NCBI GenBank assembly: GCA_028275775.1
Contig: JAPWTZ010000004.1
Span: 1,940 to 33,939, forward strand
DNA length: 32,000 nucleotides
Reading direction: 5' to 3'
Source of the DNA: Candidatus Nanopusillus sp.
GTDB lineage: Archaea > Nanobdellota > Nanobdellia > Nanobdellales > Nanobdellaceae
In this document: in pieces, positions 1-32,000 of the stretch
Position numbering within the stretch: the stretch's first letter is position 1
Layout: every line of letters starts with the position of its first letter
Made by a program: the position numbers and the translations under genes
Notes under the pieces: model-generated
What the model saw: the letters and a program-made list of their open reading frames with translations, nothing else
Told to the model about the DNA's origin: nothing
Database searches by the model: none

Positions 1-57
1 GATATGAAAAAATTAGAGCCAAAACATATATTAAAAAGGAATAAAATTATACAATGA
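1..57 (+). CDS. rps24e: Ribosomal protein eS24 (S24e), C-terminal fragment cut by the window edge
   Basis: Frame 1 reads ...DMKKLEPKHILKRNKIIQ*. This matches the conserved KK-x-EPKH-x-L-x-R tail of eS24 (human RPS24 has KKNEPKHRLARHGL). The TGA at 55-57 overlaps the next ATG as ATGA. S24e next to S27ae is the usual archaeal gene pair. Confidence 0.65.
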   Translation, partial: DMKKLEPKHILKRNKIIQ

Positions 58-257
58 GCGAAAAGAAAGATTTGAAAATATTAAGATTATATAAGGTTGA
101 GGGTAATAAAGTAACTAGATTAAAAAAGATATGTCCAAAATGTGGAAGATTTATGGCAGAACATGAAGATAGATACCATTGTGGATATTGTGGATATACA
201 GAATTTAAGCAAAATATAGAAAAGAAATATATAAAAGAAATTGGAATACAAATATAA
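54..257 (+). CDS. rps27ae: Ribosomal protein eS31 (S27ae), zinc-ribbon type
   Basis: The 67 aa product has the C4 ribbon CPKCG...(H)CGYCGYTEF and an LYKVEG-type N-terminus typical of archaeal S27ae. It sits directly after S24e. Confidence 0.85.
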   Translation: MSEKKDLKILRLYKVEGNKVTRLKKICPKCGRFMAEHEDRYHCGYCGYTEFKQNIEKKYIKEIGIQI

Positions 258-561
258 TATAAAATATTTTGGTCCTATTAGATCTTTTATTGGTTTAATG
301 TTTCAGTTACCAAAAAAGAATACAATATATATTTTAGATTTAAAAAAAGATGTTGAAGATGGATTTGTTCATACATTTTTTTGTCTAAAACCGTTAGATA
401 TTTATTTATATAATTCAAATTTTGAATTGATTCAATATTATAAAAAATTAAAACCATTTAAAATTTTAATTCCAAAGAAAAAATTTAGGTATATAATTGA
501 AGGTTTAGATATAAATGAAGATATGTTAAAATATTCGATAGAATATTTAAAATCACTGTAA
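241..561 (+). CDS. Hypothetical protein, possibly DUF192-like
   Basis: The GLMF...HTFF..PLD...RYIIEG pattern resembles the DUF192 (COG1430) signature. The ORF uses a TTG start overlapping the S27ae stop, so the true start is uncertain. Confidence 0.4.
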   Translation: MEYKYNIKYFGPIRSFIGLMFQLPKKNTIYILDLKKDVEDGFVHTFFCLKPLDIYLYNSNFELIQYYKKLKPFKILIPKKKFRYIIEGLDINEDMLKYSIEYLKSL

Positions 562-933
562 ATTATTAGTTAGTATTTCTATCTCTATAAATAATTTATC
601 AATCATACTTCTTACTTCTTTTATTCCATTATTTATTTGTCCAATAATTTCTGTTTTTATATTTGGTGTTATATATGGATTTCCGCTTATTTCTTTATAA
701 TATAATGCTATATAATCTTTTATACTCTCTAAAATACTTATTAATAATTTCATTGAATTTATTAAATTATTAATTTCTTGTACTTGATAGTTATATAAAT
801 AGTAATAATTTCCACTAATATTCTTTTCATATTCATTTAAACTTTGTAATTGCAAAATATTATTATTTATTTGTGATAATAAATTTCTTATTTGAGCTAA
901 TAATTGATTTTCTAAATCTTGTATATTATCCAT
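553..933 (-). CDS. Hypothetical coiled-coil protein (126 aa)
   Basis: This is an open frame with an ATG start and an A/T-rich TATA-like tract 15-35 nt upstream. The sequence is heptad-like and rich in Leu, Ile, Asn and Gln. I recognise no family. Confidence 0.5.
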   Translation of the reverse strand: MDNIQDLENQLLAQIRNLLSQINNNILQLQSLNEYEKNISGNYYYLYNYQVQEINNLINSMKLLISILESIKDYIALYYKEISGNPYITPNIKTEIIGQINNGIKEVRSMIDKLFIEIEILTNNLQ

Positions 934-964
934 AAATAATTAATATTTTAACTATTTTATATTT

Positions 965-1020
965 TTTCAGGGAGGAGGTGTATTCATCATTTATTCAGTC
1001 GCGCGCAACATCATCATATA
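965..1020 (-). ncRNA. Box C/D sRNA (2'-O-methylation guide)
   Basis: The minus strand reads A-UGAUGA (C box, 1017-1011), a 12 nt guide UGUUGCGCGCGA, CUGA (D', 998-995), a short spacer, A-UGAUGA (C', 990-984), a 13 nt guide AUACACCUCCUCC, then CUGA (D, 970-967). This is the canonical archaeal C-D'-C'-D spacing. The region is a local GC spike in AT-rich DNA. The C box contains the TGA stop of the upstream UDG gene. Confidence 0.65.
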
Positions 1021-1628
1021 AATTTTAATATTCCTTCCTTTTTATCCTTATTTAATATTTCTTTTATTGTTTTAAAATCTTGATCAAAATATTCTCTCCA
1101 TTCTTTATGATATAATGTAGATGCTGGATGCAATGTTGGTATTATTGTAACATTTTTTCCCCATTTATTTACTCTAAATATTTTTCCTCTTAATTTTGTT
1201 ATTGAAGAAAATTTTAATTTAAAATAATCGAAAATCCATTTTGTTGAATAATGACCTAAAGTTACTATTATATCCGGTTGAATTATTTCTAATTGCTTTT
1301 CTAACCAAATAGAACATGCTTTTATTTCTTCTTCTTCAGGTTCTCTATTTTCTGGAGGTCTGCATTTAATAACATTAGTTATATATACATCTTTTCTATC
1401 CATATTCAATATATTTTTTATATTTTCAGTTAATACTTGTCCAGCTTTTCCAACAAAAGGTTTTCCTTGTTTATCCTCTTCTCTACCAGGTGCTTCTCCT
1501 ATAAATAATATTTTTGAATTTGGATTACCATCTCCTGGAACATAATTTGTTTTAAATTTATATAAAGGACACCTAGTACATTTTAATATTTGATTATTTA
1601 ATTCTTCAATCATCTTTTCTTTATCCAT
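1014..1628 (-). CDS. udg: Uracil-DNA glycosylase, family 4 (4Fe-4S type)
   Basis: It carries the GEAPGREEDKQGKPFVGKAGQVL motif A and HPAS motif B. Cysteines CTRCPL, VIKCRPP and KACS are placed as in the thermostable family 4 UDGs. Confidence 0.85.
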   Translation of the reverse strand: MDKEKMIEELNNQILKCTRCPLYKFKTNYVPGDGNPNSKILFIGEAPGREEDKQGKPFVGKAGQVLTENIKNILNMDRKDVYITNVIKCRPPENREPEEEEIKACSIWLEKQLEIIQPDIIVTLGHYSTKWIFDYFKLKFSSITKLRGKIFRVNKWGKNVTIIPTLHPASTLYHKEWREYFDQDFKTIKEILNKDKKEGILKFI

Positions 1629-1661
1629 TAAAAATATAAGTATGATAATTATTTTAGTTTA

Positions 1662-2498
1662 ATGTTTGCACATGCTCAGGGTGAATATGATAAATCAAAA
1701 TGGATAATAGTAGGAATCCCATCTGAAATTGGTAGTTTATCTCATATAAAAAATTATATTGAGGGACCTGGATCAATTAGAGATGCATCATATAGAATAT
1801 TTTCTCCAATATTTGGGGATATAAATATGGAAGAAATATATGATTATGGTGATATAGATTTAGAAGATATAAAAGATCTAGATAAATTATATGAAAAAAT
1901 ATATAATGAAATTAAAAAAATATATAGGAAAGATAAAAAATATATATTTTTGGGAGGAGATCATTCAATAACATATCCAATATTAAAAATTGTTAAAGAA
2001 AATTGGGAAGATTTTTATTTATTATATTTTGATGCACATCCAGATATTCATCCAGATCCTTATCCAAATTATCAAAGTTTTATTTATCATTTAATAAAAG
2101 AAAATTATATCGAACCTGAAAAAATTATTTTTGTTGGTATATCTAATCTATCATTTGAAGAAAAGAATATAATAAAAGAATGGGGGATAAAATATTATGA
2201 TCCTTTATATATTTGGGATAATATAAAAGAAATATCGAGAGAAATATCAAATATATTAGAAAATAAAAATGTATATATTTCAATTGATATAGATGTATTT
2301 GATACAGGATGTGGACATTGGTTGGAAGGTATTGGAATTAGACCATATCATTATTTTAAGATTATAAAGGAATTAAGGAATGTTAATTTAATTGGTTTTG
2401 ATTTAGTAGAATTATTTTCAAATGAAGTATGTGATAATTTAGCTGCAAAAATTGTTATTGAATCAATAGCAATTTTTAATAAATTTATGCAATCTTAA
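1662..2498 (+). CDS. speB: Agmatinase / ureohydrolase family protein
   Basis: The arginase-fold metal-binding motifs GGDHSITYP, FDAHPDIH and SIDIDVFD are present. The length of 278 aa fits. Substrate assignment rests on PdaD being in the same window. Confidence 0.75.
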   Translation: MFAHAQGEYDKSKWIIVGIPSEIGSLSHIKNYIEGPGSIRDASYRIFSPIFGDINMEEIYDYGDIDLEDIKDLDKLYEKIYNEIKKIYRKDKKYIFLGGDHSITYPILKIVKENWEDFYLLYFDAHPDIHPDPYPNYQSFIYHLIKENYIEPEKIIFVGISNLSFEEKNIIKEWGIKYYDPLYIWDNIKEISREISNILENKNVYISIDIDVFDTGCGHWLEGIGIRPYHYFKIIKELRNVNLIGFDLVELFSNEVCDNLAAKIVIESIAIFNKFMQS

Positions 2499-3132
2499 AA
2501 TATGTTTGATTAATTCTTTCTAAATATACTGTTACAAATTGATAAAATGTAATATTATTTATTGAATAGCATGGTATATAATTGCATATAATATTTCCAT
2601 TTGTATTTTCTGTACATGTAATATTTCCAGATAAATTTGTTGGAAATAGAAATACAAATGTTTGATTTGAAGTACTTTCGTTACTCAAACAAAAATAATA
2701 TAAAAAATAGTAAAAATCTGAATAATAATTTTTACATATGGTTAATTTAATATAATCTAATGAATAAGCTATAGAAATTGGATATACATATGTATTGCAA
2801 TTTCCATTAAAATTTATTATTCCAAAACTATAATTATTTATTTCTGCTCTAAATGCATAAGGAAATATTGTACAATTTGGAAGTTCATTATAATATGTTT
2901 GGTTAAACTGTTCTATTTTTTCTAATGTTGTAAAATATACTGGATAATTTGGATATCCTAAACAATTTGGAGAAAATAAATCATATATTATATCCTGTTC
3001 ATATGAAAAAGATGTTTGTTCTTTATAATTTGTTAAATTTATATTAGAAAATATAGCTAATAAAATTATCATTCCAACTAAAAATAATACAATTAATATT
3101 GTTATAAATACTATAGATAATTGTTCCTTCAT
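2485..3132 (-). CDS. Membrane-anchored, sequon-rich surface protein (last gene of the 12-gene operon)
   Basis: It starts MKEQ followed by a hydrophobic helix of about 22 residues. The mature part has about 10 N-x-S/T sequons and 8 or more Cys, is rich in Tyr and Asn, and has few Lys or Glu. It lies 7 nt after the preceding gene. Confidence 0.6.
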   Translation of the reverse strand: MKEQLSIVFITILIVLFLVGMIILLAIFSNINLTNYKEQTSFSYEQDIIYDLFSPNCLGYPNYPVYFTTLEKIEQFNQTYYNELPNCTIFPYAFRAEINNYSFGIINFNGNCNTYVYPISIAYSLDYIKLTICKNYYSDFYYFLYYFCLSNESTSNQTFVFLFPTNLSGNITCTENTNGNIICNYIPCYSINNITFYQFVTVYLERINQTYFKIA

Positions 3133-3139
3133 TTATTTT

Positions 3140-4459
3140 TTATCTAATATGTATGTTTTTTCCACCTCCTCCACCTCCACCGCCAGATCCACCCCCACCA
3201 TTTTGTCCACATGAAGATTGACCAGATGGTTGCGGTACACATTGATCTGGGAAGGGTATAGTTTGTGGACATGTTGGATTATTTGGACATGCACCAGGTA
3301 AACATACAGGACATGGAGCAGAACCAATTATGCAAATATAGCATTCAATTGGTATTGAATAATAATATGGAAATGTATATGTTATTTCACAATCTTGTTG
3401 ATTTGTATTTACATTACCACAACCGTTAAGGGGTGTACATGAATATTGTTGACTTTCTAATGTACAACTTTTAGATATTACTTGATTGTTTGTTAAATTA
3501 TATGTTTCAGTACATTTATATATGCAATTTAGATAATATTGATTTGTTACATTTTCATAAAAAACTATAGAAGTAATTATTATTGTTTGTGGATATGTAT
3601 TGCCATTATAATATACATTATATTGGTTATCAGAGCATCTTAATATTACCCTGCATGCAATTTCCCAAGGATATAAACATGCTTTACATAAAGGAATATC
3701 TATACATTGATATGGAATTATTGTTTCATTACATTCAATATAAGGATTATTTGAAAATTGCTCAAAGGCTTGCACACAATTATTAGTTGTAACATGATTA
3801 TATATTTCATTATAACAATCTTGGAAAGAACATTCTGAAAATTCTCCACTTTGAGAAAATTGATATGCTAAATTGTATAAATAAAATGCAGGATTGTTTG
3901 TTATATTCGATGTAGTTGCATATGGAATTATTGAACCAGAAGAAGGACCTGTAATATTTATATATAATCCTTGAACATAAATTGGAAAATTATAATTATA
4001 TTCTCCAGAAGTTATATTACTGCAATCTCCAATAATTCCTGCTTGATAATTATTTGAAAAATTGAAAGATATATTATAAGGATAGTAATATTTATATGTA
4101 GTTAAATATTGATCCCCATAAGTTAATAAAGTTTCATATCCAGAAGATAATAAATTATTATAATATTGAAGCGCATTTTGACATGGTTGAGGTAATATAC
4201 ATCCTGGAGGAAAAGAAGCCCATTCCTCTTTTCCCCATCCATTTGTTCCAGCTATATAGGATTCTGAATAACCTGTTTGTGCTAATAATGTTTGTAAATA
4301 TCCTAAAAAATAATTTGATAATGTAGATAAAGAGGTAAATCTATTAAAAACAATATTTTGATTGTAATTATATGTTAATGCATAAAAAGATAGAAGGATT
4401 ATTAATATTGCAATTGTTAAAAATAAAACTACATAAATAACTTCTACCTGATTTTTCAT
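3140..4459 (-). CDS. Membrane-anchored Cys-rich surface protein with a Cys/Pro-rich C-terminus and poly-Gly tail
   Basis: It starts MKNQ plus a TM helix. I count about 26 Cys in 439 aa and fewer than 10 Lys, with many sequons. The C-terminus reads ...CPVCLPGACPNNPTCPQ...GGGGSGGGGGGGGKNIHIR. Its start overlaps the upstream stop by 4 nt. Confidence 0.65.
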   Translation of the reverse strand: MKNQVEVIYVVLFLTIAILIILLSFYALTYNYNQNIVFNRFTSLSTLSNYFLGYLQTLLAQTGYSESYIAGTNGWGKEEWASFPPGCILPQPCQNALQYYNNLLSSGYETLLTYGDQYLTTYKYYYPYNISFNFSNNYQAGIIGDCSNITSGEYNYNFPIYVQGLYINITGPSSGSIIPYATTSNITNNPAFYLYNLAYQFSQSGEFSECSFQDCYNEIYNHVTTNNCVQAFEQFSNNPYIECNETIIPYQCIDIPLCKACLYPWEIACRVILRCSDNQYNVYYNGNTYPQTIIITSIVFYENVTNQYYLNCIYKCTETYNLTNNQVISKSCTLESQQYSCTPLNGCGNVNTNQQDCEITYTFPYYYSIPIECYICIIGSAPCPVCLPGACPNNPTCPQTIPFPDQCVPQPSGQSSCGQNGGGGSGGGGGGGGKNIHIR

Positions 4460-5667
4460 ATTTTTAATTTAACATGTAGATATATAAATGTTAATATAAG
4501 AATAGGTGTTACTAGTCCATGTATAATTCCAAGTGCTATTAATATATTTGGTATAGATATTAAATGTATACTACTTGGTCCTCCAAATAATACTGATTCG
4601 AGGAATTCTCCAGTTATATTTTGTAATAAGATTAAAATACCAATGGAAATACCTAAAGCTTTTGTTATTACCTTTTTGCTGTTTCTAAATATTTTATAAT
4701 GTATACCCATAAAGAAAAATAATAAAGCAATTAAATATCTAGTATGTAATGCTGCAGAAGTAAAATCTGTATATAATAGATATAGTTCTCCAAAAAATAT
4801 TATTAAGACCATTGTTATAAGCAAAAAATAGTTTGTTGGTATATTATATTTTAAATTTCTATAAACTAAAATATAAATAATGATTTCATATATTGATAAA
4901 AGTATTAAGGATTCATATATATATAAATAATATTTTCCAATTAAACTACTTATAACTAAGTTTCTATATATTAATAATTGATTTAATGAAATAAAGATTT
5001 GGATTATTATAATAGAAAATATTAATAGAAAAATGTATTTTTTATATTTATAAATTTCAGAAATAATTCTAAATATTTTTGTTTTTGATAATAATATTTC
5101 ATTTCCATTAAAGTACATAACTAAGAATAAGAAAATTGCAAAAACAATAAATAATAAGGTATATATTATTTCAAAGGTATAAAGATGTAAATATGAGTAA
5201 TTAATGAGCAAAGATATTATATAGTTCATTTTTACATCAAGATCTGTAGTTGCAGAATTATAAATAAGTTCTAGGAAAAATTGTATTATAAATAATATTA
5301 TTGAGATTATATAAAATATTGATGATTTCTTTGAAATATATAAATTGTTTTCAAATAGATAATATCCCATAGAAAATGCTATAAAATAAAATATCCAATA
5401 ATTTACTATATAAGTAAATATTGATGGAAATGGAAAAGGTAAAGGCAAATTGGTGTAAATTCCAAAGATTCCAATTGGTATATATAATGGAAATATTAAT
5501 TTATATATTAAAGATGTATTCTTTGAATTTTTTAATATAAAAGATAATAAGAACAAATATACTGTACCGAAAATAATTATATTAATATTAAAGTTGCTAA
5601 TATAAGTAAAAAGTAAAAACAATATTAAATATATAAAAAATAAAATTTTATCTTCTTTTTTTACCAT
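4456..5667 (-). CDS. Polytopic integral membrane protein (about 11-12 TM helices), unknown family
   Basis: The 403 aa are almost entirely hydrophobic helices separated by short loops. The gene is translationally coupled on both sides (7 nt and 4 nt overlaps). It has no WWDYG (AglB) motif and no prepilin-peptidase DxD/GxGD motifs. Confidence 0.65.
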   Translation of the reverse strand: MVKKEDKILFFIYLILFLLFTYISNFNINIIIFGTVYLFLLSFILKNSKNTSLIYKLIFPLYIPIGIFGIYTNLPLPFPFPSIFTYIVNYWIFYFIAFSMGYYLFENNLYISKKSSIFYIISIILFIIQFFLELIYNSATTDLDVKMNYIISLLINYSYLHLYTFEIIYTLLFIVFAIFLFLVMYFNGNEILLSKTKIFRIISEIYKYKKYIFLLIFSIIIIQIFISLNQLLIYRNLVISSLIGKYYLYIYESLILLSIYEIIIYILVYRNLKYNIPTNYFLLITMVLIIFFGELYLLYTDFTSAALHTRYLIALLFFFMGIHYKIFRNSKKVITKALGISIGILILLQNITGEFLESVLFGGPSSIHLISIPNILIALGIIHGLVTPILILTFIYLHVKLKI

Positions 5668-7283
5668 ACTGTTAATTCAGCAACTAGATACCCGCCCAGG
5701 AATGGTATACCCATTGGTAAATAAATATAAGAAACATATATATTTGTATTTGGAGGTATTGGATATCCCAAACTTATAGTTTCTCCACTACCTTCATACA
5801 TATATGCATTTAGTTCTTCCACATTCCCTTTATCTGTAATACAATATGCTCTTGCCATTGCAACACCATTTCCTCCAGGATGAGGATCATAATATACTGC
5901 GGAAATTATAAATTGAGATGTATTTTGAGCTCTATCATCTATTACCCATTTAGTAATATTAAATCTATAAATTCCTTCTGCATTTGAATTTTGATTAAAT
6001 AAATAAACTAAAGGGCATTCTTTTCCAACAATAATTCCATTTACATTTTGTACACTATCGAATACACCAGTTGGACAATCTATTGTTTCTCCATTTAAAT
6101 TATATTCACATAAAGGATCTGCTGCTAAAAATACATAATCTGGTTCTCCACTTTTATTTAAAAAAGAAATATACAATCTTACTACTTCATGCCATGGATA
6201 ATCTATAAATACTTGTTGACAATTTGGAGGTATATTTACTATGCCTCTATAAAATGATCCAACAATTAATTCCTGACCTCCACATTGCTGAGAAGGACCT
6301 GAATAGCTTGTACCGAATTCTTCTTGACATATCTTATTTAAATATTGTTGTGGGATTATAAACTCTGCTAATCTATTTATATTGGTAGCAGTTTTATATA
6401 CTGGAGGTCCATAATAATAGTAAGGAATACTTGTTAAATATTGAAAACCTGCTACTGGAGTTCCAATTCCTACCCATCCAGAGAAGAATTGTGGTAATGA
6501 AAAAGTTGGTTGTGGAGTTATTGAATAACTAAAGGTTTCATAATTTGGGAATAAATTCCATTCACCTTGTGGGCAATATACAGAAGCGTTTGTAAAATTA
6601 TAACTTGGAAATATTTTTGTTAATGGTGTACACAAGCCAGTTTGTACAGCTAGAGATTGAGTCATTCCATTATATAATGTTGGTAATCCCCACAAACTTA
6701 TTGATTGAGACTGATGAAATGGCGCTGTTGCATTTACCCATCCTGCTCCATATAATGTTTGAGTTACTGGTATATTAATATTTTCTGTATAATTATCTAC
6801 AAAGAAATATGTATAATTCCATTCATACCATTGTGTACCATCTGGATCTGGAGGGGGATTCATTGAGCAAGGATCCCAATTTCCAATATTACCACCTACT
6901 ATAAACATTTGAACAACCCATCCAGTTACTGGTGGGATAAAATATATAGTTAAGTTCCATCTATTTCCATATATACTATCAAAATAATTTATTAGATCTT
7001 CTGATATATTTGTACATATATTTTGATTTATACAATATGTATCATTTCCAGAAGATGAAAAATAGGATAATAAAAATGCATAGGATAAATTAACTTTATG
7101 ATCATAAATATAAGGTAATAGATCAATGCTATTTTGAATTGTTAATGTATATTGATTTTCTACATTATATGTTTGTGTTATTTTAGAACTAGAACTGGTT
7201 GATAATAAATAAACCAAAATTATTAATAAAATTATTATTGAAATAATAATAACAAATGCTAATGTATTAATCTGATTTTTCAT
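5661..7283 (-). CDS. Large membrane-anchored surface protein (540 aa), unknown family
   Basis: It starts MKNQ plus a TM helix and an SSSS linker. The mature part is rich in Tyr, Asn, Pro, Gly and Trp, with paired Cys and many sequons. Its start overlaps the upstream stop as ATGA. Confidence 0.65.
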   Translation of the reverse strand: MKNQINTLAFVIIISIIILLIILVYLLSTSSSSKITQTYNVENQYTLTIQNSIDLLPYIYDHKVNLSYAFLLSYFSSSGNDTYCINQNICTNISEDLINYFDSIYGNRWNLTIYFIPPVTGWVVQMFIVGGNIGNWDPCSMNPPPDPDGTQWYEWNYTYFFVDNYTENINIPVTQTLYGAGWVNATAPFHQSQSISLWGLPTLYNGMTQSLAVQTGLCTPLTKIFPSYNFTNASVYCPQGEWNLFPNYETFSYSITPQPTFSLPQFFSGWVGIGTPVAGFQYLTSIPYYYYGPPVYKTATNINRLAEFIIPQQYLNKICQEEFGTSYSGPSQQCGGQELIVGSFYRGIVNIPPNCQQVFIDYPWHEVVRLYISFLNKSGEPDYVFLAADPLCEYNLNGETIDCPTGVFDSVQNVNGIIVGKECPLVYLFNQNSNAEGIYRFNITKWVIDDRAQNTSQFIISAVYYDPHPGGNGVAMARAYCITDKGNVEELNAYMYEGSGETISLGYPIPPNTNIYVSYIYLPMGIPFLGGYLVAELTVW

Positions 7284-8104
7284 TTTAGATAATATAAAAG
7301 AATAACTAGGCCTATTATTATAATTACTATTACTATTGCTACTGGTAAAATTAAGTTAACATTATTACTTTTATTACTTATATTTGGTTGTGGATAAATT
7401 AATTGTTGGGTATTATTTGTTTGATTTACTTGAGTCTGATTTATGCATTCAAATACTCCTGTACATGATATATATATAATATTTGGTGGTGGACATTGCT
7501 GTAAAAATTCTTGATATAATTGATTTAATGAATAATTATATGGACATCTAAACCAATCTCCTTCAAATGATAAGTTTTCTGGACAATATCCACATTGATA
7601 TTCTTTTTGATATGCAGATAAAATAGTTTGATAAGAAGCATTACCTGTCAAATAAGATTGGGGTATATATGGTGGATTAAAACATGGATAAACCTGATTT
7701 GAACATGGTTGATAATACCATGGAGTATTTGAGCAATTTAATAAACTATTACAATATACTCTTGGAAGTATAATTAAATCTTCATATGCTGATGGAGGAA
7801 TTAATGCATATGGACTAACCAATGTTCCATTTGGATATTCACAATAACTACTATTTACATATATTAATCCATAATGGGCACAAAAAGAATATTGTGGAGG
7901 TACTTCGTTTTCATAATATTGTATAGCATCAAAATATGTACCATTTACAATACAATAAGAACCTGTGCTGTTTGTATAATATGTTCCTCCACCATATTCA
8001 CAATAAACTGCTAATGGATTTATCATGGAATGTATATTATAAAGTAAAGATATAAAAATAATTATAAATAATATTAATATTTTTTTATTGTGCGAGAGTA
8101 ACAT
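7280..8104 (-). CDS. Cys-rich surface protein with an N-terminal signal, a C-terminal TM anchor and a possible DUF333-like motif
   Basis: The N-terminal hydrophobic segment is followed by NPLAVYCEYGGGTYY...GSYCIVNGTYFDAIQYY. This resembles the NPA-x-VYC..GG...C..DG DUF333 signature, and a degenerate second copy follows. The C-terminus LILPVAIVIVIIIIGLVILLYYLK is a TM anchor. The true start may be slightly downstream, given the 20 nt overlap. Confidence 0.55.
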   Translation of the reverse strand: MLLSHNKKILILFIIIFISLLYNIHSMINPLAVYCEYGGGTYYTNSTGSYCIVNGTYFDAIQYYENEVPPQYSFCAHYGLIYVNSSYCEYPNGTLVSPYALIPPSAYEDLIILPRVYCNSLLNCSNTPWYYQPCSNQVYPCFNPPYIPQSYLTGNASYQTILSAYQKEYQCGYCPENLSFEGDWFRCPYNYSLNQLYQEFLQQCPPPNIIYISCTGVFECINQTQVNQTNNTQQLIYPQPNISNKSNNVNLILPVAIVIVIIIIGLVILLYYLK

Positions 8105-9671
8105 TTTGGATTGCTACAACTACATAAGGAAATGATAAGCCATAAGGAGATTGATCAAATGGTACGTATACATATCCATCTTGCATCCAATAAACACCTC
8201 CACACGACCATTCTGATGATAAAGAAAATTCTTGCTCTAGTTCCTGATTGCAAAGCTGATAATTAAAATAATATTCGCTGCATGCAGTAAGAGGGCATAT
8301 AGAACTATAACATATATAGCTTACACCAATTTCACCATTTTGAGCAACAAGTATGCATCCAGATCTCTCCCCCCATTGGTTTTCAAATATCCAACATTTA
8401 GGAGTTCCATACATTTCTTGACATAGTTGAGAATTTATGGTATAGCCAACTAATAGCATGACATGTCCCGAAGTTACATATTCTTCAGGATATATATTTG
8501 GATTAGATCCACCTGTCCCTCCCATCAATCCAGCAACTACTAATGGTCCATAACATAATAAATCTTGGATTATTTGTTGATCGGATAAAGGTCCATTTTG
8601 TGAAAGAAAGATAACATCTTTTGGATAATACAATGGAGAGCTAGGTCCATTATAATTAAAATTACATACATCACCCGGATAGCTATCATAGTTCTGATAT
8701 TCTTCTTGTGGACAATGATTTCCTAAAGTAGATTCATAATAGCTCCATCCAGGATCGGGTGGTATACCGTATTGAGATGTATAATATATGCCATAATATA
8801 AACCAGATGCTGTGGGAATACCATTTTCATTAAAAATAGTCTCACTACCACGACAACCGCTATTGTACTTGCAATAACTTGGAGCATTTGGATAACCATT
8901 ATTACATTCTATTGCTAGATATGCTGGAGATAATTGTAATCCTTCATTTGGTTCGTTATTTCTTATCATATATACTGAAGCAATTCCATTTGAACTAGCA
9001 AAAGCCCAACAATCTCCGCAATCTCCCTGATCCCCTATTGGAGGTATATAGCTATTTCCATTTACATCACCCCAGAAAAAACTTGCCTGTCCAGTATATT
9101 TAACTAGACATTGAGCATTTGGATTAATATTATTATTGTTATTTCCTTGATTATTTCCTCCATTATTATTACTACTTCCCCCATTGTTTTGATTATTATT
9201 GTTTTGATTGTTTTCTGGAGTTATATATATAAGAGTTCCATTTGGTAAATATTCATTTAATATTGTAATTGAATTTTGAAGGTTTGTTGTAATAAAAACA
9301 GTATTATTTGTACTAACAAGATATATATAATTGTTTGGATACAGAAAACTTACATTTTGATTATTATTATATAATGTTACATTCTTGTAAAAATTAATTG
9401 TATAATTGTTATTATTATATTGTATTATTAATTCAGTACCATTTGCAAATAATATAACTCCATTTGGTATATTAACTTTTACATAAGTAGTGCCTTGAAT
9501 ACTATTTATTGTATTCTCTAAATTTTGTAAATTATTAATAAAATTTTCAAATATTAAATTTTCTTGTTGTTTTTTAATATTCATAGAATATTGATAATAT
9601 ATTATAAAAGCTAAAGATATAATTACCAATATTATTGCTACTGAAAGCAAATTTAATTGATATCTTTTCAT
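8085..9671 (-). CDS. Membrane-anchored papain-family (C1A) cysteine peptidase
   Basis: It has an N-terminal TM helix, a Cys-free beta-rich module of about 120 aa, an Asn/Gly linker (nt 9114-9215) and then a papain fold. The catalytic signature is complete. GDQGDCGDCWAFASS supplies Gln215 and Cys221 (nt 9009-9011), SGHVMLLVGY supplies His403, and ENQWGERSG supplies Asn431. Confidence 0.8.
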   Translation of the reverse strand: MKRYQLNLLSVAIILVIISLAFIIYYQYSMNIKKQQENLIFENFINNLQNLENTINSIQGTTYVKVNIPNGVILFANGTELIIQYNNNNYTINFYKNVTLYNNNQNVSFLYPNNYIYLVSTNNTVFITTNLQNSITILNEYLPNGTLIYITPENNQNNNNQNNGGSSNNNGGNNQGNNNNNINPNAQCLVKYTGQASFFWGDVNGNSYIPPIGDQGDCGDCWAFASSNGIASVYMIRNNEPNEGLQLSPAYLAIECNNGYPNAPSYCKYNSGCRGSETIFNENGIPTASGLYYGIYYTSQYGIPPDPGWSYYESTLGNHCPQEEYQNYDSYPGDVCNFNYNGPSSPLYYPKDVIFLSQNGPLSDQQIIQDLLCYGPLVVAGLMGGTGGSNPNIYPEEYVTSGHVMLLVGYTINSQLCQEMYGTPKCWIFENQWGERSGCILVAQNGEIGVSYICYSSICPLTACSEYYFNYQLCNQELEQEFSLSSEWSCGGVYWMQDGYVYVPFDQSPYGLSFPYVVVAIQNVTLAQ

Positions 9672-9707
9672 TATGAGTTAATAATATTTATAAAATTTTA
9701 AAAATTT

Positions 9708-10148
9708 TTAACTTGGATTTTCTATATAAATTGTTACTTCTGTTGGAGAAGTTTTTTCAACAAGTAGTGGTATTTTTTCATTTGGATTTCCATATGATAA
9801 TTCATAAAATAATCCAGAAGTATAATATTGAATCATACTATTTGTTGTATTTATTATTACATTGCATGGCAATGTATAATTGTAGTATTCATCATATATA
9901 TAACAACTTAATAAATTATTATTTGCATAAATATAATTTAAATACTTGTTTATTTCAATATTAATATAAATTTCTGTTCCAGTATTTGAATAACATACTC
10001 TTTCAATTGTTGTATACAAATTCTGGCAAGATGATATATCTTGATATAATAATTGAGTTTGATTATTTATACTTGAAAATTTAAAATATAAATATAAAGA
10101 CAATCCAAAAGCAATAATTGTTACAATTATCCAAAACCACTTTTCCAT
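9708..10148 (-). CDS. Small membrane-anchored protein, paralogue family member (pilin-like architecture)
   Basis: The 146 aa have an N-terminal hydrophobic helix, an SCQNL motif soon after it and a C-terminal beta-strand EVTIYIENPS. The architecture is shared with the three genes upstream. Confidence 0.55.
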   Translation of the reverse strand: MEKWFWIIVTIIAFGLSLYLYFKFSSINNQTQLLYQDISSCQNLYTTIERVCYSNTGTEIYINIEINKYLNYIYANNNLLSCYIYDEYYNYTLPCNVIINTTNSMIQYYTSGLFYELSYGNPNEKIPLLVEKTSPTEVTIYIENPS

Positions 10149-10150
10149 TT

Positions 10151-10564
10151 TTATCCTTGAACATTAATATAAACATAATTTCCTGCCGAATATATTAATA
10201 TATATTCTCCAGGATTTATATTATAATTACAATTTTGCATTACTACATTTGGATCTATACTACTTACATTATTTATTAAATCCTGACATGTAAATGGTTC
10301 TCCTTGATAGTTAATTAAATAGCAAAGACCCTGAGCTTTTTTATAATAACATGCCACTACATCCATTGCAACATCTTGTATCGAATTTACATTTGTTTCT
10401 ACTACAGTTTGTGTACTATTATATTTAGGCATTATACTACTAATGTAAGAAGTTATATTTCCTCTTAATAAAAATATTATTCCTAAAATTACTACTGTAA
10501 CAATTATTCCTATAATTATTAAAAATGTATAATTAACTGGAAGTTCTTGAGACTTTATTGCCAT
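10151..10564 (-). CDS. Small membrane-anchored protein, paralogue family member (pilin-like architecture)
   Basis: The 137 aa have a short polar leader and a hydrophobic helix of about 22 residues. They also carry a TCQDL motif and the C-terminal strand YILIYSAGNYVYINVQG. Confidence 0.55.
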   Translation of the reverse strand: MAIKSQELPVNYTFLIIIGIIVTVVILGIIFLLRGNITSYISSIMPKYNSTQTVVETNVNSIQDVAMDVVACYYKKAQGLCYLINYQGEPFTCQDLINNVSSIDPNVVMQNCNYNINPGEYILIYSAGNYVYINVQG

Positions 10565-11034
10565 ATTACAATATAACTATTGTTGTATATTATAAATATA
10601 CTATTGTATGGATAAATATTTCCATCACTATTATTTAAATGAAATATAATATTATTTGGATTAAATGTGGTATAATTTTGTATATATTGAATTAATATTG
10701 ATGAATTAAGAACAATATTCTCATCTATATAAACATCATAACATATATTAAATAATTTATTTGTATTTACATTATTATTGTAGCAATTTAATATTAATCC
10801 TGTTATATCTGAATAAATTGTATCATTACTTTCATTTGTATACATAACATTTATTGCTGAAGGATAATATTTTTCACATGATGGAGAAAAACCACCTTGT
10901 GATATTAATGTTTGACAATAATATGCTTGAGAATTGCCAAAAAACTTTGTATAAATAATATCTAATATAACTGCAACAGATATTATTGCTATTATAATAA
11001 TAAATACAGTATCTATTGCTATATCATTCTTCAT
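10555..11034 (-). CDS. Small membrane-anchored protein, paralogue family member (pilin-like architecture)
   Basis: The 159 aa start MKND plus a hydrophobic helix. They carry a YCQTL motif and the C-terminal strand IFIIYNNSYIVIWQ. The start overlaps the upstream stop by 4 nt. Confidence 0.55.
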   Translation of the reverse strand: MKNDIAIDTVFIIIIAIISVAVILDIIYTKFFGNSQAYYCQTLISQGGFSPSCEKYYPSAINVMYTNESNDTIYSDITGLILNCYNNNVNTNKLFNICYDVYIDENIVLNSSILIQYIQNYTTFNPNNIIFHLNNSDGNIYPYNSIFIIYNNSYIVIWQ

Positions 11035-11315
11035 ATATAATTAATACTTCCGTTATAAATATATATAATTCTATAGCCTGCAGGTATTGTTATTCCATTT
11101 ATTGTACAATTTTCATTAAGAAATACTTTAATATTAATTATTTCCTGAAAACTTTTATTATATAGATTTTCTAACTGTTGGCAATTAATTGTTTGTATAT
11201 TATTTCCACTCAAATTATTTTTTATATTATAAATATAATAAAAAGAAAATAAACTAGCAGCTATAATTAATATAAAAGTTATTATAATCCAATATATTGA
11301 TTGTTGCAATTTCAT
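11031..11315 (-). CDS. Small membrane-anchored protein, paralogue family member (pilin-like architecture)
   Basis: The 94 aa start MKLQQ plus a hydrophobic helix. They carry an NCQQL motif and the C-terminal strand RIIYIYNGSINYI. The start overlaps the platform gene stop as ATGA. Confidence 0.55.
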   Translation of the reverse strand: MKLQQSIYWIIITFILIIAASLFSFYYIYNIKNNLSGNNIQTINCQQLENLYNKSFQEIINIKVFLNENCTINGITIPAGYRIIYIYNGSINYI

Positions 11316-13282
11316 AATTGTATATTTGTTGGTAAATATGGGCCAAATACTGTATATACTATCAATATTCCTATTATTGAAAATATTACATAAAATATTG
11401 TTCCAAATAATAAATTTCTACCTATATAATATGATGTCATTGTATTATCAAATCCATATTTTATTCCAGCACTCATATATGAAGTTATTATTACATATTC
11501 TATAAAAAATATACCAATTATTGCTTCAAAAAATGTTGGTGGTATTAAATTATATAGATTAAATGTATTTACAATGAAATTGAATAAGTTTGTTCCTCCA
11601 CCAAGGCCAAAAGATTGGTCTATTAATTGAAAGAAATATGCAAGTGCAAAAAGCATTGAAACTACTCCATTATTAAAGACCGTAACCATTCCAGAAATTA
11701 ATGGTACTAGATCTCTTGATGTCATATCTATTAATCCAATTATTTCATTTAATATTTTTCTTACACTATATCTTATGTTATTTACATTTTCTAAGTTTAT
11801 TGATATATTATATGCAATCTTTGATAAAACTTCAGGACCTTTTGATGCAGAAGTAACTAACAATTGCATAGATTCTCTTACTAATTTTGATGGATATAAA
11901 TTTAATGAGCCAATTTTTGGATCAAATATAGAAGTACCTAAATCATAACCTCTTCTTAAATTATATAATGTTGTTTTTAGGAAATTTTCCATAACTCCAG
12001 ATGATTTTATTATTTTATAATTATAATATGTTTTTTCAATTACTATTTCAAATGGATATCCATCTTCCAATAATGATGCAAATTCATATACAACAATTGG
12101 AAACTCATTTTCTATTTCTTCAATTTGATATATTTTTTTAACTTTTTGGAAAGATGTTAAATAATAATAAGATCCTATACCTAAACCCAATCCTAAAGGT
12201 AATGTTAAAGTTAAAACAGAATATATTAATGCTCTATCCTGATAAACTATATTTAAATAATCACTCAAAAATCCTTGTGGAATAAATGTAATCCTTATAG
12301 CTAGAGAAACTAAATGATATATTCCCAAAACTGCAATTGATCCTAATATTATTGAAATTATTATTGCTGGAACTTCCTTATTTCCAATTTTAAATTTTCC
12401 AGGTTTTGGTAAATCTCTTGCTAAGGATAAATCTGGAACAGAAAATGCAAATGGATTTTTTGATAAGAAATTTTGAATTATTAAAAATGTAATAACTGGT
12501 AAAATTATTATATATGAAAATGCTATGAAATAGAAACTTACTGTATTTAATAAAAATACGGATATTATTGGTAACATCATCAAACTAACTATTGGCATCA
12601 TTACTAAGAAAGATACTATAACTGTTGCTGGTTCTTTTAAAGCATCTACATATAACTGGGATTTTTCTAGGGATTTCTTTAATACCCATCCCAAAATTCT
12701 ATCTAATAATTTATTTATATCATCAATAGATGTTTTATATTTAATGTTTACAATATGTGTCATTGCATATACAAAATCTGGACTTAAATAAAACCATCTT
12801 CTCTGATAATATTCTAATGCAGATTCTATATCTTTAAATTTATTTGTTTCTAAGTTATATAATAATGATCTAAAGTCTGTTGCAATATAACCTCTCATAT
12901 AATATGCTACATATTTTATTCCATTCTCTAAATTAGGATTTCTTTTTAGATATAATGATAAATATAGAATTATCCATACAATTTCTGATGTTACCTGAAT
13001 TCTAACTACTTGTGTATAGAATATTGGATAATATGCGAAATAGAATGATAAAATTAATAAAGATATTAACAAAGAAAAAGCAAATTGAAAGCTTACAAAA
13101 CTTAAAATAAAATATATGATTATAGAAAATAATATAAGAGTTATTACGGAAGAGAATATATTATCTGGATTTGTATTTAGTCTATTTAACCATAAATGAA
13201 ATGCATATTTTTTATATATTGGACCAGGAGCTCTTAGTTTTATTAAATTAAAATTATTATAAAAATATTCAAAAAAACTCAT
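11312..13282 (-). CDS. Polytopic membrane protein resembling FlaJ/TadC/PilC platform proteins (two T2SSF-like domains)
   Basis: The 656 aa contain two repeats, each a soluble helical segment of about 120 aa followed by TM helices. The second reads EFPIVVYEFASLLEDGYPFE...LYPSKLVRESMQLLVTSASKGPEVLSKIA, which matches the T2SSF pattern (lP..l..la.ll.aG...PS..l.....l....GG.l...L). The first is a weaker copy. The gene is adjacent to pilin-like genes. This call is from memory, not from an HMM. Confidence 0.55.
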   Translation of the reverse strand: MSFFEYFYNNFNLIKLRAPGPIYKKYAFHLWLNRLNTNPDNIFSSVITLILFSIIIYFILSFVSFQFAFSLLISLLILSFYFAYYPIFYTQVVRIQVTSEIVWIILYLSLYLKRNPNLENGIKYVAYYMRGYIATDFRSLLYNLETNKFKDIESALEYYQRRWFYLSPDFVYAMTHIVNIKYKTSIDDINKLLDRILGWVLKKSLEKSQLYVDALKEPATVIVSFLVMMPIVSLMMLPIISVFLLNTVSFYFIAFSYIIILPVITFLIIQNFLSKNPFAFSVPDLSLARDLPKPGKFKIGNKEVPAIIISIILGSIAVLGIYHLVSLAIRITFIPQGFLSDYLNIVYQDRALIYSVLTLTLPLGLGLGIGSYYYLTSFQKVKKIYQIEEIENEFPIVVYEFASLLEDGYPFEIVIEKTYYNYKIIKSSGVMENFLKTTLYNLRRGYDLGTSIFDPKIGSLNLYPSKLVRESMQLLVTSASKGPEVLSKIAYNISINLENVNNIRYSVRKILNEIIGLIDMTSRDLVPLISGMVTVFNNGVVSMLFALAYFFQLIDQSFGLGGGTNLFNFIVNTFNLYNLIPPTFFEAIIGIFFIEYVIITSYMSAGIKYGFDNTMTSYYIGRNLLFGTIFYVIFSIIGILIVYTVFGPYLPTNIQL

Positions 13283-13286
13283 TACA

Positions 13287-14051
13287 TTAGCTTGTTGTGC
13301 TTGGTATATTATTTAACTGGGAATATGGTACTTGCAATAAGAATTGACATAATGGCATTCCATTGGCATTATTATTTATACCCAATGCTGCGCAATTTCC
13401 AGTTACTGTTAATACTCCATTATTAACTATTAAATTCAAATTACATCCATCTGCAGTATTATAATAGTTAATAATCTTTAATAATGCACCAAATACCTGG
13501 TTTGTAATCCATGTTGGTAATTGTGCAGAACATTGTACTGGACCTGGATTTAATATTGAAGATGGAGAAGAAATTTGAATATTTGCTTGTCCAGATGCTA
13601 CATTAAATGATGTAGTGGAAGAATAATTTCCGAATACATAACTTGTTGCTTGTTCTGGGCTATAATATAAATTATCAATATAATTTTGACATTCTAGATA
13701 CATACAATCTAGAGGTGTTATTGTATATCCTTCATATTGACATTGACTAGAAGAACCTCCATATAATTGTAATAATACACTGCATGGGACAGCATTTGAA
13801 CAAATATAATATCCCGGACTTACTTGTACAAGTCCATTTCCTATATCTTCATACTTTGTACAAAATGTTGTTGGTGAACTTGAACAATAACTTGAACAAT
13901 CTGAAACTGCCTGTTGTATTTGTGTATTTGATATCGTACTAATCTTTGATGATTGCTGCTGGAATAACTTAATTACAACAACTGCTACTACTAACATTAT
14001 TATTATTACAAATATTAACTGTACAGCCATATCTATACCCCTCCTTTTCAT
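13287..14051 (-). CDS. Pilin-like secreted or surface protein (first gene of the operon)
   Basis: MKRRG-IDMAVQLIFVIIIMLVVAVVVIKLF is a short basic leader ending in Gly followed by a hydrophobic helix. This looks like a class III (prepilin) signal but is not a perfect FlaFind match. The mature part has 12 Cys and is rich in Ser, Thr, Asn and Gln. Confidence 0.5.
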   Translation of the reverse strand: MKRRGIDMAVQLIFVIIIMLVVAVVVIKLFQQQSSKISTISNTQIQQAVSDCSSYCSSSPTTFCTKYEDIGNGLVQVSPGYYICSNAVPCSVLLQLYGGSSSQCQYEGYTITPLDCMYLECQNYIDNLYYSPEQATSYVFGNYSSTTSFNVASGQANIQISSPSSILNPGPVQCSAQLPTWITNQVFGALLKIINYYNTADGCNLNLIVNNGVLTVTGNCAALGINNNANGMPLCQFLLQVPYSQLNNIPSTTS

Positions 14052-14071
14052 AATTAAGGATAAACATTTTA

Positions 14072-14090
14072 TTCTTTATAAATATTTTTA
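14072..14090 (-). promoter_or_regulatory. Putative TATA box / promoter of the 12-gene operon
   Basis: The minus strand reads TAAAAATATTTATAAAG, centred about 29 nt upstream of the ATG at 14051. This fits a short-leader or leaderless archaeal transcript. It overlaps the stop of the DUF371 gene. Confidence 0.35.
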
Positions 14091-14495
14091 GTAGTATATA
14101 ATAAATTCCATATCCCTTTCATTCCTTAATCTTTCTATCAATCTTCTATCAATATCAATAGCACTCTTATTTGAATTTATTGCCAAAGTTCTATCATCAA
14201 TATAATTGCTTTTTCTTATAACAATACTTCTATCACTTGTTAATAATAATTTTTTTGAACCATATGCAATTATATCATCTATTAAATCATCAACTTTAAT
14301 TACAATCTTTATTTTTCCTTCATTTAATAGATGATCTTTGAGGTCTTCTGGTAAATCTTTTACAGAGTAATTTGCACTTATACCTATTATGCAATCCCCT
14401 CTTTCAGTTAAATAATTGTCCTTAGTAATTTCTAAAGTACTTCTATGTGTTGCTTTTATTAATTTATTTCCTTTAGCTTTTATTACTAATCTCAT
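14088..14495 (-). CDS. DUF371 domain protein
   Basis: The pattern ATHRSTLEITKDNYLTERGDCIIGISAN...IVIRKSNYIDDRTLAI matches the DUF371 signature (AtHktTlEiTkd..lt.rGDCIiGv...vRkS.f...RT). Confidence 0.65.
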   Translation of the reverse strand: MRLVIKAKGNKLIKATHRSTLEITKDNYLTERGDCIIGISANYSVKDLPEDLKDHLLNEGKIKIVIKVDDLIDDIIAYGSKKLLLTSDRSIVIRKSNYIDDRTLAINSNKSAIDIDRRLIERLRNERDMEFIIYY

Positions 14496-15324
14496 TTAAG
14501 TAATTTAATATTTCTCTTGTAATATTTTTATTTAAATATTTATCAAATCCTTCATATTGGAATATATGATGTAAATCTATTAAATAATATTGATTATCTT
14601 TTAATAGTAGATCAAATGCGAATATTTGTAAGTCACATTTTTCCATAATTTTATATCCAATATCTATTATTTCTTCATCCAATTTATATGGTCTTCCATA
14701 TGCACCTCTACTAATATTTGCCTTAAAACTATTTTTATTAATTCTTTCCATTGCACCAATTGGTTTTCCTATAAAAATTACTCTTATATCTCTTTCATAA
14801 GGTATATATTTTTGAAATATTAAATGTTTTATGTTTATTCTTTTTTCTAATAAATATTTTTCTAAAAAATCATACAGTTCCTTTTCATTATCTATTTTAT
14901 ATACAAATTCCCCCCTATGAATAAATTGATGCTTTATTACCATTGGAAAGCCTATTTTATTTATTACGTATTCTATATTATCTATTGAATATATTTTTGT
15001 GAATTCTGGAATTTCTATATATTTATTAAGAATGCTATAAAATAATGTTTTTGATATTATAGATTCTTTAACATGTATTTTATTTATTACTTCTTTTCCA
15101 TTTTGTTTAAGATATTTTGCTAAAAAATGTATATCTGATAAAAAATTTGATCCGACAAAAAAGTAATATAAATCATAATTCAATATTTTCCCATTATATG
15201 GAAATATATTTTCTTTTTCTATATCAACTATTTCAATGTTATTATAATTTTTTATTTCTTCCTTTAACTTTATTATCCTATAATCTTGTAAATAAGGTTT
15301 TGTTAATATAGCTACTCTACCCAT
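14473..15324 (-). CDS. ATP-grasp ligase, RimK-like
   Basis: The layout is GFPMVIKH...G, then QKYIPYERDIRVIFIG..IGAMERI, then FKANISRGAYG and FAFDLL...YYLIDLH. This is the RimK / glutathione-synthetase ATP-grasp arrangement. It overlaps the DUF371 gene by 23 nt. Confidence 0.7.
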   Translation of the reverse strand: MGRVAILTKPYLQDYRIIKLKEEIKNYNNIEIVDIEKENIFPYNGKILNYDLYYFFVGSNFLSDIHFLAKYLKQNGKEVINKIHVKESIISKTLFYSILNKYIEIPEFTKIYSIDNIEYVINKIGFPMVIKHQFIHRGEFVYKIDNEKELYDFLEKYLLEKRINIKHLIFQKYIPYERDIRVIFIGKPIGAMERINKNSFKANISRGAYGRPYKLDEEIIDIGYKIMEKCDLQIFAFDLLLKDNQYYLIDLHHIFQYEGFDKYLNKNITREILNYLNEISNKS

Positions 15325-15374
15325 TTCTAATATCTGAGAGGTAAAGTTATAAGTTTTTTATAAAAAATAAATAA

Positions 15375-15689
15375 ATGGTTAAATCTACTAAAAAGCCTAA
15401 ATCTAAAAAAACTTCTAAGGCTAATCAACCTAAAAAAAGTTTGAGAGAATTATCGGAAATTGATATAACAAAACATTATTTAGTACCAAAACATATAATA
15501 TTATCTGAAGAAGAAAAGAAAGAACTATTAGAAAAGTATAAAGTATCTTTATCAGATTTACCAAAGATTAAAATCTCAGATCCTGCGTTAAAGAATCTAA
15601 ATGCTAAGCCAGGGGATATTGTTAAGATTATAAGAAATAATCCATGGATTGGAGAAGAAATATATTATAGGGTTGTTGTTGAAGATTAA
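15375..15689 (+). CDS. rpoH: DNA-directed RNA polymerase subunit H (Rpo5)
   Basis: [32 protein letters not shown]...DP...GDIVKIIR...YRVVV is the RpoH/Rpb5 C-domain signature. It sits upstream of rpoB. It carries an extra N-terminal Lys-rich extension of about 30 aa. Confidence 0.9.
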
Positions 15690-15721
15690 ACTTATAAGGA
15701 TATCATATATATAAATAAAAA

Positions 15722-17236
15722 GTGGCTAATAATATAGATAATTATATCTTATTCTATAAATATTTAGAAGAAAATGATCTGTTAGGAGTACAACTCAGGT
15801 CCTTTGAATACTTTGTTGATGTAGAAATGACAAAGATTGGAAGAGAATTGGGAACATTTTCTCCAAGATTATTAGCTCCAGGATTAAAAGATTTACAGTT
15901 TAAAATAGAAAGAATATGGTTGGGGAAGGCAGACTTTATGGAAAAAGAGGGAGTTTCTAGATTAATATATCCGATAGAAGCTAGGATCAGAAAACTTACA
16001 TATGCTGGAACAGTATTTATGGAATTTTCTGTATATGAAAATGAAACATTTAAAAGTAAATATCAGGTAGCTATTGGTAGATTGCCAATAATGGTTAGAT
16101 CAAAATATTGTAATACCTATGGATTGTCTGAAGAAGAATTGATAAGAATTGGGGAGGATCCGACAGATAGAGGTGGATATTTTATTATTAATGGAAATGA
16201 AAAATTAATTATATTATCTGAAGAACTTAGTACAAATAAATTTTATGTTCAAAGAGAATCTGGTTCTATAAAATATAGTGGATATTTGTTATCAGAATCT
16301 TTAACCCAATTAAGGGCTCATAGAATGGAAATGACAAAGGATGGTTTATTATACTTAACATTTGAGAAATATAAAAGGATTCCATTAATACCTTTGGTAA
16401 GGGCTCTAGGTTTAGAAAAGGATGTTGAAATAAATCAATTAATTTCTGAAGGAGATGATTTTGAAGAAGTATATATTAATTTATTGGAATTTCAAGATAT
16501 AAAAACTTCTGAAGATGCAATAAGATATTTAGCTGATAAATTAAAATTAACTGGATCTCCTGAAGTTAAAAGAGAAAAATTATTATCAATATTAGATAAT
16601 TTATTATTACCAAATATTGGAACATCACCAAATGATAGATTATTAAAAGCTTACAATTTATTGAAGATGGCAAGAAAGTTATTATTATTAGCTCATGAAA
16701 AAATTGATGAAGATATAAAAGATCATTTTTCAAATAAGATAGTTAGAACACCCGGAGAATTATTAAGAGAACTTTTCTTAGTTACTTTAAGAACATTGAT
16801 GACAGATGCAATGTATCAATATGAAAGATTAGTAAAAAGAGGGAAGATACCATCATATACATCTATATTTAGATCAAAAATATTTACTGAAAGATTTGAA
16901 AATGCAATGGCTGTTGGAAAATGGACAAGAAATAGAACTGGAATTGCACAAAATCTTGATAGAACTAATAAAATTTCTGTCTTATCTCATTTAACAAGGG
17001 TTGTTTCTTCAATATCAAGTGAAGCTGAATTATTAGAAGCAAGAATGGTTCATGGTACTCATTGGGGGAGATTAGATTTAATAGAAACACCAGAAGGTCA
17101 TGAAACCGGGTTAAGAAAAAATCAAACAATATTATCAAAAATAAGTTTTGAGGAAGTTGATAAAGATGAATTAATTAGGAAATTAGAGGATATAGGATTA
17201 AGGCCAATAGTTAAAAATATTTCAGATAAAAAATAA
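15722..17236 (+). CDS. rpoB2: DNA-directed RNA polymerase subunit B'' (N-terminal half of Rpo2)
   Basis: It has a GTG start. It carries the conserved blocks GGYFIINGNEKLII, RLPIMVRSKYC and THWGRLDLIETPEG. The TAA stop at 17234-17236 is followed 2 nt later by the B' ATG. Confidence 0.9.
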   Translation: MANNIDNYILFYKYLEENDLLGVQLRSFEYFVDVEMTKIGRELGTFSPRLLAPGLKDLQFKIERIWLGKADFMEKEGVSRLIYPIEARIRKLTYAGTVFMEFSVYENETFKSKYQVAIGRLPIMVRSKYCNTYGLSEEELIRIGEDPTDRGGYFIINGNEKLIILSEELSTNKFYVQRESGSIKYSGYLLSESLTQLRAHRMEMTKDGLLYLTFEKYKRIPLIPLVRALGLEKDVEINQLISEGDDFEEVYINLLEFQDIKTSEDAIRYLADKLKLTGSPEVKREKLLSILDNLLLPNIGTSPNDRLLKAYNLLKMARKLLLLAHEKIDEDIKDHFSNKIVRTPGELLRELFLVTLRTLMTDAMYQYERLVKRGKIPSYTSIFRSKIFTERFENAMAVGKWTRNRTGIAQNLDRTNKISVLSHLTRVVSSISSEAELLEARMVHGTHWGRLDLIETPEGHETGLRKNQTILSKISFEEVDKDELIRKLEDIGLRPIVKNISDKK

Positions 17237-17238
17237 AA

Positions 17239-19041
17239 ATGGCATATGAGGTTTATGTAGATAGTATTTTTGTTGGATATGTTGATGATGCTAATAAGTT
17301 TATTGAAGAATTTAAAGAAAAGAGAAGAAAAGGTATTATTCCATATTTTGTAAATATATACTTTGATGAAACAAGAAATGTTATAGAAATATTAACAAGA
17401 AAGGGAAGGATATTAAGACCTTTAATTGTTGTAAAAGATGGAAAACCTTTATTAACAAAAGAACATATTGAAAAATTAAAGAGAGGAGAAATAAAATGGT
17501 CTGATTTAGAAAAAGAAGGTATAATTGAATGGGTTGATCCTGCTGAAGAAGAAAATTTAAATGTTGCATTATATCCTGAAGATATAAAAGAAAATACAAC
17601 TCATTTAGAATTATCTTCTTTAGTAATATTTAGTATAGCTACATCTTTAGTTCCATTTTCAAATAGAAATCAATCTGCAAGATTAAATAGAGGTGTTAGA
17701 CCACAGAGACAGGCTCATGCTATATATTCATTAAATTTCCATAATAGATTTGATACAGATATATCTGTTTTATATTATCCACAATACCCGATTACTAGGA
17801 CTTTTTCTTTTAATATATTTAAGGATGATTATGCAATAGGACAAAATGTAATTGTTGCTGTAATGACACAGGAAGGATATAATATTGAAGATGCAATTAT
17901 CATGAATAAAGGTTCAATAGATAGGGGTTTATTTAGATCTGTATATTTTAGATCTTATGAAATAGAGAGATTAAGATATTCTGGAGGATTACAAGACGAA
18001 ATTACAATTCCAGATCCATCTGTTGAATTATATAGAGGAAAAGATAAATATAAAAATTTAGAAGAAGATGGAATTGTTGGTGTTGAATCATATGTAAAAC
18101 CTGAAGAAGTCCTTGTTGGTAGAGTATCACCTCCAAGATTCATTGGTTTAACTTCCGAATCTATTGCAACTGGTTTAAGAAAAAAAGATTCTTCATTAAC
18201 TACTGGTAGCGGAGAAGAAGGATGGGTAGATAGGGTTATAATAACAGAATCTGCTGATGGAAATTTACTTGTTAGAATAAAATTAAGAGATCTAAGGATT
18301 CCTGAACTTGGAGATAAATTTTCTGTAAGACATGGACAAAAAGGTGTTTTAGGAATGATTGTTGATCCATCTGATATGCCGTGGTCATCTTCAGGTCTTG
18401 TTCCAGATATAATATTCTCTCCTGCTGGAATTCCATCAAGACAAACTGTTGGTTTATTATTAGAATTACTTGCTGGAAAAGTTGGAAGTTTGAATGGAAG
18501 ATATGTTGATGGGACTCCATGGTATGGAGAAAGTGAAGAAGAATTAAGGAAAGAATTACTATCCTTAGGATTTAGAGAAGATGGAACAGAAACATTATAT
18601 AATCCTTTAACTGGAGATGAATTTAAAGTTAAAATATTTATTGGAAGTCTTTATTATTTAAGATTAAAACATATGGCAAAGAATAAATTACAGGCAAGAG
18701 CAACAGGTCCTGTTACATTATTAACAAGACAACCAACAGAGGGTAAATCAAAGAAGGGCGGTTTGAGATTTAGTGAAATGGAACATGAAGTTCTTGCTGC
18801 TCATGGTGCTTCTATATTATTAAGGGAACTATTTTCTTCTGATGATACAACTGTTTATGTTTGTGAAAAATGTGGTTCTCTTGCTGTTGAAGACAATATA
18901 AGAAATAGAGTTTATTGTCCTGTTTGTGGTGAAACTGAAAAAATATCAAAAGTTAAAATTTCTTATGCATTCTACTTATTATTAAATGAATTAATTTCTC
19001 TTGGAATTTGGCCTAGACTTAAGTTGGACTATAAGTTTTAA
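17239..19041 (+). CDS. rpoB1: DNA-directed RNA polymerase subunit B' (C-terminal half of Rpo2)
   Basis: It carries GYNIEDAIIMNK, GDKFSVRHGQKGV, GLRFSEMEHEVLAAHGA and the C-terminal zinc ribbon CEKCG...CPVCG. Confidence 0.92.
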   Translation: MAYEVYVDSIFVGYVDDANKFIEEFKEKRRKGIIPYFVNIYFDETRNVIEILTRKGRILRPLIVVKDGKPLLTKEHIEKLKRGEIKWSDLEKEGIIEWVDPAEEENLNVALYPEDIKENTTHLELSSLVIFSIATSLVPFSNRNQSARLNRGVRPQRQAHAIYSLNFHNRFDTDISVLYYPQYPITRTFSFNIFKDDYAIGQNVIVAVMTQEGYNIEDAIIMNKGSIDRGLFRSVYFRSYEIERLRYSGGLQDEITIPDPSVELYRGKDKYKNLEEDGIVGVESYVKPEEVLVGRVSPPRFIGLTSESIATGLRKKDSSLTTGSGEEGWVDRVIITESADGNLLVRIKLRDLRIPELGDKFSVRHGQKGVLGMIVDPSDMPWSSSGLVPDIIFSPAGIPSRQTVGLLLELLAGKVGSLNGRYVDGTPWYGESEEELRKELLSLGFREDGTETLYNPLTGDEFKVKIFIGSLYYLRLKHMAKNKLQARATGPVTLLTRQPTEGKSKKGGLRFSEMEHEVLAAHGASILLRELFSSDDTTVYVCEKCGSLAVEDNIRNRVYCPVCGETEKISKVKISYAFYLLLNELISLGIWPRLKLDYKF

Positions 19042-21713
19042 TGATGAACGACATATTTTTCAAAAGAATTTCTGAAATCCAATATTTTCTATTAAGTCCA
19101 GATACAATAAGAAAAATGTCTGCAGCAAAAATAATTGTATCAGAGTTATATGATGAAGATGGGACTCCAATAAGGGGTGGATTGATGGATTTAAGATTGG
19201 GAGTAGTAGATCCAACATTTGTATGTGAAACATGTGGAAAAACTGCAGGAAAATGTTTGGGTCATTTTGGTCATATTGAATTGGCAAGACCAGTATTACA
19301 TCCAGAATTTTTGCCAATTGTTAAAGAATTAATAAATGCTGTTTGTCATAATTGTGGTCATGTAAAATTAACAAAAGAAGAGAGAGAATTTGCATTAAAT
19401 AGAATAGAAAAATATAAGAATTCAAAAAGATGGAATAGATTATATAAATTTATAGTTAAGTTTGTATATTCTAAAGCTAAAAAAAGGTCAAAATGTCCTA
19501 TATGTGGATATGAAAATCCAAAAGTAGAATTTAGGAAGCCATTTTATTTTTATGTTAAAGATAAGGAAAATGAAAGAAGAATGTATCCTGTTGAAATTAG
19601 AGCAATATTTGAAAAAATACCAAATGAAGATTTACCATTAATTGGATTTGATCCATCACTTTCCAGACCAGAATGGATGATATTAACAGTTTTACCGGTA
19701 CCTCCAGTAACAATGAGACCTTCAATAGTTTTAGAAACTGGTGAAAGAGCAGAGGATGATTTAACTCATAAATTAGTTGATATTATAAGAACAAATCAGA
19801 GATTAAAGGAAGATATAACAACAGGAGCCCCACAAGTTATTGTAGATGATATATATAACTTATTACAATATCATATATTTACATATTTCAATAATACATT
19901 ACCATATGTCCCGAAGGCTCAACATAAATGGGGAAAACCATTAAAATCATTAGTTGAAAGAATATCTGGAAAAGAAGGAATAATCAGGAGATATTTGCTT
20001 GGAAAAAGAATAAATTATAGTTCAAGGGCAGTTATTACTCCAGATACAAAAATAAAGCCAAATGAAGTTGGAATACCATTATATGTTGCAAAAACATTAA
20101 CAGTTCCTGAAAGAGTTACTGAATGGAACATTGAAAAAATGAAGGAATATATATTGAATGGACCTGAAAAATATCCAGGTGCAAATTATGTAATATCACC
20201 AGATGGAAGAAAAAGAGTAATTACTGAAGAAAATAAAGAAACACTTGCTTCAATGATTGCACCAGGATGGATTGTTGAAAGACATTTAATGGATGGAGAC
20301 ATTGTATTATTATTAAGATATCCTTCTTTACATAGATTATCAATGATGGGACATTATGTTAAAGTACTTCCAGGAAATACTTTTAGGATAAATCCAATAA
20401 TATGCAAACCATATAATGCAGATTTTGATGGAGATGAAATGAATATATTTTTGCCAAGAAGTGAAGAAGCAAGGGCAGAGACAGAATTTTTAGCAGAAAT
20501 ATCAAATAATTATATTACTCCAAGATATGGAGACTTTATTGTTGGTATGATTCAAGAAATGATAACAGGATTATATTTAATAACACAGGATGATGTAAAA
20601 ATACCAATTAATCAAGCCGCACAATTGGTATATATGTCAAATGCTAATGATAAAGATTTAGATAAGTTATCTAATATTATTAAAAAAGCAAAAGAGGAAG
20701 GAAGAGATTATCTAACTGGAAAAGAAGTTGCTTCTGTATTTTTACCAGATAACTTTAACTTTGAAAATGATAAAATAAAGATAGAAAATGGAATGATAGT
20801 TAGAGGATATTTAGATTCAAGTTTAATAAAGGCGGAAAAAGGTAGATTATTTGTTGTATTATATAAATTATATGGAAAAGAATATGTAACAGATTTATTA
20901 CAAAAATATAGTTTGTTAGGAATATATTATCAATATAATTTGGGAATTTCAATGTCTATTTCAGACTTCGATTTACCAGAAGAAGCAAAAGAAGAAATAA
21001 GAAAGATAATAGATGATACACAAAAAACAGTAGATGATTTATATAAACAATATACTGAGGGAACACTTGAAAGAATTGCTGGTAGAAGTTTACAGGAAAC
21101 ATATGAATTAAAATCTATGCAAGTAATATCTGAAAGTGTTACAAAAATACAGGATGTTCTTAGAAAATATATGAAAAAGGATACAGGTACATATATTATG
21201 TCTGTAACTGGTGCGAGAGGTGATTGGCAGGATGCTGTAAAAATGGCTGGATCTTTAGGATTTCAAGCATTTAGAGGAAGATTTATAGATTTTGGTTATA
21301 GAGGAAGAAATTTAACAATATTTGAGAAAAATATATATCATCCAAAATATCATGGTTGGGTAATAAGTTCATTTAGAGATGGATTAAAACCATGGGAAAT
21401 GTTCTTCCATGCATTACCTGGTAGAGACTCTTTAATGGATACTGCAATAAGAACTGCCCAATCTGGATATTTCTATAGAAGACTAGTATTAAGTTTATAT
21501 GATCTTCATGTAAATGATGATTTAACTGTTAGAGATGCTTATAATAGAATTGTACAATTTGTTTATGGAGGAGATGGTGTTGCAGTACATAAATCAATAA
21601 ATGGAAAATTAGATGTAAATTTACTGGCCCAAATTTTAAAACCTTATGTAGAAAATAATAAAGATGGAACTACCAGAAAAAATAAAAAAGGATCTAGAAA
21701 AAATAGAAGATGA
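19041..21713 (+). CDS. rpoA1: DNA-directed RNA polymerase subunit A' (Rpo1N)
   Basis: It has the zinc motifs CETCG...CLGHFGHIEL and CHNCG. The catalytic NADFDGDEMN motif lies at nt 20415-20444. RLSMMGH is also present. The start overlaps the rpoB1 stop. Confidence 0.92.
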   Translation: MMNDIFFKRISEIQYFLLSPDTIRKMSAAKIIVSELYDEDGTPIRGGLMDLRLGVVDPTFVCETCGKTAGKCLGHFGHIELARPVLHPEFLPIVKELINAVCHNCGHVKLTKEEREFALNRIEKYKNSKRWNRLYKFIVKFVYSKAKKRSKCPICGYENPKVEFRKPFYFYVKDKENERRMYPVEIRAIFEKIPNEDLPLIGFDPSLSRPEWMILTVLPVPPVTMRPSIVLETGERAEDDLTHKLVDIIRTNQRLKEDITTGAPQVIVDDIYNLLQYHIFTYFNNTLPYVPKAQHKWGKPLKSLVERISGKEGIIRRYLLGKRINYSSRAVITPDTKIKPNEVGIPLYVAKTLTVPERVTEWNIEKMKEYILNGPEKYPGANYVISPDGRKRVITEENKETLASMIAPGWIVERHLMDGDIVLLLRYPSLHRLSMMGHYVKVLPGNTFRINPIICKPYNADFDGDEMNIFLPRSEEARAETEFLAEISNNYITPRYGDFIVGMIQEMITGLYLITQDDVKIPINQAAQLVYMSNANDKDLDKLSNIIKKAKEEGRDYLTGKEVASVFLPDNFNFENDKIKIENGMIVRGYLDSSLIKAEKGRLFVVLYKLYGKEYVTDLLQKYSLLGIYYQYNLGISMSISDFDLPEEAKEEIRKIIDDTQKTVDDLYKQYTEGTLERIAGRSLQETYELKSMQVISESVTKIQDVLRKYMKKDTGTYIMSVTGARGDWQDAVKMAGSLGFQAFRGRFIDFGYRGRNLTIFEKNIYHPKYHGWVISSFRDGLKPWEMFFHALPGRDSLMDTAIRTAQSGYFYRRLVLSLYDLHVNDDLTVRDAYNRIVQFVYGGDGVAVHKSINGKLDVNLLAQILKPYVENNKDGTTRKNKKGSRKNRR

Positions 21714-22758
21714 AAAATTAAGAAAAGTTGTAGAAGATTTCTCATATAGTTTTATAATAGATCCTGGTGAACCTGTTGGTATAGTTGCTGCTCAATCAAT
21801 TGCAGAACCAACTACACAAATGATATTGAGATCTTTCCACTTTGTAGGTATATCTGCTCAGCAGGTTTCTTTGGGTTTACCTAGAATTACTGAAATAACT
21901 GATGCAAAAAAGAAAATGAAGAGAAAATATATGATAATAAGGTTATTGGATGAGTATAAAAATGATTTAAATGTAGCTCAAAATGTTGCAAAAAGGATAA
22001 AGGAATTATTATTGGAAGATTTATTATCATCAATAACATTGGATGTATTTGAAAATAAGATAATAATTGTTTTGGATAAAGAAAAATTAAAAAAAGAAGA
22101 ATTAACATTTGATGAAGTATTTAGAATATTAAAAAAGAAAATAAAGAAATATAGGGTTGAAAATGATAAACAAAAAATATATATAACTGCTCCTAAATTA
22201 TCTGCAAGGGAATTATATTTGCTTAAAGAAATGGTAAAGAAAATATTAATAAAAGGGATAAAAGGAATTAAAGATGTAACTATACAGAAAGAAGATAATG
22301 AATATGTAATATATACTGTTGGATCTAATTTATTAGAAGTTATGAAAATACCTGAAGTAGATTATACAAAAGTATATACAAATGATCTAAGGGAAATAGA
22401 AAAAGTATTTGGAATAGAAGCTACTAGGGCTGCAATATTACAAGAATTAGTTAAATTATATGAACAGCAGGGTCTTAATGTAAATGTAAGACACTTTATG
22501 TTAGTAGCAGATATGTTAACATGGTATGGTACATATTTAGGTATAAATAGATATGGATTACATGCAGAAAAAGAATCTACGTTATCAAAAGCAGCATTTG
22601 AAACACCAGTTTCTATATTTGTTAGGTCTTCAATAATGGGACAATCTGATAAAGTATTAAGTGGAATAGATAATTCTATAATGAATCAGCCAATATATTT
22701 GGGTACAGGTTTGTATGATATATATTTTGTAGGAAATAAAAAGGAAGATAAGGAATAA
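21664..22758 (+). CDS. rpoA2: DNA-directed RNA polymerase subunit A'' (Rpo1C)
   Basis: PGEPVGIVAAQSIAEPTTQM (trigger-loop region) and RHFMLVADMLTWYG are present. It overlaps the Lys/Arg-rich tail of A' by 50 nt. Confidence 0.9.
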   Translation: MELPEKIKKDLEKIEDEKLRKVVEDFSYSFIIDPGEPVGIVAAQSIAEPTTQMILRSFHFVGISAQQVSLGLPRITEITDAKKKMKRKYMIIRLLDEYKNDLNVAQNVAKRIKELLLEDLLSSITLDVFENKIIIVLDKEKLKKEELTFDEVFRILKKKIKKYRVENDKQKIYITAPKLSARELYLLKEMVKKILIKGIKGIKDVTIQKEDNEYVIYTVGSNLLEVMKIPEVDYTKVYTNDLREIEKVFGIEATRAAILQELVKLYEQQGLNVNVRHFMLVADMLTWYGTYLGINRYGLHAEKESTLSKAAFETPVSIFVRSSIMGQSDKVLSGIDNSIMNQPIYLGTGLYDIYFVGNKKEDKE

Positions 22759-22784
22759 AAATATTTTTTATATAGATAAATTTT

Positions 22785-23057
22785 ATGGTAACATTTGATG
22801 ATTTAAGAAAGAAAATTGTTGATGAGAAAAGTGTAATTATTGGATATAATAGAACTTTGAAAATGATTAAAAGAGGAAAAGTAGAAAAAGTATTTTTAGC
22901 AAAGAATGTTCCTGAAAATATAAAAAAGGATATAGAATATTATCAAAAGTTAGGCAATTTTGAAGTAGAAATATTGAATTATTCAAATGAAGAAGTTGGT
23001 TTGTTATTGAAAAAGCCATTTAAAATTTCTGTTATATCTATATTAAAGAATGGCTAA
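22785..23057 (+). CDS. rpl30e: Ribosomal protein eL30 (L30e)
   Basis: The L30e signature is [26 protein letters not shown]...YY...[18 protein letters not shown]. It holds the canonical position after rpoA''. Confidence 0.85.
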
Positions 23058-23478
23058 TGGATTATTTGCTGCTAAAAAATTAATTGAAAATAGGAAAAAA
23101 TTTAGATGGAGTAAGAAAGAATGGAAGAGAAGAATATTAAAATTAAAAGAGAAATATGATCCTCTGGAAGGAAGTCCAATGGCATCAGGAATTGTATTAG
23201 AAAAAGTACAGATTGAAAAAAGACAGCCATATTCTGGAATGATAAAGTGTGTAAAAGTACAATTAAAGAAGAATGGAAAAATTGTTACAGCTTTTGCTCC
23301 AGGTGATAAGGCAATAAAATATATTGATGAACATGATGAAGTATTAATAGTTGGAATAGGGGGACCAAAGGGAAGAACTATAGGTTCAATACCAGGAGTA
23401 AGATATAAGGTAATACTAGTAAATGGACAGCCTTTAGAATTATTAAGGAAGGGTAAGATAGAAAAAGCTAGAAGATAG
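23050..23478 (+). CDS. rps12: Ribosomal protein uS12
   Basis: [17 protein letters not shown]...[17 protein letters not shown]...[14 protein letters not shown]...[13 protein letters not shown] is the archaeal S12/S23 signature. Confidence 0.9.
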
Positions 23479-23552
23479 AAAAGATAGATAAATAGTCGTT
23501 ATTTTTTGATAACAAAAACAATATTTATATAATTTTATTATATAAAAAATAA

Positions 23553-24368
23553 ATGGTATATGACTTATTTATATCTATAGGTTATTATATTGGTTTTTTA
23601 GTATTAGGTGGCATAATAGGTTATTTTATTGGATGGATAGTATATAAAGTATTGAACTGGCTATTTGCAAAATACATAAAAATAGAGAGTGTATATGAAA
23701 AATTAAAATCAACATTTAGCAAAATGCCAGAAATAAATGTAGCAGTCCTATTATCATATTTGGTTGGAATAATATTGGGAATATTAGTATTTAATAGTAT
23801 ATTATCATTAATGCCAAGTGTATTAACAGCAAATCAGTATTATTACATATCTAATATAGTACAATTGACAATGACAGTTTCTTCAACATTATTATTAATA
23901 TCAATAGTTGTATTAATAATAGCAGCGGGTGTAATATTTTCCATATTCTTTACATCATATCTATATATATTAATTGAAGGTTATAATGAATATGTAGCAG
24001 AATTATTGAAACTATTATTATTCTTAGGATTTGTATGGATAATAACATATTATTCTTTAGAATTATTAGGATTCCAATATACACTATTCGATAATATTAT
24101 AGGTGTATTTGTAATATTATCAATTGGATTAATTGTAATGAAATATATAACAGAAAATATAAGTGAAAATACATATTATAAAAATGTAAAACCATTTATC
24201 CAAGTATTTATATATTCAATATTTGTTATATCATCACTATCAGTATTAACTGTTGGATATTCAAATATTTCAGCAAGTGTAGAAAGTATATTTGCATGGG
24301 GCTTTGTAATATTATTTGTACTAACATTAATACCAGTATTGGTTAAGGCAATAAAAGAATCAGAATAA
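23553..24368 (+). CDS. Integral membrane protein (about 7 TM helices), unknown family, inserted between rps12 and rps7
   Basis: The 271 aa are hydrophobic throughout. A TATA-like TTTATATAA lies 20-28 nt upstream of the ATG. I recognise no motif. Confidence 0.6.
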   Translation: MVYDLFISIGYYIGFLVLGGIIGYFIGWIVYKVLNWLFAKYIKIESVYEKLKSTFSKMPEINVAVLLSYLVGIILGILVFNSILSLMPSVLTANQYYYISNIVQLTMTVSSTLLLISIVVLIIAAGVIFSIFFTSYLYILIEGYNEYVAELLKLLLFLGFVWIITYYSLELLGFQYTLFDNIIGVFVILSIGLIVMKYITENISENTYYKNVKPFIQVFIYSIFVISSLSVLTVGYSNISASVESIFAWGFVILFVLTLIPVLVKAIKESE

Positions 24369-24399
24369 TTTTTTAATTTATTCTTTAATATTATTTTTA

Positions 24400-25005
24400 A
24401 TGGTAAATGATATTAATGATTTAAAATTCCTTGGAAGATGGAAATATGAAATAGATGTAGAAGATGAAACTTTAAGGGCATTTATGAATTTAAAGCCATA
24501 TATTGTTCCAAAGACAAATGGTAGATATCAAAATAGAAGATTTGGAAGAAAAAATATACCAATTATAGAAAGATTAATTGGTAGATTAATGACACCAGGT
24601 CACTATGGTAGAAAACATAAGTTTACATCATATTATGCTTCTGGAGAATATTATAAAGTATTAAAAATATTAATAAAGGCATTTGAAATAATTGAAAAGG
24701 AAACAAAACAAAATCCAATAAAAGTATTAACAAAAGCAATAGAAAATGCTGCTCCAAGAGAAGAAATAACAAATATAGAAATGGGTGGCGCAAGATATCC
24801 AAAGGCAGTGGATATTTCACCTTTAAGAAGAATTGATCTTGCTATAAGACATATTGTTTGGGGAGCATATCATAATTCTAGGAATAAAAAAGATATGGCA
24901 AGTGCATTGGCAAAAGAAATAATAAATGCATATAAAAATTCTGTAGAATCTTTTGCAATACAGAAAAAATTAGAATTAGAAAGGTTAGCTTCATCTTCTA
25001 GATAA
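24400..25005 (+). CDS. rps7: Ribosomal protein uS7
   Basis: IIERLIGRLM...NPIKVLTKAIENAAPREEIT...GGARYPKAVDISPLRRIDLAIRHI...ELERLASSSR is the archaeal S7/S5e signature. Confidence 0.9.
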   Translation: MVNDINDLKFLGRWKYEIDVEDETLRAFMNLKPYIVPKTNGRYQNRRFGRKNIPIIERLIGRLMTPGHYGRKHKFTSYYASGEYYKVLKILIKAFEIIEKETKQNPIKVLTKAIENAAPREEITNIEMGGARYPKAVDISPLRRIDLAIRHIVWGAYHNSRNKKDMASALAKEIINAYKNSVESFAIQKKLELERLASSSR

Positions 25006-25036
25006 TTTATAAATTATAAAATTAATTTTTATTTTT

Positions 25037-25522
25037 ATGAACCCGCGGAGTCTAGTACCAAAAAAAGTTTTCTTTACTTCTGGTATAGGTATATCAGATG
25101 ATCCATTATTAAGTTTTGAATATGCATTGAGAGATGCAAAAATAGAGAAGTTTAATTTAGTTCCAGTATCAAGTATAGCACCGCCAAATATAAAAATTAT
25201 AGACATAGATGAAGGATTAAAATATTTAAAGGCAGGTCAGATTGTATTTTGTGTTTTATCTAGATTTACTTCAAATGAAGAAGGTAAAGAAATATTTTCA
25301 TCAGTTGGAGTAGCATTACCTAAGGATAAAAAATATAATGGATATTTTACAGAATACCATGGATATTATACTGGAAAAGAGGAAGGATATGCAAAAAATA
25401 TGGCAAAAAATATGTTAAAGTCTATGTATAATATAGAAATAGATAAGGAATTTGAAATATTTAAAAAAGCTACTGTAAAGGATTATACAACTGTTGTATC
25501 TGCTGCAGTTTTTATTTTATAA
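25037..25522 (+). CDS. pdaD: Pyruvoyl-dependent arginine decarboxylase
   Basis: The signature is VPKKVFFTSGIG...SFEYALRDAKIEKFNLVPVSSIAPP. The self-cleavage Ser-Ser pair is at nt 25169-25174. The 161 aa length is typical of PdaD. Confidence 0.8.
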   Translation: MNPRSLVPKKVFFTSGIGISDDPLLSFEYALRDAKIEKFNLVPVSSIAPPNIKIIDIDEGLKYLKAGQIVFCVLSRFTSNEEGKEIFSSVGVALPKDKKYNGYFTEYHGYYTGKEEGYAKNMAKNMLKSMYNIEIDKEFEIFKKATVKDYTTVVSAAVFIL

Positions 25523-26350
25523 TTATTCGAATATTTTTTGATATATTTCTTTTAATTGACTTGGAACAACGTGAGTATATATTTGTGTAATATTTAATGA
25601 ACTATGACCAAGTATTTCTTGTATATATCTTATATCAACACCTTTTGATAATAATGTTGTCGCAAGAGAGTGTCTTAATACATGTGGAGTTACTTTTTTG
25701 TTTATTCCAGCTTTTTTTGCAATATTTTTTATAATTCTTTCTACTTGTCTTGATGATAATGGAAATATATTTTCAGTATTTATTTTATTTATATAATCCT
25801 TTAATTCATTTAATAATTCTTTTGGTATTGGTACTATTCTTTCTTTTCCCCCTTTTCCATATACTTTTACAAAACCCTCTTCAAAAATTATATCATTCTT
25901 TTTTATTTTTACTAATTCTGAAACTCTTACTCCTGTATAAAATAGGAATTTAATAATTAGTTTATCTCTATAATTTTCAGCATTTTCTATTAATTTATTT
26001 AATTCATCATATGTAATAAATTTTGGCAATCTTTTATCTACCTTTGGAGCTTTTATTTGTTTTGCCAAACTTTCATTATCTAAAAATTTTAAAAATGATG
26101 ATAGAGCTCTAACATATAATCTTAATGAATTTGAATCCAATTTTTTCTTAACCTTTATTTCAGCTAAAAATTTTAGGATTAAATTTTTATCTAAAGAATT
26201 ATTAATAGATTTTGTATCTGTAATAATTATTCCATTATTTATTAGGAATTCTAAAAACCTCTTTATTATACCTGAATATGTTTTTATTGTATTTTTAGAT
26301 TTTCCCTGTATTTCTAACCATACTTTATATTCTTCAATAATTTCATTCAT
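25523..26350 (-). CDS. xerA: Tyrosine recombinase, XerA/XerC/D-like
   Basis: It has an N-terminal SAM-like core-binding domain. The catalytic residues are present in YTGVRVSEL (Arg), HVLRHSLAT (HxxR) and LGHSSLNITQIYTHV (His and Tyr). Confidence 0.8.
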   Translation of the reverse strand: MNEIIEEYKVWLEIQGKSKNTIKTYSGIIKRFLEFLINNGIIITDTKSINNSLDKNLILKFLAEIKVKKKLDSNSLRLYVRALSSFLKFLDNESLAKQIKAPKVDKRLPKFITYDELNKLIENAENYRDKLIIKFLFYTGVRVSELVKIKKNDIIFEEGFVKVYGKGGKERIVPIPKELLNELKDYINKINTENIFPLSSRQVERIIKNIAKKAGINKKVTPHVLRHSLATTLLSKGVDIRYIQEILGHSSLNITQIYTHVVPSQLKEIYQKIFE

Positions 26351-26410
26351 TTATATTTCAGGAATTTTGTGATATAAAAATTTTAAATTATAAAAATATT
26401 ATAATTTTAT

Positions 26411-26460
26411 CCCTACCTGCCATGCACTGGGGATATATGAACCAGTTCCTCCAGGTAGGG
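26411..26460 (+). ncRNA. GC-rich two-stem hairpin, candidate H/ACA-like or other structured sRNA
   Basis: CCCTACCTG (26411-19) pairs perfectly with CAGGTAGGG (26452-60), and ACTGG (26426-30) pairs with CCAGT (26442-46). The internal loops are 6 nt and 5 nt. The 11 nt apical loop GGAUAUAUGAA has GA dinucleotides at both ends. A/T-rich TATA-like sequence lies 15-30 nt upstream. Strand and function are not proven. Confidence 0.4.
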
Positions 26461-26529
26461 GAGAATAATGATGTGGTTGGCTTGAAACTGAAAAATGATG
26501 AATACGGCTACGCTGATAATTGTTTCTCC
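26460..26529 (+). ncRNA. Box C/D sRNA (2'-O-methylation guide)
   Basis: A-UGAUGU (C box, 26468-74) is followed by a 13 nt guide and CUGA (D', 26488-91). After a 3 nt spacer come A-UGAUGA (C', 26495-501), the 11 nt guide AUACGGCUACG and CUGA (D, 26513-16). A 6 bp terminal stem pairs GGAGAA (26460-65) with TTCTCC (26524-29). Confidence 0.65.
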
Positions 26530-26538
26530 AAAATATCT

Positions 26539-26817
26539 TTAGCTTCCAAAGAATATTTTTCTATGTTTTTCGGAATATTCATCAAATATTTTGTAAAGTA
26601 AATCTTTATCATAACCATATTTTTTCATTAAATAAGATATTATTTCTATATCTTTAAGGTCTTTTTCTTCATATCTTTTTAAATAAGTAAATATTTTATC
26701 TACTAACAAATATTCCATCTTAGCAATATATAATTTTATTTTCTCTTTTCTTATTTTTAGTTCTATTTCATTATTTATATTCTTCTCTTTGGCAATTTCT
26801 TTAATAAATCTATGCAA
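26539..26817 (-). CDS. Hypothetical small protein in the position normally held by stalk protein P1 (L12e), possibly a miniaturised P1
   Basis: The ORF needs a TTG start. An internal ATG at 26718 gives a 59 aa product starting MEYLL... and ending ...KIFFGS. Archaeal P1 starts MEY(I/V)YAALLL and ends ...LFG. It is the gene immediately 3' of P0. The assignment is speculative. Confidence 0.3.
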   Translation of the reverse strand: MHRFIKEIAKEKNINNEIELKIRKEKIKLYIAKMEYLLVDKIFTYLKRYEEKDLKDIEIISYLMKKYGYDKDLLYKIFDEYSEKHRKIFFGS

Positions 26818-26854
26818 AAACTATAGAATATTAAAAATAATTTTAAAATTTGCC

Positions 26855-27718
26855 TTAATCTTTAATATTTAGCTTTTCTTTCAATATTATAGATCTTCTG
26901 TTTGTAATTCTTAATAGATCTTTTATTGTATCTTTTGTTGGTATTCCTGTATTTAATGATAATTTTACTAGGTTTTGATATGCTTTAGTTAATAATAATT
27001 TTATATTTTCTTTTGTTGGGAATGAAATCTCTATTGTTAATGATATTGCTTTTCTAAATCCAGATCTTAATTGATTTATATATTCTTCTAAAGGTGTTGA
27101 TAATATATCATATGTATATAATGTTTTTCCATCATATACTAATAATAATTTTATTTTTACAGGTATTGGAGTTATATTAAATTTCTGTAATAATGATACC
27201 AACCCGCTATCAACTTTTTGACCCTTTTTTGCTACTAATGTATCTTCGGTTATAACAATTTTTCCATTTTCAACCTTTGTTTTTATATTGTATTTCTTTA
27301 ATTCAGTTAGTACAGGACCAGGTGTTAAATTGGTGGGTCCAGCTCTTATTATTACATCCTCTTCTAATATATCCCCTTCTTTGGCAGCTCTATAGCTTTT
27401 ATTTTCTTCCAATATTTTGTTTAATAAGAAAGGATTTATTTCTTCTTTTGGTAATAGTAATAAAACTGTAATTCTTTTATTTTCTTCAATTATATCTATC
27501 ATCTTTTTAATATTTTGATCATTAATTCTTTCTAAAGCTTTAATAAAAAGATTCTTTTTAACAACTTTTACATCAATATTCATCTCCTTTAATTTTTTTC
27601 TAATTATTTGTAGAGAATCTGTAGGGATATCCATTATATTTGCTACTCCAATTATTTTAGAATTCGATAATTTAGAATATAAGTCATTTACATATAATAT
27701 TTTTTGTTGGGATACCAT
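26855..27718 (-). CDS. rpl10: Ribosomal stalk protein uL10 (P0)
   Basis: The N-terminal region reads like the archaeal P0 N-domain (LYSKLSNSKIIGVANIMDIPTDSLQIIRKKLK...VKVVKKNLFIKALE). It lies 1 nt downstream of the L1 gene. At 287 aa it has no Ala/Glu-rich acidic tail. Confidence 0.75.
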   Translation of the reverse strand: MVSQQKILYVNDLYSKLSNSKIIGVANIMDIPTDSLQIIRKKLKEMNIDVKVVKKNLFIKALERINDQNIKKMIDIIEENKRITVLLLLPKEEINPFLLNKILEENKSYRAAKEGDILEEDVIIRAGPTNLTPGPVLTELKKYNIKTKVENGKIVITEDTLVAKKGQKVDSGLVSLLQKFNITPIPVKIKLLLVYDGKTLYTYDILSTPLEEYINQLRSGFRKAISLTIEISFPTKENIKLLLTKAYQNLVKLSLNTGIPTKDTIKDLLRITNRRSIILKEKLNIKD

Positions 27719-27719
27719 T

Positions 27720-28373
27720 TTACATTATTCTTATAGAATCACTCATTGTTAGCTTTATATAAACACTCTTTATGCTATTCTTATTTCCAGGGATTCTGTT
27801 AATAAAATATTCTAATACATGATTTGCATTTTCTAATATATCTTCATATTTCATATCTTCAGTTCCAATTGGGATACCAATGGTTTTATGATTTTTTACA
27901 ACAACTCTAACCATATTTTGTAATCTATTATAAATTGATCTTAAGAAATCCTGATTTGCATTATCTGGAATTATCATTCCATATTTTGGATTTGGCATTT
28001 TATTTTTTGTAGATAAATATTTACCCAAATATCTTCCTACATCCATCATAGTTGATGCTTGTGCTACAAAGATATAATATCTTCTAACCAATTTTTTTGC
28101 TTCTCTTTTATTTTCAGCTATTTCCTTTATTTTATCTTTAACTAATACAAAATCAAATACTTCTTTTGCTGGTTTTTCTAATTCAGGTCCAACAATTGCA
28201 GCAATTTTTATTTTCTTTCCTCTACCTTTAGGTAATTCAATATATTCTGTAAATCTATTTTCACTTTTATTTAAATCATATTCTTTCTTTAAATTAATTA
28301 TTAATTCTACTGTTTGTTTAAATCTTCTCTTTTTTGATTTTTCTATTAGTGATTGTATAGTTTTAACATCCAT
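27720..28373 (-). CDS. rpl1: Ribosomal protein uL1
   Basis: RFKQTVELIINLK, FVAQASTMMDVGRYLGKYLSTKNKMP and the following blocks match the uL1 signature. It holds the canonical position between L11 and P0. Confidence 0.85.
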   Translation of the reverse strand: MDVKTIQSLIEKSKKRRFKQTVELIINLKKEYDLNKSENRFTEYIELPKGRGKKIKIAAIVGPELEKPAKEVFDFVLVKDKIKEIAENKREAKKLVRRYYIFVAQASTMMDVGRYLGKYLSTKNKMPNPKYGMIIPDNANQDFLRSIYNRLQNMVRVVVKNHKTIGIPIGTEDMKYEDILENANHVLEYFINRIPGNKNSIKSVYIKLTMSDSIRIM

Positions 28374-28404
28374 AGAAAAATGAAATATGGAATATATTTA
28401 AAAA

Positions 28405-28557
28405 TTATTTTTTAGCAAATAGCTCTATTATTTCTCTTATTGATTTTTTAGATGAGAAATATTTCCTTATATAATATCTTATAATTAGAAAAATTATAAC
28501 AATTGATATAATTATCCCAGATATTAAACCAATAAAAAAACTTAAAATATCAAACAT
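28405..28557 (-). CDS. Unlisted small ORF: 50 aa single-pass membrane micro-protein
   Basis: I translated this by hand as MFDILSFFIGLISGIIISIVIIFLIIRYYIRKYFSSKKSIREIIELFAKK*. Its ATG lies 1 nt after the L11 stop. It fills the otherwise unexplained 185 nt gap between L11 and L1. The composition is a TM helix followed by a basic tail. Confidence 0.4.
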   Translation of the reverse strand: MFDILSFFIGLISGIIISIVIIFLIIRYYIRKYFSSKKSIREIIELFAKK

Positions 28558-28558
28558 A

Positions 28559-29038
28559 TCATTTTAATAGATTATCATACAAACCCTGATCTACTTCTTT
28601 TATTAATTCTTTTGGATTTCTATTATTTACTGTTAATCCTAAAGATAATGCTGTCCCTAGAACCATTTTTACTGCAGATTTTAAATTATTAGTATTTAAA
28701 TCTTTCATTTTCATTTTTGCAACCTTTATTATTTGTTCCATTGTAACATTTCCAACAATTTCACCAGGTTTTGTTCTTTTTGCAATTTCTATATTTGCTT
28801 CTTTTTTTAATAATGATGATGTTGGTGGTAATCCTACTTCTATTTCATATTTTCTTGTTTCTGTATCTACAATTATTTTTACAGGTACCTGTAAACCTTT
28901 GAACTCTTTTGTAACTTCATTTATTTTACTTATTACTTCTCCAATGTTTAATTTTAGTTGACTCAATTTTGGTCCTATATTTGGTCCTGGTTTAGCATTT
29001 CCACCTTCTACTAATAATTCTATAACTTCCTTGCCCAT
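28559..29038 (-). CDS. rpl11: Ribosomal protein uL11
   Basis: VEGGNAKPGPNIGPKLSQLKLNIGEV...VPVKIIVDTETRKYEIEVGLPPTSSLLKKEA is the uL11 signature. Confidence 0.9.
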   Translation of the reverse strand: MGKEVIELLVEGGNAKPGPNIGPKLSQLKLNIGEVISKINEVTKEFKGLQVPVKIIVDTETRKYEIEVGLPPTSSLLKKEANIEIAKRTKPGEIVGNVTMEQIIKVAKMKMKDLNTNNLKSAVKMVLGTALSLGLTVNNRNPKELIKEVDQGLYDNLLK

Positions 29039-29079
29039 ATAGATTTGTTTTTTAAAATATAATTTTAAAGATTATATAG
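29039..29079. promoter_or_regulatory. 41 bp divergent intergenic region, presumed bidirectional promoter (rpl11 one way, secE the other)
   Basis: Only 41 nt separate the two start codons. The tract ATAGATTTGTTTTTTAAAATATAATTTTAAAGATTATATAG holds several TATA-like elements on both strands. This implies leaderless or very short-leader mRNAs. Confidence 0.35.
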
Positions 29080-29265
29080 ATGGGTATTATTGATAGTATA
29101 AAAGAAATGAAGGAGATATATGAAACAGCTAATAAACCTAGTTGGGATGAAGTAAAGAAATTGGTTTATGTTACATTATTATTCTTTGCATTAGTTGCAG
29201 CTATTGTATTGCCTATATTTATAAGTTTACAGTATAGTATAATGATATGCCAATATATGCCATAG
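29080..29265 (+). CDS. secE: Preprotein translocase subunit SecE (Sec61 gamma)
   Basis: The 61 aa have a KPSWDEVKKLVYVTLLFFALVAAIVLPIF tail-anchor pattern typical of archaeal SecE. It lies immediately upstream of nusG/spt5. Confidence 0.7.
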   Translation: MGIIDSIKEMKEIYETANKPSWDEVKKLVYVTLLFFALVAAIVLPIFISLQYSIMICQYMP

Positions 29266-29684
29266 TTGTAACAGCTGGAAGAGAAGAACTTGTAGCGGAT
29301 ATTTTGGCAAATGAAGGAAAAAATGGAAAGTATGCTATATATTCTATAATGCAAATACCTGGTGTAAAAGGATATTTATTTGTTGAAACAACTAATTCTT
29401 TAGAATTACAGAGAGCTGTTTTAGGAATAAGACATGTTAGAAGAGTATTACCTCAGGAAATTCCAATAGAAGATTTATTAAAATACTTTGAAGAAGAAAA
29501 AGTTAAATATGATATAAATGATATAGTGGAAGTATTATCTGGAGCATTTAAGGGAACTAGAGGAAAAATAATAAATATAGATGAAAAGAAAAAGGAAGTA
29601 ACAATAGAATTAATTGATGTTCCAGTTCCTTTACAATTAAATGTACCTATAAATAGCTTAAAATTAATAGAAAAATCTAAATAA
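29247..29684 (+). CDS. nusG: Transcription elongation factor Spt5 (NusG)
   Basis: The NGN domain reads IYAIVVTAGREELVADIL...GYLFVETTN. The KOW motif reads DIVEVLSGAFKGTRGKIINIDEKKKEVTIEL. Confidence 0.85.
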   Translation: MPIYAIVVTAGREELVADILANEGKNGKYAIYSIMQIPGVKGYLFVETTNSLELQRAVLGIRHVRRVLPQEIPIEDLLKYFEEEKVKYDINDIVEVLSGAFKGTRGKIINIDEKKKEVTIELIDVPVPLQLNVPINSLKLIEKSK

Positions 29685-30750
29685 CTTCAATTCCAAGATC
29701 ACTTTCTAGCTTTTTCTGTTCCTCAGGTTTTAATTCTTTCTCTCCTGATTTTATTCCTAATATAAATGATGGAGGAGCTTTTAATTTTGTAATTGTTAAT
29801 GATACTCTTACATAATTCTTTTTATCTTCTTCAAATGTAATACCTTGTATTATTTTTGCTTTTGGATCTAATACAGATTTTACTGTATCTAATATTTTAT
29901 TTATATCAGTAGGTGTTACATCTGGTGATGCAACAATTCTTACCAGTGCTGCTTTTGCTCCTGTAGCATCCACATCAACTAATGGATTATTTAATGCTCT
30001 TTGAACAGCTTCTGCAGCCTTATTTTCTGAATTTGATTCTCCAACTCCAAATACACCATATCCAGAACCAGCTACAATTGATCTAAAGTCTGCGAAATCT
30101 ACATTTATATATCCTGGTTTTGTTAATAATTCTGTTAGATCTTTTAATGCATTTGCTAATAATGAATCTGCAACTTTAAATGCTTGCATTAATGGGATGT
30201 TTGGATATAAAGCTTGTAATTTATCATTTGGAATAATTACTAATAAATCAACATTGTTTTCTAATTTTTCTAAAGAATATAAAGCATTATCCCATATATT
30301 TGCACCTTCTACAGAGAATGGCCATGTGCATATAGCAATTACTAATATTCCCATCTTTTTTGCAATTTCAGCAACAATTGGAGCTACACCGCCACCAGTT
30401 CCTCCACCAAGACCACAAGTTACAAATACAACATCAGCACCTTCTATTGCTTTTTTCAATTCTTGTTCAGATTCTTTTGCAGCTTCTTCTCCAACTTTAG
30501 GATCTTTTCCTGCACCTAAACCTTTTGTTAATTGTTTTCCTACCAATATTTTTTTATGTGCTTTTGTTATTAACAAATGTCTAACATCAGTATTTACTGC
30601 TATTAATTCTGGACCTTCGATTCCCATTCCATATAATGTAGAAATTGTATTACTTCCACCACCACCACATCCAATAACTTTTATCCTTTTTGTTGCTTGT
30701 GCTAGATATTCTTCTAATTCTTTATCAAAAATCTCCGCATCATTAACCAT
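29677..30750 (-). CDS. ftsZ: Cell division GTPase FtsZ
   Basis: It has IKVIGCGGGGSNTI, AVNTD and the tubulin signature GLGGGTGGGVAPIVAEIAK. A C-terminal linker and short tail follow. Confidence 0.92.
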   Translation of the reverse strand: MVNDAEIFDKELEEYLAQATKRIKVIGCGGGGSNTISTLYGMGIEGPELIAVNTDVRHLLITKAHKKILVGKQLTKGLGAGKDPKVGEEAAKESEQELKKAIEGADVVFVTCGLGGGTGGGVAPIVAEIAKKMGILVIAICTWPFSVEGANIWDNALYSLEKLENNVDLLVIIPNDKLQALYPNIPLMQAFKVADSLLANALKDLTELLTKPGYINVDFADFRSIVAGSGYGVFGVGESNSENKAAEAVQRALNNPLVDVDATGAKAALVRIVASPDVTPTDINKILDTVKSVLDPKAKIIQGITFEEDKKNYVRVSLTITKLKAPPSFILGIKSGEKELKPEEQKKLESDLGIEVI

Positions 30751-30845
30751 TAAATTTTTTTGAAAATAAAATTAATAAAACTATCTTTTTTAGATAATCA
30801 AAAACTTTAAATAATTTATATAAACTTTATTTAGATTTTTCATCA

Positions 30846-31424
30846 ATGGTAAAGTGGGTTGAGATTGAATATTTAATATATGATCAAGATAATAGATTAC
30901 TAGAAAGAACAAATGAGCCAGTAATAATACCTTTAGGATATAATATATTGAATAAAGAAATTGAGGAAAAGTTGGTTAATGCAGAATATGGAAAAGAATA
31001 TAATTTTTTATTAAAAAGACCTTTTGGAGAAAGAGATCCAAGTTTAATTAAAATAATACCTGTTAGTGAATTTTATAAAAGAAATATAAATCCAATACCA
31101 AACCTGGTTGTAAATGTAGATAATATGGTTGGTATTATAAGATCTGTAAATAGTGGAAGAGTTGTTATAGATTTTAATCATCCATATGCTGGTAAAGATT
31201 TATTATATGTAATAAAATTGAATAGAGAAGTTACAGATTTAAAAGAAAAAATTTTAGGAATATTAAGTATAACATATAATATTTCTAAAAAGAGTATTGA
31301 TGTAAATATTGATGAAAATAATAAGAAAATATCAATAAATGTTAAAGATTTAAATTTAAGTAAAGAACAGAAAGAAATAATAAAAAATTTCATACCAGAA
31401 GTAAAAGATTATAATATAGAATAA
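30846..31424 (+). CDS. FKBP-type peptidyl-prolyl cis-trans isomerase (SlyD-like, with inserted flap)
   Basis: It has VEIEYLIYDQDNRLLERTNEPVIIPLG....IEEKL, FGERDPSLI and GRVVIDFNHPYAGKDLLYVIKL. The last is the DFNHPLAGK hallmark. Confidence 0.75.
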   Translation: MVKWVEIEYLIYDQDNRLLERTNEPVIIPLGYNILNKEIEEKLVNAEYGKEYNFLLKRPFGERDPSLIKIIPVSEFYKRNINPIPNLVVNVDNMVGIIRSVNSGRVVIDFNHPYAGKDLLYVIKLNREVTDLKEKILGILSITYNISKKSIDVNIDENNKKISINVKDLNLSKEQKEIIKNFIPEVKDYNIE

Positions 31425-31457
31425 TTTATAATTTCTTTTTATCATAAAATTTATATT

Positions 31458-31530
31458 GGGCCCGTAGCTTAGTTGGTAAAGCGTCGGGCTCTTAACCCGA
31501 AGATCGGGGGTTCGAATCCCCCCGGGCCCG
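31458..31530 (+). tRNA. tRNA-Lys (anticodon CUU)
   Basis: A hand-folded 73 nt cloverleaf. The acceptor is GGGCCCG/CGGGCCC, the D stem GCTT/AAGC and the anticodon stem TCGGG/CCCGA. The anticodon loop is C-U-CUU-A-A, the variable loop is 5 nt, and the T arm is GGGGG-TTCGAAT-CCCCC. The discriminator is G and no CCA is encoded. TTTATAAT lies about 25 nt upstream and a T-run at 31533-31539 lies downstream. Confidence 0.92.
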
Positions 31531-31564
31531 GGTTCTTTTATATATAATTATTAAATAATATTTT

Positions 31565-32000
31565 ATGATAAAAGTAGGAACCTGTGGATTTCCTATATCA
31601 AGGAAAAAATATTATAAAGAATTTAATGTAATAGAAATAAATAGTACATTTTATTCAATACCAGATATTGAATGGGTTAAAAAAATAAGAAATGAAGCAC
31701 CTGAAAATTTTGAATTTACATTTAAGGCATTTCAAGGTATTACTCATGATGTAAATTCTTTTACATGGAGAAGATCAAAAATAAAAAATTATAAAGAATT
31801 AAAGGGAAAAGTTGGATATTTAAGAAATACAAAAGAAGTATTTGGATTTTGGGAAAAACAAGAAGAGATTGCAAATATATTAAGAGCAAATATAATTGTT
31901 ATTCAATTACCAAATTCATTTAAAGATACAAAAGAAAATATTGAAAATGCATATAATTTCTTTAATTCAATTGGTAAAAAATATAAAATAGCAATAGAAT
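31565..32000 (+). CDS. DUF72 (UPF0759) family protein, 3' end beyond the window
   Basis: I translated this by hand as MIKVGTCGFPISRKKYYKEFNVIEINSTFYSIPDIEWVKKIRNEAPENFEFTFKAFQGITHD.... This matches the DUF72 signature (GtsGW...Y...f..vEiNstFY..p....W....P..F.F.vK....iTH). The frame is open to the window end. Confidence 0.7.
   Translation, partial: MIKVGTCGFPISRKKYYKEFNVIEINSTFYSIPDIEWVKKIRNEAPENFEFTFKAFQGITHDVNSFTWRRSKIKNYKELKGKVGYLRNTKEVFGFWEKQEEIANILRANIIVIQLPNSFKDTKENIENAYNFFNSIGKKYKIAIE

Follow-up and report, generated by a model that had tools for sequence, protein, structure and literature searches.

A conserved twelve-gene operon of Candidatus Nanopusillus as a candidate type IV filament-like system

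Twelve consecutive minus-strand ORFs (G1 to G12, positions 2485–14051) in a 32 kb stretch of DNA from Candidatus Nanopusillus sp. (the whole stretch is termed the window here) raise the question of which surface structure a reduced DPANN archaeon might build with such a block. The recomputed coordinates and spacing agreed with the initial annotation, which had described junctions from -20 to +36 nt: from G1 to G12 the spacing was +4, -4, -4, -10, +2, +36, -20, -4, -7, -4 and +7 nt, with overlaps of 4–20 nt at seven junctions. The block was flanked by rpoH, RimK and DUF371 genes upstream and by a convergent arginase-family gene downstream, which overlapped the 3' end of G12 by 14 nt. The TATA-like box assumed near position 14080 was found on the minus strand at 14075–14082 (TTTATAAA), 24–31 nt before the G1 start codon. 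The motif (T/C)TTATAAA occupied the same offset (-31 to -24) before the G1 ATG in five out of five genomes (the window, L001, L002, L003 and L007), while the bases flanking it differed among them, which makes it a putative operon promoter from which a leaderless or short-leader mRNA would probably start. The box was not the only possible source of transcription, however: the co-directional DUF371 and RimK genes lie immediately upstream, the gap to G1 being 36 nt, and RimK has a conserved TATA-like box of its own, so that read-through from RimK into the block is possible.

The whole block, together with the same flanks, was collinear in four relatives, namely Nanopusillus sp. (L001), a Nanopusillaceae MAG (L002), strain YN1 (L003) and Nanobdella aerobiophila MJ1 (L007), i.e. 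synteny was strict over at least three genera. The dN/dS values against L001 ranged from 0.09 to 0.42 across all twelve genes, with the maximum in G1. Collinearity and these ratios together indicate that G1 to G12 are real genes rather than chance ORFs, and the block is under purifying selection. All four relatives had a thirteenth gene between G12 and the arginase gene, encoding a polytopic protein of 345–348 aa; this paralogue of G10 (33% identity over 167 aa, E=0.003) was absent from the window.

G2 (11312–13282, 656 aa) was predicted to cross the membrane with about 9 TM helices and to have two helical bundles on the cytoplasmic side. G2 itself had no match in Pfam or NCBIfam, and its relation to the T2SSF family emerged at the family level: 6 of its 16 homologues, all among the distant ones (24–29% identity over most of the length), matched PF00482 (best E=5e-9), and the family profile matched the GspF cytoplasmic domain 2vma with E=0.012. 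The N-terminal half of G2 aligned with its own C-terminal half (E=2.8e-4), in line with the two T2SSF-like repeats recognized initially. The AF2 model was all-helical (pLDDT 85, pTM 0.82) and its highest-probability PDB match in Foldseek was the PilC model 3jc8_Ca (prob 0.77), albeit a weak one (E=0.21, TM 0.16–0.27). Transitive homology and the internal repeat identify G2, at the level of sequence, as a divergent platform protein of the T2SSF/TadC/FlaJ type.

The distant homologues of G2 lay in loci of Woesearchaeota, Aenigmarchaeota and other DPANN MAGs (L004, L005, L006, L009, L010 and L011) with the layout ATPase-platform-pilin. The platforms were homologous to G2 over almost the full length (24–29% identity, E 1e-29 to 1e-65), and, as in the block, they were followed on the same strand by a series of small and large products outside Pfam families, many of which had a basic tip and a hydrophobic helix. 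In L004, L005, L006 and L009 the small and large genes followed the platform, and many of the products started with [KR]G followed by a hydrophobic helix; such canonical tips contrast with the mostly K-[N/S]-Q tips of the block. Counterparts of G3 to G12 were not detected in these loci at E<1e-3, nor was a C1 protease seen there. A further difference concerned the first gene: a T2SSE ATPase was located directly upstream of the G2 homologue in six of the seven DPANN loci outside Nanopusillaceae, abutting or overlapping the platform gene, while in the block this position is held by G1. These ATPases were 740–772 aa long, and that of L009 had 1249 aa including an intein.

The Walker A motif [AG]xxxxGK[ST] was found in no frame of the entire 32 kb window, and neither an ATPase nor a prepilin peptidase was found in the operon or the window, as had been noted for the operon ORFs; the ATPase was absent from the block locus in all five genomes. 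The description as a module without an ATPase is correct for the locus but probably not for the machine. According to published gene tables, related nanoarchaea have three to five FlaI/VirB11 ATPases elsewhere in the genome: five secretion ATPases, three of them clade 2, are listed for Nst1 (PMC4858521), and three COG0630 ATPases for a Nanopusillus-like single-cell genome. Nst1 carries the operon, its Nst1_645 being G9. The ATPase-linked homologous loci, together with these published ATPases, make a machine driven in trans the most likely solution, with the partner ATPase resting on the published tables. A decaying remnant, whose ATPase was lost during genome reduction and which no longer assembles anything, would explain why the locus is ATPase-free in five genomes in contrast to most of the distant homologous loci, as well as the loss of the thirteenth gene from the window. 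Such decay is very improbable, however: all genes were intact in the five genomes at protein identities from 40% to 96%, the dN/dS range spoke for constraint, strongest on G2, and genomes among the smallest known would hardly keep 11.6 kb of useless DNA. The G2 ratio of 0.09, below the 0.13 of the housekeeping neighbours of the block, likewise argues that the machine is not decaying.

The first gene, G1 (13287–14051, 254 aa), had been described as pilin-like, and its product bore a canonical class III signal, MK(R/K)R(G/S/A), followed by (I/V)(D/E)MAV(Q/E)LIFVI and a Cys-rich domain with 12 Cys, the 30 N-terminal residues being almost invariant in the five genomes. No match to G1 was found in Pfam, NCBIfam or PDB sequences, but its profile matched a 119-aa pilin-like protein starting with MKKRGQ in the Woesearchaeota locus L004 (E=2.7e-6, 20.9 bits, database of 255 ORFs), with which it had a Cys pattern in common. 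G1 is a candidate major pilin, and it alone among G1 to G12 had a canonical class III cleavage site. A short basic tip with a hydrophobic helix opened nine further products, and in six of these the tip read M-K-[N/S]-Q. A strongly hydrophobic helix that began in the first 20 residues was present in 10 of the 12 products (G6 was slightly below the cut-off), compared to 1 of the 25 other ORFs of the window, and the tip, either M-K-[N/S]-Q or K/R-R-[G/S/A], was kept across orthologues.

The four small proteins downstream of the platform gene, described initially as paralogous, were alike only in their 20–40 N-terminal residues, and paralogy was undetectable past the helix. G3 (11031–11315, 94 aa) started with MKLQQ, MKNQQ or MKSQG plus a hydrophobic helix, a motif kept in its orthologues, and had a weak, sub-threshold match to TIGR04205, a class III signal peptide domain protein (E=0.046). 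G4 (10555–11034, 159 aa) started with MK(N/T)DIA(I/L)DT and a helix, and its similarity to G5 (10151–10564, 137 aa) was confined to 25 N-terminal columns; G5 itself began with MAIKSQELP in the window and with MK(N/S)QEMP in L002 and L003. G6 (9708–10148, 146 aa), also anchored at the N-terminus, began with MEKWFWII and was devoid of the basic/Q motif. Pilins typically resemble one another only in the N-terminal part, and the similarity among the pilin-like proteins of the block was limited to that part as well.

The same N-termini could be read as Sec signal anchors of ordinary surface or secreted proteins, encoded by chance beside a platform paralogue whose role is either unrelated to filament assembly or exerted with pilins encoded elsewhere. 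Such a reading would be consistent with tips of the type MK(N/S)Q, in which -1 is not occupied by the expected Gly, Ala or Ser, with the lack of any family match for 9 of the 12 products and with the common occurrence of hydrophobic N-termini on surface proteins of an AT-rich genome. To our knowledge, Asn at -1, as in MKNQ, is no known PibD/FlaK site. Furthermore, no prepilin peptidase was recognizable in the two nanoarchaea analysed in PMC4858521. Nevertheless, we consider this explanation quite unlikely: all twelve genes are tightly translationally coupled in strict synteny, the tip motif is kept across six otherwise unrelated proteins, and the homologous DPANN loci combine the same platform with canonical [KR]G class III proteins, one of which is homologous to G1. 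Finally, the predicted N-terminal helix of G9 comprised 53 residues, which is far longer than a signal anchor.

The larger products had been regarded as surface proteins that could not be classified. Large proteins without a recognizable family were indeed present, but G7, G9, G11 and G12 shared the pilin-like N-terminus of the small proteins, and their sequences are better explained by pilin-like carriers that bear head domains than by cargo of an unrelated kind. G7 (8085–9671, 528 aa) consisted of a pilin-like N-module (about 1–140), an N-rich linker, a C1 domain (about 190–440) and a C-terminal extension. The membrane-anchored papain-family protease proposed for this locus was confirmed by the match to PF00112, which passed the curated threshold (E=4e-14), by PDB matches to falcipain-2, cathepsin K and papain, and by the intact catalytic Gln, Cys, His and Asn in the motifs DQGDCGDCWAF, GHV and NQWG. 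Compared to those C1A enzymes, which have the same domain and catalytic set, G7 lacked an I29-type prodomain and a Sec signal, its domain being mounted through the Asn-rich linker on the pilin-like module and followed by a Cys-containing extension of roughly 90 residues. The protease is present in the window, but it is no fixed element of the block: in L002 and L003 the G7 N-module occurred alone as a protein of 141–143 aa, and in YN1 (L003) Peptidase_C1 was found instead in the 579-aa orthologue of G6 (residues 304–500, E=6e-18), while it was missing in L002. By sequence, the protease is a cargo that can be exchanged, and its swap between two pilin-like carriers within the family agrees with a generic carrier whose heads are interchangeable.

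G9 (5661–7283, 540 aa) started with MKNQIN and a helix, and the named ones among its 40 homologues all belonged to Nanopusillaceae or Nanobdella (e.g. Nst1_645 and MJ1_0107). Its AF2 model (23 sequences, pLDDT 78.5) had a helix at residues 2–54 followed by beta domains, a plan that would correspond to a pilin 'lollipop' of a 53-residue N-terminal helix with globular domains. The best Foldseek matches were PA14-type sugar-binding adhesin domains (Flo1, Flo5, Epa9, Cea1 and MpIBP; prob 0.75–0.96 and E about 1e-3, with a TM of just 0.24–0.30), a Pfam PA14 match was not obtained, and the modelled head is probably a PA14-like lectin, making G9 a candidate adhesin. G11 (3140–4459, 439 aa, 26 Cys), with the N-terminus MKNQVE plus a helix, aligned to G9 over its 65 N-terminal residues (hhalign 86%, E=4.6e-6) and had a Gly-rich C-terminal tail in this window alone; no family was found for it. 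G12 (2485–3132, 215 aa), the final gene of the block in the window, began with MKEQLS there and with M(I)KNQFS in L002/L003, and had 8 Cys and 10 N-glycosylation sequons. Two products differed in architecture. G8 (7280–8104, 274 aa), for which no family was found, had 14 Cys, numerous N-glycosylation sequons, a signal-like helix at the N-terminus and, at the C-terminus, the conserved anchor (I/L)(I/L)P-TM-LLYYLK, and a second, shorter copy (172–175 aa) was present in L002 and L003. G10 (4456–5667, 403 aa), described initially as having about 12 TM helices, was polytopic with about 10–12 TM, free of Cys, with conserved His and Glu residues and no GxGD motif. Its family was lineage-restricted (7 representatives in 1.84 billion proteins), and it is probably a membrane accessory of the machine.

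Pilin-type tips on functional proteins have a precedent in the Sulfolobus Bas system, which comprises the pilin-like BasABC, the ATPase BasE, the platform BasF and sugar-binding proteins with class III signals that depend on the platform and the small pilin-like proteins, i.e. a TFF machinery that presents not fibres alone but also enzymes or binding proteins. The likeness to the block is one of organisation, with no sequence relationship seen; in the block, a protease and a lectin-like protein take the place of the solute-binding proteins as cargo, and the operon has neither an ATPase nor a linked ABC transporter. A bindosome-like device would be a short pseudopilus or membrane-proximal scaffold, built by the platform and the small pilin-like proteins, that holds pilin-tipped functional proteins in the pseudo-periplasm or S-layer. 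It is suggested by the tip common to the four large proteins whose heads would act as enzymes or in binding, by the four to five small pilin-like proteins adjoining the platform gene, by the C1 head moving among carriers, and by archaeal precedent, both the bindosome and class III signals on proteins other than pilins being established (PMC4858521; bioRxiv 10.64898/2026.04.22.720090). Although it is not separable from an extended filament by sequence alone, we regard it as rather unlikely: the helix conservation, first position and own promoter of G1 are expected of an abundant filament subunit, and no genes for a substrate-binding protein or ABC transporter were found in or near the block.

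The gene combination had been thought to lie outside the described archaeal filament loci. On the contrary, its layout fits the general plan of archaeal TFF loci, with a platform, many pilins, a membrane accessory and large adhesin-like proteins (PMC4858521; bioRxiv 10.64898/2026.04.22.720090). The block resembled the euryarchaeal-type T4P (clade or 'system' 2; Makarova et al., 2016, PMC4858521; Sivabalasarma & Albers 2026 preprint), which similarly has a single large platform gene, several pilins, some of them pilin-like without a clear class III motif, membrane accessories and large adhesin-like proteins, and whose ATPases, like those of the DPANN homologues, are extended considerably at the N-terminus; this placement is by resemblance only, the clades being defined by the phylogeny of the ATPase, none of which is linked here. 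Matches to PilA-family or arCOG pilins were not obtained. The Epd pilus locus of Methanococcus maripaludis, an 11-gene single transcription unit, is likewise a long operon, in which the platform, the adhesin-like proteins and several minor pilins are all needed for piliation (2026 preprint). [quoted passage not shown]

Taken together, we estimate a probability of about 0.6 that the block encodes the structural half of a type IV-filament (TFF, type IV pilus-like) system that is peculiar to Nanopusillaceae and Nanobdella. In such a filament system, G2 would form the polytopic platform in the cytoplasmic membrane, and G1, with its canonical class III signal and invariant hydrophobic helix, would be the likely main subunit, accompanied by G3, G4, G5 and probably G6 as minor pilin-like subunits; the pilin-like products would be processed at their N-termini. 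G7, G9, G11 and G12 may enter the same assembly through the basic tip and hydrophobic helix, showing as heads the papain-type protease (G7), the probable PA14-like lectin (G9) and Cys-rich domains (G11 and G12), while G8, anchored at both ends, and the polytopic G10 would serve as membrane accessories. The energy would be supplied in trans by one FlaI/VirB11-type ATPase encoded elsewhere in the genome, the ancestral order of ATPase, platform and pilins presumably being retained in the other DPANN. Such an apparatus would most likely serve to recognize the host, to adhere to it and to digest its envelope locally.

An operon encoding a platform and about ten pilin-like proteins is a candidate for the filament that Nanopusillaceae and Nanobdella, tiny host-dependent archaea, push into their hosts. 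The value of the locus is that it may provide the genes for the filament of the Nanobdellota attachment organelle.

Between positions 2485 and 14051 of the window (G+C ca. 24%) the minus strand is occupied by twelve consecutive ORFs, G1 to G12 in the direction of transcription. Their successive junctions measure +4, -4, -4, -10, +2, +36, -20, -4, -7, -4 and +7 nt, exactly the seven overlaps of 4–20 nt counted in the initial annotation. Housekeeping genes surround the block: rpoH, a split rpoB and rpoA lie divergently on one side, an arginase-family gene and uracil-DNA glycosylase on the other, and ribosomal proteins, FtsZ and a XerA-like recombinase are encoded farther out. The closest homologues of G2 and G9 belong to Nanopusillaceae and Nanobdella, the named sources being Nanopusillus sp., nanoarchaeote Nst1 (Nst1_645), strain YN1 (YN1_4460) and Nanobdella aerobiophila (MJ1_0107). 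Synteny, suggested in the initial annotation as a check, was evident: the entire block with its flanks is collinear in Nanopusillus sp. RHS.bin.5 (L001; G2 identity 96%), MAG KM4331-08 (L002; 79%) and the complete genomes of YN1 (L003; 77%) and N. aerobiophila MJ1 (L007). The dN/dS values against RHS.bin.5 were 0.09–0.42 across all operon genes, with the minimum in G2 (0.09; the adjacent RimK and DUF371 genes had 0.13) and the maximum in G1 (0.42), indicating that G1–G12 are real, maintained genes.

At its 3' end the operon is shorter in the window than in the relatives, all four of which encode a thirteenth protein downstream of G12, a polytopic G10 paralogue of 345–348 aa placed before the arginase-family gene (RHS.bin.5 20776–21844, KM4331-08 20538–21581, MJ1 14683–15729). 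The corresponding window site (2466–2498) lacks this segment of about 1.07 kb, so that 14 nt are shared between G12 and the convergent arginase gene. This arginase/agmatinase-family gene (1662–2498), together with a pyruvoyl-dependent arginine decarboxylase gene (25037–25522), would suggest that polyamine synthesis is retained in the reduced genome. The adjoining tyrosine recombinase gene (25523–26350; Phage_integrase, E = 3e-43), located among ribosomal protein genes, probably represents XerA, the chromosome-dimer resolvase, rather than a mobile element. The sole tRNA gene of the window is tRNA-Lys (CTT) at 31457–31531.

The 5' end is marked by the TATA-like box TTTATAAA at 14075–14082, and (T/C)TTATAAA is found at -31 to -24 from the G1 start codon in all five genomes, its surrounding bases being variable. 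The operon is thus probably transcribed from its own promoter, as proposed initially, but the notion of a single promoter has to be qualified: the co-directional DUF371 (135 aa, E = 6e-48) and RimK-type ATP-grasp genes (14088–15324, with a mutual overlap of 23 nt) end 36 nt before G1, RimK is preceded by a similar conserved TATA-like box, and transcripts of this pair may read through into G1. An internal promoter in the 36-nt gap between G6 and G7 is not proposed, since the TATA-like string found there in the window is not conserved in RHS.bin.5. In all five genomes the DUF371/RimK pair occupies this place ahead of the operon, and a functional tie, for example through peptide or glutamate ligation, is conceivable.

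The initial assignment of G2 (11312–13282, 656 aa) as a platform protein of the FlaJ/TadC/PilC type with two T2SSF-like repeats is upheld by evidence that is indirect but consistent. G2 itself matched nothing in Pfam or NCBIfam, T2SSF included. Of its 16 homologues, the eight distant ones are 24–29% identical across 83–99% of the query, and six of the 16, homologous to G2 over the full length, match PF00482 (T2SSF; best E = 5e-9). The G2-family profile matches the cytoplasmic domain of GspF/EpsF (E = 0.012), and residues 75–185 align to residues 368–483 (E = 2.8e-4), corresponding to the two-repeat plan of the T2SSF/TadC/FlaJ family. The AlphaFold model (pLDDT 85, pTM 0.82) consists of helices throughout, about nine of them in the membrane, and has two soluble helical bundles; its Foldseek search against the PDB gave nothing significant, the highest-probability match being a PilC model from the type IVa pilus machine. 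Finally, outside Nanopusillaceae T2SSE ATPase genes are found directly upstream of G2 homologues.

The first gene, G1 (13287–14051, 254 aa), was correctly recognized as pilin-like. Its N-terminus, near-invariant in the five genomes, reads MK(R/K)R(G/S/A) followed by (I/V)(D/E)MAV(Q/E)LIFVI(I/L)IMLVVAV, that is, a basic tip, Gly, Ala or Ser at -1 and about 20 hydrophobic residues, and is predicted to be a canonical class III (prepilin-type) signal. The G1 profile had no match among PDB sequences at E ≤ 10; in a database of 255 ORFs it retrieved a 119-aa protein starting with MKKRGQ from the Woesearchaeota locus L004 (E = 2.7e-6, 20.9 bits), with which G1 also has in common the cysteine pattern after the helix.

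A strongly hydrophobic N-terminal helix is present in 10 of the 12 operon products, with G6 just below the cut-off, as against one of the 25 other ORFs of the window. In G3 (11031–11315), G5 (10151–10564), G7 (8085–9671), G9 (5661–7283), G11 (3140–4459) and G12 (2485–3132) about 20 hydrophobic residues directly follow a short M-K-[N/S]-Q tip, which shows small variations and is kept in the orthologues; the tip of G4 (10555–11034) is MK(N/T)D, and in G6 (9708–10148) and G8 (7280–8104) the helix has no tip motif. Ser is acceptable at -1 of a class III signal, but Asn in this position is not established. The tips may be cut by an unrecognized enzyme, cut after Ser or Asn, or left uncut. Profile-profile comparison confined the similarity among the pilin-like products to their first 20–65 residues. 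The four small proteins G3–G6, initially described as paralogous, are indeed alike at the N-terminus, but no paralogy was detectable past the helix, so that their relatedness does not exceed what is usual among pilins. No pilin or class III signal family of Pfam or NCBIfam was matched by any pilin-like product; in the scan of all twelve proteins the expected Peptidase_C1 match was obtained, for G7 and as the only one, and the expected T2SSF and pilin matches were not.

This sole match bears out the papain-family protease noticed in the block: PF00112 was found in G7 at E = 4e-14 and 53.6 bits, against a curated cut-off of 20.7. The segment DQGDCGDCWAF aligns to the active-site cysteine region of falcipain-2, and His (SGHV) and Asn (NQWG) motifs are present, so that G7 is predicted to carry a C1 domain with the catalytic Gln-Cys-His-Asn set intact. 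An Asn-rich linker connects this domain to a pilin-like N-terminal module of about 140 residues. The arrangement is similar in RHS.bin.5 and MJ1. In YN1 it is a G6-type module to which the C1 domain is fused (579 aa, PF00112 E = 6e-18), whereas the G7-type module forms a separate protein of 141 aa; no C1 domain was found in the KM4331-08 block. The C1 domain is thus mobile between carriers within the family, and its swap between two of them fits a generic design of a carrier helix with an exchangeable head. Nucleotide similarity to the 93%-identical RHS.bin.5 collapses at a single place in the block, the C-terminal third of G7 (8119–8844; 14413–15108 in RHS.bin.5), G7 protein identity being 74% versus 84–96% for its neighbours; the C-terminal protease region is a local divergence hotspot.

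The second product with a possible head function is G9, for which 40 homologues were found, all organism-named ones belonging to the Nanopusillaceae/Nanobdella clade. Its model (23 sequences, pLDDT 78.5) consists of a helix at residues 2–54 followed by alpha/beta and beta-sandwich domains. The eight best Foldseek matches in the PDB, and most of those with a probability of at least 0.5, were PA14-type sugar-binding adhesin domains, including yeast Flo1/Flo5, Candida Epa9, Cea1 and a bacterial RTX adhesin. The eight best had probabilities of 0.75–0.96, but TM-scores of only 0.24–0.30 and an rmsd of 7–15 Å, and G9 had no match in Pfam, PA14 included, at E ≤ 1. A lectin-like head is suggested by the model.

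For the Cys-rich and sequon-rich proteins G8, G11 and G12 no family match was detectable. The initial view of the larger products as unclassifiable surface proteins holds for these three as far as families are concerned, but G7, G9, G11 and G12 can be read as pilin-like carriers. The C-terminus of G8 (7280–7370) consists of a conserved (I/L)(I/L)P, a TM helix and an LLYYLK tail, also in all four relatives; it resembles archaeosortase-type C-terminal sorting signals, and an archaeosortase-family gene is present in the gene table of a Nanopusillus-like genome (Jarett et al., 2018). The Gly-rich tail GQNGGGGSGGGGGGGGKNIHIR at the C-terminus of G11 (3140–3200) occurs only in the window, the four relatives stopping earlier. 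G10 (4456–5667), besides G2 the only polytopic product, has 10–12 TM helices and no Cys, and its family comprised seven representatives, all uncharacterized, in 1.84 billion proteins. The possibility that it is a hidden prepilin peptidase was rejected: it has conserved His and Glu residues, but a GxGD motif is absent and it shares no conserved Asp pair with the paralogue. No product matched the peptidase A24 model either, in agreement with the initial statement that the operon lacks a prepilin peptidase. For the two nanoarchaea analyzed previously, no recognizable enzyme of this type was reported either (PMC4858521).

The absence of a filament ATPase from the operon, initially concluded from the lack of a Walker A motif, extends to all frames of the entire 32 kb window, and no secretion ATPase (T2SSE/PilB/FlaI/VirB11) is encoded with the platform. 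In the four relatives, the 10 kb flanking the anchor gene on each side contained no T2SSE gene. The seven loci examined outside Nanopusillaceae that encode a G2 homologue are organized differently: in six of them (L004, L005, L006, L009, L010 and L011) a T2SSE ATPase gene lies immediately upstream of it, and in the seventh (L008) the platform gene is isolated. These ATPases are 740–772 aa long, except in L009, where an intein brings the length to 1249 aa, and their genes overlap the platform gene by 4–32 nt in four of the six loci (a 4-nt gap in L006). In all six the platform gene is followed by a series of small and large genes lacking Pfam families, many of which start, in the four loci read in detail (L004, L005, L006 and L009), with [KR]G and a hydrophobic helix. 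Apart from the G1 counterpart, no orthologues of the operon proteins G3–G12 were detected in the distant DPANN loci at E < 1e-3. With the ATPase preceding the platform in six of the seven distant loci, the ancestral plan would have been ATPase, platform, pilins, and the gene order points to a Nanopusillaceae version that lost the linked ATPase and has G1 in its position.

Some further features of the distant loci were recorded. The 1249-aa ATPase of L009 (4283–8032) has an intein with a LAGLIDADG endonuclease, and inteins also occur in several other ATPases of the same DPANN family (ca. 1276 aa). Woesearchaeota-type loci have a side-cluster divergent from the ATPase gene (L004 4753–6358, L005 2821–4527, L009 1383–3057), consisting of three paralogous membrane proteins of about 170–210 aa with the motif FGFF..(V/L)LPFLL and two coiled-coil proteins, which has no counterpart in the Nanopusillaceae operon. 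In L010 (346–3623) genes for a Peptidase_C25 (gingipain-type cysteine protease) and a Peptidase_M28 adjoin the ATPase-platform-pilin locus, which may be a second instance of protease association with type IV filament loci in DPANN.

Supply of the ATPase in trans is plausible, being inferred from published gene tables of related genomes, which overall list three to five candidates. Nst1 has five secretion ATPases, three of clade 2, one of the archaellum and one of clade 4 (Makarova et al., 2016, PMC4858521), and a Nanopusillus-like genome has three COG0630 ATPases, one of which (2244 bp) adjoins an annotated T2SSF gene of 2010 bp (Jarett et al., 2018); the latter is a different locus from this operon. 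When a Woesearchaeota ATPase was used as query, the best 120 of 4929 matches were 55–100% identical and none was named Nanopusillaceae or Nanobdella.

By content the operon is not an archaellum, Epd, Aap or Ups locus, and to this extent the initial claim of dissimilarity from described filament loci stands; on the other hand, it follows the general plan of archaeal type IV filament loci, with one large platform, many pilins, membrane accessories and adhesin-like proteins. Archaellin (PF01917), ArlH and ArlI domains were absent from the twelve products, and archaellum genes of these organisms have been reported elsewhere in their genomes. In style the operon comes nearest to the 'system 2' loci with their long N-terminal ATPase extensions. 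For Nanoarchaeota, FlaJ/TadC homologues and 'two T4P systems plus an archaellum' are already on record; the literature searched contained no description of the operon or of its pilin-like proteins, and neither the carrier with the protease nor the altered tip was described in it. What is new here is a type IV filament operon that is specific to the clade, is separated from its ATPase and encodes altered signal tips as well as pilin-like proteins with heads.

The best reading of the operon is a type IV filament module; the initial observation is confirmed and its interpretation partly supported. G2 would serve as the platform, G1 as the likely main subunit and G3–G6 as minor subunits; G7, G9, G11 and G12 would be pilin-like carriers placing the protease, the probable lectin and Cys-rich heads on the assembly, and G8 and G10 would be membrane accessories. 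This reading is weakest with respect to the MK(N/S)Q tip, which is non-canonical and occurs in a lineage without a recognized prepilin peptidase. The same components may build a short display scaffold similar to the Sulfolobus bindosome (Bas; BasE/BasF, BasABC and class III solute-binding proteins) instead of a long fibre, two products that sequence cannot tell apart; the analogy with Bas is functional only, and domain scans of the block revealed neither solute-binding nor ABC transporter domains.

For Nanoarchaeota and other DPANN archaea, life depends on being physically attached to a host cell, and to our knowledge the molecules responsible for host recognition, S-layer opening and cell bridging in DPANN are not known. 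In N. aerobiophila, YN1 and YN4 cryo-ET has visualized an attachment organelle consisting of a cone, a portal and a filament or tube, 6.6–8.2 nm wide, which crosses the host S-layer and reaches into the host cytoplasm for hundreds of nm; according to the authors, the proteins that compose it are unknown (PMC11104419, PMC11420986, bioRxiv 10.64898/2026.06.04.730037). That the type IV filament module encodes this filament or 'tube' together with host-envelope-opening parts is an attractive but rather unlikely proposal. It agrees with the presence of the operon in both MJ1 and YN1, with its clade restriction, as seen for G9 and G10, with the approximately right width of a type IV filament-like fibre and with the suitability of a protease and a lectin-like head for recognizing and breaching a glycosylated S-layer; however, these genomes have other pilus-like systems, the tube looks hollow and is very long inside the host, and the cone subunit is unaccounted for. 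A further, unusual possibility is that the MK(N/S)Q tip of most subunits can do without a canonical prepilin peptidase. If the link to the organelle fails, the operon would count as another divergent pilus locus of archaea that has been separated from its ATPase, of value for annotation and otherwise unsurprising.

The 2016 census of archaeal type IV pili listed nanoarchaeal secretion ATPases without identifiable pilins (PMC4858521), a gap that this operon may answer. It also presents a design feature, in which pilin-like N-terminal modules act as interchangeable carriers of enzymatic or adhesive domains. As a candidate gene set the operon is concrete, conserved and clade-specific, and it combines a platform and a likely major pilin with minor pilins and with heads of the protease and lectin-like types. 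It is carried by two cultivated strains accessible to study, N. aerobiophila MJ1 and YN1, in which the question of the host-contact filament becomes open to direct experiment.

Follow-up and report, generated by a model that had tools for sequence, protein, structure and literature searches.

What would a papain-type protease do in a nanoarchaeal symbiont, when its gene lies inside a conserved block that also encodes a type IV filament-like platform protein? The window that was analysed is a stretch of 32,000 nt from Candidatus Nanopusillus sp. (contig JAPWTZ010000004.1), chromosomal DNA of a member of the Nanopusillaceae (Nanoarchaeota). The protease gene and its catalytic codons are placed in it as follows.

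8085..9671, minus strand: protease ORF, 528 aa, ATG start, stop codon at 8085-8087 (ORF list, PF00112, about 40 full-length orthologues)
9027..9029, minus strand: codon of Gln215, oxyanion hole (alignments, 12 genomic loci)
9009..9011, minus strand: codon of Cys221, nucleophile (invariant in alignments A1 and A4)
8463..8465, minus strand: codon of His403, general base (invariant in alignments)
8379..8381, minus strand: codon of Asn431, which orients the His (alignments, 12 genomic loci)

The protein belongs to the papain family (C1A). The Pfam search matched Peptidase_C1 (PF00112) over residues 206-438 with E=4.1e-14 and 53.6 bits, where the gathering cut-off is 20.7. Its orthologues and the sequence P0040 likewise match this profile, and its sequence matches in the PDB are falcipain-2, cathepsin K and papain. 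Q215 and C221 lie within GDQGDCGDCWAFASS, H403 within SGHVMLLVGY and N431 within ENQWGERSG, which confirms the complete catalytic set read in the original prediction. C221, H403 and N431 are the same in all 24 aligned homologues, and at least 90% of these keep Q215. The Cys, His and Asn are kept in 11 of the 12 genomic loci and in the metagenomic orthologues (40/40), and they are also invariant in a 121-sequence alignment that includes canonical enzymes. In L010 (one MAG), the codon of the catalytic Cys is TAT (Tyr), through one G-to-A change in a single MAG consensus. Furthermore, both the oxyanion Gln and Trp433 are replaced in a sub-lineage made up of L003, P0038 and P0039. The gene-wide omega of 0.22-0.39 (dN/dS) indicates that the protease gene is under purifying selection.

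An orthologue is already annotated as "Peptidase C1A subfamily" in public genomes (Nps_00495, Nst1_643; N. stetteri, N. acidilobi). The statement that such proteases are uncommon in archaea was too strong, since according to a 2023 survey every major archaeal lineage, DPANN among them, has C1A peptidases in low copy numbers (PMC10380794). The protease clade itself is isolated: only 5 representatives among 1.84 billion match at E<=1e-28, the next match being at 6e-15, and the closest matches outside the family are confined to some 60 residues surrounding the Cys motif. Owing to this isolation and to these short outside matches, the question of a horizontal origin and of a phylogeny was dropped.

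The protein is built from the following parts.

9501..9671, minus strand: N-terminal segment, residues 1-57, with an MKRY leader, a hydrophobic stretch at about 8-28 and an amphipathic continuation (hydropathy, AF2, HHalign)
9243..9500, minus strand: Cys-free beta module, residues 58-143, 7-8 predicted strands and a helix at 131-141 (AF2, strands at 62-128, pLDDT about 70-88)
9111..9242, minus strand: disordered linker rich in Asn and Gly, residues 144-187, holding the AAT/GGA tract 9114-9215 (TRF; pLDDT <50 for 143-177)
8088..9110, minus strand: C1A catalytic domain, residues 188-528, 17 Cys (Pfam; AF2 pLDDT mostly 85-97; Foldseek)
8202..8366, minus strand: hypervariable Cys-rich insertion, residues 436-490, in the R domain between NxWG and WGxxGY, predicted as a beta hairpin and two helices (alignment to canonical C1)

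An AlphaFold model computed on the 121-sequence alignment reached a pLDDT of 79.8 and superseded an earlier, poor model made from 24 close orthologues (pLDDT 53.8). Foldseek returned 155 PDB matches at E<=1e-3; the best 50 of them, which are cathepsins, falcipain or cruzain, are all C1A enzymes, with a probability of 1.00 and a target TM-score of 0.40-0.63. In this model, the catalytic domain is a two-lobed papain fold. The protease thus shares PF00112, the two-lobed fold and the motifs CG(D/S)CWAF, GH..LLVGY and NxWG with papain-family enzymes (cathepsins K, L, F and X, falcipain-2, cruzain and prokaryotic multidomain C1A proteins). However, it carries a membrane helix, a beta stalk and a low-complexity linker in place of the I29 propeptide, as well as extra insertions in the L domain and the Cys-rich insertion of 36-61 aa. 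The reported lack of an I29 propeptide holds: no Pfam match to it was found at E<=1, and only the helix, the beta module and the linker precede the catalytic domain. This inhibitory propeptide is typical of eukaryotic C1A enzymes and is not needed for family membership.

The Cys-rich insertion is hypervariable. Its identity between orthologues is 31-41%, whereas that of the remaining protein is 75-98%; its length varies from 7 to 61 aa and lineage L015 lacks it. It might have been taken for a C-terminal extension after N431. This was ruled out, since the WGxxGY strand motif resumes behind it (W495..G499-Y500), which makes it an insertion of about 55 aa inside the C1 fold.

The stalk was described in the original prediction as a single membrane helix followed by a Cys-free beta module and an Asn/Gly linker that could vary between strains, and each of these elements was recovered. 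The hydropathy window of the helix covers residues 3-30. All 17 Cys lie in the catalytic domain and none precedes C188. Nucleotides 9114-9215 encode ENNQNNNNQNNGGSSNNNGGNNQGNNNNNINPNA, 34 residues, in imperfect repeats of period 9 and period 12 (TRF), and the linker measures 20-75 aa among orthologues. Seven N-X-S/T sequons occur in the protein, five of them in the beta module (77, 89, 97, 106 and 122) and a sixth at the linker boundary (N144). The single N-terminal helix, the confinement of Cys to the catalytic domain, these stalk sequons and the Sec signals borne by related C1 proteins suggest an extracellular protease carried on a stalk, in which the beta module would be a small glycosylatable part and the linker a flexible one.

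Two further claims about the stalk fared less well. The strands of the beta module were said to resemble the small proteins encoded upstream, regarded as paralogues. Pairwise BLAST gave E>=0.4, and profile-profile comparison (HHalign) gave a probability below 2% once the membrane helix was left out; hence, the likeness is put down to the I/Y/N-rich composition of a 25% GC genome. Neither folds nor profiles, solved pilins included, gave a significant match to this module. The pilin-like N-terminus stands in part. In its favor, AF2 predicts residues 2-57 as one continuous alpha1-like helix (pLDDT 75-95), some 55 residues long and followed by a small beta domain. Against it, no solved pilin was matched and the leader, MK[RK][YNDSL] followed by Q, has Y, N, D, S or L at -1 (Gly only in P0025), where a canonical class III signal has G, A or S. 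The N-terminal 70 aa also align with the N-terminus of g540, encoded in the same block (HHalign 90.4%, and 89% for g540 against g439), but these scores are inflated by the composition of membrane helices.

The protease gene is part of a strictly syntenic block of 12 genes, which in addition to it comprises the following features.

2485..7283, minus strand: g540, g403 (polytopic), g439 and g215, remaining members of the block (ORF list, synteny)
7280..8104, minus strand: g274, with a signal sequence, a DUF333-like Cys domain, a Cys-rich ectodomain and a C-terminal membrane anchor (DUF333 profiles)
9672..9707, minus strand: AT-rich spacer of 36 nt, in which a TATA-like box precedes the ATG by some 23-31 nt (conserved across 10 loci)
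9708..10148, minus strand: g146, small single-helix protein containing Cys (P0040 vs g146, 59% identity, E=7e-42)
10151..11315, minus strand: g137, g159 and g94, three small candidate pilin-like proteins, each with a hydrophobic helix in addition to a short MK-type leader (weak Pfam/NCBIfam hints)
11312..13282, minus strand: g656, polytopic, diverged platform protein of T2SSF/FlaJ/TadC type, arCOG01814 (family profiles)
13287..14051, minus strand: g254, Cys-rich, with a class III-type N-terminus M-[KR]-[KR]-R-[GA] followed by IDMAVQLIFVIII, candidate filament subunit (leader comparison)

The same gene order is found in 11 further distinct loci, including those of the completely sequenced N. 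acidilobi 7A and YN1, and is kept down to 35% identity of the protease. Besides the platform protein and the canonical class III (prepilin-like) protein, the block encodes eight other single-helix proteins. A leader of the type MK-x(1-3)-Q with a hydrophobic helix is common to six of its proteins in addition to g254, the protease among them; in g540, g439 and g215 the leader is MK-x-Q. The spacer is the sole sizeable gap in the block and may hold an internal promoter. A scan for sigma-70 promoters, which are irrelevant for archaea, stayed at chance level (28 found, 24.5 expected). The protease diverges fastest within the block, with 59-82% identity as compared with 93-97% for g656. None of the 12 proteins appears in the proteome table of the N. 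acidilobi co-culture; many membrane or low-abundance proteins are likewise missed in it, and this absence is uninformative rather than negative.

The assignment of g656 comes from its family. PF00482 (T2SSF) is matched by 6 of 13 family members (best 5e-9), with relatives at 26% identity carrying this domain, and not directly by g656 itself in Pfam. Moreover, the family profile matches GspF/EpsF (2vma, E=0.008), and arCOG01814 also contains an annotated T2SS-F gene that adjoins a FlaI-type ATPase. The N-terminus of g254 has the class III signal, K/R-R-G/A followed by I, V or L. Pfam assigned no pilin family to g254 or to the small proteins of the block: the matches in Pfam and NCBIfam, namely Phage_coatGP8, Holin_BlyA, Flp1_like (E=0.005, 3/18) and TIGR04205 (E=0.046), are weak, driven by membrane helices and were rejected. 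No assembly ATPase is encoded in the operon or elsewhere in the window, and genes for VirB11-type ATPases are found elsewhere in the N. acidilobi genome. No prepilin peptidase is encoded in the window or annotated in N. acidilobi, and it was reported to be absent from Nst1 (PMC4858521). The idea of the protease as a substitute for it was rejected on topology, since its catalytic domain is predicted to be disulfide-rich and placed outside the cell, whereas prepilin leaders are cut at the cytoplasmic face. The original proposal that the protease is displayed from a filament finds contextual support in the predicted N-terminus, a helix and a small beta domain as in pilins, and in the T2SSF/FlaJ-like platform and the canonical class III protein that the conserved operon encodes.

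Two neighbors are tied more closely to the protease. In YN1, the upstream gene g146 and the catalytic domain form a single reading frame, joined by a Pro/Ser linker (ORF L014:9164-10903, 579 aa). This fusion was seen only in that lineage, P0040 being the same sequence. Downstream, g274 overlaps the end of the protease gene by 20 nt and is translationally coupled to it. Its match to DUF333 (PF03891) amounts to 12.5 bits for a cut-off of 25, and matches occur in 9 of 12 orthologues (best E=3.4e-4), all below cut-off. However, its N-domain aligns with the DUF333 pro-region of the C1 fusion proteins P0041 and P0106 (HHalign 93.9%, E=1.6e-7), and DUF333 is an N-terminal pro-region in other C1 peptidases. 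In these metagenomic fusions, as here, a DUF333-type Cys domain is paired with a C1A domain, but in the same chain, whereas in Nanopusillus it is on a separate, C-terminally anchored protein encoded by an overlapping gene. This makes g274 a candidate partner or regulator of the protease; we found nothing on a function of DUF333 in the literature. The 12-gene synteny, the g146 fusion, the DUF333-like neighbor and the hypervariable insertion are the new points of this analysis.

Taken together, the locus can be viewed as a lineage-specific operon encoding a probably active, tethered surface C1A peptidase and a type IV filament-like apparatus that act at the symbiont-host interface, a reading to which we give a probability of about 50%. 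It draws on the protease being the fastest-diverging protein of the block, on its hypervariable insertion and variable linker, and on the filament of 6.6-8.2 nm, of unknown components, that YN1 and YN4 pass through a local opening of the host S-layer (PMC11420986; bioRxiv 2026.06.04.730037). In addition, surface and T4P genes are known to diversify in nanoarchaea (PMC6142677). The stalk would serve as a carrier module, as in a modular pilin, or would at least co-localise the protease with the apparatus, the catalytic domain being held 10-30 nm from the symbiont membrane. There, it would cleave proteins of the interface, the likeliest substrates being S-layer or other surface proteins of the host. 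Cutting of the host S-layer is a plausible, putative role; such cleavage would clear a path for the contact structure and set peptides free. As an inhibitor or chaperone acting in trans, the DUF333-like ectodomain of g274 would probably replace the missing propeptide, and the insertion, located next to the cleft on its primed side, probably modulates which targets are recognized.

Several known systems resemble this arrangement. In the modular type IV pilins PilB and PilC of Streptococcus sanguinis, a hydrophobic alpha1 (about 50 residues) and a small beta head are joined by a linker to a grafted effector (PMC8179133). The predicted structure of the protease follows this blueprint, and a platform gene and pilin-like genes lie alongside. 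In contrast, it is archaeal, its 4-residue leader lacks Gly at -1, the nanoarchaeal genomes compared have no known prepilin peptidase, and its incorporation into a filament is hypothetical; IPR030392, given as the peptidase module of modular pilins in bacteria, is of another type than papain. In the Sulfolobus bindosome, non-structural proteins with a pilin-type N-terminus are carried on a small type IV filament-like base (bioRxiv 2026.04.22.720090). As in this system and in archaeal class III exoproteins, a functional protein here has a pilin-like N-terminus and is accompanied by a platform and small pilin-like proteins. However, bindosome cargo binds sugars, has canonical PibD sites and is encoded apart from the machinery, whereas the putative cargo here is a protease with a non-canonical cleavage site, encoded inside the operon. 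The SPEARE proteins of Nanohaloarchaeota are membrane-anchored, bear a protease domain and were proposed to degrade the host S-layer (PMC6642349). Like them, the protease belongs to a DPANN ectosymbiont and is membrane-anchored and predicted to be largely extracytoplasmic. By contrast, SPEARE proteins are of giant size, reaching 8,553 aa, combine serine-protease with adhesion, toxin and restriction domains, were reported to be absent from Nanoarchaeota and have no sequence relationship to the protease, which is small, papain-type and encoded inside a pilus-like operon.

The best surviving alternative, although unlikely, is nutritional: a plain type II signal-anchored protease in the pseudo-periplasm or at the surface would digest environmental or host-released peptides, and it would share the operon because envelope proteins are regulated together, rather than through incorporation into a filament or cooperation with one. 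The hydrophobic segment of about 21 residues without signal-peptidase or canonical prepilin-peptidase site fits this alternative, as do the lack of a pilin match and of an annotated prepilin peptidase. Nanopusillus and YN1 also lack amino-acid biosynthesis (PMC4935971; PMC11420986), and prokaryotic C1A enzymes are commonly secreted multidomain hydrolases. However, chance poorly explains the YN1 fusion and the strict linkage of 12 genes, a T2SSF platform gene among them, in deeply diverged genomes, a cassette-like insertion and the fastest evolution in the block are not expected of a bulk digestive enzyme, and no peptide transporter gene is located nearby.

We consider it quite improbable that the protease acts on its own cell, either by processing g254, g274, g540, g439 and g215 or by opening the S-layer of the symbiont for assembly of a filament or portal. 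Several secreted or anchored proteins are encoded together with it and coupled to it in translation, the tether length inferred from the model would hold it near its own envelope, and operon proteins may need another processing enzyme since the genome has no recognizable prepilin peptidase. Nevertheless, these would-be substrates are 80-97% identical while the protease and its insertion diverge fast, the opposite of what is usual for co-evolving enzyme-substrate pairs under purifying selection. Moreover, class III leaders are removed on the cytoplasmic face, and the catalytic domain is predicted to lie outside.

A more specific version of the host-interface reading, which we hold to be doubtful, is that the operon encodes the 6.6-8.2 nm intercellular filament by which the attachment organelle of nanoarchaea works, or else a pseudopilus in its service, with the protease as modular tip or effector subunit. 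The protease would then cut the local hole in the host S-layer, so that the host membrane could be drawn to the portal and a cytoplasmic bridge could form; host range would depend on the cassette-like insertion and on the variable linker, and until contact the enzyme would be held inactive by g274. Finally, a pseudo-protease or adhesin, in which the C1 fold binds ligands of the host surface with little or no catalysis, is very improbable: the Tyr of L010, the replacement of Gln and Trp433 in one sub-lineage and an insertion that would fit a recognition role point to it, but the catalytic residues persist in nearly all loci and throughout the 121-sequence alignment.

The study of YN1 stated that it is unknown how DPANN and nanoarchaeal ectosymbionts breach the very robust S-layer of their hosts and what their attachment organelle is made of (PMC11420986). 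Our analysis nominates a conserved 12-gene locus, present in the cultured strains N. acidilobi 7A and YN1 and centered on a platform protein, pilin-like proteins, a tethered papain-type protease and its probable trans-acting regulator. If the link to a filament is wrong, what is left is a well-supported but ordinary surface protease that was already annotated. If it is true, the principle of modular pilins would be extended to archaea and to a proteolytic effector. Furthermore, DUF333 gains a first functional hypothesis, as a pro-region or partner of C1A peptidases. Through this locus, the structural mystery of nanoarchaeal attachment becomes experimentally approachable.

The protease encoded at 8085-9671 is predicted, with a probability of about 0.9, to be an active, extracellular and tethered peptidase of the C1A (papain) family. 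Its ORF comprises 528 codons and runs from an ATG on the minus strand (9671 to 8085). The family assignment, originally read from the catalytic signature, was borne out by a match to Pfam PF00112 (Peptidase_C1; residues 206-438, E=4.1e-14) that scores 53.6 bits against a curated cut-off of 20.7 bits, and Gln215 and Cys221 in GDQGDCGDCWAFASS, His403 in SGHVMLLVGY and Asn431 in ENQWGERSG all lie at the residues that had been quoted. A PDB sequence search with the protease retrieved falcipain-2, cathepsin K/L/H, papain and dipeptidyl-peptidase I. A first AlphaFold run using 24 close orthologues was poor (pLDDT 53.8); on a deep alignment, the mean pLDDT was 79.8 (mostly 85-97 in the catalytic domain) and the pTM 0.70. 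Foldseek comparison of the protease model with the PDB gave 155 matches at E<=1e-3, the best 50 of which are all C1A enzymes with a probability of 1.00 (cathepsins C, F, K, L, S, X and B, falcipain, cruzain and rhodesain).

Among 24 aligned homologues, no variation occurs at C221, H403 or N431, and Q215 shows at least 90% conservation. Across 121 aligned sequences, distant canonical C1 proteins among them, C218, C221, W222 and H403 never vary, and conservation is at least 90% at Q215 and N431. Two exceptions to this conservation were found. In Nanopusillus sp. RSNP5 (L010, 10001-11557, JAPYVP010000001.1), codon 238, equivalent to Cys221, is TAT (Tyr) instead of TGT, a single G-to-A change seen in one MAG in an otherwise intact orthologue, which points to a natural inactive allele or else to a consensus error in that MAG. 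In a sub-lineage of two loci and two proteins (L003/L004 and P0038/P0039), the oxyanion-hole Gln215 and its neighbours are replaced (DQGDCG to E[ST]KFCG) and Trp433 is replaced by Phe, with Cys, His and Asn retained.

An exhaustive HMMER search of 1.84 billion representatives returned five matches at E<=1e-28, all nanoarchaeal; the next one (5.8e-15) is limited to the stretch around the catalytic Cys. This shows the family to be an isolated clade. The original view that papain-type proteases are uncommon in archaea needs softening: a 2023 survey found C1A-type peptidases in all major archaeal lineages, including DPANN, mostly in single copy (PMC10380794). Hot-spring metagenomes, Candidatus Nanobsidianus stetteri and Nanopusillus supplied about 40 full-length orthologues (55-90% identity), and a scan of species-representative genomes found the gene in N. 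acidilobi 7A (complete), N. stetteri Nst1, YN1 (complete) and several Nanopusillaceae MAGs. Since the Nst1 orthologue is already annotated 'Peptidase C1A subfamily' and that of N. acidilobi is Nps_00495 (arCOG03611), the family assignment is already public. The architecture and the context are new; our literature search found no paper discussing the protease.

As had been proposed, the catalytic domain is preceded by a hydrophobic N-terminal helix (roughly residues 3-30) and a module without cysteine, the first Cys of the protein being C188 (residues 1-187 are Cys-free). The deep-alignment model shows a single continuous helix at 2-57 (pLDDT 75-95), a small beta domain with strands within 62-128, a short helix at 131-141 and disorder at 143-177. 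This stalk or its edge contains six of the seven N-X-S/T sequons, and the 17 Cys of the protein are confined to the catalytic domain, which fits a predicted glycosylated extracellular stalk carrying a disulfide-rich enzyme. The Asn/Gly triplet tract (nt 9114-9215) does encode 34 residues, ENNQNNNNQNNGGSSNNNGGNNQGNNNNNINPNA, in which a tandem-repeat finder recognised imperfect repeats of period 9 and period 12. Its anticipated variation in length between strains is real: the linker spans 20-75 residues over 12 loci, the longest (75 aa, Gly/Ser-rich) belonging to the L003/L004 and P0038/P0039 sub-lineage. The claimed resemblance of the stalk strands to small upstream paralogues did not hold, the best BLAST pair (g146; neighbours are named by their length in aa) reaching E=0.4-1.5 and profile-profile comparison without the TM helix giving a probability below 2%. 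Over the N-terminal ~70 residues, profile-profile comparison linked the protease to g540 (90.4%, E=1.4e-6) and g540 to g439 (89%), scores that are inflated by TM composition. No match of the stalk module to a solved pilin or archaellin was found.

The protease gene comes seventh in a block of 12 genes, arranged as follows.

14051 to 2485, minus strand: block of genes in the order g254, g656, g94, g159, g137, g146, protease, g274, g540, g403, g439, g215
9672-9707, minus strand: spacer of 36 nt, AT-rich, conserved across 10 loci, the only sizeable gap in the block

The genes overlap or lie at most 7 nt apart, except for the 36-nt gap ahead of the protease. This spacer has a TATA-like T/A box ~23-31 nt ahead of the protease ATG, which suggests a putative internal promoter with a leaderless transcript, splitting the block into g254-g146 and protease-g215. 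Gene order is identical at every orthologous locus examined (11 further distinct loci, with protease identity down to 35%), and the same housekeeping genes flank the block. At the N. stetteri Nst1 locus (L006, APJZ01000007.1), the block is broken after a truncated g439 (196 aa), and g215 is inverted ~4.6 kb off, either by rearrangement or through an assembly problem in this single-cell-derived draft. Ten of the 12 products have a single N-terminal hydrophobic helix straight after a leader of 3-5 residues, and the other two are polytopic. Both polytopic proteins, g656 and g403, have zero Cys. The g439 product (3140-4459, minus strand) has 26 Cys and a C-terminal poly-Gly run, GGGGSGGGGGGGGKNIHIR; orthologues differ in the length of the C-terminus (409-458 aa).

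The window is archaeal chromosome of ~25% GC with rpoH, split rpoB, rpoA'/A'', L30e, S12, S7, L1, L10, L11, Spt5 and FtsZ. Between S12 and S7, an rpo/ribosomal operon that is classical in other respects encodes a 271-aa polytopic membrane protein (23553-24368, plus strand); no Pfam family covers it, and it has only a weak match (E=0.025), to the TM region of a small-conductance mechanosensitive channel. An arginase-family (agmatinase-like) gene (1662-2498, plus strand) and a pyruvoyl-dependent arginine decarboxylase gene (25037-25522, plus strand) form a polyamine route kept in a genome without most biosynthesis. The window also carries a tyrosine recombinase of the Phage_integrase family (XerA-like; 25523-26350, minus strand) and a tRNA-Lys(CTT) (31457-31531, plus strand).

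The g656 protein has no direct Pfam match itself. Its relatives at ~26% identity (E=1e-51 to 1e-58) bear PF00482 (T2SSF), a domain matched individually by 6 of 13 family members, and the family profile matches the GspF/EpsF cytoplasmic domain (E=0.008), which makes g656 a divergent member of the platform proteins of type IV filament systems. The g254 product starts with M-[KR]-[KR]-R-[GA] followed by IDMAVQLIFVIII, a canonical class III (prepilin-type) N-terminus. The protease and five further products start with MK-x(1-3)-Q and then a hydrophobic helix. Pfam and NCBIfam gave no solid pilin match for g254 or for these products. Neither an assembly ATPase nor a prepilin peptidase is encoded within the window. 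In N. acidilobi, genes for VirB11-type ATPases lie in other parts of the genome, and a prepilin peptidase is not among the annotated genes, in agreement with Makarova et al., who found the A24 peptidase missing in two nanoarchaea and could not identify nanoarchaeal pilins (PMC4858521).

The complete YN1 genome encodes a single ORF of 579 aa (L014:9164-10903, AP031373.1) that opens with a full-length g146 (63% identity) and continues through a beta-rich segment and a Pro/Ser linker into the C1 domain (41% identity); the helix and beta stalk of the window protease are missing from it. The region between the g146 module and the linker (~147-245) is of beta type and rich in Ser/Thr and Cys, and has no Pfam match and no counterpart in the window protease. 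A metagenomic protein (P0040) equals the YN1 sequence from residue 36 and is 59% identical to g146 (E=7e-42). In the YN1 lineage, it is thus the small pilin-like product of the adjacent upstream gene that bears the catalytic domain, and g146-type and protease-type stalks are therefore interchangeable carriers.

The original prediction left regulation unclear in noting the absence of an I29-type propeptide, and a profile search indeed detected no I29 in the protease. A possible answer lies downstream in g274, whose gene overlaps the protease stop by 20 nt and whose product combines a signal sequence with a Cys-rich ectodomain and a TM anchor at the C-terminus. DUF333 matches were obtained in nine of 12 g274 orthologues, all sub-threshold (best E=3.4e-4), and the N-domain profile matches the DUF333-containing pro-region of the C1 peptidases P0041 and P0106 (93.9% probability, E=1.6e-7). 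In these unrelated peptidases the module is an N-terminal pro-region, whereas here it is on a separate, co-translated membrane protein; such a DUF333-like domain in trans may act as an inhibitor or chaperone of the protease. No known function of DUF333 was found in the literature.

Among Nanopusillus genomes, g656 (11312-13282, minus strand) keeps 93-97% amino acid identity with an omega of ~0.10, and its neighbours diverge much faster. The protease is the fastest-diverging gene of the block, with 59-82% identity where the small proteins show 79-98%, and its gene-wide omega is 0.22-0.39; it is under purifying selection that is comparatively relaxed. Alignment to canonical prokaryotic C1 domains reveals an insertion at residues 436-490, between NxWG and the WGxxGY strand motif. 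A C-terminal extension is ruled out for this segment, since the motif resumes after it (W495...G499-Y500). The insertion is only 31-41% identical even where the stalk is 93-98% identical between genomes, and its dN and dS are both raised, which suggests cassette-like replacement and not point-wise positive selection. Its length ranges from 36 to 61 residues, and L015, the most divergent lineage, has a canonical 7-residue loop. Since the equivalent loop of papain (Trp177-Trp181) borders the primed side of the cleft, the insertion may be well placed to affect substrate access.

In the best-supported reading, a papain-type peptidase would be displayed on the symbiont surface by a stalk that follows the design of the modular pilin (PMC8179133) or, as an alternative model, the bindosome principle (bioRxiv 2026.04.22.720090); it would work with the type IV filament-like apparatus encoded around its gene and act on host-interface proteins. 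Functional coupling to this apparatus has even odds or slightly better. The main weaknesses are that none of the 12 operon proteins was detected in the N. acidilobi proteome, that the leader is non-canonical, that a prepilin peptidase is not known from these genomes, that the stalk lacks a fold match, and that the g146 fusion occurs in one lineage only. Three cultured relatives, N. acidilobi, YN1 and YN4, provide the biological background. Almost all biosynthesis is lacking in N. acidilobi, which lives attached to Acidilobus (PMC4935971). YN1 has an attachment organelle made up of a cone, a portal and a 6.6 nm filament, whose component proteins are unknown according to the authors; the portal receives host membrane that is pulled through the host S-layer (PMC11420986). 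In YN4, the host S-layer is displaced by an 8.2 nm filament (bioRxiv 2026.06.04.730037). Non-synonymous diversity is high in nanoarchaeal surface proteins and in FlaJ/TadC homologues (PMC6142677). Nanohaloarchaeota SPEARE proteins have a serine-protease domain proposed to degrade the host S-layer; they are unrelated to the protease and missing from Nanoarchaeota (PMC6642349). Host S-layer or surface proteins are a tentative choice of substrate. Among the rival readings, a plain anchored protease serving nutrition is rather unlikely, a self-directed protease for maturation or remodelling is improbable, and a pseudo-protease or an adhesin is very improbable.

The tethered, filament-associated peptidase would represent a new arrangement: a C1A enzyme on a pilin-style carrier within a deeply conserved archaeal type IV filament-like operon, with carriers swapped in YN1, a DUF333-type partner encoded in trans and a hypervariable insertion. 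For specialists of DPANN and archaeal envelopes, this in silico evidence provides a specific candidate, open to experiment, for a question that the field acknowledges as open.
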